From positions 10,907,803 to 10,971,802 of the forward strand of contig NC_069000.1 of assembly GCF_001194135.2 (NCBI RefSeq): a stretch of 64,000 nt of DNA. Reading direction: 5' to 3'. A model generated the notes under the pieces. The model had not been told where the DNA came from. It did no database searches and worked only from the letters and a program-made list of their open reading frames with translations. The translations under genes and the position numbers were made by a program. Below, one piece after another: positions 1 through 64,000 of the stretch (positions are counted from its first letter, which is position 1; the number at the start of each line of letters is the position of its first letter). This DNA is from Octopus bimaculoides (taxonomy: Eukaryota).

Positions 1-905
1 TATGCATTCCTTCTGGGGTTTTTTGTTTTAGACATGTGGACACACATACATACACACACACACACATTCCTCCGGTTCACCTTCTCTTGACACCTCTCCT
101 AATGTCATCACTTTCTCTACTATATTCTCCCTTAGTCAAGGCAACCTCACTAGTGCTGGTGTCACACAAAAGGCCTGCACTTCACTCAGTGAAACAGCAA
201 ACTGAGCAGAGACAGTGTAAGGTTATGCGGACTCTTTGTCCACGTAGAAGGCTGGACAACTTCTATACAGTTAATGCCAAAAAAAATTTTTTTAATGCAC
301 CCAGTACACTCTGTAGAGTGGTTGGTGTTAGAAAGGGCATCCAGCTGTAGAAATCTTGTCAGAATTGGGATTGTGTGTCTTGGGAGGGCCGTTATGCCAA
401 TAATATTAAACACACACACACAGATTCGATATCACTTCTTTATTGTTAGTCAGTTGAGTAATTCCATTACCTTGAATTACAAAGTTATGAACAGAAAGTT
501 TATCATTGTGCTTTTTCATTAAAAACGCTGCATGTGACACATGTAGAAATGGCTGCTTCAGGCTCATATGAATATATTTATGTGTGTATGTATGTGTGTG
601 TGTGTGTGTGTAATATATGTGTCGAGAGTTGTATCTGTCTAGCAAGTAACTTGATCTGAGACGGTGAGTACTAAAAGTAAAGTAATTACATTGTGGATGA
701 GCCATTCTAGCCATCTAATTACGCACAAATCTGTTAAAAAAATATGCGCTTTACATTTAATACGACATTTGTTATACAACTGTGTCAGGGACCTGGTTGA
801 AATTGTGTAATTGAAAATCTTAATGCCTTATCAAATTTCAAGTAAATTTAACAATTTTTGTGCATTAAAGGGCTGGAATGGTTTTGGAATAATTTAATTG
901 TCTCA

Positions 906-948
<43 letters not shown>

Positions 949-1269
949 GGATAGATAGAGAGAGCTGTCATTATTTGACATTTACCATCTATTTTCTTCG
1001 CTGGCATGGGTTTGACGGTTTGATAGGAGCTGGTAAACCAGAGTGCTTCATTCCTTGGAGCACCAAAAGAAAAGCATGCATCGTGGTATTTGTTCCAGCT
1101 GTTTGCATTCTAAGTTCAAATCTTACTCTGGTTAACTTTGCTTTTCATCCTTTTGGGGTCAATTGAATAAAGTACCAATCAAATATTGGATCGATGGTAT
1201 CGACTACCCCTCCCTTTTCTCAAATTTACTAGCCTTGTGCCAAAATTAGAAAGAATTATCATCGTCATA

Positions 1270-1427
1270 GGTGCAGGAGTGGCTGTGTGGTAAGTAGCTT
1301 GCTTACCAACTACATGGTTCCAGGTTCAGTCCCACTGCGTGGTACTTTGGGCAGGTGTCTTCTACTATAGCCTCGGGCCGACCAAAGCCTTGTGAGTGGA
1401 TTTGGTAGACGGAAACTGAAAGAAGCC

Positions 1428-1465
<38 letters not shown>

Positions 1466-1675
1466 TTGTGTGTCTGTGTTTGTCCCCCCAACATCGCTTG
1501 ACATTCGATGCTGGTGTGTTTACGTCCCCCAAAACTTAGCGGTTCAGCAAAAGAGACCGATAGAATAAGTACTAGGCTTCCAAAAAATAAGTCCTGGGGT
1601 CAATTTGCTCGACTAAAGGTGGTGCTCCAGCATGGCCGCAGTCAAATGACTGAAATAAGTAAAAGAGTAAAAGAA
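1270..1675 (+). mobile_element. tRNA-derived SINE, family A (label used here), full length
   Basis: A-box-like GGCTGTGTGG, B-box-like GGTTCAGTCC, an internal (TA)n tract and an AGTAAAAG-repeat tail. More than 10 related copies occur in the window. Confidence 0.85.
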
Positions 1676-2180
1676 TCATCATTGCATTAGGAGGCTTTGA
1701 GCTTAGTTGTTGCTATCATCACAGATTTCGTTTCTTTATTAAAGTGTATATTACTCTACCAAGGTCATTCCAACAGAATAGATTTGTGGTGGAAAGCATT
1801 CTTAATTGATATTTTAGCGTGTGCTCTGTTTTTATTTATTTATTTATTTTTTTTTGTATTTTTCTTACTTTTTTTTTCTCTTTGAAATGTTTGCACTTAA
1901 CTAAGAGTTCCCATCTGAATAATTTAATAGGAAGTCTTTGGACTTCATTTTTGACAGGCCAGCAAGCAAGCTTTTAAGGTGGTCACTCAGCCTGTTAGAC
2001 ACAGCAACCGAACTTTTCACAAATCATCACCATTCAGTCATGAATAAGAGGACACAGTGTTATAATGGAGTCTTGGGGCAAAAACTGGAAGTACGACTTT
2101 GTTTTAGTTTTGCTTTTGAGATCCAATAATCATGAGAACAGATTTTATGTCTGTATATCATGACTTAGTGAGTTTTTATA

Positions 2181-2383
2181 TCATCATCATCATCGTTGTT
2201 TAACGTCCGCTTTCCATGCTGGCATGGGTTGGATGGTTTGACTGGGGACTGGTGAGCCAGATGGCTGCACCGCTGAGTTTCTACAGCTGGATGCCCTTCC
2301 TAACGCCGACCACTCCAAGTGTGTAGTGGGTGCTTTTACGTGCCACTGGCACGAGGGCCAGTCAGGCGGTACTGGCAACGGCC

Positions 2384-2385
<2 letters not shown>
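2181..2385 (-). mobile_element. Retroelement family C (SINE or LINE 3' end with (GAT)n tail)
   Basis: (CAT)n-cgtt...taacgtccgctttccatgctggcatgggttgg...gctggatgcccttcctaacgcc. Other copies lie at about 296-365 (+), 9330-9505 (+, related), 17048-17148 (+), 20385-20550 (+) and 42211-42427 (-). Confidence 0.8.
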
Positions 2386-2419
<34 letters not shown>

Positions 2420-3824
2420 NNNNNNNNNNNNNNNNNNNNNNNNNNNNNNNNNNNNNNNNNNNNNNNNNNNNNNNNNNNNNNNNNNNNNNNNNNNNNNNNN
2501 NNNNNNNNNNNNNNNNNNNNNNNNNNNNNNNNNNNNNNNNNNNNNNNNNNNNNNNNNNNNNNNNNNNNNNNNNNNNNNNNNNNNNNNNNNNNNNNNNNNN
2601 NNNNNNNNNNNNNNNNNNNNNNNNNNNNNNNNNNNNNNNNNNNNNNNNNNNNNNNNNNNNNNNNNNNNNNNNNNNNNNNNNNNNNNNNNNNNNNNNNNNN
2701 NNNNNNNNNNNNNNNNNNNNNNNNNNNNNNNNNNNNNNNNNNNNNNNNNNNNNNNNNNNNNNNNNNNNNNNNNNNNNNNNNNNNNNNNNNNNNNNNNNNN
2801 NNNNNNNNNNNNNNNNNNNNNNNNNNNNNNNNNNNNNNNNNNNNNNNNNNNNNNNNNNNNNNNNNNNNNNNNNNNNNNNNNNNNNNNNNNNNNNNNNNNN
2901 NNNNNNNNNNNNNNNNNNNNNNNNNNNNNNNNNNNNNNNNNNNNNNNNNNNNNNNNNNNNNNNNNNNNNNNNNNNNNNNNNNNNNNNNNNNNNNNNNNNN
3001 NNNNNGTAGACACAGCTTATCGTGGAATATAATCTATAATGAAAAACAAAAATGTTATGTCACTGCAATACACCGCATAAATCTGACAAATTTGAAAGAC
3101 AAGGTTGATTTTCATATTCAGAAGATAGCAGCAATTAGTAAAAATTGTATTTTACAGTTGCGAATTTTAAGTCTTGTTGTTGTTGTTGTTGTTGTTGTTG
3201 GGTGTGTCTGTCTACGTGAAAGATTTAAATAAATGGGTCAAATAATGTATTAGCAGGTTATCGGATAAACTGTTTATCACTAAATTTTCTGAACAATTCC
3301 TCACCCCGCCCCACCCGTACCTCTCTCTGGCTCTCTCTCTCTCTCTTTCTCTTCCATGCACATGTATTTGTTACCGTGTGGTGTATCTCTCTGAATGTAT
3401 CTACACATCTTTACTCATTTTTGTGTTTAAATAACTTATAAATTATGTAAATACACTCTGTGTGTGTAAAACTGATTTTCTTTCAAGCCTGTTCTATTGA
3501 AGACTCAACTATGTTAGAATTTAATTTTTCTTTTTTTTTTTGTGTGTTAATTTTTTTTTCTTGTATTCCTTTAAGTTAGTAGCAAAGGATCATGGAGATA
3601 ATATATAAATATATCCTCCCATTGTAGGAAATATATATATATATATATACATACACACACATATATACACAAACACTTGTATATACACATATATATATAT
3701 TAGTACTAATATATATAGTACTATTAGTGGATCATATCTTTGTACTATGTACATTAAATGATGTTTATCTCTTACTGGATGGAGTTCTTTTTGGAGGTTG
3801 AACTTACCTTACCAAAACAGTGAG

Positions 3825-3868
<44 letters not shown>

Positions 3869-4002
3869 AGGCGCACTTACATCGACACACTCACCCATAC
3901 TCATGTCTATATGCAGGTTAATTGTGTCAGGGTAGCTTACAGGAAGTAATAATAGTATCAGATAAGGCACTAAAGTCTAGTAACTGTAGTAGCAGATATC
4001 GC

Positions 4003-4038
<36 letters not shown>

Positions 4039-4983
4039 AAAGCAGCATGTCTGTGTGTTTGTATGTACACACCTCAACGATGAAGTGATGTACTTCTCTA
4101 CATTTGCTTGTGTTAAACGTTTATAGTAATTTTTCGCATTTTTTTCCCCTTCTTCCTTACAGTGTGGTGGTACTTTCCTGGTAAGTGACTTGTATCTTAG
4201 ACTGCTGCATGTTAAAAACGGCACCGTTGTGTTCCCCTTTTTTTCATTTCTTTCACAAGGTATTGCGACTTTTTNNNNNNNNNNNNNNNNNNNNNNNNNN
4301 NNNNNNNNNNNNNNNNNNNNNNNNNNNNNNNNNNNNNNNNNNNNNNNNNNNNNNNNNNNNNNNNNNNNNNNNNNNNNNNNNNNNNNNNNNNNNNNNNNNN
4401 NNNNNNNNNNNNNNNNNNNNNNNNNNNNNNNNNNNNNNNNNNNNNNNNNNNNNNNNNNNNNNNNNNNNNNNNNNNNNNNNNNNNNNNNNNNNNNNNNNNN
4501 NNNNNNNNNNNNNNNNNNNNNNNNNNNNNNNNNNNNNNNNNNNNNNNNNNNNNNNNNNNNNNNNNNNNNNNNNNNNNNNNNNNNNNNNNNNNNNNNNNNN
4601 NNNNNNNNNNNNNNNNNNNNNNNNNNNNNNNNNNNNNNNNNNNNNNNNNNNNNNNNNNNNNNNNNNNNNNNNNNNNNNNNNNNNNNNNNNNNNNNNNNNN
4701 NNNNNNNNNNNNNNNNNNNNNNNNNNNNNNNNNNNNNNNNNNNNNNNNNNNNNNNNNNNNNNNNNNNNNNNNNNNNNNNNNNNNNNNNNNNNNNNNNNNN
4801 NNNNNNNNNNNNNNNNNNNNNNNNNNNNNNNNNNNNNNNNNNNNNNNNNNNNNNNNNNNNNNNNNNNNNNNNNNNNNNNNNNNNNNNNNNNNNNNNNNGG
4901 ACACATACGCCATAGAAACCGGGAAACCGGGACCATGAGCCTAGCTTGGCTTTAAAAGTGCGCATAAATAAATAAATATATGA

Positions 4984-5240
4984 AGGCACGTGACCTAGTA
5001 GGTTAAGCTGTTGCACTCACACTCGCCAGATCGTGGGTTCGATTCCCTGACTTGGCGGCATGTTGTGTCCTTGGGCAAATCACTTCATTTCACGTTGCTC
5101 CAGTTCCCCTTCAACCAGGAGGGGTTGTTGGCCTGTTCGCCTAGCCAGCAGAGTGGCATGATTTGAAGGCTAAAACAATGCAAAAGTGCATTGTGACCAG
5201 TGATGTGTAACAAGATATGATAGTCTGGTCGGTTACATGA
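4984..5240 (+). mobile_element. tRNA-derived SINE family F
   Basis: tRNA-like head with B-box GGGTTCGATTCC, then tgtgtccttgggcaaatcacttcatttcac. Related copies lie at about 8338-8575 (+), 49617-49760 (+) and 19960-20197 (-). Confidence 0.7.
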
Positions 5241-5714
5241 TTGATGATAGCTAGATAGATAGAGAGATAAACTTACTTGAAAATGGATGAGTGGTGTTCA
5301 ATTATATATAAATAGAACAAAAACACAATAAAAGACATTAAAACGTTTGGACAGATAGACGATACAAAGTTAGACAAGAGAAACAACAATCAGAAGGACA
5401 GGCAAAATAAGACGGGCATATATGGGTACAGGACGTCACCAACTGTGTAAACAACATGATGTATGAAAAGAAACGAGTTAAATACACAAACAACAAGAGA
5501 AAAAAATGGAAAACAGGACAAGTAACGCAGAGAACGACCCTTCATCAGTTGTTGGCTGTCTATCTACTTCTCATTTTGATCATTCAGATAGATATATGTC
5601 TGTGTGTATCCTTGTATCTGTTTAGCTTCTATCATTAGTTCACATGCAAAGCTGTTGTCACCAATGGCGAATACTTGGTCTTCAAAATACGACACATTTG
5701 ATTGGTTGATCGCA

Positions 5715-6341
5715 TACTCTTTTACTCTTTTACTTGTTTCAGTCATTTGACTGTGGCCATGCTGGAGCACCGCCTTTTAGTCGAGCTAATCGACCCCCAG
5801 GACTTATTCTTTGTAAACCCAGTACTTATTCTATCAGTCCCTTTAGCCGAACCGCTAAGTTACGGGGACGTAAACACACCAGCATTGGTTGTCAAGCAAT
5901 GCTAGGGGGGACAAACACAGACACACAAACATATACATACATACATATATATACGACGGGCTTCTTTCAGTTTCCGTCTACCAAATCCACTCACAAGGCT
6001 TTGGTCGGCCCGAGGCTATAGTAGAAGACACTTTGCCCGNNNNNNNNNNNNNNNNNNNNNNNNNNNNNNNNNNNNNNNNNNNNNNNNNNNNNNNNNNNNN
6101 NNNNNNNNNNNNNNNNNNNNNNNNNNNNNNNNNNNNNNNNNNNNNNNNNNNNNNNNNNNNNNNNNNNNNNNNNNNNNNNNNNNNNNNNNNNNNNNNNNNN
6201 NNNNNNNNNNNNNNNNNNNNNNNNNNNNNNNNNNNNNNNNNNNNNNNNNNNNNNNNNNNNNNNNNNNNNNNNNNNNNNNNNNNNNNNNNNNNNNNNNNNN
6301 NNNNNNNNNNNNNNNNNNNNNNNNNNNNNNNNNNNNNNNNN

Positions 6342-6382
<41 letters not shown>

Positions 6383-6548
6383 TATATATACACATTCTTT
6401 CAGTTTCCGTCTACCAAATCCACTCACAAGGCTTTGGTCGGCCCGAGGCTATAGTAGAAGACACTTTGCCCGAGGTGCCCCGCAGCGGGACTGAACCCAG
6501 AACCATGTGGTTGGTAAGCAAGCTACTTATCACACAGTCACTCCTACG
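5715..6548 (-). mobile_element. SINE family A copy interrupted by an assembly gap
   Basis: Reverse complement of the 1270-1675 element. Tail at 5715, head at about 6548. A segment is repeated on both sides of the gap. Confidence 0.85.
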
Positions 6549-7056
6549 CATGTTCGCCCTCTCCAATAGTCTTTGTGCTAATTTGAAGTCAACATTAAAG
6601 GAGTATTTCTTCATACTAACTTCTTGTGCCTGAATGAGCTTTGCAGCTCCAACAAGTACAGAAATGATGGAATCAGATTACAGACAGTTTGGAGTGGTTG
6701 GTTTCTTTTTTTGTTGCTTCTAACTTTTCCAATGTAACCCCAAAGTATTTTATCTGTCCTTAACAACTACTGTTTAATCGCCGTTGTCATCATCATCATC
6801 ATTACCATCAATCAACTAGTGGCATTGGAATGAGGTGTCGCTGAATCTAATTATTCACCGAATAATTAGTTTGCCCCATATTTTGTATGAAATATTGTTG
6901 TCCCTGTAATTACAACATGTAACATGTGATCCCAGTATGTAATACAATAAGAAGGATTTTGCTTAGGGGAACAGCAGTATTGTCAAGTTGAATTAAGTTA
7001 TATAGAGACTTCCTCACTGTCTCAAGTAGTAGAAGCTTCTATACAATTCGCTTTTA

Positions 7057-7370
7057 TTCTTTTACTTGTTTCAGTCATTTGACTGTGGCCGTGCTGGAGC
7101 ACCGCCTTTAGTTGAATCAAATCGACCCCAGGATTTATTCTTTGTAAGCCTAGTGCTTATTCTATCGGTCTCTTTTGCCGAACCACCAAGTTACGGGGAC
7201 CTAAACACACCAGCATCGGTTGTCAAGCGATGTTGGAGGGGACAAACAAATACACAACATATACACACGCATGCATACATACATATATACAACGGGCTTC
7301 TTTCAGTTTCCGTCTACCAAATCCACTCCCAAGGCTTTGGTCAGCCCGAGGTTATAGTAGAAGACACTTC
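7057..7370 (-). mobile_element. SINE family A, 5'-truncated
   Basis: Colinear with the family A tail and body. Confidence 0.85.
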
Positions 7371-9211
7371 TGAAGTTTTTTTTGTTTTTGTTTTTTGTCC
7401 CCAGTACAAGGGGTTTCTGCAAGGCAAACAAACAGTACTGCTACAATCAACTAGTGTCTGTATGTGTGTGCGTGTGCCTATACATACTTGTACTGTTGCA
7501 TATACACAAATGATGCCAAACATTTATACCTCTCTAGCGAACCAACTTCACTAAACATATGCATGCACATGTACACATTCACATACATACATACATACAC
7601 ACACACACGGGGACAATCCCATGTCTAAATAACTGTATCCTGATTATTACATCAATACACACACACACACACAGAAAGGGAGACCATACCACAAACATAG
7701 ACAGACATGTCAGATTGACCTAATCAACATGTACTAATAAGAAATAAAATCTGATATTTATCTAACTGTACGCATACATTCTCTTTCATACAGACACACA
7801 GACGTGTCTTCTTTCAGTCATCTTTTTTTCTGGTTTTCTTTTCTCTCACACACGTATAGATGCATGCACTTCAATACAGATACACACACACATCTACTCA
7901 AATACACACACACGCATGCATGTCAACACATTTGTACATGCGCACACATACAGGCAGTGATTCTGTAGCAGATTTATCTTACATTTGCATGAGAACTTTT
8001 ACTGTCACCATATTGAATTTCTGTCCACTTGGGTTCATAGACAATGTCACCCAGTATATGTGGTTTTGATTGGGTATGAGTGTGTTTTCTCATTTCTGGG
8101 TAACCTCACTCTGTCTTGCTTGTATCATGTGTACACATCCAAGCTTCTGGGATTACTTGTACCAAACAAAGCATCATCCTATTTGTGTTTCTAGATATGG
8201 CCATTTCGCCTTTATTATATACAGTACATTGTCCTAAAATTTAGGATTCTAAAAGCTATGGTTTCCAGTTAAAACATAACCTTTTTTTTTTAACTATAGA
8301 GAGCCCCTTGACAAGTTTGCATTACTATTTAGAAGTTGTGGAGGTGCATGGCTTAGTGGTTAGGGTGTTGGACTCATGCTTGTAAGAGTGTGGTTTCAAT
8401 TCCTGGACCAGGCAATGCATTGTGTTCTTGAGCAAATCACTTCATTTCACTTTGTTCATTCCACTCAGTTGGCAAAAATGAGTGACCCTGCGACAAACTG
8501 GCGTCCCATCCAGATGGGGGACATTTACAACATGAAAACTGTGAAACTGGCCCTTATGAATTAGTATGACTCAAGAAGGAATACTACTACTACTACTATT
8601 TAGAAGTTTCTTTACTGCCATATCTGTGGTTGTGATTCGTTGTAACCCTGTTTTTTTGGGGTTTTTTTTTTTGGAGAAGTACTTGAGTCATTGTATATGA
8701 TAAAGTCGCGAAAATTAATAAGGATTTTGAATTCTTGTTTAGCTCCTTCATCAGCTATGAATCAAAGTTGTCCAAACGATGATCATCCTAAGGCTACCTT
8801 GTCCAAGTGTCATTGAGTCTTTTTTTTTTTAAGACTGTAGGTTATGATTGGTTAATGGTACTTGCTAAGAGACCTTGCTGACATAGTTCTATATACTACA
8901 GTTCTTATATATATATANNNNNNNNNNNNNNNNNNNNNNNNNNNNNNNNNNNNNNNNNNNNNNNNNNNNNNNNNNNNNNNNNNNNNNNNNNNNNNNNNNN
9001 NNNNNNNNNNNNNNNNNNNNNNNNNNNNNNNNNNNNNNNNNNNNNNNNNNNNNNNNNNNNNNNNNNNNNNNNNNNNNNNNNNNNNNNNNNNNNNNNNNNN
9101 NNNNNNNNNNNNNNNNNNNNNNNNNNNNNNNNNNNNNNNNNNNNNNNNNNNNNNNNNNNNNNNNNNNNNNNNNNNNNNNNNNNNNNNNNGTTGTTTTTTT
9201 CTTACATTCTC

Positions 9212-9251
<40 letters not shown>

Positions 9252-10403
9252 CAGTGTGTGTGCTCATATTTCCTTGTCTTGGCATCACAGGATACTTGTA
9301 AATTAATGTCACTATCATACAAGCAGTGAGTCATTCGTTTCCAATATTCCATGCAAACATGTCTGGCCATGGGGAAATATAACCACTGCTTGGAAGTGGG
9401 TTAGGGTTGGCAACAAGAAGGGCAGCCGGCTGTAGAAAAAAAACCCTGCTGCAACAAATTCTGACTGACTCATGCAAGCATGGAAAAGTGGACATTAAAT
9501 GATGGTGGTGGTACATGTGTGTATACAATATTCTACTTCCTGTATCCAGTATTTAAGTTTCGCCTCAATCTGTTTATAAGTTTAAAAGGCTGTAATGCTT
9601 TTATGTAGCTACTTGTATACGTCTAAGTGTGGGCACATGTGCTGAAACCTGTTGCTGACCATGTGTAAGTGTGTGCATGCGTGAGTGCATGCACATACAT
9701 GCGTGCGAACTGAGCTTGTCTATAACAAGCGCATCTGTGTACGTGCGTATATGCACTTGAAGGTCTGCATATTTATGTAATTGGTACTTAACACTCATCC
9801 AATACTCGCATTAGTCTGCACACAAACACACACACACGTTAATATTTGTTTAATCTTAGTAGATTGCATGTTATTAAGACCTTCTTGGATGAGACCATCC
9901 GTTTACTGTCTATCAGTGAACTCCACACACACACACACACCTTGCATTTGTCTTTCTTCTCGTATGATGGCCACAATAATGAAATTCAGTAGATTCTCTT
10001 CCTTCTCTTCTACTTTCACATGTGAAGAGTTTTTTTTTTTTTTTTTTTTTTGTAATTCGAAGACGAGGATGGGTGGGTGGAGGTTGTTATTATTATTGTT
10101 AAGAAAATGAAAAAAAACTAATGAAGTAGATAAATGATAATTTAGATAACGTCCTTGATAGAATGACCCTTGTCTACATAGCTAAGCCTTGAGACTTGCA
10201 AAGCAAGGCCTGGCAATTAGCTTGCTGGCAACATATCAATTATATCATTAAATGACATTTTTTTGTGACAGGTATACTAGCATTATTTGCACTCGATCTA
10301 CTTTCTCCTTTGCTTCCCCCCCCTCTCTCTCTCTCTCTTTCCAGTAGTTAGCCTCACAGCATCTGGAGTGTGATCTTGAACTTTAAAACCTGCCCTGCAG
10401 TGG

Positions 10404-10450
<47 letters not shown>
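10404..10450. repeat. (GT)n microsatellite, representative of dozens
   Basis: Perfect dinucleotide run. Similar (TA)n, (CA)n, (GA)n, (TAC)n, (TAA)n and (TATG)n tracts occur throughout, e.g. about 906-945, 3827-3866, 10690-10750, 14750-14790, 15840-15895, 21477-21500 and 33745-33778. Confidence 0.95.
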
Positions 10451-10454
<4 letters not shown>

Positions 10455-11369
10455 TTTATCAGCTGAGATGAAGGCATATTTAGCTTTTGCGGTAGCGTGA
10501 AGGAAGTGAGTGAAAGAGCAGTGTTCAGTGTCTTTTGTTTCACACACACACATTCACACTTAATAGTTCATTAGGTAAATATCTTCATAATGCCAGCCAG
10601 CCTATCAACAAAGCCAGCTGTTGATTGGTTGGTTAGTTTGCTGGTTGTTTGGTTGGCCAGTTAGTCAATCAGTGAAGTTGTTCACTCTCCCTCTCTCCCT
10701 CTCTGTCTCTCTCTCTCTCTCCCTCTCTCTCTCTGTCTCTCTCTCTCTCTAACATACACACTATATGACCTACAACTTATGGGAGCGACTGGTTTGCAGA
10801 GTTTTACAGTTGATAGGAACTTTCTCAGTTTATGAAAGCAGAAATTTACATTGTACTCACAACCCGTTACCAGCACGGAAAACGAATTTTAAATGATGAT
10901 AGGAATAATAATCAAGACATTATTCACAACTACATTCGGAAAGAAATTTCATGGATAAAGACTAAATTCTTTAGAACTTAGCTTCATTTGTTAAAATACA
11001 TGTTGTTATAGTTATGGACTGGCAGAATCATTTGAGCAACAGATAAGATACTTAGAGGTGTTTTTTGGTGGGGGAGGGGAGGGTCTACATTCTGAATATG
11101 AACTCCACTGAGGTCCATTTCGCCATCTTGCCCATGGGTCAGCGGAATCGGTAGAACATCAGACAAAATATGCCATGTAGTATTTAGTTGCTTCCCTTGG
11201 TATCCTGGCAACAAATCCTGCTGCTACCACCTGGATATCATATATGTATGTATGTTTGTGTATATGCATGTGTGTATATATATATGTATATAAGCATTAA
11301 GCCCAATATACAGAGATAAAAAAACTATGATTGAGTACAACATACCAAGATAAAAATATATTTGTGTTG

Positions 11370-11567
11370 AGGTGCTCTGTGTTTCTTTCAATTAATTTTA
11401 GATATAACAAAGAAATTAGCAAAATAACTTAGTTATCATTCAGCTAGTGTTCGGAACGTAAATTGTGACAAAGGTTTTGGTGGAAGATTTTCATTCAGAA
11501 CTTTTGAAAACCAGACGTTACAGAGCCAGAGGTGGTTTCAGACGGGTTGGCATCATTGGTATTAAGC
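11370..11567. mobile_element. Possible non-autonomous DNA transposon (MITE-like) fragment
   Basis: Resembles, from memory only, an abundant octopus TTAA-terminated repeat (aaagaaacacagagcacctcaac in reverse; cagacgggttggcatc...ttaa). Only one end is visible. Confidence 0.3.
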
Positions 11568-12146
11568 AATGATGCATCATTCATATTGAGTATCTCAGTT
11601 ACTGTAGGCAAAATTATGATTGATCCATAATACTATGTATCAGCTATTGACAATTTAAGAGTCAACATTCGAGTCTGAAATGACAGGGAGACTTAGGAAG
11701 TTGAAATTTGTTTTGTGATGTTATAATTCACCAGACCATACCAGCTGTATTGTTATCACACCCATTCTTCAAAATCAGAATCCAGACCTAGCACTGAAAT
11801 TTTTCATCTCTCCTCAGTTCAAAAGAAGTTTAAATGGCTGTTGTTGTGGAAGCACTGCACAAATTAATGAAGCGTTTGGAAAATGTCATTGCAGAAAAAT
11901 ATTTAGAAAAAAATTTTTGCATTTTTGCATTTTTTGGTGTAAATGAGCAGAGATTGAGCAGTGAAAGGTGTAACCAACACTGGAAACTATATATCAACAT
12001 TTTTTTCTTCTTTTTACTTTTAAAAGCTGAAATATCTTCATTCTCTATATTTTTTCCTTTATTTTTTTCACGAGGTTTCGTTTTGGTACAAGCTTTTTAG
12101 ACACCTTTGTGTGTTGTGTGTAAGAAATAGTATGATTAAACACAAC

Positions 12147-12252
12147 AAGACTGATAGAATAAGTCCTGGGATCAATTCATTCGACTAAACCTCTCAATGT
12201 GGTACTCCGGCATGGCCACAGTCCAGTGACTGAAACAAATAAAAGATGAAAG
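12147..12252 (+). mobile_element. SINE family A, 3' fragment
   Basis: gatagaataagtcctggg...catggccacagtccagtgactgaaacaaataaaag. Confidence 0.7.
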
Positions 12253-13619
12253 CAATACCAAGAATTTCATTAAAATATTTTTGTTGTTTGCTTTTTAATA
12301 AATGTATTTAAATGGACACCTAAAACACCACAGGTCATCACATATTGCTTGGACATTAACCATTGCGTGTCTCTTCAAATTCATTTAAAAGTGAAACTAA
12401 CATTAGTTCAGTCAGTGTTCTCGCGGGAATCTAAAACATTGATTTAATTGATTAGTGAGTGCAGTTGAATATTGATTTTAAAATATGTATTTTTACAGTG
12501 CAATTGGAACATGTATTGTTGGTTGAATCTGCTTAAACTGCTTTTCTATCGTTATTACTACCTTGGCCTTCGGTACATGGTGGCGGATGGTCGAATATTA
12601 ATATTAGAATATTAATATTTAGTTTGGCTTTTTATGTTCCGAGTTCAACTGCTGCCACAGTCGACTTTGCCTTTCATTCTTCCAGGGTCGAGAAAATGAA
12701 TACTGGTTGAGTATTGTGAGTTGATGCATATCACATGCACAAGCTGTTGCAACCAGCTGATCAATAAAGTGCAGTTGCTGAATGACATACTCAAACGCAG
12801 GCATACAGGTCCTTGTATTTGAACAGACGCACATTATAAATGCACCATTGGCATTATGTTATCTACAAAAATAAATAATACTTTCAGTATTACATCCACA
12901 CAATCATTACCTCTGTCCTTTGACCTGTCCAACATGGAACATCTATGGAAGTCCTACCAGGAACATCCACTCTGTTGGTATTGCTCTCAGGGCCATTGAG
13001 GCCCACAAGCACCACACCACAACATGGACTAGAACTTGTGGTGGATATAGGTGGGTTGCTTTGCAGTATTTGAACGTATTTATTTTCTCCTGCTGTATAT
13101 TAACTGGAACAGCTCAAGCAAAGCTGACTGGGGTTAGTCAGTAATGACTTCTGTGGTTTACATAAAAAAAAACATTTAATTAACTACTTGCTTAATGTTT
13201 TTTTTTCTTTTTTTTTCCTAATGAAGGAAATTACCATTTTAATTTTGTTCAATAGAAGCAAACAGCTACATTTCAAAACATATGGCCACTATGTTTTAAA
13301 AACAGGAATAAAATAAAATTCCCTACATGGAGCCTATCCAAACACTTATTATTATTGCTTCTGATGTTTTATTGTCATTTGGCCAATGCTTATCCTCAGG
13401 TGGCTGACACAAATAATTTTATTTGGATGACCTCCATAAATACAGTTTATTTACCAATGCAGACTAACACAGCCACATACAGAAAATTCACACTGCATCT
13501 TGTTAATTGTGCATTCACAATCAGTTTGTACATGGTTTTATGTTTTTATTTATTGTTCCGGTGAGTGAGAGTGGTAGGAATGGCCTAACATAATCAGGCC
13601 TACTCCCAGCTTGCACTTA

Positions 13620-13963
13620 TAGGCCACAGAATACAGCTGGGAAAAGGGGTACCACCTGCCCTTGGTTATCAGGATAATGGTGTTTCTTAATTGACCCGAA
13701 GTGACAGTCCCTTTAACAGGACATCTCATTTCATACTTTAAAATATATCTGTTTTCCATCCCTATTATTATTTCATAATTGGTTCTAGGCCAGAGAACAC
13801 AACTGGAAGAAGGGGAACCACTTGTCCTTGGTAATCAGGATAATGTTGATTCTATGGGGTGCCTTCATTGATTCTAAGCAGCAGTCCCCTTAACAGGACA
13901 TCTCGTTCCATAGCTTAAAATGTCTTTGTTCTTGATCCCTATTTTCATTCATAATTAGTTCTA
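13620..13963. repeat. Diverged two-copy tandem duplication, unit about 166-178 bp
   Basis: Units start taggcc at 13620 and 13786. Shared blocks include cttggtWatcaggataatg, cagtcccYttaacaggacatctc and atccctatt...tcataattRgttcta. Confidence 0.85.
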
Positions 13964-14344
13964 TGTAAAACCTCGATTGTTTTTTTTTAAGTTGCCCCTA
14001 TAATGACCCCCATCATCAGTTATCTTTGTGGTAAATGAAAGAAATGGCTGTGTGAGTATATGTCTTTATCTGTAATGTTTATTTGTTCTGTTTGTCATGG
14101 CATTTAAACATATTTAAATAATATTATGAACGTCTATAAATTTATACATCAGACTAGAAATAAGGAAACTTATAAATTTATGAAAAATGGAAGTTGTATA
14201 GGTCCTGCTATGATATGTTGATTGACGGAATCATTAGGGGATCAGAGAAAATGTCTCGTAGTATTTAGGGTCATAATGTTTGAGTTTAAAATCTATCCAA
14301 GCCAGTTAATTCTTCCAGGTCAATTTATTTGATAACCAGTTGAT

Positions 14345-14461
14345 CTAGCAAGCGGTGCCTCATATCAGCGAGTGGGAGCCGGTGCGTATTGATGCCGTTG
14401 TGAGGTAGGCCCTGAAACGGTGTGTGCGCATCCTCTTCCGATGACCCGATACACTTGCTGG
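14345..14461 (+). ncRNA. Candidate structured RNA / pre-miRNA-like long hairpin
   Basis: Hand-folded 17-bp core stem (14381-14399 with 14416-14432, one 2-nt bulge, 16-nt loop) plus an 8-bp closing helix (ctagcaag/cttgctgg). It has 58% GC and 9 CpG in 117 nt within an AT-rich, CpG-poor region. G-U pairs favour the + strand. Confidence 0.45.
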
Positions 14462-14590
14462 CTTCTGGTATGCAGAGCTTTCAACTAGTAGCACTTGCAT
14501 GTGCAAGTTGTTTGCAAAGCATCACAAATACCAGTCAACTGCTGGGGGGGGGGGGGCTAAGGTAATCAACTAATTATCATTATTATCATT

Positions 14591-14747
14591 AAGGTGGCAA
14601 GCCAGAGTTCAAATTCTGCTGAGGTTGATTTTGTCTTTCATCCTTTCGGGGTCGATAAAATAAGTACCAGTACCATGGGTCGATATAATCAACTAGTCCC
14701 ATCCCCCAAAAATTTCAGGCCTTGTGCCTTTAGTAGAAAGAATTATT
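14591..14747 (+). mobile_element. tRNA-derived SINE family B (tail type B2)
   Basis: B-box GAGTTCAAATTC, core gtctttcatcctttcggggtcgataaaataagtaccag, tail aaatttcaggccttgtgcctttagtagaaag. Related copies lie at about 1108-1260, 12635-12712, 21745-22095 (-) and 27678-27870. Confidence 0.8.
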
Positions 14748-14749
14748 GT

Positions 14750-14790
<41 letters not shown>

Positions 14791-14989
14791 TACATTTTTG
14801 GAATTGACATGCTCTGGTTTATAATGAGGAAGGGAAATTTAATTCTTATTCAATGCTAATGTTACAAGAGAGAAAAGGAAGATGAAAAAACAAATGTCAA
14901 AACTACCTAAAAGGATCACCTACCCCCGACGCCCCACCCTACTTGTTCCAAGTTGTTTGCACCAACCTTTGACTTCTGCTGACATAGCA

Positions 14990-15028
<39 letters not shown>

Positions 15029-15568
15029 GGCAGCATACCCGTTTCTCCTCTTCTTCATCTTTGTTTTTTTTTTCTTTCGTTTCATAAAATCACCATGTTT
15101 TAGCAAATTATTAAGAATTATATATATGTGTGTGTTGCAAATTCTCTGATCTGTTTGTTTTTTTTAGCATTAATGGGTTAATAAACAAATAAATAAATAC
15201 ACACACACATAATATATATTAATTTTTATTGGTATATAAAAGTCGTTCAATGAATCAAATTGTATCTTCTCTTCCCCCCCCCTTTTTTTTGTTGGTGATG
15301 TTTTTAGTATTAGTAGCTTGATGNNNNNNNNNNNNNNNNNNNNNNNNNNNNNNNNNNNNNNNNNNNNNNNNNNNNNNNNNNNNNNNNNNNNNNNNNNNNN
15401 NNNNNNNNNNNNNNNNNNNAAAAAAAAAAAAAAAATACCAAAAGCAAAAAATTAAAAAAAAGAACTGGTTTTACATCATCTGTGTTTTTAAGTGTTAGTA
15501 TTCATGAGCAGCAACTTTAATCTGTTACAAGAAAGTGTATTTGTATGTGTGTGTGTGTGAGTATATGC

Positions 15569-15619
<51 letters not shown>

Positions 15620-16227
15620 TATATAACTATATGCCTGCGCATCCATCCATACACATACACACACACACACGTGTACACACATCTGTGTGTGTGTGTGTGT
15701 GTAATAAAATATTACTTTGGAAGGAAAAACTGCAAATATAATGGCCTCCGTTTGATGTTTTAATGCATTGTTGATGACATTAACACTATATAAATCTACC
15801 TGCAGCTCTCGTATATTTTACTTGTGGTCGCTACTAGAAATAATAGTAATAGTAATAATAATAATAATGATGATAATAATAATGATAATAATAATAACAA
15901 AGCTAAAAATCGAAGTTGTTTAAATCATAATTCTTCCCTTCGTTTCTGTATGTCTCGGTAGTTAGCTAAACATCGTTACGTATGTTGTATTACTATTGCG
16001 TTTTCTTCGCTGTTGGATGACAAACCCTTGATGTCCCTAGGTCTGAAGACCAAGAAAATGTCCCTATGTTTTGTTTTTTTATTATATTATGGGGGAGGTT
16101 CTTTACAAGGAAAGAGTTGTTTTGTTTCCCCCCCCCCTCTTCTATAAATAAAAAAAAAATATATCTTTACACCTATATGACAATACGATGCGTTTGTATA
16201 TGTTGATCGTAATGGAGAGTAAAGTGC

Positions 16228-16670
16228 CAAGCTGGCAGGATCGGTAGATTGCTGGACCAAATGTTTAGTGACATTTCTTCTGGCTTTATATTTTGAGTTC
16301 AAATTCTACCAAGGTCGACTTTGCCTTTCATCCTTTCAGGGTCGACGAAATAAGTACCAGTTGAGGACTGGGGTTGATGGAGTGGTAAGTAGCTTGCTTA
16401 CCAACCACATGGTTCCAGGTTCAGTCCCACTGTGTGACACCTTGGGCAAGTGTCTTCTACTATAGCCTTGGGCTGACCAAAGCCTTGGGAGTGGATTTGG
16501 TAGACGGAAACTGAAAGAAGCCCATCGTATATATGTATATGTATGTGTGTCTGTGTCTGTGTTTGTCCCCCAACATCGCTTCACAACCAATGCTGGTGTG
16601 TTTACGTCCCTGTAACTTAGCGGTTCGGCAGAAGAGACCGATAGAATAAGTACTAAGCTTACAAAGAATA
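16228..16670 (+). mobile_element. SINE family B head fused to a family A body
   Basis: B sequence (gagttcaaattc...gcctttcatcc...gtaccag) runs to about 16378, followed directly by A sequence (gagtggtaagtagcttgcttacc...) up to the gap. Confidence 0.8.
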
Positions 16671-19600
16671 NNNNNNNNNNNNNNNNNNNNNNNNNNNNNN
16701 NNNNNNNNNNNNNNNNNNNNNNNNNNNNNNNNNNNNNNNNNNNNNNNNNNNNNNNNNNNNNNNNNNNNNNNNNNNNNNNNNNNNNNNNNNNNNNNNNNNN
16801 NNNNNNNNNNNNNNNNNNNNNNNNNNNNNNNNNNNNNNNNNNNNNNNNNNNNNNNNNNNNNNNNNNNNNNNNNNNNNNNNNNNNNNNNNNNNNNNNNNNN
16901 NNNNNNNNNNNNNNNNNNNNNNNNNNNNNNNNNNNNNNNNNNNNNNNNNNNNNNNNNNNNNNNNNNNNNNNNNNNNNNNNNNNNNNNNNNNNNNNNNNNN
17001 NNNNNNNNNNNNNNNNNNNNNNNNNNNNNNNNNNNNNNNTATATATATCAGATTGGAGCCTGGTGTAGGCATCTGGTTCACCAGTCCTCAGTCAAATTGT
17101 CCAACCCATGCTAGCGTGGAAAGCGGACGTTAAATGATGATTATGATGTCTAATGCGTTCTTATTTTAAGAGAATATAAAGTAATCTGAGGGGTCTTTGG
17201 CTGCTATTTTGTTAGTAGATCAGCTGACTGTTTAGAGGCACCCCCCCCCCATTGGTTTTTGTTACATAAGTAACGTACGTGTGTTTGTGTGACTACTTTC
17301 GTTTCAACAAAGAGCTGTCATCAGAATGCAAAACATTCAGCAGATAAAACGAAGGGGTGAGGTAGCTAAAAATAAACCAGATCCTAGTTTTGTTGATTGT
17401 ATTGTTTTACCAACTTTATCTCATTGATGATGTGATTTCTAATAATAACAACAATAGACTTTGAGATGGTAAGTTCTTCAGATATTTCTGGCATTGCTTA
17501 GGACTCAAAAAGTTGTGGGCTTTTTTTTTTTTTCTTTTTCTTTCTCCAATCTTCAGAAATTCATGAAACATCAAACATCAGTCAGCTTTTTGTTGTTGAA
17601 TCATTTGTGTGGGAGTGACTTCTTTATATTTACATACGCATAGATTATGAACTGAATCATCATCATCACCAGCATCGTTAATGTAATTATTCCATTTTCT
17701 GCCACGCTTTCAACCATTCCAAGTTTGCATAATCGAGGATCTTTCTTGCTGTCGTAAAAACAAATCTTAAAATTCTTTCGTAACTTCGAAGTAGTTTTAA
17801 ATCAATATTGATAAATATGGTTTCGTAATCTCTTCATAGCAGAGAGGGAAGTTAGCTTGTTTATTGCTGACATAATCTTTTGGATCAGGATTGGCGCTGG
17901 TGATACAACATCAGCTTAATGTCGCATATATATATATATGTATGTGTTGTAGGTATGAAACATTAGAACACAATATGTCTCAATAGTTTCCAGTCTTTAA
18001 TCAGACCACTTTCTCAGAATCTTAACTTAAGATTTTGTTGCCAAATATAAACTTTCCATTTTTTATTTTAAATTTTATTTTTTATTAAAACATTTTTGCA
18101 TTTATTATCCATGCTAGACTTAGGAAAAGCCACTGATATTCTTCTTTTAATATACACACATGAGATAAAGATTAATTCTATTCAATGTGGTTTGTGTACA
18201 TGTGTGCGTGTGCGTGTGTGTGTGAGAGAGAGAGAGAGATAGTGATGGGCAGACAGACGTAAATAGTATATTATGGAAATGTACTGTAACACTCATATCT
18301 TCAGCCTTCCACTTGAACGAGATATTACATAGTGGTTGACTAAACAGCAGTAATCATACATATATATATTCCAGTGTATTTATGTTGCATGTTACCATTA
18401 AAGTGTTGTCAAATTGCAAATTACTAAGAGGATCTTAATGCATACAGCCAGTCTGTCTTCATTCCATGTACATATATATGTATGTGTGTATACATATATG
18501 TATATGTTTTCATATATATATGTATGTATATATATTTGTGTGTGTATTTGTATATATATATATATATATATATATAAATGGTTTGTATGTACGTGCACAC
18601 ACAAATGTATATGTTCTCACACACACAGCAAATGTACATATTCACACACGCAAACTGCATATACACACATATTCACATATTGGTATACAGCCTCATAGAC
18701 ACACCGTTTTAATAAGATTAAGGTGAAATGCTACCACTGTTATCAACAAGAAGAGTTTGCGACGATTGTAGATGTGTATTTAATATAATCACATCAACAG
18801 GAAATGATTACATAAATGTAATTATGGCAACAGCTCAGTAAGATCTGTTGCGATAGGGAGTTCACGGCGCTGACCTATTGTCGTGATGAAGTAAAAACAC
18901 AAAACAGATTAAGCACCCACCTTAGCCATCGTCTAACCAAAAGTCAGTTCACCATCTTCTTATTAATATGAATATCAAAAGGACAACTGTGAACTAATTC
19001 TTGTATAACTTATTTACTTCACGTTAATGTTTGCCATTAACAGAATTTCGATTACTGTGGAGTCTAGTCTTCTCTCTACTATATGTTTTCCAGCTGTGCC
19101 TTAATAATCATAAAAGCTAGTTAGTTATTAGTTCGACAGACAAACCAATAAAACAGCTATGATCGAAATTGACTTCCGTGCTGCTGCACAAGATGAAATA
19201 AATGTCCCCGTTGCTAGATATTATTCGCCTGCAATCCAGTCGGTCATTGGCAGAGGAAACCATTGCTAGGATGAACCAGCAGGGGTTCAAAGGAAAGTGA
19301 TACACCCAAGTGGTTTCCTGTTGCTTTCTCAGAAATCATTTCAGGGATATGAGCACAACATTTGTAAACTAAAAAAAAAACATCATTTTTTTTTTTTCAG
19401 TCAAGGAACAGTTTAGACAATGAGCTATAGAAGATTGCTTGAGCTGGCTGGGCCACACACTTCAAGTGTTCCACAGACATCAATTGCCAATGAAATGGGT
19501 TCAAGATGAACTGACAGTAGTAGATTGAGCAAAACCGTTGATTGGTCAACTGTCAATGGGGCAATTATTGTGTAATCCTGTTCTCAGCAGCAACAGGATT

Positions 19601-20204
19601 TAGTAGAGTAATTCTCATTGCATGATGCAGAATGTGGGCCTTTGTCACACATGCACACACATACACACACTATATTTACTTATCTGTAAGTCATGCTCAT
19701 AATTCCGTGTTAAATTGTGGTACATATTTTCTTCCTTTCGTATTATATTCCTTGTTGAAAAAGTGGTAGCTCAGCCCCCTCCCCCCAAATTTCGGGCCTT
19801 GTGCCTAGAATAGAAAATATGTGTGTGTGTATATAATATATATATATATAATTTTGTTAACAGTAACATGAATTTTGCTAGGTCAAAGCTTATAAACTAT
19901 AGCCATCACTTGCAAGCAAGTATGACTTTGTAGTGTGTACCCTGCTTTCACTGACTGTTTTAGATGATGTTATTGCAAGCAGATAGACACCCTCTTGGTT
20001 CAAGTGGAACTGCCGGGATGTGTCTGCTGGAAGGGGGTGAGTGTTTCATCAGTACTTGTCTGGTACTGAATTGAGACTATAACCAACATCAAATGAGGTG
20101 TCCTACTTCAAGGATACAGTATGCTGCTCAGTCCAGGGATCGAACCTGGAACCTTATGATCATGAGTCTGACACTCTAACCACTAAACCACAAGCCTCTC
20201 TCTA

Positions 20205-20263
<59 letters not shown>

Positions 20264-21569
20264 AACAGAGTTAAAAATTTAAAACACATTCATTCTTTTC
20301 CAAAGAAAATATTCACACATTTAGAGAAAAGCTGAACATTAGAAGCATCAGTTGTGGCGTGCAAGAGAGACGATNNNNNNNNNNCTGAGTGGTTGGCGTT
20401 AGGAAGGGCATCCAGCTGTAGAAACTCTGCCAAATCAGACTGGAGCCTGGTGTTGCCATCCGGTTTCACCAGTCCTCAGTCAAATCGTCCAACCCATGCT
20501 AGCATGGAAAGCGGACGTTAAACGATGATGATGATGATGATGATGATGATTCCTTTTGAAGTACCACTCAAAACAGCTAGTTTTAAAGACTTGATTAAAT
20601 GTTGGTGACATTCATGTACATCTGATCACAAAGTAGATGCTAAAGATAATAATAATTGGTGCCTTAAAATTATTCCGCAGTAAATATAGGCCACAGGTAT
20701 ATATTATAGATAATATAAATGTAACATTGGTTTCCCTTCAGCACAGCTAACTTATAACTATCCAACTGTAAGATTTATCTGGTCCGTATAATAAACTTTA
20801 GCAATCCATTTCAGATAAAAGCAGTTATGGGGAGATAAAATAAACAAAAGCCAAAAAAAAAAAAAAAGATCTGATTGAAACAGTAAGTCTTCTGGTCACT
20901 CATCATCATCACCATCATCAATGGACAGATCATCATCAATGGTTGTTTATTTGATTGTGACATGATAGTGTACAAATGAGTATCCAGCAACCATGTTTAA
21001 TACTTATAACACAAACAGAAAACATAAGAGATGTCCCAGTTACCAGTTAATGACTGCAAATTGTTGTGTGTGTGTATGTATGTGTGTTGTTGTCGTTGTT
21101 GTTTATTTTGCTTGTTTGTTTTATCTGTGAAAGTAGATGGATTCCTGTTGCTTTTCATTTAATTTGTGTCGACTTAGCTTCAATCAGATGAATACGTTGC
21201 CTGTATGTGTGGGCATATTATAAGTCAGTGATAAGTGTGCACCTGTATGTATGTATGTATTTATGTATGTCTATATACACACACGTGTAACTATGCATAC
21301 ATAAATGCACACACAAGTGTATTTGTGTATGTGTGCATCTGTGTATATATGTCTGTTTAGACACACATGTATGTATATGTAATTACCAATATTATTTCTA
21401 ATTAGTTATCTAAAATACATCTTTAATATTGTTGCAATGTCTATCTATCTATACTGGTTGGAACGTGTTAGGCTTCAGAGAGAGAGAGAGAGAGAGAGAG
21501 AATAGTCTAAGATGATACACACACATGTACACAGATTAGTTACCATAGCACTGTATATAATAGAAGTTG

Positions 21570-21735
21570 AAAACAGTCTTGGTGAGTTTGCATTTAATGA
21601 GATCTGTGTCCTGGCTTCTTTTCAATGGTCTTCTGACTGATCCATGTCCTTCATATATCAAACTGCCATCCATAACGTATAGTGAGGATCTGTAACAAGA
21701 CCTTGGTTGAAAAATTAATGATGTCCAGGGCAAAA
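21570..21735 (-). mobile_element. Possible highly decayed LINE reverse transcriptase fragment
   Basis: The minus strand gives IINFSTKVLLQILTIR and, frameshifted, LKRSQDTDLI. These loosely resemble RT motifs ISLLSxxSKILxxIL and GFRxGRSTxD. Confidence 0.3.
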
Positions 21736-22726
21736 ATTATAATAATAATAATAATCTTTTCTACTAAAGGCACAAAGGCCTGAAATTTCTGGGGAGGGGA
21801 CTAATCGATGACATTGATTCCAGTGTTTCACTGGTACTTAATTTATCAACCCCAAAAGGATCATGATGATAATAATAATAATAATAATAATAATTCTTTC
21901 TGATTTTTTAGCACAAGGTTAGTGATTTTAGGAGAGGGTTTAAGTTGATTACATCGACCCCAGTGTTCAACTGGTGTTTATTTTATCACCCCTGAAAGGA
22001 TGAAGGACAACGTTTGAACTCAGGACTTAAAGATCTGGAAGAGATGTTGCAGCACTTGTTCAAGACTCTAACAATTCTGCCAACTTGCCACCTTGACAGA
22101 CTGATAAATACCACCATCCCTTTTTAACACTCAAATCCAGAACCCGTATATTTTAATTATCTGACTTTTTGGTTTTGTTTGAAGTGGGGTTTGGGTTTTT
22201 TCTCATCCAGAACCCTTCAGCCTTGTTTGCAAATCATGAGATTGTATATTTTCTTTCTGGGATTGTATCTTTTCTATTGATATCTCCACAGACTTTTAGA
22301 ACCCATCTCATCTTTGATTAGATCAAACTACTGCGCCTGTTTGTCCATTGCATCTGTCTCCAACCTTAACTTTACTCCCCGTTCCATTACTTTTTACTTA
22401 AACAAGACACCCAACTTTCTAGGATGTCAGAACTGGCACAGAGGGACAAGGAACGCTTTGCTAGTTTTTTGCTTTACTTCTTCTTTCCAACTTCAAATTC
22501 AACCAGGATTGATTTGGGCCATTCAGCAATCCTGAGGAGATCTATAACATGAATAAAATATATAATGCTTGCAAAACAATTCGAGCGAATCAGCTGCAAT
22601 CTCACTTTCTTGCACTTGAACTTACAAAGCCAAAATAGAGCATCAGAATGATGTAGATGCCTCTGATAAGAACCTATGTAAGTTTCCAAAAATTGATCAA
22701 GGTTGTTTGTTGGTTTTTCTTTTATA

Positions 22727-22891
22727 GGCATAGGAGTGGATGTGTGGTAAGTAGCTTGCTTACCAACCACATGGTTCCGGGTTCAGTCCCACTGTGTGGC
22801 ACCTTAGGCAAGTGTCTTCTATTATAGCCTCGGGCCGACCAAAGCCTTGTGAGTGGATTTGGTAGATGGAAACTGAAAGAAGCCCGTCGTA

Positions 22892-22895
<4 letters not shown>
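22727..22895 (+). mobile_element. SINE family A, 5' half
   Basis: Head through gaagcccgtcg(TA)n. Confidence 0.85.
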
Positions 22896-22934
<39 letters not shown>

Positions 22935-24047
22935 CTCCAGCCATCACTATCCTACTAGTACTTTTGTTTTTCAGACATAGTGTACTAGAGCTACAATCTC
23001 TAATGTGTCCCTTTTTTAGGGGCCTTTAAGCGGCCGAGGAGATAAGTCTGGTTTCGGTCTTACTGGAGCTCCTCAGCGAAGCATAGCCTTCACTGCACTT
23101 TACCAAAATAGAGATGAGATTGATCACGAGGTAAATGTACAATAATGCACATTTGTAGGCGTAAAAGAGAGAGAGAGAGAGAGAAAAGAAAAGAAAAGAA
23201 AAGAATGTCGACGCATTCAGAGAAATTATTCTTAGACGCTATCCGCACATGAAGAAGAAGAAGAAAAAGAAGAAAGGAAAAAAGAATTAAGTGTTGAATT
23301 AGTGTTAACATATTTTAATGCAGGGAGCATGTTAACTAGAAATAGTTAATGGATAGAGGTAAAATAATAATAATAATAATAATAGTAATAATAATAATAA
23401 TTGTAGTAGTCGTTTGAACAACATTATTTTTTTGTGTTTTCTTCGGCAAGTCCGGGAGAGCAGAGTAAACCTCGTTATCATTAAGTTCTTTCGATATAAA
23501 AAGTAATATTTTCGTACAAATCTCATGGCATAGTTATGGTGTCAGTTCAGTTTATGGCAGCGATCGCCACCAGGGAGGTAGGTACATGACGAAGTCGTGA
23601 TTTTTAAATGGAATTTATTTTGATATATACATATATATACTCGAAGAACAAACTATTAATGTATTGATAAAACATTATTTTCCTTTTTATTCCTTATCAC
23701 TCCCTGTTCTACATGTTGAGTAAGTTTTTTATTCGTATTTCGATTATTGTTTTTTCTTTTTTTTTTAAAGAAGTTCTGCTGTGTCGAGATTTTCAAACGA
23801 AATGTACGTTTACCGTTTCATTCATAGCCCTCTAAATGGTTGGGACTGATTGATAAACTGCGCCCTATTAGATTGTTCCTTAACAGAATTTAGTTTCGTT
23901 TCTTATCGGTTCTTTTTAAACAAACACTCGATTTTTACTATTCGTTCTTCTGGGGGGAGCTCTGTAAAAATATAATGCTGGTAACTATTGTTTAGCCTCA
24001 AATCGGCCATATGATCGAAGACGTCACAACCGTAAACATCCCATCTT

Positions 24048-24335
24048 TATTTCAACGTAGTGTACCTAGGACTACATTATTCCGATGTGTGCTTCCTGTT
24101 TTTGTAAGATTTTTTTATGTGAGATTTGACTGCTATTTCTAGCACTCAGAACGACAGCATAGAGTTTCTCCACCACACATATGACTCGTTCGTATTGGTG
24201 ATCTATTTCAACATAGTGTGTTAGGACTACACTATTCTGGTGTAGGTTGTTTTGTTTTGTTTTGGTGTGGTTTTTGTTTTTAAAAATGATTTTATATGAG
24301 ATGTGACTTATTTCTAGCACGTCGAACGGACAACT
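24048..24335. repeat. Diverged two-copy tandem duplication, unit about 156 bp
   Basis: tatttcaacRtagtgt..taggactaca at 24048 and 24204; tgagat.tgact..tatttctagcac occurs in both units. Confidence 0.75.
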
Positions 24336-26183
24336 TACTCATATACACACTCACACAAATACACATTTCCTAACTCGCTGGTTCGATATATGAGTACTGG
24401 CAATATAATAATCAATCGATTCTAAACATCACCCGTAATATATATATATATAAAGAGAGAGAGAGTGTGTGTGCGTGTGTGTGAGTGAGAGAATGAGATA
24501 AATATTGACTTTGTTCTCGATCAAAAGGAAATTATCAATAAACTTCGTAACTCTTACGTGATCAAAATTAGGTATCTTCGCATTTATCGGTGAAGGCAGG
24601 AAAACTAACGGAATAAACAAATAAATTACGTAACAAGATAGACATTCGAATGAAGTTTTCTTGTTAGTATATTGTGTTTTGCTGTATTTTATTTTAAATA
24701 AAGTAATGTTACTCCGGGATAAATATGTGAAGAAAAAGTGAAGCGATTGCGCCGTATCCCCCACATACACACTTTTGGTACTTCTCGAACCAAGGAGGGA
24801 GCTTCTAACGCAGTCGCTCAGCGTGTTAGAAATGGCAGCCAGATTCTCCTCGTCGCGAAATCACTACTGTCTTAGATAAAGAAGAACCAACACTAGATGA
24901 TGACGATAATAATAATAATAATAATTAATAATAATAATAACGTTTATAGTCCCGTCATAAATAGTGTGTCTGTGACGGGATGGTAACGACCGGGACGCCT
25001 TTTTGAACATACGACAGCTCCGCCGATCAGAGCCCGACTTAGTGGCTAAAACAGCTCTTGTTCTGATCTGCACCACCACCACCACCTTTTTCCTCTATTA
25101 AGACATCTTAGATCTTCCACCACCTCACCATTCTACTCCTGACGCTGGAACTTTATTAAGTGTCTGGTGAGTCTGAGGAGGAATCCGTGTAGTGTTTGGG
25201 ATAATAAATATTTTTTCACCATTAACTCTGTCTAAAGCAGCAGCTATTTATTTCTCAAACGGATTTCGTGTTCACGTTGACGTAATAGTCACCCAGAGAG
25301 AAGAGACTGGAGTAGGCAAAAGCAATGAGAAGGTTGTTTGCAGGCTCGATAACTTTGTTTAAATAAGTAAATAGTTGACCTAGTTAATCAGTAGATGTGT
25401 ATATATGTGTGTGTATACTTACATATATATATGTGTCTGTGTGTGTGTGTGTGCGCTCATACAGCGAAGCGCCGGCTGGGAAGTCTCCTTACGTGGATAC
25501 GTAGCTCTGCTTTACTAGAAATAGCAGCTGAAGAAGAAATAAAAGAGGAAACATTGTACTATACGGTGCTAGGAAACGAAGGGAAGATACGCTATGTCCG
25601 AAAGAAAAATAGTGAAAGACGGCAATAGCTGTTACTGGAACGCCTTTTGATCATAAGGTCTTTTCGATCGTGTTTTACGCCTGGGGCTATACAACGGCAA
25701 CGGAGCGAAAACGAAACTGTAAATACAGAAGGTCGTTATTTAGTGATTAATTTTCGAGTTTACTTTGAAGTTTATTTTGTACTCGGCTGTCTGTGTGTGT
25801 GTGAGTAAATATGTATGTGTATACATACACAGCGTTTGCTCATGTAATGTTAATGTTGTTTTATATGTTATGTATGTATAATAAATATATCCGCTCCACT
25901 TTTAAGGAAAATTCCAGCCGAAGTTAAGTCGTAATTATTACTGGCGGCATAGTCTGGAACTATGATATATATATATATATATATANNNNNNNNNNNNNNN
26001 NNNNNNNNNNNNNNNNNNNNNNNNNNNNNNNNNNNNNNNNNNNNNNNNNNNNNNNNNNNNNNNNNNNNNNNNNNNNNNNNNNNNNNNNNNNNNNNNNNNN
26101 NNNNNNNNNNNNNNNNNNNNNNNNNNNNNNNNNNNNNNNNNNNNNNNNNNNNNNNNNNNNNNNNNNNNNNNNNNNNNNNNNNN

Positions 26184-26219
<36 letters not shown>

Positions 26220-29200
26220 AAGCGAAAGATGTATGTATGTATGTATGTATGTCTTCTAGGTGCACTACATCTAAAAGAAATTATACACACACACACACAC
26301 AAATAGACAAATAGATATACAGTTTTTAGCTGATGTCAGCCTTTGACTTTTTCCATCCCCAAAACCCCGAAGTTTTTACATGCTATTTATAGCTAGCTTT
26401 GTGCTTCGAGATCTACTGTTCCAGAAATATATATCTGTATGTAAGGTTCCTGGGTGCTCTACCTCTCTGAAATGTTAAAAGGGCATGCGTGCGTGTGTGT
26501 GTGTGTGTGTGCTTTTATAGTACATTAAATTGTTTCGACATGTAGCTTTTGGGTATTAACAATGCCTTGCTTACTTGTAACCTCGGGGGCCTATCTACAA
26601 TTTGCAATGAAAACACAAAATGTGTTGTTGTTACAGTGTAGTTCGAACCAATCCGACGGTACCACGTTTTGGTGAAGCCATAATGCTAATAATAAACAAT
26701 TAGTTTTAAATACAGTGTTTAAAGTTGGAAATAAGATGTATAAACCTTGTAAACGTGCGCTTGTCTTGACATGATGAGATACAGAGATGGGCCTACAGCT
26801 ATATTGAGGAAGCTTCTTTCAAAATGACAACCACTAATTGGCGCTGGTCAGTTTGTGGTTAAATATCTAGCTATTCTCCCTGTTAGGGAGGAAAGCTCTG
26901 CGTACTAGAAATAGCAGTCAAATTTCCTTCGGATCATATCCAATTATCATAGGAAAAGAAGACTCGTTAGATTATGGTTGTCGATGTTGCTCTTTAAAAG
27001 ACTGCTGTGATGGTTGATCTGACAAGTGTGTGTGTGTGTATTTTAGTCACTCTGTCATCATCGTCAATTTTCCATCAATAATAGAACTTTTTCTTCCAGA
27101 AATTCGCTGTTTTCTTGGGATATTTAAACAATGATTTGCTTTCGCCTAATAAAAAGACGGGAAATGGAAGCTTGTTTATTTTTTTCTTTGAGATACTTGC
27201 TAAAAATATGACGAAGGGATACTTTATTTTAATGAGGGCTTTTGCTTTGAATAATCGAGGAGTTTGCATGTCAAAGGAAGTATTTCAAACACTCGTTTAA
27301 AATCAAATAATCAATAACTATGAAAGGCTTTTAGATTGTCAGAAGTTTATTTATTAAATTTTAATGCATCAAACCTAAACCCACCTGTTTAGTTTCTCGG
27401 CCTTACAGTTTGTATATTTCTGACCCAGTCGAACGGTTTGGAGTTGTTAATGATCTGTTTCGAAAATTTCTATTTGGCGGCCAAGATATATTAAAACCGA
27501 AATATCAAATGGTGCTTTGGTGGCTGTCATGACATTTCTTTGACGCTTGTACACTTTCGTATCTCACTACTTAGAACATTTTCGCACTTTTACTTCAAAA
27601 ACATAGGTTTATGCCTGCTACAGGTACACCAGAAAGAATTGTAGGATTTTTTATATCATAGAATTATTTTTATTATAGCACACCGGATAAAATGCTTAGC
27701 ATCATTTCTTTCGGATTTATGTTTTCAGTTCATATTCCGCCGAGGTCGGCTTTGCTTTTCATCTTTTCGGAATTGGTAAAAATAAATACCAGTCAATTGC
27801 TGGGGATCAATGTAATCGATTGTCCCCCTCTCTCAAATCTTCAGGCTTTGCGTCTACAGTAGAAAGGATTGTATTTTTAAGATCTCCGTTTGAAGACTAG
27901 TAAATTTTTTTATGTGTCCTTATTAGTGGTATCTAGATTCTTTGCTCGTCTTAACGGCTGTTCCGGAAAATGATGAACTAACTCGAAATTAAGAGCCACA
28001 TCACTGTCGTTGAAGGTTCGTGGCCAACTAGTTAGAATATTGCGCTAACGATCGTTAGTTGTTGTTTTCGGATCAGTCGATGCGTTGTATCTTTGAGCAA
28101 AGCACTTCGTTTCATATTAACCCAGTGCAATCAGCTGAAAATGGTTACCACTGGCACCCAGAAGTTAACTCTTTGACGGACCGACGTCCTGTCCTGTAAA
28201 ACATCTTGAAAAGTTCGGATAAGGCCTGACCTGAACGTGTAGGCTCAAGATTGACATATTAACAGTCATTGATTAGAATCAATTGTGCCAACTTATAGCC
28301 ATGGAATAAGGACTTGCACAAAATTCCTGATCAAAAGTTACTATGAAAACGGCGTATCTTGTGTACCACAAAACCACGTTGGTGATAGAAGTGCTGAGGT
28401 AGTGACATAGCATAGGTCTTGGCCATCTGTTCCTCAGACGCAACATAGCTTCCGGCTGCAGCACATACCCGTATAAAATAGTGTCCGCTCTAATGCGATG
28501 TGCACAATGCTCTCTTTCCGATTTTTGAGTAATGGCTTGTTTCGGTTTCCATCGTGTGGGCGGATGTGTGGGTGGCTTTATAATGAACTGGGGAAATTAA
28601 GGACGTGATCATGATATCGTTAACCACTCAGGAATTTTTTGCAAATCCTGTAATTGGATACGTGTGTATTTACTAGAGACGAAGCCGTGTGTTTTCATGC
28701 AAATTGCCAGATTTGAAGGCCACTTACGAAACAAGACGTGTTATAATTTTTTTCTTCTTGTTTATAAATGTTTAGGTGGAGCTGTGAAAGTTTAGTGCGG
28801 CATTTAAAATATTTTTAAAAATAAATTTTGTATCTATTTTAGGTTGACGTAAAGTGAAACTGTTCTGGCATCTCGCTCTTTTATTTAGAATAAATGTTTG
28901 GTATGAAGTGAGAATTCTTTCGTTTCGGTTGTAGTAGGAAGAGGTGGGGGTCAGTGAATGGCAGAATCCAGTCATGAAATAATAGGTGCTACTGAGTCAA
29001 TTGAATCAACTGTAACCGTCTTCTTTACAAATTTGTTCTGGTTCTGTACGTTCTGAGTTCAATTGTTGTCGGGGTCAACTTCACCATTAAAAAAGGCCGT
29101 TGAAATAAAATACTCGACAAGTTATACAATCAATAGTTCTCGTTCCTCTCCTCAACCTGGTTTTGTGTCTATATAAGAAAGGATGGAAGGCCAGAGCTCA

Positions 29201-29247
29201 AGTATCAAATCGGATGGAGGGAGATTATCATCATCATTATCATCATC

Positions 29248-29645
29248 AAGGCGGTGAGCTGGCAGAATCGTTAGCAGGCTGAACTAAATGCTCAGCAGTA
29301 TTTCGTCCGTCCTTACGTTCCGAGTTCAAATTCCGCCGAGGTCGACTTTGTCTTTCATTCTTTCGGGGGTCAATAAGATAAGTACCAGTTGAGCACTGGG
29401 TTATTATTATTGTTGTTGTTGTTAAGGCAGCAAGCTGGCTGAATCGTTTGCACGCCGGGCGACATATTTTTTTGGTATTTCTTCTGTTGTTACGTTCTGA
29501 GTTCAAATTCCGCCAAGGTCGACTTTGCCTTTTATCCTTTCGGGGTCGATAAATTAAGCACCAGTCAAATACTGGTTCGATGTGATCGACTTACCCTTCT
29601 CCCAAAATTTCAGGCCTTGTGCCTTTAGTAGAAAGGATTATTATT
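29248..29645 (+). mobile_element. Two tandem SINE family B copies
   Basis: A head aaggcggtgagctggcagaatcg at 29248 and a second head at about 29423, separated by (TTA/GTT)n. Confidence 0.85.
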
Positions 29646-30459
29646 ATTAATAATATTGTTGTTATTCAGGTTGAGAATGTGCGTAGCCTAACGGTTAAAG
29701 TTTTTGGTCTGCGATCGTAAGGTTGGAGGGTTCGATTCATGCTGTTCCTGCCTAATCGTTCGATAATGAGCACCAGCTAGCTGTTGTATTCTCGATTTTC
29801 AGTTGGGTCAAGTGCGGGTTGGCCGAGAGTATGTCGATACCTTGGTTACCAATACAGAGGCCCTTAAATGACAGCGAAAACTCGATGTTTGCTCCCAAGT
29901 TATCTCACTCGCTTATGAATGGTAGCCATGATTTGTTTAGTCCGTAATTGGATTCTAATTTTAATCTTTAATAAAGTAAAATGAAACATTGTGCTATCAG
30001 TAATTGGTGCGGTCTGTCCGGCCTTATACACTTTAGCATATTATCTGATCCTGATCCTAATCCTAATCCTGCCAGCTCGTCAGCTTCAAAATATTGGTTC
30101 GATTTTTTTATAATTTTCGAACAACTTTAAAAGTAAGAAGTGAAGGACATTTCCTGGTGGAGGATACTCCATACGGAAGTCCGAGTCGAATTCGTTCTGA
30201 CGAGGGCTTCATTTCATTAGGTTATCAGTCGAAAGACCCATACAAAACTAACTTCATAACTTGAAAATATACGCTCAAAGCTAGAGGGGATGAAGGGTAA
30301 GGCGTATCTCGATGCAAACCACAGGAAATTCATATCTCCATGAAAGAAACTTTGTATCTTCTAGTAAAAAAAAAAATATCCTTTCAAATACCCTGTCTGT
30401 GTTTAGTTTTTATATCCTTTCTTTTTCTCTCGGACAAAATAAATATCGATGAGTCAACC

Positions 30460-30495
<36 letters not shown>

Positions 30496-32644
30496 ATCTT
30501 GTCATCAGAAATGCGTCTCTTAGAACATGACTTATTTTTAAGTTCACATTCTCCACAAGTCACTGTGACATCCTGTAACTCTTGCACGCGCACTTAATCG
30601 ACTATTCAGGGTTAGACTCGGGATACTGGCCAGTAATTTTGAAAGGAGAAAAATTTACTAAAGACACTTAGATGTTAGTTGCACTATTAAAACATTCTAT
30701 CATAGCAAAAAAAAAACTTCATTTAGATAGATAGATAGTTCTCTTAAAACTATCCACCTTAGTGTGTGCAAATTGAAGGTTACTTATTTACACAAAATGC
30801 TTCTCGGTTGAAAATATATGCACAAGCTGTTTCAATCGAATATTTAGAGGTTTGTTTCGTTTGTGGACAGTGTGAAAGTTGTATGTGAATTAGAGTAGTT
30901 GCTCATTATAATTACGCAATTTTTATGCTTGAACTTCTTGCTAAAGCCATAATTTTTCCCAGAATGTCTGATTGTGTGTTATGTACCTATATATATATAT
31001 GTACGTCATATCTCACTGGCAGATAAGAATTCATATGAGATTGTTTTTGTTTTGCCTTTTTTTTTTATTATTTCATTAATGTGCGTTTTCATTGCGTTTC
31101 AATAACTTTTCCTCTGCATTCATTTACCGACGTTGGTGTCTGAGGGTTTTATTTCCATATATATATATAACGCGTTTGTGTAATCTAGAACAGTCTGTCC
31201 ATAAAATAGACATATAATCGAAGTATNNNNNNNNNNNNNNNNNNNNNNNNNNNNNNNNNNNNNNNNNNNNNNNNNNNNNNNNNNNNNNNNNNNNNNNNNN
31301 NNNNNNNNNNNNNNNNNNNNNNNNNNNNNNNNNNNNNNNNNNNNNNNNNNNNNNNNNNNNNNNNNNNNNNNNNNNNNNNNNNNNNNNNNNNNNNNNNNNN
31401 NNNNNNNNNNNNNNNNNNNNNNNNNNNNNNNNNNNNNNNNNNNNNNNNNNNNNNNNNNNNNNNNNNNNNNNNNNNNNNNNNNNNNNNNNNNNNNNNNNNN
31501 NNNNNNNNNNNNNNNNNNNNNNNNNNNNNNNNNNNNNNNNNNNNNNNNNNNNNNNNNNNNNNNNNNNNNNNNNNNNNNNNNNNNNNNNNNNNNNNNNNNN
31601 NNNNNNNNNNNNNNNNNNNNNNNNNNNNNNNNNNNNNNNNNNNNNNNNNNNNNNNNNNNNNTTGATTGAACAGACTTATAATAAAAACCGTTCCTGTTCT
31701 GACCATCACGTCTTTCCTCCTTCCATACACAGTGCACTCAAGGCCACAACATCCGATGACCTTTTCTAAGACGATATATAGAGTGTAATTTGAGGGATTT
31801 TTGGCTACTATTTCTAGCAGTCCGTTTGATCGTCGTTCGATCAGGTTTGCTGACAATTTCATTTTACCTCGAAAAAATAGGTTAACATATATCACAAAAA
31901 CATTAAGCTGTGTGTGTGTGTGAAAGAGAAGAGGGCGGGGCCTTTATTCTGTTCAATCAAGCCTTCACAGAAAGCTGATGTCTATTTTTAGTAACTAAGC
32001 ATAGTTCCCAAATAAGTAGTTCTTAATGTATACTCACTATCAATTAGTTTTCCTGCAACAGCTTTTTTTACTTCGACTGAAACTGAATTTTCAATTAACT
32101 TTTCACCCGACAGACAGTTTGATTTGCTGGATCAGCTGAGCGCTGGAGAAAAACTACCTTTTAGCAATGGGTACAACTGAGCAATCGCTTCGGGATTAAG
32201 GTGGGAACGGACTGAAGGAGCCAGAAGCCTGTGTATGTTGTTACCTCGCTCGAGGGCCTATAATGCTGCTCTGGTGGCCCTGCCTTTTCGTATTTGCTTA
32301 TGTCTTGATCTGAAAGTCTTCCATCTGGATCGACTTTACCTTTCATCCTTTCGGGGGTCGATAAGGTCGATTCTACTTAATGCCCTTCTTGGCAGTATCC
32401 CACCCAGCATGGCCCCATCTAATAATGCCTGCAGCCATCAATTCGTTGATAACAATTTAGTTTCTTTTTCGTTAACAGCTTTTATTCTTAAAATTACGCT
32501 TTTCCACACTAATGTGGATTGCCTTTTACAAGGGTAGAGTGGACAAATTACCATGTTTAATGAATTCAGGATAGATTTATTATCATTATTCGTTAATTGT
32601 TCGACAAAGGGGTATAAACGCGTTTATTCGTTAAAGGCACAAGC

Positions 32645-33147
32645 ATAACTATATGGTTAAGAAGTTCGCTTCGCAACTACGTGATTTTGTGTTCGGCCTT
32701 ACTGCACGGAACTTCGGGCAAATGTCTCCTACTATAGTCCCAGGGTGACCAATGCCTTGGTCGGCAGAAAGTGTGGGCGAGCTGACAGAAACGTTAGCGC
32801 GCCGGGCGAAATGCTTATCAGTGTTTTTGTCTGCCGTTACGTTCTGAGTTCAAATTCCGCCGAGGTCGACTTAATCCCTTTGTCTGTCCTTGTTTGACCC
32901 CTCTATGTTTAGCCCCTTGTGGGCAAGCCCGTCGTATGTATGTATGTATGTATGTACGTAAGTAAGTCTGTCTTTGTGATTTTTGCCTTCTTCCTCTCCT
33001 CAAACACACTCACATAAACCGCTTGACAATTACGTTCCTGTAATTTAGCAGTTCAGCAGAAGAGGTCGACAAAAATAGCAGACTTTTAAAAAAATAATTA
33101 CTGAGGTGGCAGTACCCCACTACAGGGTACTGAAACAAGGAAAAGAG
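32645..33147 (+). mobile_element. SINE family A with a nested, internally deleted family B copy (32775-32925)
   Basis: The A head ends at about 32774 and B is inserted there. A resumes at agcccgtcgta (32926) and continues to a tail (ctgaaacaaggaaaagag). Confidence 0.7.
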
Positions 33148-33737
33148 TTGGGGTCTTTTTGTTTGTTTCTTTGGCTGTGGGGTAAGTCTCGGTGGTTGAA
33201 TCGTTGAACGTCATTGGATTCGTTCGATCTATCTGTCGAAATCTTAACTCCCATCGTCAGCCAGTTAGCTCTTTATAACTAATTTGAATGCCTGGTTCCT
33301 CGTTTTTACCAAATTCAAACGAGTCCAACAGGAACGAAATGCTCACCTGAATTTATTATGGATAACAATTTAGAAATAATAGCATGAATGGTGTTTTGTT
33401 TTGTTTTTTTACTTTCTGCTGTTAGTTACGAAAGTTATTAGTTTAATCGATTTTCGAACTCTCAAACAAAGGATGAATAGAACATCTGCAATTGTTGTTG
33501 TCGTCCTTGTTGCTTTCAATGCAAAATTTTTCTGTAGTAATCATGGTTTTCTTGGTTATAATTTAATTACTATGGTCGTCATGCAATTTATTTTAGTTTT
33601 TAATTATTGTTGGAAAAAAATTTTTTTTAATGTTATTTGCTGCTTGTTTTACGAGTCACTTGATCTAAGGTCGTATGAGGAAGCCTGAAGCAATTACACT
33701 GTCCATTTAAAACTCACACATGGCTGTGTTATATATA

Positions 33738-33773
<36 letters not shown>

Positions 33774-33814
33774 TGTATACGCGATGTTGTATGTATGAAA
33801 TTAACAACACTGGT

Positions 33815-34000
33815 AAGGCGGCGTGCTGGCAGAATCGTTAACACGCCGGGCGAAATGCTTAGCGGTATTTCGTCTGTCGTTACGTTCTGAGTTCAAATTC
33901 CGCCGAGGTCGACTTGACCTTTTATTCTTTCGGGGTCGATCTAATCGACTGCCTCCTCCCCAAAAAAATTCAGGCTTTGTGCCTATAGTAGAAAAGGATT
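33815..34000 (+). mobile_element. SINE family B (B2)
   Basis: aaggcggcgtgctggcagaatcgttaacacgccgggcg...caggctttgtgcctatagtagaaaagg. Confidence 0.85.
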
Positions 34001-36804
34001 AACAACACTAGTGCATTGAACAGAAATACCTTATATATTTCCAGTTATTTCCTTTAAGCTGAGAGGGCGGCTTACCTTTTCGTCCCTTGCGAGATCGACA
34101 AAATAAATAGCAGCTGAAGTATCATTGTTCCGNNNNNNNNNNNNNNNNNNNNNNNNNNNNNNNNNNNNNNNNNNNNNNNNNNNNNNNNNNNNNNNNNNNN
34201 NNNNNNNNNNNNNNNNNNNNNNNNNNNNNNNNNNNNNNNNNNNNNNNNNNNNNNNNNNNNNNNNNNNNNNNNNNNNNNNNNNNNNNNNNNNNNNNNNNNN
34301 NNNNNNNNNNNNNNNNNNNNNNNNNNNNNNNNNNNNNNNNNNNNNNNNNNNNNNNNNNNNNNNNNNNNNNNNNNNNNNNNNNNNNNNNNNNNNNNNNNNN
34401 NNNNNNNNNNNNNNNNNNNNNNNNNNNNNNNNNNNNNNNNNNNNNNNNNNNNNNNNNNNNNNNNNNNNNNNNNNNNNNNNNNNNNNNNNNNNNNNNNNNN
34501 NNNNNNNNNNNNNNNNNNNNNNNNNNNNNNNNNNNNNNNNNNNNNNNNNNNNNNNNNNNNNNNNNNNNNNNNNNNNNNNNNNNNNNNNNNNNNNNNNNNN
34601 NNNNNNNNNNNNNNNNNNNNNNNNNNNNNNNNNNNNNNNNNNNNNNNNNNNNNNNNNNNNNNNNNNNNNNNNNNNNNNNNNNNNNNNNNNNNNNNNNNNN
34701 NNNNNNNNNNNNNNNNNNNNNNNNNNNNNNNNNNNNNNNNNNNNNNNNNNNNNNNNNNNNNNNNNNNNNNNNNNNNNNNNNNNNNNNNNNNNNNNNNNNN
34801 NNNNNNNNNNNNNNNNNNNNNNNNNNNNNNNNNNNNNNNNNNNNNNNNNNNNNNNNNNNNNNNNNNNNNNNNNNNNNNNNNNNNNNNNNNNNNNNNNNNN
34901 NNNNNNNNNNNNNNNNNNNNNNNNNNNNNNNNNNNNNNNNNNNNNNNNNNNNNNNNNNNNNNNNNNNNNNNNNNNNNNNNNNNNNNNNNNNNNNNNNNNN
35001 NNNNNNNNNNNNNNNNNNNNNNNNNNNNNNNNNNNNNNNNNNNNNNNNNNNNNNNNNNNNNNNNNNNNNNNNNNNNNNNNGGGGGGGGGGGTTGAGAGTG
35101 TCGGAAGTAAGTAAGGAACGAAAACGGACATGATGTATTTGAATTTACTACGTCATTGTACATCATGTAGTAGATAATACTGAAGGTGGTTACATGTGGT
35201 GTGAGGGTGGTACTTCGCCACTCGGAGTGTTGGACGTCGCGTTCTCTTATATGATATTATCGCTGCACGATTACATGGAAGAAAATTCGACAAAAACCAC
35301 CACCTTCTCTTCTACACAACAGCTTAATCACGTCAGACTGGCACTGTGCCAGTACGATAATGTTTCTACTACTCATTCTGCCAAATTATTCAGAACGTTT
35401 CTCCAATGTCATAAATTAAGGCTTTCATTTTAGCTCATAACACATTCTTCAAGCCTGAACCTCTCTGAAAATTTATGACTGATATCGGAGTACTTTTGAA
35501 AGCAAGAGATCTTTTATCTGTAACGACACAGGAAGGATGTTATGAATTAATTCACATAATCGGAAAAAGATTACCAGTGTTGTAATAAAAATGGTTTTTT
35601 TAAAAAATTACACGGCAACAATGCCGTAAAATGTTTTGGCTGAACATTTTCCCCCCTTAATATGAATGTCTTGGGGGTAATTTTTTTTTTATAAGCTAAT
35701 AGAGGGACTGTGTTCACAACCGTTACATACCTTCCCATTAAAAAAAAAGAAAGAACTACGCAATAACAATTCTGTTAAACGTTTTGAGTAAACCTTTTTT
35801 TTTTTTAATCTGAACCTTTTTGGGAGTCTTTTGTTTTTTATAAGTTAATCGAGAAGCTGTGCTCTGTTCATTGCACGCCTTACTANNNNNNNNNNNNNNN
35901 NNNNNNNNNNNNNNNNNNNNNNNNNNNNNNNNNNNNNNNNNNNNNNNNNNNNNNNNNNNNNNNNNNNNNNNNNNNNNNNNNNNNNNNNNNNNNNNNNNNN
36001 NNNNNNNNNNNNNNNNNNNNNNNNNNNNNNNNNNNNNNNNNNNNNNNNNNNNNNNNNNNNNNNNNNNNNNNNNNNNNNNNNNNNNNNNNNNNNNNNNNNN
36101 NNNNNNNNNNNNNNNNNNNNNNNNNNNNNNNNNNNNNNNNNNNNNNNNNNNNNNNNNNNNNNNNNNNNNNNNNNNNNNNNNNNNNNNNNNNNNNNNNNNN
36201 NNNNNNNNNNNNNNNNNNNNNNNNNNNNNNNNNNNNNNNNNNNNNNNNNNNNNNNNNNNNNNNNNNNNNNNNNNNNNNNNNNNNNNNNNNNNNNNNNNNN
36301 NNNNNNNNNNNNNNNNNNNNNNNNNNNNNNNNNNNNNNNTTAAGTCTCTAGTTTCACTAAATTTTAATTAATTTTTTCAGCCATACTTTTTGTTTTCTTT
36401 TTAAAGTTTTTGACACCAGAGTAATCCAGTTAAGGTTTTCAAAACGGCCATATTATATTTTGACGAATAATAATTATATTGTTTTATAAATTATTTTATC
36501 TTTTAAACACAAAACTACGCTAAGAAAATAGATTAATAAAACACAGCGAGGAAGCATTTTTTATTGTTCGATTCTTACGACCTCAATAGCGGACACTTAC
36601 ACTTTTAATTCACTGAATCTAGGTCACGGGTATACAGTTCTAAAAGAAAATAGAGGCTGGACTTTGTCTGCATGTGAGAGAAGTATTGATCTACTAATCG
36701 TGTAGATTATTTTGGTAATCGAAGTTTTTCGATTGATTCTTACTTATGCGAAACACCCGCTGTATGAGTATTTTGTGTACATGGCTCCCTTCTGAGGTAC
36801 TTTT

Positions 36805-37208
36805 CTTAAGACCATGAGCAAAGGCTTGAAATTTGGGGGAAGTGGGGTTAGTCGATTACATCCATCCCACTAGTACTTATCTTATTGACCCCGAAAGGAT
36901 GAAAGATAAAGTTGACTTTGGCAGAATTTGAACTGAGAACATCAAGCCGGAAGGAATGCCGCTAAGCGTTTTGTCCGGCGTGCTTACGATTCTGCCAGCT
37001 TGCCGCCCATATTGGTTTTAATAATCCTTTCTGCTATAGGCACAGGGCCTGAATTCGGGAGTGGAGGGAGCAAGTACCCCAGTACTCAACCGGTACTTAT
37101 TTTGTCGACCTCGGCGGAATTTGAACTCAGAACGTAAAGACGGGCGGAATGTCGCTAAGCATTTTGTCCGGCGTGCTACCGACTCTGCCACCGACTCTGC
37201 CACCTCGC
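36805..37208 (-). mobile_element. Two tandem SINE family B copies
   Basis: Reverse-complement copies at about 36805-37003 and 37020-37208. Confidence 0.8.
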
Positions 37209-37242
37209 CACTTTTTTTTTTGTGTGTGTGTGTTAATAAGTG

Positions 37243-37351
37243 CCGGAAGTAAGGTGTTTTCGCTTTCCGTTGGCCAATCAGGTTTCTCGATATTACAGCT
37301 CCCTTTGTTGTTTCTTTCCATTGGTGAAGTTTAGTTTTTCCCCAGGTGAGA
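37243..37351 (+). promoter_or_regulatory. Candidate TATA-less promoter and first exon (ETS + NF-Y/CCAAT), possibly for the AFF gene
   Basis: CCGGAAGT at 37243-37250, GGCCAATCAG (CCAAT at 37274-37278), reverse ATTGG at 37320-37324, then a CAG|GTGAGA donor at 37346. It sits near the right edge of the CpG-rich domain. Confidence 0.4.
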
Positions 37352-40300
37352 TTGAATATTGCATCGCACCGCACATTATCCTTTATCCCTCTTGCGCGTG
37401 AACATGTTTTCAGATGCAGCAAAAATTNNNNNNNNNNGATTGAATATTGCATCGCACCGCACATTATCCTTTATCCCTCTTGCGCGTGAACATGTTTTCA
37501 GATGCAGCAAAAATTGAAATCTTCCCCCATCACTGTCCTAAATAGCCCATGCAAATATATATTTTCCATTTTAAGCAGCTATTTTAGACAGGTTTGTTTT
37601 CAATTCTTTTCTTTATTTCCTTTTTTTTTTTTTTTTCAAGTTTTCTTATAAGTTAGCAAACTTCTTTTAAGTAATTTAGTTTTGGTTTGTTTGTTTGTTA
37701 TTTTAGCAATTTTAGTTATTGGATTGCTACAATCCTAGAGCGTCGCCTTCGCGGGGCAATCAATCGATTTGTATCGACTAAATTATTCCTATTATAATGT
37801 CTATTTTGTCGCTTTCTGTATATCGAATGGCAGGTGGTTTAGCTTCTCCAACGGACATACAATTTGGCGGACAAGATACCGCAAGAAGTGCTTGTTGTTA
37901 TTTAAACACATATTTGTGTATGTTCATCTTATAAGTGATTGATACGTCGCGTTTTTATTACTTAGTAAAATATTGCCCTATTTGTCTTACTCGGTTTTTA
38001 TTTATGATGTATAAAAACCATACCATCAAAAAGCACCTTTGCGTTCCTTTTGTATTCCAGCGCCGGGACACTTGACAAATTGTTAATTAATTCTCTGAGT
38101 GCAATTTTACTGTGACCTAAAAATAAAAGCAGAGAACAAATTCTATGTCAGTAACTCTGTGTGGTTAATTAATTAGCTATTTGCTTGTTGGGAGATTAAG
38201 TAGGGAGAATGTGGCCCTTTTTTACCAAGCCTCAGAACGCTTTTGATCCTATTCGTTTTGGTTTTCAATATTCGCTCCTTTTTTTTTTCCTCTTCCTGTG
38301 GCTTTGTTTAATTTTTTCTTTCTTTTTTTTTATTGCAACTTTGCGAATAAAAAAAAAATTAATAGTTTTTAATTGTGTTGCGAAAAACATGTTCAATCAT
38401 TCCAGTAGTGTACAATATGGTTTTGTGGTGTTGTTTTAGACCTAGTGATCGAACAAGCATTTGATCAGAAAAGACATAACAGTCGGAGATCCGACTGTTA
38501 TTTCTAACAACTCGAACGGTCACTTCGAAGTACCTTTGTAGGCGCTGTTCGCTGACATTTTTGGGGGTGGGGGTGGAGTGTAAACATAAAAATTATTTTT
38601 AAATTCATCAAAAAAGCCCCCTTGTGGACAGTGTGGCCTGTGGCAACTTCCTATGAGGTTATTGTGGCCTGGTGTCGCTAAAGTTTATTGTCCAGCTATC
38701 ACCACAGTCGATTGAGTGAGTAAGTACTTCGTCACTTCAAGCTTGTCTGTGTGTGAAGCCCTAAAAAAAAAACGAAAACATTCTGAAATTTTGTATTCGT
38801 AGTTTATATAAATAGGAGGAAATTTCCAGTTGTTCTTACCGTATTTTCTGCTTTCTCAGCATCAAAAAAATAAAGGTTTATTTACATTCTTTTCATATTT
38901 TTCTTTCTTTTGTTATATTAACTAAGAAAAAAAAAAGCGAGTCAACTGAAATAAGACTGCAATGATACTTTATATAAAAGATATGTTTATAGAAAAATAT
39001 CAATGAGGCAAAATAAAATTGAATTATTATTTATTCTTTTTAAAAATAACAATCATCGTTGTGAAGTGTTTCAGTTTATTCGCCCTTTTTTTTTTTCCGT
39101 GGTTTTGGCAATTGAATTTTTAAAACTACGTATAAACTCGAGGGGGTAAAAAAGCCTTTTGCTCTTATTCAAACTGAGGAGTTAATTATAATTTTCGATT
39201 TATTTTATTTTCGCGTATTGATTCGTAGTCATTAATGTTTGGTCGGTGAAATTTTTAAAAAACTACATTGTGCTAACGACGAACATTGGGATTTAATTTG
39301 TGATCCAAAATTGTATTTTTTTTTTATTAACAACTTTGTAACCAAAATGTTGCCTCTCCAGTTGATTTAATTATGCCATTGTTGTTAATCACTTAGCTTT
39401 AATTCTAAGCGTTCGTATCCGATCTGACATAATTTATAATTTATTACGTGTACAGAAGTTAGTTGTTAAAATCTCTAATTGCATCACACACACACACTTA
39501 TGCAGAAATGCTCATGGATGGCCACAAATGGGTAGAGACTAGCAGAAATTGATCTCGGTATCTCCCGTTAGAAATATTTGTCTGGTCAACCGCTTCACAG
39601 ATAATGTACACGCGCGCGGATTTGCAGATTAAACAAAATATTTGTGAATCTTGATGCCCTTATCAAAACATTGATTTACAATTTCCACAGTTTCAGTTTG
39701 CCAACCTCGGTCGAACTGACCTGTGGTCGTAGGTGTTCAGTCCACTACTGTTATGACATTGTCCTGTCACCTGTTTTTAGGACTGCGTAATTTCCAAATC
39801 ACACAGCCAGTATCTGTTGGAGTTTTGAGCGATCGCGCGCACACAGTCCCTCTTCGAATCGTCTCAAATGATACATATATTGTGTGTGTTAGTGTATGGT
39901 CCCGGTGTAGCGATTTTAGATTAACCCATTTCGCCTCGTAATTTAGATAGGCATTCAATTTATCTGTAAATAGAATGGGATCGATATGAAATTACCTCTG
40001 GGTAGTTGGAAGGTCATTTCATTCCTGCCGCATAAGAAGAACAAGTAGTAGTTTGTGAAATCAGGTTCAGACTGACTGAGGGCGATATAGAATTGATTTC
40101 AAATTATCAGTGGAGTAACTTGGGACGGGGGGCGGGGGATTAGCTTGAAGCTTTGGTAGATCTAGGTGTATATTATCGGACCTGCCCTTTCATTTTTAAG
40201 ACAGTAAGGTAGTATTTGAAAGAGATTTTGACTGCTCTTTCAAAAATCATCCTACTCTTGTGATTGAACGGCGGCATAGAGTCGAGTTTCCCCCCCCCCC

Positions 40301-40654
40301 ATCTACTGTTAGCTTTAATTCTTAATATATATANNNNNNNNNNCCCCATCTACTGTTAGCTTTAATTCTTAATATATATATATATATATATAATGGGTTT
40401 ATTACATTGCATGTAATAACAGTTGGTATCAATTACACCTTATCACTTGACATTGCACCTGGGTACTAATGAATGACGTAATTGTTTCTAATAATTAACA
40501 TTTGAAGAGAGAGAAAACAACTGATTGTAATAATCTTTACTAATCAGTCGTATTAAAGTGTTGTACAGTGTATTTAATATAAAGAAAAAGAAGACGATGT
40601 TTCAAAGCAGATAGGAATAAAAAGAGGCAATCAGACCAAGAGAGACTGGTTGTT

Positions 40655-40900
40655 TTTGCGTCATCCTCTCCTAGTCTTAGGTCATCCAACTTTCCTCCTC
40701 CTTTCAGGTTCCCAGTCTAACACTTGTCCTGCAGTGTCTCGTTAGAGTGTGACCTGTCCAGCCCCATTTCCTACAGTAATCCAAAATCCCTTACATGTGT
40801 TCTGCAATCCTTAGTGCATCTTCCATGTTGTTTAATTTTGAGAGTTAAGCTCCACCAATGTCTGTGCAAGTTATGAATACTGAAAGAGTACATCTGGTCC
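40655..40900 (-). mobile_element. Decayed RTE-clade LINE ORF 3' end
   Basis: The minus strand gives KWGWTGHTL, followed by frameshifted W-EPERRRKVG*PKT. This resembles the RTE C-terminal pattern RWxWxGHxLR...WxPxGKRxxGRPK. Confidence 0.65.
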
Positions 40901-41629
40901 CACATTAAATACAACATCCTCGGGTCAACCAAAACCTTAGAATTCAAGATGAGTTGACTAGTTATGAATTGTGTGTGGAGACTTTATCAGATGGATTATA
41001 CATGTAATTAAAAGGTATGGCTGTGTTTCACACTGATTTAGAGGTGTACAATAAGGGTACACATATCTCTGGAATACTCAACCACATAATTGCTAATCCA
41101 ATGAGTAGAGAATTGAGTTGCTCAAACAACTGAATCTGGGTCATCAAAACCAGCTGAGACCCATTCACTTTCCAGGCTTAGTAAAGTTGATGTTGTTTAT
41201 AGTATTTTGCTGTTCTTGTCCAGTGGCACTGAATTTACAACTAGATGGGTGGGTCATTTGAGGATTAAGCATTTTGCCCCTCCCCCACATACATACAGCA
41301 TGACGGACAGGTAACTAAATAAGCAATACAGGTGACATCACAGCTGGATATCAGGTGTCAACCAACCATACATTCTCTGAAAGGTGTGTGTGTGTGTACA
41401 GTTCAAAAGTTGGTGTAATTGGTAGAATGTCTGGTTGTACTGCTGTATATAGCGTTTGGTAGCGTTCTTGGGTATAAATTTTTGCTCAGTGTTGATTGAT
41501 AAAGTAAGTAAATATTATGATAGGGAGTATTCCAGTCAATCGCCTACGACCCTTGTCAAGAGAAAGGTCAAAATAAGAATTGTTGGATACAATAACCTTA
41601 TCAAGAAGCAGGTAGAATTGAAATCCTAT

Positions 41630-41663
<34 letters not shown>

Positions 41664-42747
41664 GCATTAACACATACTTTTGATATCACCCAAATAATGT
41701 TTAATAGGCTTCGCATAGTGATGGAAAGAAAATCAGTAGGCAGAGAATAAAAATGAAGTAAGCAAGAGGCACACACAAAGCAAAAAAAAATATTTCTTGT
41801 CGAACGCAATAAATTATTGATATCAAAAGAAAAGCTTTTTCTTTTTCTTTCTTTCTCATTAAAAAGAAGAAAAAAAAACAACAAAAGCATGTAAAAATTC
41901 ACACAGAGAAAAATTCACAAAACCAATACTAATAATATACATCTAACTTNNNNNNNNNNNNNNNNNNNNNNNNNNNNNNNNNNNNNNNNNNNNNNNNNNN
42001 NNNNNNNNNNNNNNNNNNNNNNNNNNNNNNNNNNNNNNNNNNNNNNNNNNNNNNNNNNNNNNNNNNNNNNNNNNNNNNNNNNNNNNNNNNNNNNNNNNNN
42101 NNNNNNNNNNNNNNNNNNNNNNNNNNNNNNNNNNNNNNNNNNNTTTTTTTTTTTTTTCTGACACCACCTTAAAACATATTAGGAACATTTCAATCACACT
42201 AACGATGTATATCATCATCGTCGTTTAACGTCCGCTTTCCATGCTAGCATGGGTTGGACGATTTGACTGAGGTCTGGTGGGCCAGGAGGCGACACCAGGC
42301 TCCAATCTGATTTGGTAGAGTTTCTACAGCTGGATGCCCTTCCTAACGCCAACCACTCCGAGAGTGTAGTGGGTGCTTTTACGTGCCACCGGCATGAGGG
42401 CCAGTCAGGCAGGTACTGGCAACGGCGTATGTATTTACATTAATACAAATCAAACACAAACAGGGCAATTCTTGGTTTGCTCTAAAGTTGCGGGAAGAGG
42501 CAACCGAAAATTCCCTTGAATCATTCTACCATCATCAGAAAGACAAAGAATTACATAAAATATCATTGTCCTTATACTACCATGTCCTTGTGGGATAAAG
42601 AATTAGGGCTAATTGAGGGCCTGAACACTTTTATCTTTGATCATAAATCTGCTTGATCACGGTTTGTTTTTCAGTGAGATTAAATGTCCGTAATAAGACA
42701 AGCTTTTCAGCTTCACTCAAGAATGGCTTTTTCTATTTTTAAAGTCT

Positions 42748-42887
42748 GTGTTTATGTCCCCATAACTTAGCGATTCAGCAAACGGACACTGATAAAGTAA
42801 ATAGCGGGTTATTAAAAAAGAATAAGTCTTCAAGGTGGTGCCCCAGCATGGCCTCGGTCTAATGACTGAAACGAGTAAAAGATAAAG
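42748..42887 (+). mobile_element. SINE family A, 3' fragment
   Basis: tttatgtccccataacttagcgattcagc...catggcctcggtctaatgactgaaacgagtaaaag. Confidence 0.75.
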
Positions 42888-45845
42888 GGATATGAACATG
42901 CATAATATTCAAATATACTTGCGTAATGGAATGTGCTCTTCTGTAATATCTTTTCAATTTACTTCATCTTAACAATATATTCTTTGAATTATGACACCAG
43001 TCCAACTGTTAGAATATTACATACACCTTCGCACATCCTCTCCCTTCCCATCTGCAATAAACATAAACCTGCACTCAGAGAGATATTCTCCCTGTAACAC
43101 ATCAATGTTATGAACACTAAAATAGTTTTGTGGGGGTGGCAACATTATCGTTATTAGCATTATTACGAGGGTAAGAAGTGAATTCGATGTTAATTGCTAT
43201 GGAATTTATGTTGTAAGCCAGCGAGAGAGAAAGAAGAAAAAAAAGAAACATATCTCCTAACTGTAAATGCCAAATAAAAGAATGTCTAGCTCAATGTATT
43301 TCATCTATGCATCATTTGCCATATGAACAGGACAAGGTCTTTCACTATTTTCACTGCTTTCATCTTTTACACTTACTTTGTTTCGTTTCTCTTTGTGTGT
43401 GTGTGTGTGTGTGCTTTTAGTTTATTTTGTTCCACTGTCTAATGTCTGAAAAATTACTAAAGAGTATGTTTATTCTTATTAAAGCAAGCAAATTAACTCT
43501 GTTCTACTACTTTCTGTTGATGCCAAGCCAAAGACATTCACCTACATTTATATGGACATACAAACACATACACATATATATATATATATATATAATGATA
43601 AAGGTGGCTTATTCGCAATTTACAACCAGTATATATATATATATATATATATACATATATATAATTCAATAATAGGATAAAGTCTGTAAGAATTTATCAA
43701 GTAGTTACCGTGAAAAAACCTCATAAGGGAAAAATCCATCATTTATTCCCTATAAATATATGGGCATTACTATACATAAATGCCTCACACTAAGAGGGAC
43801 TCTAAAGTCAAACTACCATATATACACACACTCACAAGTAATACAGTAAAGAAGGCAAGGTGTATTCAACCATATATGATGACATGTCATAGAAAAGCTT
43901 TTCTGATAAGAGAGAGGGGGGGACTGTATGTACAGTTTATAGTATTATCAGGGTGTAGTTTTACCTGATTTCTTGCATAGGCACCAGGTCTCGGGTTGCT
44001 GTCTTTTATTTTAGGGTGGACGAAGCGAGGTAGTTACTCGTATTTAAATCAAGGGGAAACAAGCTTTTTTGGTAGTTTATGGTCTAGGTCAGCTTAACCT
44101 TTCCAGTTTACTGGAGTCAGTAAAATAAACTGTCAGTGATAACCTACAGCACTCACTGTAAGGGCCCGTTTTCATGCTAGCATGGGTCAGGAGGAGTCAA
44201 TACTAGTCTCGCCTCTCTCTACCAGCAATGTTTTCCACTGGCAAAAAGTAAGGCTGACACTTACAGACAGGTGTCAGAGTCAGAAAGGTCATCACCATGA
44301 AAACAGTTATCGCAGGGCATGTTATCCAATGCACTGACGGTTCTTGCTAATCTATTGCTCGGCATTGGTACTTTTGTTGACATTAACACCACCCACCCAG
44401 TGTTGACCTTGTGGCATTTGAAGCCAAAGTGCAGCAGCTCTGGACAAATACCACAGTGAATTCCATCCTGCTCTTTAACAACTCTGCTGCCACTTTGCCC
44501 CTGTTCTGTATACTCCAAGTCATCTCTGTTCTAGCTCCATGTCAACATTTCGTCATAAGCTTCTTACTCTCTTCAAATTTCTTTGTCCTCTTCAACAACA
44601 TTCCCTTTGGTTAGACTTCGTCTCACAGTGCTTCCTTCGTTAATTACTTTTATATCATCCAGATTCCTTTTAATTCTAGTCCCGCCTGCTTCCTTTGTTG
44701 AACCGTTAAGTTTTGTCTTCTCAATTCAAGTTATACTCGTCTCAGTTTTCAATGGTCTTTGTAGATCTTCACCATTTATTGCTGGTAACACATTTACGCA
44801 TCATCATACAAGCTATATTTTCGTTTTGGAAAGGGAGGAGAGAGAGAGAGAGAGAGAGACAAGCAAAAATAAAGATACACTATTTTAATTTTCTATACAT
44901 TTTTATCATAGAAAAAACCCATCTTTTTCGAGATTACAAGAGGGCAGGAGGATGTGTAACCCCTTTGTCTCCTACAAGAGTAGAAAGAAATTCTCTAAAT
45001 AGCTTCCAATCATGACAAGCTGTAGCCAGCATGCATGCTATAGCAACACTAGTTAGATCATGTTTTTTAACAACATAACTTTTACCAATACTAAATATGT
45101 CTTTACAGTAGAAATTCCTCAAGTTGTAATCTGTTACAAATAGATGGAATCATTTTTTTCTTCTTTCGCTTCTTGTCTCGAATACAATTTCTCTTTTGTT
45201 TTGTTTGTCGTTATTTTTTTTGTATTATTGTTTGAGGAGGGAATTTTTTTTTCTTTTCCTTCATCATTTCTTGCAAATGCAGAATTATTATGCGTTCATG
45301 GACCAACCTTTTTTTTTTTTCTTCTAAAAATTATGCATTATTTACAACTATTTTTTAAATTTTTGTATTATGTTCTTACTGCAGTTTTTTAGTTTATATG
45401 CTGCAATACAAAGACACAAAACAGTTTTGTCCTCTTCCTACTGAACCATTTTTGTGGGGAGATATTTCTAAGTTAATGAATAAATACAGAACCATTGTCT
45501 ATTTGAACAACTGCAGCATTAGTACAGCTCTCATATCCTAGGCTATGTTTGTATGTGAGTATATATCAAGATTATACATGTTTGGCGTGTGTGTATAATA
45601 CAACATCACTGGTGCCAAACCGTATCGGTCTTTCCCTTGGATAACATCGGTGGCGTGGAGAGGAGAGGCTGGTATACATGGGCAACTGCTGGTCTTCCAT
45701 AAACAACTTTGCCCAGACTTGTGCCTCAGAGGGTGCAATCCTATGGTCATTCATGACTGAAGGGGGTTTTTACCCTTTTTTTACATATATATTTATATAT
45801 ATATGTATTCACCTGGAAATAGATATATACAAATGAAAGTCTAAA

Positions 45846-46258
45846 ATCATCATCATCATCGTTTAACGTCCGCTTTCCATGCTAGCATGGGTTGGACGAT
45901 TTGACTGAGGACTGGTGAAACCGGATGGCAACACCAGGCTCCAGTCTGATTTGGCAGAGTTTCTACAGCTGGATGCCCTTCCTAACGCCAACCACTCAGA
46001 GTGTAGTGGGTGCTTTTACGTGTCACCCGCACGAAAACGGCCACGCTCGAAATGGTGTCTTTTATGTGCCACCCGCACAAGCCAGTCCAGGGGCACTGGC
46101 AACGATCTCGCTCGAAAATCCTACGGGAGCCAGTCAGGCGGTACTGGCAACGGCCACGCTCAAAATGGTGCATCTCATGTGCCACCCGCACAAGAACCAG
46201 TCCAGGGGCACTGGCAACGATCTTACTTGGCTTGCCGGGTCTTCTCACGCACAGCACA
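45846..46258 (-). mobile_element. Family C element with an expanded internal modular repeat
   Basis: Same tail and core as 2181-2385. It also carries repeated gtgccacccgcac and ccagtccaggggcactggcaacga modules at about a 113-bp period. Confidence 0.85.
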
Positions 46259-46552
46259 TCTAAAATAGATGGGGAAAAAAAAGAAGTAATTCATGAAATG
46301 TGTTTTTCTCCTTTTAATTTTTTCCAATAGTATTCTAGACATTTTCCACAGATAATCTGTAAATATCTACACCGTTATGTTTGTATGTCTGTATTTTCCA
46401 TATCCCATATCGAAAGTTGACTCTCTCACGTCAAAATCACAAGTAATTAAATAATTCATTTAGACATTTGTTGAGCATTTTTTACAAAAACTACCTTATT
46501 GAGACTAATTATGATGTACATTGTGGCATGCGTATGTGTCTTGTGTGTATAG

Positions 46553-46712
46553 TGTGGCTGTGTGATAAGAAGTTTGCTTCCCAACCACATAGTTCCAGGT
46601 TCAGTCTCACTGCATGGCACATTGAGCAAATGTCTTCTACTATAATCTCAGGACAACCAAAGCTTTGTGAGTGTATTTGGTCAACAGAATCTGAAAGAAG
46701 CCCATTGTATAT
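46553..46712 (+). mobile_element. SINE family A, 5' half (diverged)
   Basis: gtggctgtgtgataagaagtttgcttcccaaccac...gaaagaagcccattgta. Confidence 0.8.
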
Positions 46713-47982
46713 AATAAATGATCAGTTATCAAAATCTCAAAGCTACAAGATAACACATGGTTAATTCAAAGCAATGTGAATTAAATAATCATTAACATTC
46801 GACAAAATGGTCTGGGTATTTTCTTTTTTCTTATCACAGCCCTATTACGTTGCCATCAATGCACCCCAAAATTTATCCATTCCATTTCAGTCCACTTAAA
46901 CATGTCGAATCTTCTATTTATACCTCACTTGTGCATTATTTATAAAGAATGTTTCTTTCCTTTTAACGTATGCTATTTATTTTAATAGATCAATATTGAA
47001 GTTTTCTTTGTTTTCCAATATTCAGCTGGACTTGTATTTAAGTAATCAATGTGCCTTACTACAACTGATTCTAGTCCTTCACTTCGTGCTTGTGGGTTTT
47101 TTTTGCCATCAACACTTGTATGCTGTTAGTAACATTAACAAACTAGGTCAGATTAGTCTACAACTACCATAATGAACAGTGTTTCCAATTAAATAATCTA
47201 CCTTGTTTACAATATTCAGCTTACCATATTTCAGTAGTCAAAAGTTCTTTGCTGGAAGTGGCTCCAGTCTTGTTCAATATTTGAACGGTTACAGCAAATA
47301 AACTAAAATATCAAATTAGGTCCAAATTAGTGTAACGTAGTAATGAATAGTCTTTATGGTTTGTAAATGTTGGCATTTTAATTCTTGAGTTACTATTTAG
47401 AAAATGTTTTTTTAAGGAAAACTTTAATAAGTGAGTCTACTGTGTTGGATGTTGTTGCTTGGTTAAAATGAAAAGAATGCTGTAGTCCTTTTTTTTTTAG
47501 AGCTTAGCAATTTCATTGTAAAACCATTATCGCTATTATCATATAACCTTGTCTGAAAATATAAACGTGTCCTACATTGGTGAAAGAAGAATATATCCGA
47601 GGTGGTTAGGAGTATAATAGATAGATAGGGTGGTGTTATTTTTTATTTAGCCTAGTCGATGTTGATCCAATAGACATAGGGCCAAAAGCCTACTAGCTAG
47701 AATTATCCCAGTTAGCAAAGATATTAATTAAACTGCATTTGGTTGTGAGGCTCTATCTTCAGGCTTTTGTAGTATGGAGTTAACACTTAGTTACCACTGC
47801 ACACAGGCCCAGTCTGCCCTGGGGTGGTAGTACCTGTCGTGGTAGGGGTCAGATGGAAGAAGGTTCTGTGGTTAAGGTATGCAGAACTCAGAGGAGGGCT
47901 GGCCCCTGGACATGTGTTACGTCAGTCTACCATTGTGTGATCATTCCTTGATGTCACATGAACTAGTCGCCCTTGTTTACAG

Positions 47983-48064
47983 GATCTAAATAGGTCCCAT
48001 GCTCTGGAGAACAGGAGATACCAAGCAGAATAAATTGTAAATAAATTTGCAACCTGTAAAACAG
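47983..48064 (+). other. Possible 82-nt upstream non-coding exon
   Basis: Acceptor cccttgtttacag|G at 47982 and donor CAG|GTGAGA at 48065. Splice signals are the only evidence. Confidence 0.25.
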
Positions 48065-48250
48065 GTGAGAATAGAGCATCATTAGTAAAGATAAAAGGAA
48101 ATATTTAGAAGCCATTGATGAGGGAACCGCAAGTTTTGAGATTAATGACTTAGGTAAATCTTAGTTTAAACATTTACAACAGTAATGTTGATGTTAAGTA
48201 TGGTTTAAGATTTGGCTCTCATCCACTACCACCACCCCATTAGATGCAGA

Positions 48251-48624
48251 AAGAGTTGTGTGGTTAAGAAGCTCACTTTGCAGTCATGCGGTTTGGGGTT
48301 CAGTCCCATTGCGTGGTACCTTGGGCAAATGTCTTCTATAGCCTCGGGCCAAACAATGCCTTGTGAGTGAAATTTAGTATGCAGAAGCTGTATGGGAGTC
48401 TGTTGTATGTATGTGTACATACATATATGTGTTTGTCATCTCCCACACTGCCTGATAACTGATGGTTTCTTTGTAATTTAGCAGTTTAGCAAAAGAGACC
48501 GATAGAATAAGTACTGGACTTCAAAGGAAAAGATACGTACTGTGGTTGATTTGTTCAATTAAGACCCTTCGAAGCAGGGTTTTTTTCATGGCTGCAGTCC
48601 AGTGACTGAAACGAATAAAAGATA
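48251..48624 (+). mobile_element. SINE family A, near full length (diverged)
   Basis: Head, body and tail are colinear with 1270-1675. Confidence 0.8.
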
Positions 48625-49893
48625 ATGGTCAGAAATGACCAGATGACCACGTCTTAGAGAAGGCAGATCATGATACAATATGAGATGTTTTAGGAATGTG
48701 GAGCTCAGGTGGAATGACAAAATGGTATATACTATTCTTTGGAAAGTCTCATCTTCGTGTTGTTTGAGTTAGAATGGGATATTTGCATTGTGCAAGTTTT
48801 GCCAAAGGAGAAGTCTGTTCAGGGATTCCTTGTTTAAAAGATGAGCACTTAGTAAAAGTCTACGGTAATGGGAAGAGATAGATTCTGCAAATGACTGGAT
48901 AGAAAAGAAAAAAAAAATATATGGTTGGTGAGATTTAGCTACCGACTTGCTAGTGTGAATATCTGATCCCTTGTATATATGGACATGTATTGGCTGTTGT
49001 GTGTAAGTGTGTAGCCTGCCGTTTACAAATGTGTGAATGTCTTTTTTGTGTATGTATGCTTTATCGTGTAAATGTACACATGTGTAAGATAGAAAATGTG
49101 TACAGAGCATTTGTATTTTGTGTTTGCTTTTACTTATCGGTAATTGAAGGGTGGGGGAAGAAGAAGAAGAAGACAAAAGAAAAGTAGTAACAATCATAGA
49201 AAATGGGAAGTGAATGGAAGGGAACAGGATGGCATAAAAAAAATAAATAAGGCCCTTCCGTTTGGTTAACCATTATATGTGCATTGAAGATTTCATTGAT
49301 TTTCTTCCCTTCAACACAATTGCTCTCACTCTATTCAATAACATTCATTTAACAAACCTTTTATAGGTACCCCCCCCCCCCACCACTTCTTTCTTCCAAC
49401 CATCTTTAACAGATATACGGGACTTTGTTTCCTTTTTTTCACCAACAAGACTATATTTTAGGGTAATTTCCTTCTTTTACAATTAACACTTTACACAAGT
49501 GATGGATGGTTAGTTGGCAGTAACGGTAAAGCACTCGACTAACTATTTGACAATGTTTAATTTCATTGTGCTTCTAAAATCCATCTTTAAATCCCTTTGT
49601 GATTGATAAATGTGTGTGTGGAAGTGCGTGGCCTAGTTGTTACGGTGTTGTGCTCACAATCACTAGATCTTGCGTTCAATTCCTGCACCAAGTGAACCGT
49701 TGTGTTGTGTTCTTGAGCAAATCACTTCAACATCTGACATGTAGCAGCACACTTGTGCACCTGTTCAGGTAATGTTGATTTGATGGAGGGAGGGAGTTAA
49801 TGAACAGTCCATACATTTGATTACTATAAACAAATCATTTGTGCAAGTTGTTGAGCAAAACCTGACCACTCATACATCAATTTCAATAGGGAG

Positions 49894-50120
49894 AGCCTTG
49901 TGAGTGGATTTGGTAGATGGAAACTGAAAGAAGCCCGTCGTATATATATGTGTATGTTTGTTCCCCCACAATCGCTTAACAACTGATGCTGGTGTCCCTG
50001 TAAGTTAGTGGATCGGCAAAAGAGACCGATAGAATAAGTCCTGGGGTCGATTTGCTCGACTAAAGGCGGTGCTCCAGCATGGCCACAGTCAAATGACTGA
50101 AACAAGTAAAAGAGTAAGAG
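49894..50120 (+). mobile_element. SINE family A, 5'-truncated
   Basis: agccttgtgagtggatttgg...gactgaaacaagtaaaagag. Confidence 0.85.
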
Positions 50121-50393
50121 TATACTGGGGTCGATTTATTCGCCTAAAAATTTAAGGTGATACCCCAGCATGCCTGCAGCCTAGATGAAAGATAATCACA
50201 CAAACAACCTTTTATACAGAGCAGAAAATCCTTTTAGAAAAGAGCTTGAAATAAGCAATTACTTTCATACATTATAACTAATTCTCTTTTAACAAATACT
50301 ATTGATGTTTTCTTTAAACAATTTCTTTGTTGATATTCTTCGAAATATTTTNNNNNNNNNNTTTTTTTTTTTTTTTTTTTTCTTCTTTTGCAG

Positions 50394-50580
50394 ATTTCAA
50401 ATAGAAAAGATCTGCTGATGTTGGATATCAGTGAAACATCTGCAATTGCTTCTGTCACCATATTCTGGATTATGTTTCCTTCAAGAAGCTCCTTTTCCCA
50501 TTCAATGGAATCTGGAATTTTACAAATGTTTATGGACTTCTCTGAGCTGTAATCTGAAAAAAAAAAAAGCCTTTCACCAT
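50394..50580 (+). other. Candidate non-coding 5'UTR exon of the AFF gene
   Basis: A long polypyrimidine tract plus CAG ends at 50393 (ttttcttcttttgcag|att). A consensus donor GTAAGT lies at 50581. Possible downstream acceptors are at 50784 (ctattctcag) and 50954 (accatcag|ctgaaccATG). Confidence 0.5.
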
Positions 50581-50962
50581 GTAAGTCATTTAGGTGATAG
50601 TAGCATCACCAGTGCCGGATTCTGGGTCCTTTCACAATGTTTTGTGGAACACACGACCAGTCACCAAGTTTTTTTATCTGATTATTTTCCATTGTTTAAC
50701 GAACATTCCCCTCCCCCCCCCACACACACATACATACATGCATGCATGCACACACATGTTCACAATACACTGACCTATTCTCAGATCGAGTTTACAATCC
50801 TATAACTACACATATAAATTGTTGTTTGTATCTATGCACACTCTTGAAAACAGAAAAGAATAACACAAGCAAAATCCATACACATCAGTCACAGAATTGT
50901 TTTGTTCATTCTGGAAACTACCGTAATATTGGTACGCCGTAGTTATCACCATCAGCTGAACC

Positions 50963-53900
50963 ATGATCAGTTATAACAAAGAAATATTGAAAGAAGAAGC
51001 TAAGAAAGCCAGGCAGGCCCAAGTTATGCAGGCGATCCAGTCACGAACCACATCGACTCCTAAATCCAACTCAATGCTGTTCAGCGAGCCTGTACGTGTT
51101 TCTTCCAACCCTAAAAACCATTCTGTCATGCACCAGACTATCAACAAAGTCCTTGGAAACTACGACGAGGTCGTCGAAGAAATGTCCAAGCAACCAGGTC
51201 ACATGATCGGCATTGACAAGCAGACCCGCTCGACAAGAGAAACCAACCACCAAGCCAAAACTTCGAAATTGCGATGTAATGGCTACAAAATGCGTCCGCA
51301 GGCTAGTTCCAAGGGGATGATAGGGAAAGATGATACTCCTCGGAGTCAAGATGCATCTAGTCATGGGCGTTGCAGCGGAAGCAATAGTGGCAGCGGTGGC
51401 TGCAGTGGTAATAGTTCTGCTTCCTACCTTGGTCATGGCCATGGGCACCAAGATGGTTCTAGACAAGGACTCCTTGAAACACCTCCAGATGGTGCTTATA
51501 GTCGTAATTCTCAGAACTCTCATTCAATGTCGAAAGACAGTGGTCACGGACAAAACTCGATAGACAATAACTATCGAAGCCGGACTTCTCAAAATTCTCG
51601 ATTGTCTACTTCATCAAGAATGTTGTCCGAGAAGCATGGACCTGACAAGGACTTCCATCCTAAAAAACACTCATATTCTTCACAAAATTCTTTCATCAAC
51701 CCCAATAACAAACTATACACTTCGTCCTCCTCCTCCTCATCATCCACACAACTCAGTAAGCACCCCCCTTATCCAACTACCAACTCTGGCAATGCACACG
51801 TGAAACCCAATCGGCCCCTATCTTCTTTAAGTGACAAAAGCTCATCACATGGCAGTAATAGTGAGAAATATTATCGTGACAAGTACCATTCTGGGGGTGA
51901 GAAATCTTTGCAAGTGGACAAGTTTCATAGTAGTGCTGACAAGACCCATGCTGACCATAAACAGTATAGTGATAAGACACACAATGAAAGCAAAGAACTT
52001 TCTAGTAATGTTGATACCAGTGAGAAAAGCCTCTCCAATAACAGTGGTAGGGAGAAGTCATATTCTGCTGAGAAAGGAATTTCACATCATTTGACCAAAA
52101 CCAAGTCAAGATCCCCAATGCCCTCTCTAACACCCAGTGTACAGTCTCAACAACAGGGTCCCCCATTATTACAGTCTCAACAACAACAGCCTCACCTTCA
52201 ACTACAACAGCCATCAAAGGGACCAGCAGCACCACCTTCTGCTATTGCTTCCACACCTCCCCCTCCTTCTCTCAATATGGATGGTTCTCGAGAGAATCAT
52301 CACACCTCGTTGCCCTCATCATTGTCACCTGCATACATTGCAACGAATACCGTTTCAAGCAAGCCATCCATGCCGACACATCTGAACAAAGGCTTATCAA
52401 ACTCTCTAAAAGTCAAAATTATTGGCTCAAATCCGGCAAAGCTCTCCAGTGATCTTGATGACAGCGAATCAAATAACCAGCACACACAGATTGAGAAAAT
52501 TATGAAAGAAATGTGTCAGCCAGAGAAAATAACGGGTATAAAAACACCGAGCGTGAAAGAGAACCTGGATGAAGAGAACAGCTTCCTTTCACCGTTGGGG
52601 CAAAGCCATAAACACCTGCTGTCCGAATTAAAACATCAGAAACCTTTAACACCTGTACATCAAACAAAGTTAAAAGCTATTTCACCATCTTTAACTCTCC
52701 ACCGTTACCAAAAGCAGAATTTAAACACATCACCAGTGCTGTCTGATCTCAAAGAAGAGAAAAATGACCTGGATAAAATTTTAGCCGAGATGACCTGTCC
52801 CGAGTCTCCAGTTACAGCCATTTCTACACCGGAGAAAATGTCAGAAAATCCATTTGCTCGGTCTTTCAAGAATTCCCATTCACCTTCCCAAAAGACTTTT
52901 GGACTCTCTGACAGTGACAGTGATTCCTTTGATAATGAAGAGGATGCAACACAACCCCCTAATGATAAACCAGTCCACAGTTGTTCATCTGATGAGAACA
53001 CCAATAACCAAGCAGATGCCAGCATCCTCAAAGAATCTAAAAACATGACCCTGGCTGCTGCAGAAATTAAGAACCATCAAAACACAGATTCTGTAGGCGA
53101 GAACCAACCATTAAAGACAAGTCCACTTGAATCAACTTCTCCAACAGCTATGCCTGTCTTCCCCTTAAATGCTGTGAAACGTTCCTTACAGAGTCAAGAA
53201 GATCTTTCCCAAGACCTTCAGATGAGTGATTCAGACAGCGAAGCACTCGAGTCTACCAAAGAATTCCCCCCCGTGTTTACTCTCTCAAAGTCATCACCGT
53301 CCAGTCCTATCTCACGCCTACATCATTCCATGGATATCGGTGCAGTGGAAACCAGAAAGGAGTCAGTAGGCTTTGATATTTTCAGTGAACATCCAACAAG
53401 TGAAAGTGATTCTGAGAGTGATGATGTTGTAGGTAAAACAAAGTCCAGTACGTTGACTGTCAACAACTCAGCTGTTGCAGAATCTAATACTGTCTGTAAT
53501 AATACGCCATTAGTTTACTCAACACCAGCTAGGAAAGGATCGGGCCAGTTTGCTAAGAAAAATGATAATGATGCTGATGATGAAGAGGAGGAGGATGGAG
53601 ATGACGATGAAGATGATGATCAAAGTGATGTCGAAGAAAGCAATGAGCTGGATAGAATAGGCCCAGCGGTCAAGCATCAGAAACCAGATGTGGTCTCTTC
53701 AAGTTCAACTAGCGACTCAGAAACTGATGATGATGAGTCGAACGTCTCAGAAAAAGCATCTAGTGCATCAGATGACGACGATGATAACGACGAAGAGGAA
53801 GAAGACGAAGATAAAGACGATCATTCAAAGCAGCTCAACTCAGTGGACGGGGTCAATGATGCGGAACAGTGCGATTCTGCAAGTGTTCAAAAGACACCAC

Positions 53901-56722
53901 GCTGGTGTCTGCGAGCATTCTTTTCTTTGCCAAACAGTGGCAACAAAGCAAATCAGGTCCCCAAAGAAGCCGAGGAAATTGTATCCGTCTCTAGCCATAC
54001 TGGAAGCAACGTCAGTGCAAGCCAAAGAAGCAGAAACAACAGCAGCAGCAGCAGTAGTAGTAATAGTGGTAGTAGTAGTAGTAGCAGTAGCGGTAGCAGC
54101 AGCTGCAATGAGAACAGCAGTCCAATCACTGAAGCGAACAGTCATTGCGAATCTGATGATGACAGCAACAGTGAAAAGTCATCTGCAGAGGAGAAAATCT
54201 CAATAATACCAAGTGATAATGAAGACCCAGCTAGCAGCTGCCATAAACAAGATGTTACCAGTGCCCCACCATTTACTGAGGACATCTCATCAAAGGAAAA
54301 CAGTTTGCTGGCCAATACTAAATCTGTGACAAATCTCTTGACGTGGCCACCTGGCAAAGACATCCAAGAGTTTCCATCTCCTGTATCTTCCCCGATGTCT
54401 GCATCACCTACATTAGTTCATAGAAAACTGAAACGTAAAATTTCACTTCCCATTTGTATTAATACCAATTTGCTGTCCTCCATTCCAAATGTTAAACGCC
54501 GCAAACTCTCAAATGAACCGTCCCAGCCCGCCGAGCACCTGGATACCATCAAATCTGAAACAGTCCTGAACACTTGGTCAAATCAAATGCAATCCCAAGA
54601 GTCTGTTGAGAAACAGTCTGAAAACAAGCAACCCTGGATAAAGCGAGACAAAAGTCCAAGACGAACACCAAATAATACTGAATCTAATTGTTGCCAAAAA
54701 CGCTCTTTGACCATCAAAATCAATACAGATCTTCTGCATTTCATCCCTGCAAAATGCTTAAAAGACATGCCATTATTACAAGATGTTAAAACAGAAAACT
54801 GTATCGAGGAAGCTGTGGTCAAGCCTGAAATGCAGAATGGTAATATTTCTCCTTCGGTTAAAGTAAGTGAACCCAATGCAAACACCGAAAGTTTTGTCAT
54901 GACACAGACTACAACGACACCTGTGCTGACGGAGAGTACACCTTGCAAAGTAGAAAAATCTGATTTTAAATTCCGGATCCCAAAGAGAAACCTCGACTCT
55001 GAGAGCTATGACATCAGTCGACCCAGTCCAAAAATGATCAAAACCGAGGGACAAATTTCAAAGAATGAAGATAACCAGTTGCCAAATATTTCCAAGAGTG
55101 AATCTGTGAAAAGTTTGTCTTTGGTCAACAGTGACAATAACCACAGTTCTCCTTCAACTGAGTCTTCAACTGCTACCAGCAAAACCAGAATTTCTGATAA
55201 AGATAAACAGATTTCTTCCATAGATGATACCAAACAACCATGCCATGACAAAGAGAAGGACAATGCTGTGCTACCTGCATCTCCATCTGAATGTAATAGC
55301 AGTGGTTGTAGTACAAGTAGTAGCAGTAGTAATAGCAATAACAACAACAACAACAATGGTGATGATGACATCGACGACGATGGTGATGACAGCAACAGTG
55401 ATAGTGAGCATGATGACAGTGATCACAATGACCATGTTGATAATGAAAATGTTAAGAAGCATAACAACAGCAATGGTAATAATCAAAGTGTCAATGCTTT
55501 AACTAACTCGTCCAGCAATAAAAAGCTTAAAACAGCAACCCAGGCAAACTTGACATCAAAAAGCTCATCGGATAATTCCAAAGACACCGGGAAACCGGTT
55601 GCAACACCGTCTCCATCAAGGCAGTCTAACTCTTCTTCTGCCTTGTTGTCACCGAAGGGGTCGACGTCAAGCAATGCAGCTGACCACCACCACCACCATC
55701 AGCAGCAGCCCTCGACGTCTGCTATTAGTATGATCCCAGTCACCCCCAGCTACAGCAACAGTTCAAATAGCCTACGTAACAGGCCATTATACAAGAGTAG
55801 TAGTTCTAACCACCACAGCAGCAGTGATGGTGGCTGCAGCCATAAGGGTAAAGAAAAGGCTGCTGACCACTTTTTCCAAGAAGCCAAACGTATGAAACAC
55901 GAAGGAAACAAATTAACCGACATCTTTGAGAAATCTTTCTTGTATATGAATGCTGTGGTGTCCTATGTACAGTGCGGTATAGCATTAGAAAAAGATCAGG
56001 AACAGCGATGTTTTCGCATGTTTGGTGAGATTTTTGACTTTCTCAATCAAATCGGACACTACCACCAGTACCCTCACGAACCGCAAATCTCACTGTTGCG
56101 TTTGCTGTTGATGTCTCGTGTTTGCAAAAAGCTCTACGACATGAAGAAAAAGGTTGCCGACAACCTCAAGCTGGCCATTGATGAATACAACAAGCAGTCT
56201 AGTAGCACTTCCTTGCCATCTCACACCCCATCCCCGCATCGGCCTAACTGGAACACTTCCACGCCTTCATCACGATCAACCCCTTCACCATCAGGCAGCA
56301 TTGACTCAATACGTTCACAAGGAAGTAATGCTTCAGATGCAAGACTAACGCCTTCAGCTTCATCGTCAAATGCTGTTTCAGCAACATCACACTCCTCCTC
56401 CCATATCTCTAACAACTCTACTTCATCCTCTTCTTCCTCCAACCCAAACTCTTCGAGCCTTACGGGTTCGTCTTTGCCCTCCTCGTCACAGACTGTTACT
56501 ATTCCTAAAAGAATTCATTCCATCACACAGAACTACATAGAAATATTAGATTATATTGTGAAGACTCACAATTACTGGGAACAGGCTGAAAATCAGAAAG
56601 AAAGTTGCAAAGACTTTATTGATCTCCTGCACACTAGATGTAATTACATCTCATTGCAAAGCAGTATTTTTCAATATGTGGAATACGTAAGAGTTGGTCT
56701 CCAAATTCTCCGAGAATCATGA
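50963..56722 (+). CDS. AFF4: AF4/FMR2-family transcription elongation scaffold (lilliputian / AFF1-4 co-ortholog), 1919 aa, single coding exon
   Basis: 5760-nt open frame with a good start context (gaaccATGa). The N-terminal LFSEPVRV...INKVLGNYDEV...MIGIDK matches the AFF cyclin T1/P-TEFb-binding segment (human AFF4 recalled as LFAEPYKV...IQSMLGNYDEM...LVAIPK). The C-terminal ADHFFQEAKRMKH...LYMNAVVSYVQCG...VTIPKRIH...YWEQAE...LQSSIFQYVEYVRVGLQILR matches the AFF C-terminal homology domain. The middle is Ser/Asp/Glu/Asn-rich and predicted disordered. The family call is strong; the paralog name is nominal because invertebrates usually have one AFF gene. Confidence 0.95.
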   Translation: MISYNKEILKEEAKKARQAQVMQAIQSRTTSTPKSNSMLFSEPVRVSSNPKNHSVMHQTINKVLGNYDEVVEEMSKQPGHMIGIDKQTRSTRETNHQAKTSKLRCNGYKMRPQASSKGMIGKDDTPRSQDASSHGRCSGSNSGSGGCSGNSSASYLGHGHGHQDGSRQGLLETPPDGAYSRNSQNSHSMSKDSGHGQNSIDNNYRSRTSQNSRLSTSSRMLSEKHGPDKDFHPKKHSYSSQNSFINPNNKLYTSSSSSSSSTQLSKHPPYPTTNSGNAHVKPNRPLSSLSDKSSSHGSNSEKYYRDKYHSGGEKSLQVDKFHSSADKTHADHKQYSDKTHNESKELSSNVDTSEKSLSNNSGREKSYSAEKGISHHLTKTKSRSPMPSLTPSVQSQQQGPPLLQSQQQQPHLQLQQPSKGPAAPPSAIASTPPPPSLNMDGSRENHHTSLPSSLSPAYIATNTVSSKPSMPTHLNKGLSNSLKVKIIGSNPAKLSSDLDDSESNNQHTQIEKIMKEMCQPEKITGIKTPSVKENLDEENSFLSPLGQSHKHLLSELKHQKPLTPVHQTKLKAISPSLTLHRYQKQNLNTSPVLSDLKEEKNDLDKILAEMTCPESPVTAISTPEKMSENPFARSFKNSHSPSQKTFGLSDSDSDSFDNEEDATQPPNDKPVHSCSSDENTNNQADASILKESKNMTLAAAEIKNHQNTDSVGENQPLKTSPLESTSPTAMPVFPLNAVKRSLQSQEDLSQDLQMSDSDSEALESTKEFPPVFTLSKSSPSSPISRLHHSMDIGAVETRKESVGFDIFSEHPTSESDSESDDVVGKTKSSTLTVNNSAVAESNTVCNNTPLVYSTPARKGSGQFAKKNDNDADDEEEEDGDDDEDDDQSDVEESNELDRIGPAVKHQKPDVVSSSSTSDSETDDDESNVSEKASSASDDDDDNDEEEEDEDKDDHSKQLNSVDGVNDAEQCDSASVQKTPRWCLRAFFSLPNSGNKANQVPKEAEEIVSVSSHTGSNVSASQRSRNNSSSSSSSNSGSSSSSSSGSSSCNENSSPITEANSHCESDDDSNSEKSSAEEKISIIPSDNEDPASSCHKQDVTSAPPFTEDISSKENSLLANTKSVTNLLTWPPGKDIQEFPSPVSSPMSASPTLVHRKLKRKISLPICINTNLLSSIPNVKRRKLSNEPSQPAEHLDTIKSETVLNTWSNQMQSQESVEKQSENKQPWIKRDKSPRRTPNNTESNCCQKRSLTIKINTDLLHFIPAKCLKDMPLLQDVKTENCIEEAVVKPEMQNGNISPSVKVSEPNANTESFVMTQTTTTPVLTESTPCKVEKSDFKFRIPKRNLDSESYDISRPSPKMIKTEGQISKNEDNQLPNISKSESVKSLSLVNSDNNHSSPSTESSTATSKTRISDKDKQISSIDDTKQPCHDKEKDNAVLPASPSECNSSGCSTSSSSSNSNNNNNNNGDDDIDDDGDDSNSDSEHDDSDHNDHVDNENVKKHNNSNGNNQSVNALTNSSSNKKLKTATQANLTSKSSSDNSKDTGKPVATPSPSRQSNSSSALLSPKGSTSSNAADHHHHHQQQPSTSAISMIPVTPSYSNSSNSLRNRPLYKSSSSNHHSSSDGGCSHKGKEKAADHFFQEAKRMKHEGNKLTDIFEKSFLYMNAVVSYVQCGIALEKDQEQRCFRMFGEIFDFLNQIGHYHQYPHEPQISLLRLLLMSRVCKKLYDMKKKVADNLKLAIDEYNKQSSSTSLPSHTPSPHRPNWNTSTPSSRSTPSPSGSIDSIRSQGSNASDARLTPSASSSNAVSATSHSSSHISNNSTSSSSSSNPNSSSLTGSSLPSSSQTVTIPKRIHSITQNYIEILDYIVKTHNYWEQAENQKESCKDFIDLLHTRCNYISLQSSIFQYVEYVRVGLQILRES

Positions 56723-58397
56723 CCTGACCTTCTGAACAATTACAAAGAGAAAATTTAAAATAAAAGAAAAAAAAAATAAACAAAGAAACAAAACTATTGC
56801 TATTTATAATAAAGGAAAAAAAATAATGTTTACTTTTCCTTCCCTTCCCCCATTTGGATTTTTTTTTTTGATTTTTTTTTTTCCTCCTCCTCCTTGATGC
56901 TTGATCTTCAAAGGAAGCCATTTGCCAAAATAGAAAGTGTCTGAGATCCAGGTAGCTCCCTCAAGAGCCAACCTGTCTATAAGTATTGATGAAAAGACGA
57001 CGAGAAGAAAAGAGAGGGATGGAAGGTGAGAAGAAGAGCGAGAAAGACTTTATATGTGCAAGAATGAGAGAGAAACACTGTGTGTGTGTGTGAAAGAGAT
57101 GGTTTGTGCAGAAAGTATATACTTAAAGTCAGTCCTTTGTAAGATAATGAAGATGAAGTGATGGCATTAAAAAAAAAAAAAATAAAGTCAAAACATAAAA
57201 TTGTGTTTGTCTTTTGATCTTCCCTCCCCATTCTACCCAAATATGCCTGCACACACGCTCACACTTACACAAACACATACATGCTCTCACGTGCACACAC
57301 ATTCTTGTTATAAGTTTTTAATTCAAATAATTTTTGAATATAAAAAGTGCTTTGAAAACTTTATTAAACATAGTTTAATTTTTCCATGAATTTTACACGT
57401 GGTTTTGTACACACAGCTAGCCGAGTTCATTTGAGTGCAATAAGGTCGACAGGTAAATCATCAGTGGCGGTACACTGAGTCCCTTATAAAAGCACTGAAT
57501 CCCTTTATGGCTCAGTCTGTCTAGCTGTATCCAAAGTACCATCGGGAGTTGCAGTTCACTGCTCTATGCAGCACGAGCACTCTATATAAAGAATGAGGGT
57601 TTCATTCATGCAATACTGAGCTCAAATCCTCCCTTGGGGCCCCACAGAAGGCAACAGAAAAGCAACTACAGTGTTTCCTCTCTTGATTCGCCACATGAGG
57701 TTTTTCAAGTGGTGACCCAATGAGTTTTGAAATATTTACTTGTACTTTACATATGTGTGAAGACAAGATGTCGTTTCTGTATGTCTGTGATTTTGTACAT
57801 GCACACATAAATAAATACACAAGTCTAGCTAAATTTCGTGTGTGGAAGAACATATTTGTGAAAATCAATCGTATTAAGCTTTGTAATGTGAGCCAATACA
57901 TTGTTCCTACCATTATCACCTTTCCAGTTCTGTCAACACACACACACACACACATACACTGCTTTCTCCTCCCTCCAGTTTTGTACTGTAGGTGAGACTT
58001 GCAGAGCGAAACCAACCTGAGGCCTGGTTCCATCATTGTGTCTTGTGTCTGTCGCTGTTTTAGGTTGTGAAGACTTCCTTGTTTGAAATCAGGACTGATT
58101 GATTCTTTTGGTTCTTTTTTTTTTTTTTCCTAAACACCCAAGGGACAGCATTTGATAGCCTAAGTTCTTTTACTGGAGAAGAGATCGAAAGAGCAAAGGG
58201 AGAGAAGGCAATATATAAACTAGGTGTGATGTACCGTTACTTTTAATGACTGTGAGATGGATGGCTGGGTCTAGTAGAGATAGACAGACAGAAGCAAAAA
58301 AACAATCACATTTGCTTCTTTTATTCGGATTATATTCTTACAAAACAAAAGACAATTTTTAATTGCTACATTAAATCACATATTTATAACTTGTAGC

Positions 58398-58454
<57 letters not shown>

Positions 58455-58923
58455 ATCTATATAAAGAGCCTGTTTGTCATCTTCGTATTTTGGGAAGGAA
58501 TTATGGCTATGCATAAACAATATAACATAGTAAATGTGTGCACACGTATGTGTTTGTACATTTCTGTAAAAGGTGTTTATTTTATTTTTGTGAGTATGGG
58601 GGGAGGGGTTAGGGAGGTGGATGATGAGAAAGAGGAAGATGAAGGGGGGGAAAAAAAGCTGTAAAGTTTTAAAAAATACAAACAAACAAAAAACAAAAAT
58701 GACTATTTGTGTAAAGAATATAGACAGATACTATTTACTTTTGTCTTTTAAGAATCTCTTGTCTGAAGAAACCAAACCAAAATGATTTTAAGAAAAAAAT
58801 AATAAAAATATTAATTATAATGAAATCAAGAAATATGACAAGAATTTTATTCTTGAAAATATAAAGACAAAGAAATTTTAAAAAAACTACTGTTGTTGTT
58901 TTTATTTGTATATGTATGTATTT

Positions 58924-59295
58924 TTTTCTTGTGTCAGTCAGACTGCGGCCATGCTGGGGCACTGCCTTGAAGAAAATTTAGATGAATGAATTGACCTCAG
59001 AACATTTTTTTTTTTCAGCCTGATACTTATTCTATTGGTCTTTTTTGTTGAACCACTAAGTTACAGAGATATCAACATACCAATATCGGTTGCCAAGCAG
59101 TGTTGCAGGACAAAGACACACACATATATACATACACACACAATGAGCTTGCTTCAGTTTGCATCTACCATATCCACTCACAAGGTTTGGTCAGCCCAAG
59201 GCTATAATAGAAGACACTTACCTAGGGTGCCACACTGGGACTGAACCTGGAACCATGTGGTTGGGAAGCAAACTTTTAACCACTCAGCTACACCA
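58924..59295 (-). mobile_element. SINE family A, near full length (diverged)
   Basis: Reverse complement of family A, tail at 58924 and head at about 59295. Confidence 0.8.
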
Positions 59296-59937
59296 GCACC
59301 CATATGTATGTTTTTGCATTTTGTAACGGGAACCGTATCAAGTCCTGCCATTTCAATCAAAAAGCACAATCAGAACATGCCCAGCTAAAGAAATTTCCCT
59401 GTCATTCATTCTAACTCCATGCGCCATACCTATCTCTGTGTGGTCGTACATTAGCAAGATCTAAAGAACCAATAGCTGCATGATAAACAACATTTTTTTT
59501 GTCATCCCATTCAGGGGTCAGTATAATTTGTTTTTTTTGCTGTCTAATCTCTTTCTGTTGATTGTTTTCAACCATCACTATCCCCAGTACCACCACCACA
59601 ACTGCCATACATACACCATTCAGACCTCTGACGCCACCACCATCAATACTTTTGAGTTTGCTGCCTTCCCCTCCATCACCATTGTCTTTCACATCGCTGT
59701 CATCCCTGACTGCCTCAGCTACCACCATCATCACTGTCAACTCCACCTCGATTACTATCACAACCGTCAATCTACTACCACCCTTACCATCTATATGCTT
59801 ACTATTACTCTCACCCCATCATGAGGAATAGTGGAAGTGTCATTGAATAGTGAGAGAGGGTCAAAATGTGGCATGCTGACACAGAAATTCACTTTGGCAT
59901 TTATTATTATAGAGGTGTGTGTATGTATACATGACAA

Positions 59938-60063
59938 GCTTATTTCAGTTTCCATTTACCAAATCCACTCACAAGGCTTTGGTTGGCCCAAGGCTATAAT
60001 AGAAGACACTTCCCCAAGGTACCATGTGGTTGGGAAGCAGACTTCTTACCACACCTGCACCTA
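59938..60063 (-). mobile_element. SINE family A, 5' part with internal deletion
   Basis: tttcagtttccatttaccaaatccactcacaagg...ccatgtggttgggaagc...cttaccacac. Confidence 0.75.
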
Positions 60064-60607
60064 CATATATATATATATAAAAGAAAGAAAGACATTTTAT
60101 TTGAACAGATGTGCTATTCTCTGTAGCTAATAATATTGTCATAATTTTTCGATGATATAAGTACACTAGTAAAATAGATATTAAATATTGACACGAGGCC
60201 ATACGTTGATGTGAAAGAAGACAAAAATAAAAGGCAATTTATGTGACAGTTATGCTTTTGCATAAGAGCAACATCTGAGCTGAAACAGTTATGAGGAAAC
60301 TTCGTCTCATTACTTTTCTATTAAGCAATGGTTTATAAACTTGTTTGATTTCAACACCAAGGTTCAAGTCTGACAACAGAATGGTGTCATTGAAATAATT
60401 TTTATAGCAAATGGCTTTGAGATTATTTTCCAGTTTCTCTAACGCAGAGCAGGTTTTACAGCCACATCATCCAAACCAACCGGGTGAAACCGGGCTTAGC
60501 TGCTAGTATACATATATATATATGTATGTATGTATGTATTTTTATATATATATATATATATAATATATGTATGTGTGTGTGTGTGTATATATATATATAT
60601 GTATATA

Positions 60608-60812
60608 TTTCTTTATTGCCCACAGCGGGGGGGGGGGCTAAATATAGAGTGGACAGACAAGGGGATTAAGTCGATTACATCGACCCCAGTGATTAACTGG
60701 TACTTATTTAATCAACCCCGAAAGGATGAAAGGCAAAGTTGACCTCAGTGGAATTTGAACTCAGAACATAACGGTAGATGAAATACCGCTTAGCATTTCG
60801 CCCAGTGTGCTA
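60608..60812 (-). mobile_element. SINE family B (tail type B1)
   Basis: Reverse complement of 62215-62425. Confidence 0.85.
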
Positions 60813-61544
60813 AAACGAATAATAAGGAACAAGGAACCTCAACTGTGTTTATTCTACTGTCAAAACAAGGCAGTGATTCCATGCTTTTAATCCATATAAA
60901 TGTTAAGACACAGCTTCAAAATACATAATAAAGACATAGCAGTTATGGCAAAAAAATAAAAAGGATTAATGAAAAAGGAAGCCTCTACTGGTTTTCCATT
61001 TATTCTACAGGATGATATTCAAACATCATTTAAAGCTTATAGTAGCTACATAGAATACGTCCATCTGTTTTACCGACCTGATAAAATGAAATGTAGATAT
61101 CTATAAAACATGTGGAAACCTTCTGAATCAATACTTGTAATGTGCCAGATATCAATAGTAATAATAATAATAATAGAATGGGATGGGAGTCCAGCAGTTA
61201 CACAAACAATAGCTATTCGCTGCCACCCCCAACCTTATATTTCTCATCTCGTCAGCTGTAATATGCTACGCCTATGAACTCCCAACATTAGATGGTGAAC
61301 ATATCGGCATTATTTTGTATCATTGCAGATGTTGCCTAGGTTCTATAAAAGACTTCAAGAGTAATTCACAAAAGCATCGCACAAAATGTATATCAGTTTT
61401 ATTAACTAAAATCCAGAATATAGATGTGTTTACATGGATAAATTTAATAGTCCACACACTGCACATAATGTTTTCTAGAATTAACCTTTAATTAGTACAG
61501 GTGAGTGTGGTGGTGGTGGTGGCTGTTAGAATTATTGGTTCTTC

Positions 61545-61808
61545 TTTGAGTGCCATGCAGCAGGTTTGGCCCCAGGTGCACATGGTTGGGAAGCAAGCTT
61601 CTTAACCACACAGCCATTCTGTGTTAGTGTGTGTGAGAGAGAGGGGGGGAGAGTGAGTGCATGCACTTTTGTGCTTGTGTCGCTACTTGACAACTGGTGT
61701 CGATTTATAAACGCACCCATCACCTAGCAGTTCAGCAAAAGGTGATTGACATAACAAGGACCTGACTTAAAAATAAGTACAATGAATAAAACAAGTAAAA
61801 GAATAAAA
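61545..61808. mobile_element. SINE family A head (minus) next to a family A tail (plus)
   Basis: 61545-61620 is the reverse complement of the head; 61665-61808 is forward body and tail. Confidence 0.55.
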
Positions 61809-62191
61809 ATAAGAAAAAAAATACAGATTTGAAATAATGTCTAAGTAGATATTATTCTGTGTTTATGCAGCGTAGACAAAAATTATTGGCTGTGATAGTA
61901 TTTGTATAAATCGACATGCACCAAGTGCCTTAGATGCATCTGTATTGATAAAAAAAAAAAATACAACTGATAACATTTGTATTTTTTCATATACATGTAT
62001 GTGCATGAAAAAGTAATTGAGTAATTAGGGCCATGACTGTGATTTTCAGCCGAGTGATATCGTAGCCATGGCCGATGCCAGTGTCATGTACTGGCACCTA
62101 TATTAATGGCACGTAATAAGCACCCTTTGAACTCCGGGCCTCACGGAGGCAGTGACAGGTGACTGAGATTTTTGGCAATATACCATGCTCA

Positions 62192-62571
62192 AAGGCGGTG
62201 AGCTGGCAGAAACGTTAGCATGCTGGGTGAAACGCTTAGCGGTATTTCGTCTGCCGTTACGTTCTGAGTTCAAGTTCCGCCGAGGTCGACTTTGCCTTTC
62301 ATCCTTTTGGGGTCGATAAATTAAATACCAGTTATGCACAGGGGTCGATGTAATTGACTTAATTCCTTTGTCTGTCCTTGTTTGTCCCCTCTATGTTTAG
62401 CCCCTTGTGGGCAATAAAGAAATAAGAAATGTTAGCAGTATTACATCTGTCTTTATGTTCTGAGTTCAAATTCCACTGAGGTCAACTTTGCCTTTCATCC
62501 TTTTGGGGTCGATAAATTAAATACCAGTTGCATAATCGACTGGCTCCTTCCCCCAAAATTTCAGGCCCTGT
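62192..62571 (+). mobile_element. Full-length SINE B1 (62192-62430) followed by a truncated B2 copy
   Basis: Low-divergence head, core, and tail ttaattcctttgtctgtccttg...gggcaataaagaaataag. Confidence 0.85.
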
Positions 62572-62584
62572 GAATCAGACTCCT

Positions 62585-62880
62585 GGTCATTGCCAGGACC
62601 ATGTTTATGACACCCACGAATCGTTGTCATGGTCATTGCTGTTACCATGTAAATGGTACCCGTGAATCATAGTTGTGGTCATTGCCAGTGCTATGTAAAT
62701 GGGACCCATGCTAGTGATACATAAAAGCACCTGTTACACTGTTGGAGTTTTTGGCATTAGGAAGGGCATCCAGCCATAGAAACCATGCCAACTCAGACTG
62801 GAGCCCTCCAGATTACCAGTTTCAGTCAAACCGTCTAACCCATGGCAACATGGAAAACAAGCGTTTGATGATGATGATGT
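62585..62880 (+). mobile_element. Diverged family C element with a 46-bp tandem 5' array
   Basis: ggtcattgc units start at 62585, 62631 and 62677. They are followed by ggcattaggaagggcatccagc...catggaaaac...(GAT)n. Confidence 0.75.
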
Positions 62881-63547
62881 AGTGTAAATATTCAAACATC
62901 ATCACTATCTTTACAAAATCCTGCTGCATTTTTACATGAAATTCTAGGTCCTCCAAAATTGACCCACCATTTTTGGCTGTAAATATTATCTGAAAAATTC
63001 AACTCACATACCAAAAATGCAGTACATTAGCAGAAATAGCAGATATTAGCTCCTTTATCTTAAGGCCAGTGTTGGATGGTATGTTTTTGTGGGATTTTTT
63101 CTTTAAATAGAGGTATTTCTTTGTACCATTCCTACATCCAGTGTTAACTGTAGTGCCTTTTCTTTATTCTTGTTCCCTTGTTCAATATGTGTTACCTCTT
63201 TCCAAACACATCAGATCAGAGCTAATGTCTATCTGCCATGATAAGCAGAAATCATTATTGATAAAATCACCACTACCATCACCAAATCTTGTAAAGTCAC
63301 TTGACAGATAACAAGCATTCTTGTGACATCACACATCACATGACTAGTGATTTATTTCATCATTCCTGTATCGAATGGTGTTTCACATTCATTAACATTT
63401 CCTAGTATCAACACTGATACATACATGAAATCATGGAATGGGTTTTATCACATAATTAAATACATACATATAACTGACTCTACATTATTTTACCATGAAA
63501 GCAAATTCCGCCAAGATCAATCTTGCCTTTCATCCTTTCGGGGTCAA

Positions 63548-63960
63548 TTTGTCCCCCAAGGCCACACTGTTAATCATGAATTCTACTGCGATATTTTGAA
63601 ACATTTGAGGGTGGACATTTAGCGAAAGTGACTGGATTTGTAGAGTGCGACGAAGTGGATTCTTTACTAAGCTATCCTCGCTCATAAGTTTCTTGCCAAA
63701 AAAACAACATGGTATCACTTCTTCACCCACCATATTCACTAGATTTAACACCTGCAGACCTCCATCTCTTCCCCCCCCCCCCCCGAGATGAAAATGCAGC
63801 TCAAAGGTCGCTGCTTTAACGCCATTGCTGAGATCCAGAGTGAATCACAGAAGGTCCTTGACCCACTTACGGAAAACGACTTCCAGGCCAGATTCCAAAA
63901 GTGGCAGGAACACCGGGACTGGTGTATTGTTGCACAACTCGACTATTTTGAAGGAGATGA
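63548..63960 (+). mobile_element. Decayed Tc1/mariner transposase, C-terminal part
   Basis: Translates as FVPQGHTVNHEFYCDILKHLR..., then LHPPYSLDLTPADLHLF (mariner HPPYSPDLAPxD motif), then MKMQLKGRCF...FQKWQEHRDWCIVAQLDYFEGD. It has stops and a poly-C frameshift at 63772-63784. The terminal repeat probably lies beyond the window. Confidence 0.9.
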
Positions 63961-64000
63961 TGTTAAAACGTTGGTGAATAAGCTATTTTTTATTAAATAA

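Follow-up and report, generated by a model that had tools for sequence, protein, structure and literature searches.

Does an octopus AFF scaffold carry two docking sites for ELL where other animals have one? The function of AFF proteins, which are flexible scaffolds, is set almost wholly by the short motifs that they carry. In the accepted view, based on studies in human and fly, P-TEFb, ELL and AF9/ENL each have a single docking site on them. The question is raised by a long open reading frame (ORF) in a 64,000-nucleotide stretch of the Octopus bimaculoides genome (the window, in whose numbering all nucleotide positions are given). An initial sequence-only reading of this stretch had claimed that the encoded protein contains two tandem segments resembling the ELL-docking segment of AFF4, the ELLBow. 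In AFF4 the ELLBow comprises residues 301-351 with a minimal ELL2-binding core at 318-337, and it docks on the occludin-like C-terminal domain of ELL2 (PDB 5JW9) (Qi et al. 2017, PMC5290273).

AFF/lilli is a scaffold of the super elongation complex (SEC), and by its sequence the protein encoded in the window is the octopus ortholog. The assignment to the AFF family, proposed in the sequence-only reading, was borne out by a match to AFF4_CHD (Pfam PF18876, E=7e-35; 121 bits, cutoff 24) and, in a PDB search, to the AFF4 C-terminal homology domain (CHD) crystal structures 6kn5, 6k7p and 6r80 (E about 5e-22). In O. vulgaris the ortholog, annotated as 'AF4/FMR2 family member lilli', is 92% identical and its coding sequence is also a single ORF. 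A word-indexed search with the whole protein was dominated by low-complexity words and returned matches only to O. vulgaris and one fish protein. At the other end of the protein, LFSEP...LGNYDE is the part aligned to the N-terminus of Chanos AFF2, and the segment containing it forms an island of conservation in the comparison with P0005, a putative sister-clade AFF represented by three near-identical full-length sequences and placed by a neighbour-joining tree. We take this segment to be the counterpart of the N-terminal region with which vertebrate AFFs bind P-TEFb. On the octopus protein, the Pfam model PF05110 (N-terminal AF-4) had no match at E<=1, and the N-terminal similarity is at motif level only. 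The features of the locus are collected in Table 1.

Table 1. Features of the octopus AFF/lilli locus, in window coordinates
Feature	Position	Strand	Basis
AFF/lilli CDS, complete	50963..56722	+	ORF list: 1919 aa + stop, single unbroken ORF
N-terminal homology segment LFSEPVRV...LGNYDEVVEE	51077..51220	+	BLASTP to Chanos AFF2 N-terminus, E=4e-6
Predicted helix, N-terminal half of motif 1, aa 506-517, QHTQIEKIMKEM	52478..52513	+	AlphaFold2, local pLDDT maximum 69
Motif 1, putative extra ELLBow-like copy, IEKIMKEMCQPEKITGIKTP, aa 510-529	52490..52549	+	Profile, PDB match, conservation
Spacer landmarks SPLGQ (52589-52603) and TKLKAIS (52664-52684)	52589..52684	+	By-eye comparison
Predicted helix, N-terminal half of motif 2, aa 601-610, NDLDKILAEM	52763..52792	+	AlphaFold2, local pLDDT maximum 64
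Motif 2, putative canonical-position ELLBow, LDKILAEMTCPESPVTAISTP, aa 603-623, with conserved tail EKMSENPF to aa 631	52769..52855	+	
C-terminal homology domain (dimerisation domain), with Ser-rich insertion	55850..56719	+	PF18876; PDB 6kn5, 6k7p, 6r80

Translation of 52490-52831(+) reproduced exactly the two peptides put forward at the outset, and their distance of 93 aa, counted start to start, was confirmed within the 1919-aa ORF. Both copies fit the degenerate pattern [ILVM][DE]x[ILVM][LM]xEM-x(3-9)-[ILV]T[AGS]IxTP; for a protein composed like this one, the expected number of occurrences of the pattern is ~1e-9, and none of 20,000 shuffles contained it. With a profile HMM trained solely on single-copy ELLBows from other species, motif 2 scored 30.1 bits and motif 1 15.4 bits; across the three proteins found to carry two copies (see below) the ranges were 30-33 and 11.4-21.5 bits, respectively, and the top second match elsewhere reached 0.9 bits (144,069 residues of non-cephalopod AFF proteins). 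The position of motif 1 below motif 2 on the family profile (15 vs 30 bits) counts against a second ELL site, as do the missing second hydrophobic segment of motif 1 and the absence of W327 from both copies (see below). A bare test for an internal repeat was negative, the best ungapped 16-mer of the pair scoring 33 against a mean best pair of 37.5 in shuffles. The significance thus comes from each copy fitting the family motif and being conserved, not from self-similarity.

Profiles were needed for comparison with known structures because single-peptide PDB searches were too weak: as lone peptides, motif 1 gave no ELLBow match in the PDB and motif 2 a weak one to 5jw9_A (E=0.67). Against 177,635 PDB sequences, the first match of a motif-1-only profile was 5jw9_A, the AFF4 ELLBow of the AFF4-ELL2 crystal structure (E=8.1e-4). 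The motif-2-only profile also retrieved 5jw9_A first (E=4.1e-3), with an alignment extending to the PF of the tail. Pattern expectation, HMM score, PDB match and second-hit background together led us to reject a chance match for motif 1. The claim of two ELLBow-like motifs held in that both copies align with the family, by HMM and by the 5jw9_A profile matches, and homology of both segments to the ELLBow is supported by these sequence comparisons.

Mutagenesis of AFF4 indicates which residues matter. I319D/L320D, M323D, L331D and I334D lower affinity 8- to >25-fold, while W327D, P342D and F345D/F347D cost at most 4-fold (4-fold for W327D, <2-fold for F345D/F347D in the human complex) and the 328-329 Pro-to-Gly mutant 3-fold (PMC5290273). 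Both octopus copies have equivalents of I319, E322, M323, T332, I334, T336 and P337, with hydrophobic substitutions at positions 316, 320 and 331, and they retain the residues that are invariant or near-invariant in 39 other unique ELLBows, main affinity anchors included; I334, T336 and P337, near-invariant in these 39 non-cephalopod sequences, are all present in both. As in human AFF4/AFF1, an amphipathic helix (equivalents of V316/I319/L320/M323) with an acidic residue at 317 and E322 is followed by a short Pro-containing linker and the equivalents of the L331-T332-x-I334-x-T336-P337 strand. Helix positions 316/319/320/323 read I, I, M, M in motif 1 and L, I, L, M in motif 2, and the strand segments I-T-G-I-K-T-P and V-T-A-I-S-T-P. 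The linkers are 5-6 residues long, within the natural range of 5-7 and 1-2 residues shorter than in the human proteins.

Other differences from the human ELLBow concern position 318, the Trp cluster and the C-terminal tail. The E at 318 is replaced by K/R in all four cephalopod copies and in 0 of the 39 other unique ELLBows, a common trait that would fit either duplication or adaptation to one partner surface. The Trp327 cluster and polyproline segment were not found: neither copy contains a Trp and each linker has one Pro. W is absent from 20 of 50 unique ELLBows too, and the W327/polyproline feature looks like a vertebrate elaboration, not a family requirement. As to the hairpin return and the P342/F345/F347 segment, neither octopus nor P0005 shows a conserved aromatic tail in motif 1, and motif 2 keeps a PF remnant, a conserved PF (NPF/VPF/PPF) aligned to AFF4 KFPF, without the F-x-F pattern. 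A PF/aromatic tail in some form is found in motif 2 and in 41 of 50 other unique ELLBows. Motif 1 is therefore a core or minimal ELLBow and not a complete one, since the full form of 50 residues includes a C-terminal aromatic segment that motif 1 lacks. AlphaFold2 on aa 480-666 predicted two helices at the motifs as the sole secondary-structure elements, and the predicted helix of motif 1 corresponds to ELLBow helix alpha1 (AFF4 315-324; PMC5290273).

We then asked which copy occupies the usual place. In a comparison of 17 taxa made by eye, without statistics, over the 150 residues ahead of the ELLBow, the landmarks of the octopus spacer probably correspond to the 'PPNG / RPMDGQ' and 'LPKLxI / LTKLKIP' blocks found before the single ELLBow of other animals. 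By these blocks, motif 2 stands at the canonical position, following TKLK as the ELLBow does in human AFF4/AFF1, and motif 1 lies upstream of them. Motif 2 would then be the positional ortholog of the canonical ELLBow and motif 1 the extra copy.

In a set of 152 AFF proteins gathered through their C-terminal domain, two copies were found only in two octopus proteins and one sister-clade protein, and one copy in 70, which include ten other molluscs, an annelid, nemerteans, arthropods, deuterostomes and vertebrates. The single segment that the sequence-only reading gave for human AFF1/AFF4 was borne out for vertebrate AFFs, the human chain having one copy and the octopus chain two, and all other sampled invertebrate AFFs are likewise single. 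By alignment, both octopus copies join the family and the doubling is not general across invertebrate AFFs. A duplication general to invertebrates or molluscs was rejected, the other sampled AFFs having a single copy with a second match of <=0.9 bits. Lottia V3ZQR7, Patella XP_050416187, Argopecten XP_069130959, Lineus XP_064636190, Limulus XP_013775321 and insect lilli resemble the octopus protein in their N-terminal segment, an ELLBow after the PPNG...LPKLxI block, the C-terminal homology domain, the absence of W327 and linkers of 5-6 residues. Unlike it, they have exactly one ELLBow, are shorter (1060-1651 aa vs 1919 aa) and derive from ordinary genome annotations that list several isoforms, where the octopus CDS is a single unbroken ORF. 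A word-indexed search with the P0005 CHD matched the fragment P0004 only, with no named squid, cuttlefish or Nautilus ortholog, and two metagenome scans gave no confirmed locus. A literature search found no prior description of a tandem ELLBow in an AFF protein, and the initial reading likewise knew of none. Within this sample, the two-ELLBow AFF varies a known motif in a lineage-specific way.

Motif 1 presumably arose by duplication. Similarity between the flanks of the two motifs was not significant (p about 0.2), and the idea that the duplicated unit extended beyond the two motifs was rejected. We also considered whether the AF9/ENL-type motif is doubled. Two look-alikes of the AF9/ENL AHD-binding segment of human AFF4 (LIVKIDLNLLTRIP) were picked out by eye and regex, LPICINTNLLSSIP (aa 1162-1175) and LTIKINTDLLHFIP (aa 1249-1262). 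They scored <=2.3 bits, in the background range, with a profile of 62 non-cephalopod instances, had no relevant matches in the PDB, and gave as a pair an ungapped score of about 29 (by hand), which is at chance level against the shuffles of the internal-repeat test; the family profile lends this second doubling no support.

The disordered middle of octopus AFF thus holds two ELLBow-type short linear motifs. Motif 1 comprises the ELLBow core, an amphipathic helix and then an [ILV]-T-x-I-x-T-P strand, spanning the equivalent of the minimal AFF4 318-337. In the mechanism that we propose, the occludin-like domain at the C-terminus of ELL would receive either copy, folded, on its concave face, and purifying selection would maintain both. 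The scaffold would be bivalent for ELL, holding two ELL/EAF modules together or one ELL at higher effective affinity by rebinding. That there are two ELLBow-type motifs, each able to dock ELL, in a bivalent scaffold is the reading towards which we lean, with reasonable though far from full confidence. Double ELL docking on octopus AFF is plausible; binding of ELL by motif 1, and any change of stoichiometry, we infer from sequence.

Motif 1 might instead be what is left of an old segmental duplication, functionless or in decay and conserved only incidentally, which we regard as very improbable. Between octopus and P0005, identity is 60% in motif 1 and 67% in motif 2 versus 23% in the spacer and 29% in the disordered middle; 15 of 38 aligned columns are invariant, every ELL-contact anchor among them, and the predicted helix coincides exactly with motif 1. 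Amino-acid changes with respect to O. vulgaris adjoin motif 1 on both sides (four of the five upstream residues 504-508 differ) and none lies within it, which again argues against decay. This octopus-octopus comparison has low power, with zero codon changes in the 20 codons of motif 1 where ~3 of any kind were expected (motif 2 has 4 synonymous and 0 amino-acid differences), and only three independent sequences, those of the two octopus species and P0005, back the conservation. Also favourable to a relic is P0006, a related compact AFF placed by the neighbour-joining tree, which is without motif 1 and thus indicates that the motif is dispensable in at least one context.

A functional motif 1 need not bind ELL. 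It may recognise another occludin/ELL-domain protein or other partner, or be a regulatory pseudo-site, acting for instance as an intramolecular competitor or as a TP module whose proline-directed phosphorylation adjusts how far motif 2 is occupied. The linker QPEK and the IKTP of motif 1, conserved between octopus and P0005 and systematically unlike motif 2, could point to another partner or another mode of binding, as could the lower family-profile score and the missing distal tail. We nevertheless hold this to be improbable: the residues that dominate human ELL2 affinity are all kept in motif 1, the top PDB match of its profile is an ELL2-bound AFF4 peptide, and the derived K/R318 is common to both motifs. 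To our knowledge, no alternative partner of the ELLBow motif has been described. Somewhat less improbable, but still a minority view, is that both motifs bind ELL with only one ELL held at once (allovalency or rebinding), which would raise affinity or dwell time and leave SEC stoichiometry unchanged. The copies are separated by only about 70 disordered residues, and tandem short linear motifs in disordered scaffolds commonly serve avidity or rebinding. Moreover, the AFF C-terminal domain dimerises, as described in PMC7026398 (PDB 6r80), which would provide ELL multivalency without a second site. On the other hand, by the dimensions given in PMC5290273 the 70-residue spacer should fit two ~120-residue occludin-like domains simultaneously, and nothing in the sequence rules out double occupancy.

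A bivalent octopus scaffold would have a parallel in the elongation/leukaemia network. Kuntimaddi et al. are said to have found in 2015 that DOT1L has several AF9/ENL AHD-binding motifs in one disordered region, which would be a precedent for a multiplied docking motif tuning the degree of recruitment; motif, partner and protein are different, and the likeness is an analogy only. A bolder and rather doubtful extension is that coleoids re-engineered the SEC scaffold in cis, with one long intronless AFF gene, two functional ELL sites and possibly two AF9/ENL-type sites, one scaffold recruiting two ELL/EAF modules or two different ELL-domain partners. This would contrast with vertebrates, where AFF genes were multiplied with one ELLBow each, and would imply an elongation complex of a stoichiometry undescribed in any animal. 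Since the motif is short and a human ELL2 domain and binding assay exist, two peptides would suffice for an in vitro test. Should motif 1 fail to bind ELL, what is left is an ordinary lineage-specific conserved motif. If it does bind, nature has with the second conserved site varied the valency of a scaffold, and the comparison could show whether the number of ELL copies on the SEC, or the time they stay there, is tunable. This would have a bearing on ideas of multivalency and condensate formation by the SEC, and the site would offer a clean, datable case of short linear motif gain in a disordered region. Cephalopods may then load ELL onto the AFF scaffold differently from other animals.

The protein carrying the two ELLBow-like motifs is assigned to the AFF/lilli family, scaffolds of the super elongation complex, as the sequence-only reading had proposed. 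It gave a Pfam AFF4_CHD match (E=7e-35), its last ~290 aa matched crystal structures of the AFF4 C-terminal domain among PDB sequences (6kn5, 6k7p and 6r80; E about 5e-22), its N-terminus aligned to vertebrate AFF over LFxEP...LGNYDE (E=4e-6), and the nearest database protein was the Octopus vulgaris 'AF4/FMR2 family member lilli' (full length, 92% identity). The O. vulgaris CDS (1912 aa) is likewise one unbroken ORF (locus L001, 10001-15739). Vertebrate AFF genes have ~20 exons each, and the intronless 5.8-kb octopus CDS suggests that the gene arose long ago as a retrogene or lost its introns wholesale in the octopus lineage. The gene is the sole long real ORF within the 64 kb; N runs (assembly gaps) at ~2.4-3.0, 4.2-4.9, 6.0-6.3, 31.2-31.7 and 34.1-35.1 kb appear as X-filled pseudo-ORFs and often adjoin TA/(TATA)n-type simple repeats.

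Features of the AFF/lilli gene, in window positions and protein residues
Feature	Window	Strand	Residues	Sequence	Remark
AFF/lilli coding ORF	50963-56722	+	1919 aa		unbroken; from ORF listing
Motif 1 (upstream ELLBow-like copy)	in translation of 52490-52831	+	510-529	IEKIMKEMCQPEKITGIKTP	
Extra octopus-P0005 conservation island	53159-53254	+	733-764	FPLNAVKRSLQSQEDLSQDLQMSDSDSEALES	disordered middle
Motif 2 (ELLBow)	in translation of 52490-52831	+	603-623	LDKILAEMTCPESPVTAISTP	
AF9/ENL AHD-docking look-alike 1	54446-54487	+	1162-1175	LPICINTNLLSSIP	flanked by KRK/KRRK basic clusters
AF9/ENL AHD-docking look-alike 2	54707-54748	+	1249-1262	LTIKINTDLLHFIP	
Second extra octopus-P0005 conservation island	54947-55018	+	1329-1352	KVEKSDFKFRIPKRNLDSESYDIS	disordered middle

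Both peptides, read earlier as tandem ELL-binding motifs where human AFF1/AFF4 have one, were recovered letter for letter from the translation. A degenerate pattern fitting the two is expected ~1e-9 times in a protein of the same composition and occurred in 0 of 20,000 shuffles. To leave the sample unbiased, AFF proteins were gathered via the C-terminal domain alone, by a full HMMER search of 1.84 billion cluster representatives from which the best 150 of 217 matches were used. The family profile was built on the ELLBow region of 44 unique single-copy sequences, two-motif (cephalopod) proteins being excluded. It scored motif 2 at 30.1 bits; motif 1 reached 15.4 bits in the window protein against 11.4 in O. 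vulgaris, and the top second match in non-cephalopod AFF proteins (144,069 residues) reached 0.9 bits. As a self-repeat the pair was unremarkable (best ungapped 16-mer score 33, shuffled best-pair mean 37.5), and similarity between the flanks of the two motifs was not significant (p about 0.2). We take the evidence for two motifs to rest on the family-motif match of each copy, not on self-similarity.

In AFF4, helix alpha1 of the ELLBow (315-324) buries V316, I319, L320 and M323; a central W327/polyproline cluster, a joint (L331, T332, I334) and a second hydrophobic segment (P342, F345, F347) complete the description (PMC5290273). Affinity drops >25-fold with I319D/L320D and with M323D, about 20-fold with L331D and about 8-fold with I334D, losses being smaller for W327D (4-fold), P342D (3-fold) and F345D/F347D (<2-fold); the interaction was originally mapped to residues 318-337 (PMC5290273). 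In a site-by-site comparison with 39 unique non-cephalopod ELLBows, both octopus copies retain the near-invariant I319, E322, M323, T332, I334, T336 and P337, are hydrophobic at 316, 320 and 331, and carry a linker of 5-6 residues (natural range 5-7). Unlike human AFF4, they are devoid of W327, as are 20 of 50 unique ELLBows. Whereas human AFF4 has the F345/F347 segment, motif 2 retains only the conserved PF of this tail and in motif 1 no aromatic tail is conserved; the latter is therefore classed as a core ELLBow, matching AFF4 316-337, and not as the full 50-residue element. Each copy aligned to the ELLBow when PDB (177,635 distinct sequences) was searched: the AFF4 ELLBow chain 5jw9_A was the top match both of a motif-1-only profile made from the two octopuses and P0005, a sequence from the sister clade of octopuses (E=8.1e-4, 22.5 bits), and of the motif-2 profile (E=4.1e-3). 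AlphaFold2 placed exactly two secondary-structure elements in aa 480-666, predicted helices at 506-517 and 601-610, each covering the N-terminal half of one motif and coinciding with one of the two local pLDDT maxima; the rest of the model was of low confidence, in line with a disordered region.

At a threshold of at least 10 bits, 3 of 152 proteins (a sample built on the best 150 of 217 C-terminal-domain matches) had two ELLBow matches, namely those of the window and of O. vulgaris plus P0005; 70 had one, and 79, many of them fragments, had none. Single copies were found in bivalves (Argopecten, Solemya, Saccostrea, Mactra, Sinanodonta), gastropods (Patella, Lottia, two Haliotis species, Babylonia), nemerteans (Lineus, Tubulanus), the annelid Owenia, chelicerates (Limulus, Ornithodoros), four insect species, a crinoid, a hemichordate, amphioxus and, among vertebrates, Chanos AFF2, with the vertebrate-type motif in many further representatives. 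Given the single copy in these bivalves, gastropods, nemerteans, annelid and arthropods, the duplication is not general in invertebrate AFFs. No degenerate half-motif was seen upstream of the ELLBow in the other molluscs of the sample.

In a neighbour-joining tree built on the C-terminal domain, P0005 grouped with P0004 and P0006 as the sister group of octopuses; the three share 63% identity with octopus versus about 30-35% with bivalves/gastropods. These sequences, which derive from read-archive or metagenome assemblies, are most likely from decapodiform cephalopods. Motif 1 was gained before the octopus/P0005 split, and because the sample is without a Nautilus sequence the dating stops there; that named squid or Nautilus orthologs are missing from the sample reflects the coverage of the searches and does not indicate a true absence. 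P0006 is a compact 690-aa 'mini-AFF' encoded by a single ORF (L003, a contig of JGI metagenome 3300023220, 3132-5204), with the N-terminal homology segment, one motif-2-type ELLBow and the C-terminal domain. Three stretches of P0005 are missing from it: aa 94-498, which contains motif 1, 659-1218, which contains both AF9-type look-alikes, and 1299-1467. The same contig carries a reverse-transcriptase (RVT_1) ORF upstream. P0006 may be either a processed paralog or an ortholog that has been shortened.

As to which copy is original, the block upstream of the single ELLBow reads 'PPNG[IV]...LPKLxI' in other invertebrates and 'RPMDGQ...LTKLKIP' in human, and by eye, without statistics, the octopus 'SPLGQ...TKLKAIS' falls between the two motifs. 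This by-eye comparison therefore identifies motif 2, by position, as orthologous to the canonical ELLBow, with motif 1 as an addition upstream of the TKLK-type block. At the E318 equivalent, each of the four cephalopod copies has K/R, which occurs in 0 of 39 other unique ELLBows; this fits motif 1 having arisen from motif 2, or both having adapted to one shared partner surface, and proves neither.

Against the colinear P0005 (1770 aa), identity is 60% in motif 1 and 67% in motif 2, versus 23% in the inter-motif spacer and 29% in the whole disordered middle. Two more full-length sequences, 1 or 2 residues different and each with both motifs, back P0005. Between the window protein and O. vulgaris, motif 1 has 0 changes in 20 codons and motif 2 has 4 synonymous and 0 amino-acid differences; 4 of 5 residues upstream (504-508) and 8 spacer residues directly downstream of motif 1 differ. 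This conservation pattern speaks against motif 1 being a relic, a reading we disfavour. It is possible that motif 1 is functional in a non-ELL role, in line with the conserved QPEK linker and IKTP peculiar to it and with its missing tail. On the best-supported reading, motif 1 would be a functional second ELL-docking site and the scaffold would be bivalent for ELL; sequence cannot tell whether two ELL/EAF modules would then sit on one scaffold or one ELL would be held tighter by rebinding.

The two AF9/ENL look-alikes are 87 aa apart and both are present in O. vulgaris. P0005 has two similar segments (LLPISINLDLLSSPP and VIVKIDVKLMNLMP) and limpets have one (VVVKINLSLL). The AF9/ENL family profile gave the octopus look-alikes no support (<=2.3 bits), and only look-alike 1 forms a conservation island against P0005 (62% versus 25% identity). 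If real, they would be a second doubled partner-docking motif in the same lineage. Among the best 150 of 217 matches, the only other representative with two AF9/ENL-type profile matches is P0119, a Logan AFF sequence (aa 1231-1241, SLIVRIPLNLIK; aa 1325-1341, NLIVRIPLSKLKRIPQ), and docking-motif doubling may therefore occur elsewhere in the AFF family.

Full-text literature searches on ELLBow/AFF4/ELL2, on cephalopods and the super elongation complex, and on ELL-binding motif evolution turned up no earlier account of tandem ELLBows. Disordered scaffolds are known to evolve by gaining short motifs. Judged from these comparisons, the octopus double ELLBow is real, conserved and lineage-restricted, and a functional consequence is plausible.

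Follow-up and report, generated by a model that had tools for sequence, protein, structure and literature searches.

Paired AF9/ENL-type docking motifs in a putative super elongation complex scaffold of octopus

[quoted passage not shown] To our knowledge, this scaffold offers a single socket for ELL and a single one for AF9/ENL in all well-studied animals. The AF9/ENL-binding motif of AFF1 and AFF4 lies as a beta-strand in a hydrophobic groove of the AF9/ENL AHD domain, and AHD-binding linear motifs are found in AF4/AFF4, DOT1L, BCoR and CBX8. An earlier reading of 64,000 nucleotides of Octopus bimaculoides DNA (the whole stretch analyzed, called the window below), made from the letters and their open reading frames (the sequence-only reading), proposed that an AFF protein encoded there carries both kinds of docking site twice. 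The locus raises the question of whether this doubling is genuine, where in animal evolution it arose and what two docking sites could do for the complex.

An AFF/Lilliputian ortholog and its paired motifs

The complete coding sequence occupies positions 50963-56722 of the forward strand and specifies 1919 amino acids plus a stop codon, as delimited by the open reading frame list, Pfam and the O. vulgaris ortholog; according to the list, it is a single uninterrupted exon. Pfam AFF4_CHD (PF18876) matched the reading frame with an E value of 7e-35 and 121 bits against a cutoff of 24, and the C-terminal homology domain (CHD) was assigned to 55850-56719 (+), with its best stretch at aa 1630-1790. 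At E≤0.001, 216 AFF family members were found in a representative library. The O. vulgaris ortholog, named 'AF4/FMR2 family member lilli', has 1912 aa, is 94% identical and is likewise a single open reading frame. The AFF gene is under purifying selection, with a dN/dS of 0.147 between the two Octopus species at a gene-wide dS of 0.18. Judged by its sequence, the protein is an AFF/Lilliputian ortholog and a predicted scaffold of the super elongation complex.

The N-terminal region (aa 1-82; 50963-51208, +), with LFSEPVRV and VLGNYDEV, is a conservation island between octopus and a second cephalopod, and it seems to resemble the P-TEFb/cyclin-T-binding N-terminus of AFF proteins; the fish AFF2 counterparts are LFGEPYK and TLGNYDEM, a likeness judged by eye. 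Pfam AF-4 (PF05110), the model of the N-terminal homology region that takes in the ELL-docking segment, did not match the octopus protein at E≤1, whereas Haliotis and Tubulanus do match. The LFSEP/LGNYDE and ILxEM...TAIxTP motifs occur in the octopus protein. Another conservation island, the block KVEKSDFKFRIPKRNLDSESYDISR (54947-55021, +), contains DFxFRIPKRNxDSxS, which is invariant in the alignment with the second cephalopod. Runs of Ser, Asn and Asp abound in the protein, and the 64-kb window has eleven N-gaps, none within the AFF gene. Word-index searches, one with the whole protein and one restricted to the CHD, were swamped by low-complexity words and yielded nothing beyond O. vulgaris, a single fish AFF2 and a single fragment, and metagenome scans with a two-cephalopod alignment of the motif region (A1) and a CHD alignment (A2) found no relatives.

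The two AF9/ENL AHD-binding-like motifs proved to stand where the sequence-only reading had placed them. Copy 1, LPICINTNLLSSIP (aa 1162-1175; 54446-54487, +), and copy 2, LTIKINTDLLHFIP (aa 1249-1262; 54707-54748, +), are 87 aa apart and form the two ends of the translation of 54446-54748 (+), upstream of the block KVEKSDFKFRIPKRNLDSESYDISR. Also correct were its claims of basic, NLS-like residues on either side of copy 1 and of a second ELL-docking motif about 90 aa from the first. Directly upstream of copy 1 lies the cluster RKLKRK (54422-54439, +), whose counterpart in the second cephalopod is RKRKRK, and directly downstream lies KRRK (54494-54505, +), followed by a conserved KLSxEPSQPAE. 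A regex survey placed ELL-docking (ELLBow)-like copy 1, IMKEMCQPEKITGIKTP, at 52499-52549 (+), starting at aa 513 within a conservation island, and ELLBow-like copy 2, ILAEMTCPESPVTAISTP, at 52778-52831 (+), starting at aa 606. These two copies align with each other by hhalign at an E value of 4.9e-5 over 33 columns. The second of these putative ELL sites is the more canonical, and its sole PDB match, with a weak E value of 1.1, was to the AFF4 chain of 5JW9, the alignment covering ILKEMT...LTAIHTP; ELLBow-like copy 1 alone gave no PDB match.

Human AFF1 (AF4) and AFF4, whose AF9-binding peptides are LMVKITLDLLSRIP and LIVKIDLNLLTRIP (PDB 2LM0), share the CHD with the octopus protein and belong to the same family. 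The order of elements is common to them: N-terminal region, ELL-docking motif, Ser-/acid-rich middle, AF9-type motif and CHD. The human proteins have one AF9-type and one ELL-docking-type motif, whereas the octopus protein has two of each; in addition, its coding sequence is one exon, and neither Pfam AF-4 nor Pfam AF4_int is detected in it.

Relation to the AF9/ENL-binding motif family

Given the composition of octopus AFF, 1.6e-6 matches to the strict pattern L.I.I...LL..IP are expected per protein, and 0.0018 to its loose [LIVM] version. We scored both copies with an ungapped PSSM built from 60 non-cephalopod AFF motifs and tested on 129 shuffled proteins; a small motif HMM run with hmmsearch had not reported the octopus copies. 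Copy 1 reached 16.3 bits and copy 2 15.0 bits, compared with a null maximum of 6.6, and a core-only PSSM gave 11.2 and 13.0 (null 95th percentile 7.2, null maximum 11.4). With the same full PSSM, however, the human AFF1 motif scores 38 bits and typical single-copy motifs score 29-39, against 15-16 for the octopus copies, and both candidate sites read as weak matches to the motif family.

The AF4 residues that contact the AHD domain are Leu761, Val763, Ile765, Leu767 and Leu770 (PMC8022399). The corresponding residues are L-I-I-T-L in octopus copy 1 and the same in copy 2, which means that four of the five hydrophobic contact positions are retained in each. Thr stands at the Leu767 position in both copies, whereas Leu is found there in 60/60 distinct non-cephalopod motifs. 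The octopus copies further differ from human AFF1/AFF4 in that Ile replaces Val at position 3 and Arg is missing at position 12, and copy 1 has Pro at position 2.

Pfam AF4_int (PF18875) matched neither the whole octopus protein nor 40-aa peptides around each copy, and the clear single motifs that Haliotis and Tubulanus possess escape this model too. Single 33-aa peptides found no match in the PDB by phmmer; the family profile alone (A3, octopus copies included) retrieved the AF4-AF9 complex 2LM0, with an E value of 4.5e-8 and aligned on LMVKITLDLLSRIP. At the sequence level, the assignment of both peptides to the AFF AF9/ENL-binding motif family is supported. An AlphaFold2 model of aa 1114-1313 had a mean pLDDT of 42.7 and no strands, which, coming from a single sequence, is weak evidence; this low-confidence fold of the central region would fit a linear motif in disorder.

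That the pair is an artifact, either a chance low-complexity match or an assembly duplication, has a practically negligible probability. The Ser, Asn and Asp runs and the gaps in the window would be in its favor. However, the motifs are not low complexity and the AFF gene is free of gaps. The copies are alike at 24/42 nt and different at 18/42, and their flanks are unrelated, so they are not an assembly duplication. Moreover, an independent chromosome assembly of O. vulgaris contains the pair, as do three transcript assemblies, likewise independent, from another cephalopod. The O. vulgaris pair, the nucleotide differences between the copies and the PSSM scores relative to the shuffled controls led us to reject this reading.

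Conservation and origin of the pair

Our cephalopod sample comprised two Octopus species and one other, deeply diverged lineage (transcript P0005, the second cephalopod above). Both copies are identical in O. vulgaris, with 0/84 nt changed against a prediction of about 4.5 altered codons at the rates of the whole gene; the invariance of the two motifs and their length of just 14 codons make a motif-level dN/dS uninformative. P0005 is 36% identical to octopus AFF overall and has LPISINLDLLSSPP and VIVKIDVKLMNLMP at the positions homologous to copy 1 and copy 2, respectively. The P0005 contact positions are L-I-I-L-L in copy 1, which ends in PP and not IP, and V-V-I-V-M in copy 2, which keeps the hydrophobic pattern with 4/14 residues identical. 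The basic residues around the motif are also conserved in P0005, and aa 1140-1201, which contain copy 1, are the most conserved central block (61% identity compared with 36% overall). Across cephalopods, the AF9-type sites are spaced 79-87 aa apart.

Outside cephalopods, one copy was found in eight molluscs, bivalves and gastropods among them, as well as in two nemerteans, Limulus, insects, a hemichordate, amphioxus and vertebrates. Of 102 long non-cephalopod representatives, 82 have a site scoring 12 bits or more and only three have two. Second sites crop up sporadically in Pelobates, Oryzias and one further clade. Haliotis, Solemya, Patella, Lottia, Argopecten, Tubulanus, Lineus, Limulus and Apis have, like octopus, an orthologous scaffold with a CHD. 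Each has one motif of the (G[KR]PS)-IIVxLNLSLLxHIP type at the equivalent place, 230-380 aa ahead of the CHD, and the motifs of Haliotis, Solemya and Tubulanus, complete with a C-terminal IP tail, score 29-34 bits and fit the family consensus far better than either cephalopod copy. As regards which copy is ancestral, other invertebrates have an LLSP[LI]P-like element 25-45 aa ahead of their single motif, and the NLLTWPP that precedes copy 1 resembles it only loosely. The ELLBow-like motif is likewise single in the other invertebrate orthologs and doubled in cephalopods only, according to the regex survey.

The sequence-only reading had named two outcomes that would count against it, a copy that is unconserved in related species and also fails to bind the AHD domain, and a motif pair ancestral to protostomes. 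At the sequence level neither was observed: both copies are present in O. vulgaris and P0005, and the bivalves, gastropods, nemerteans, Limulus and insects are single-copy. Its assertion that the AF9/ENL motif occurs once per protein stands as a rule outside cephalopods but not without exception. Its interpretation, selection for a multivalent scaffold that would bind two YEATS acyl-lysine readers, is partly supported. Overall, as far as sequence comparison goes, the doubling of this known docking motif is real, conserved and cephalopod-specific.

The mode of doubling was considered from the similarity of the two octopus copies to each other. Alignments of their flanks were no better than those of shuffles (p 0.66 and 0.81), and hhalign similarity between the copies stops at 20 columns; a segmental duplication exceeding the motif was undetectable and was rejected. 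Recent gene conversion between the copies was ruled out because synonymous positions differ. The motif pair may have been born by local duplication in the cephalopod stem lineage, of which the motif-plus-basic-residues core alone would still be alignable. An alternative that we consider highly unlikely is that the second motif arose convergently, by short-motif birth in disorder, or drifts neutrally without selection for valency, and that the double doubling at similar spacing is a coincidence. This would agree with the lack of alignment between the copies beyond about 20 residues and with the sporadic second sites of other AFF proteins. However, a pattern with at least seven fixed positions is expected too rarely per protein (the strict expectation given above), and both AF9-type and both ELLBow-like copies sit at homologous positions across 36% overall identity.

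Possible roles of the two copies

We put at slightly better than even the explanation that the cephalopod protein is an AFF scaffold with two diverged AF9/ENL-type motifs, which were duplicated in the cephalopod stem and both selected as putative docking sites. Both copies would have stayed under selection for docking the cephalopod AF9/ENL ortholog, and it counts for this explanation that the ELLBow-like motif was doubled in parallel, in just these lineages. Because each copy is a weaker match and the octopus copies have no Leu767-equivalent contact, the most likely mode would be two moderate-affinity sites, which together could make AF9/ENL locally more concentrated on the scaffold or increase its avidity. 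The scaffold could bind two reader molecules simultaneously, comparable to the use of several AF9 sites by DOT1L, and a two-reader AFF scaffold is plausible from the sequence. Additionally, copy 1, between its two basic clusters, may also be coupled to nuclear import. The low scores, the failure of Pfam AF4_int to match either copy, the Leu-to-Thr replacement, the 4/14 identity of copy 2, the Pro and PP of copy 1 and the thin cephalopod sampling weigh against this explanation.

Some of the same observations would suit a different reading, possible but doubtful, in which only one copy is a working AF9/ENL site, its partner being either a duplicate in decay or a motif co-opted for another job. 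Copy 1 could serve as the linker of a long bipartite NLS, and either copy could be a generic beta-strand-addition or SUMO-interaction-like site. Copy 1 does lie within RKLKRK...KRRK, and the strong conservation of its 62-aa block could reflect NLS constraint and not AHD binding; copy 2 is the one with few identical residues between the cephalopod lineages, both copies deviate at the Leu767 equivalent, and both score below the single-copy orthologs. However, in each of the two deeply diverged lineages both motifs preserve the complete pattern of spaced hydrophobic residues and the Pro at the end, a PSSM trained without cephalopods places each above all shuffled controls, and both are unchanged at every nucleotide between the two octopus species, at a gene-wide dS of 0.18. 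A bolder proposal, clearly unlikely in our estimation, extends the favored explanation of two selected sites to a cephalopod 'double-socket' scaffold. ELL and AF9/ENL motifs would both have been duplicated in the stem and all four sites kept, two ELL/EAF modules and two YEATS readers would be recruited, and the shared Leu-to-Thr change of both AF9-type copies in octopus would represent co-evolution with a changed AHD groove.

A lineage that keeps two of each motif over a deep divergence would be a natural experiment on valency, and it could show whether extra docking sites alter complex stoichiometry, condensate formation or chromatin targeting. The natural variants of the AHD ligand, with Thr or Val at the Leu767 position and Pro at position 2, could be used to test which contacts are dispensable, and this bears on the AF9/ENL-ligand interface, a drug target studied in MLL-rearranged leukemia. 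If binding fails, the pair would exemplify ordinary motif turnover in a disordered protein.

The closest parallel to the two AF9-type sites in one cephalopod AFF polypeptide is DOT1L, a histone methyltransferase that is unrelated to AFF and competes with AFF proteins for the same AHD groove. Copy 1 of the cephalopods starts with Leu-Pro (LPICI/LPISI), as the DOT1L sites presumably do. DOT1L combines several AF9 sites in one ligand (PMC7914713), with three AHD-binding sites at residues 638-647, 865-874 and 879-888, and the ligand type LxVxIxLxxV/L occurs in several copies in its single polypeptide (PMC7914713; PMC8022399). The two strong sites of DOT1L are adjacent, whereas those of cephalopods are 79-87 aa apart. 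At least two predicted AHD-type motifs per polypeptide, the mark of a multi-site AHD ligand, are present, each scoring above all shuffled controls, in octopus and in the second cephalopod.

The AFF gene and its two AF9/ENL-type motifs

Translation of the octopus AFF/Lilliputian sequence confirmed two AF9/ENL-type motifs where the sequence-only reading had placed them: copy 1, LPICINTNLLSSIP, at aa 1162-1175 (start of nt 54446-54748, +), and copy 2, LTIKINTDLLHFIP, at aa 1249-1262 (end of the same interval, +). Both lie in a single uninterrupted ORF (50963..56722 (+), 1919 aa), and the basic clusters noticed earlier, RKLKRK and KRRK, do occur on either side of copy 1. The ORF contains an AFF4 C-terminal homology domain (CHD; Pfam, 7e-35), and its N-terminus (LFSEPVRV, VLGNYDEV) and ILxEM...TAIxTP motifs fit the standard AFF arrangement. 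The closest database protein, 94% identical, is a 1912-aa Octopus vulgaris protein with the UniRef name 'AF4/FMR2 family member lilli', which is likewise encoded by one ORF. Over 1905 codons, dN/dS between the two species was 0.147 and dS 0.18; therefore, the octopus AFF gene is functional and under purifying selection. The Pfam AF-4 and AF4_int models gave no match in the octopus protein. AF4_int likewise failed on Haliotis and Tubulanus, whose motifs are obvious, and thus seems tuned to vertebrates.

Given the composition of the octopus protein, 1.6e-6 occurrences of L.I.I...LL..IP are expected, and 0.0018 of its loose [LIVM] version. The two copies share 24/42 nucleotides, their similarity is confined to 20 columns (hhalign), and the flanks are unrelated: aligned by themselves, they did no better than shuffles. 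Therefore, both a chance origin of the pair and an assembly duplication were ruled out.

In both octopus genomes, a single unbroken exon holds the entire 5.76-kb coding sequence (window 50963-56722 (+); 3001-8739 of the O. vulgaris locus L001), and gastropod orthologues have multiple annotated splice isoforms (Patella X1-X3, Haliotis X1-X2). The cephalopod gene may have originated long ago as a retrogene and taken the place of an intron-bearing parent. The window has no other long ORF. Its eleven N runs (assembly gaps; 2420-3005, 4275-4898, 6040-6341, 8918-9189, 15324-15419, 16671-17039, 25986-26183, 31227-31661, 34133-35080, 35886-36339 and 41950-42143) all fall within the first 42 kb, none in or near the AFF gene.

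Motif scores and contact residues

The CHD, used as the query of a full HMMER search, retrieved 152 family representatives, and a 14-column PSSM was built on 60 distinct motifs from non-cephalopod members. Copies 1 and 2 scored 16.3 and 15.0 bits; the highest-scoring windows of 129 shuffled proteins reached at most 6.6 bits (median -4.9). Both are much weaker than the single-copy motifs of Solemya, Haliotis, Tubulanus and amphioxus (29-39 bits); the human AFF1 peptide scored 38.3 bits. The aligned-motif profile A3 matched PDB 2LM0, an AF4-AF9 chimera, over LMVKITLDLLSRIP (4.5e-8), so the human sequence given earlier is correct for AFF1; LIVKIDLNLLTRIP was likewise found in one AFF family member.

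The AF4 contact residues are Leu761, Val763, Ile765, Leu767 and Leu770, with the consensus LxVxIxLxxV/L (PMC8022399). Each octopus copy keeps four of these five positions. At the Leu767 position, both have Thr, compared with Leu in 60/60 non-cephalopod training motifs; P0005, a protein from a second cephalopod, has Leu and Val. Such a parallel change may reflect co-evolution with the groove of the partner. Recent gene conversion between the copies is unlikely because the Thr codons differ (ACC at 54464-54466 and ACA at 54725-54727, both +). Several gastropod and bivalve motifs (Patella P0012 aa 834, Lottia P0016 aa 910, Mactra P0018 aa 906, Sinanodonta P0026 aa 920, Saccostrea P0017 aa 688) have lost the C-terminal 'xxIP' tail while keeping the LxVxIxLxxL core, so the tail seems dispensable in those lineages.

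Copy number within and outside cephalopods

Both copies are identical in O. vulgaris, with 0 nucleotide changes in 84 nt where gene-wide rates predict ~4.5 changed codons. The second lineage is represented by P0005 (1770 aa, transcript assemblies of run SRR27666064), which shares 36% identity with octopus overall and 66% within the CHD (best non-cephalopod mollusc, 42%). From these levels and shared lineage-specific blocks, we infer a distant cephalopod. P0005 carries LPISINLDLLSSPP and VIVKIDVKLMNLMP (12.7 and 13.7 bits) at the aligned positions, 79 aa apart; KLSxEPSQPAE and the neighbouring basic residues are conserved as well. Both copies are present in each relative. Copy 1 lies in the best-conserved central block (aa 1140-1201, 61% identity), and copy 2 retains its hydrophobic pattern with identities at only 4/14 positions. 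The main rival reading is that one copy alone still binds AF9/ENL, the other decaying or serving another role; copy 1 might, for instance, belong to a basic NLS block. Octopus and P0005 also share two other conserved short blocks: DFKFRIPKRNLDSES (aa 1334-1348, window 54947-55021 (+)) and SLQSQEDLSQDLQMSDSDSE (aa 741-760, window 53153-53260 (+)).

The sequence-only reading took the motif to occur once per protein, which holds with few exceptions: of the 102 non-cephalopod representatives with a length of 800 aa or more, 82 carry a site scoring 12 bits or higher, and in three there are two such sites. Every other animal sampled had a single motif, as in the molluscs Argopecten, Solemya, Patella, Haliotis, Lottia, Saccostrea, Mactra and Sinanodonta, and likewise in two nemerteans, Limulus, insects, a hemichordate, amphioxus and vertebrates. 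On this distribution, the pair is a derived cephalopod trait, not one ancestral in protostomes. The exceptions are a frog AFF4-like protein, a fish AFF4 and one member of another clade, whose relatives also retain an upstream L[TI][VI][KR]IPLxxIKLK element; second sites have arisen elsewhere too. That eukaryotic clade, from metagenome and transcriptome data only, carries the element ~100 aa upstream of the main motif (P0122 aa 1232 and 1326; P0178, locus L005, aa 1181 and 1299; P0185 aa 903 and 1007), and its doubling looks independent.

ELL-docking-type motifs and a putative two-site scaffold

The claim that the ELL-docking (ELLBow)-like motif is doubled as well was borne out in octopus (aa 513 and 606; window 52499-52549 and 52778-52831 (+); 93 aa apart), and P0005 has the same arrangement (430 and 518, 88 aa apart). 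Across all AFF sequences surveyed, two matches occur only in five cephalopod proteins; among representatives >900 aa, 43 have one match, 45 none and three two. The octopus copies align with each other over 33 columns. Against the PDB, copy 1 gave no match, and the sole match of copy 2 was the AFF4 chain of 5JW9 (weak, E 1.1). The order E1-E2...A1-A2, with the ELL-docking pair preceding the AF9-type pair, implies that each pair arose by its own local duplication instead of both by a single large one.

The central segment had no confident fold in a single-sequence model (mean pLDDT 42.7), which is compatible with linear motifs in disorder. Both AF9-type copies are best read as putative docking strands for the cephalopod AF9/ENL AHD domain. 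Since both match far more weakly than single-copy motifs, we favor two moderate-affinity sites that would act through avidity or double occupancy; AF9/ENL binding, its stoichiometry and any coupling to nuclear import are inferred. DOT1L, with three AF9 sites (PMC7914713), is a precedent for several such sites in one protein. Our literature search found no mention of cephalopod AFF proteins or of a doubled AF9 site in any AFF protein; the motif and scaffold were known, and the conserved copy number in cephalopods is new. The doubling is real and clean, yet a modest evolutionary change with a putative functional role.

A 690-aa 'mini-AFF' (P0006) on a genomic contig adjoins reverse-transcriptase fragments (L004 3132-5204, JGI metagenome 3300023220). 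It retains the N-terminus, one ELLBow-like motif, the FNYRDLKRN block and the CHD. Copy 1 of the ELLBow-like motif is missing, as are the two motifs of AF9 type. Its nearest relative is the fragment P0004 (74% in the CHD), and this closeness makes P0006 a probable truncated paralogue or retrocopy from another cephalopod.
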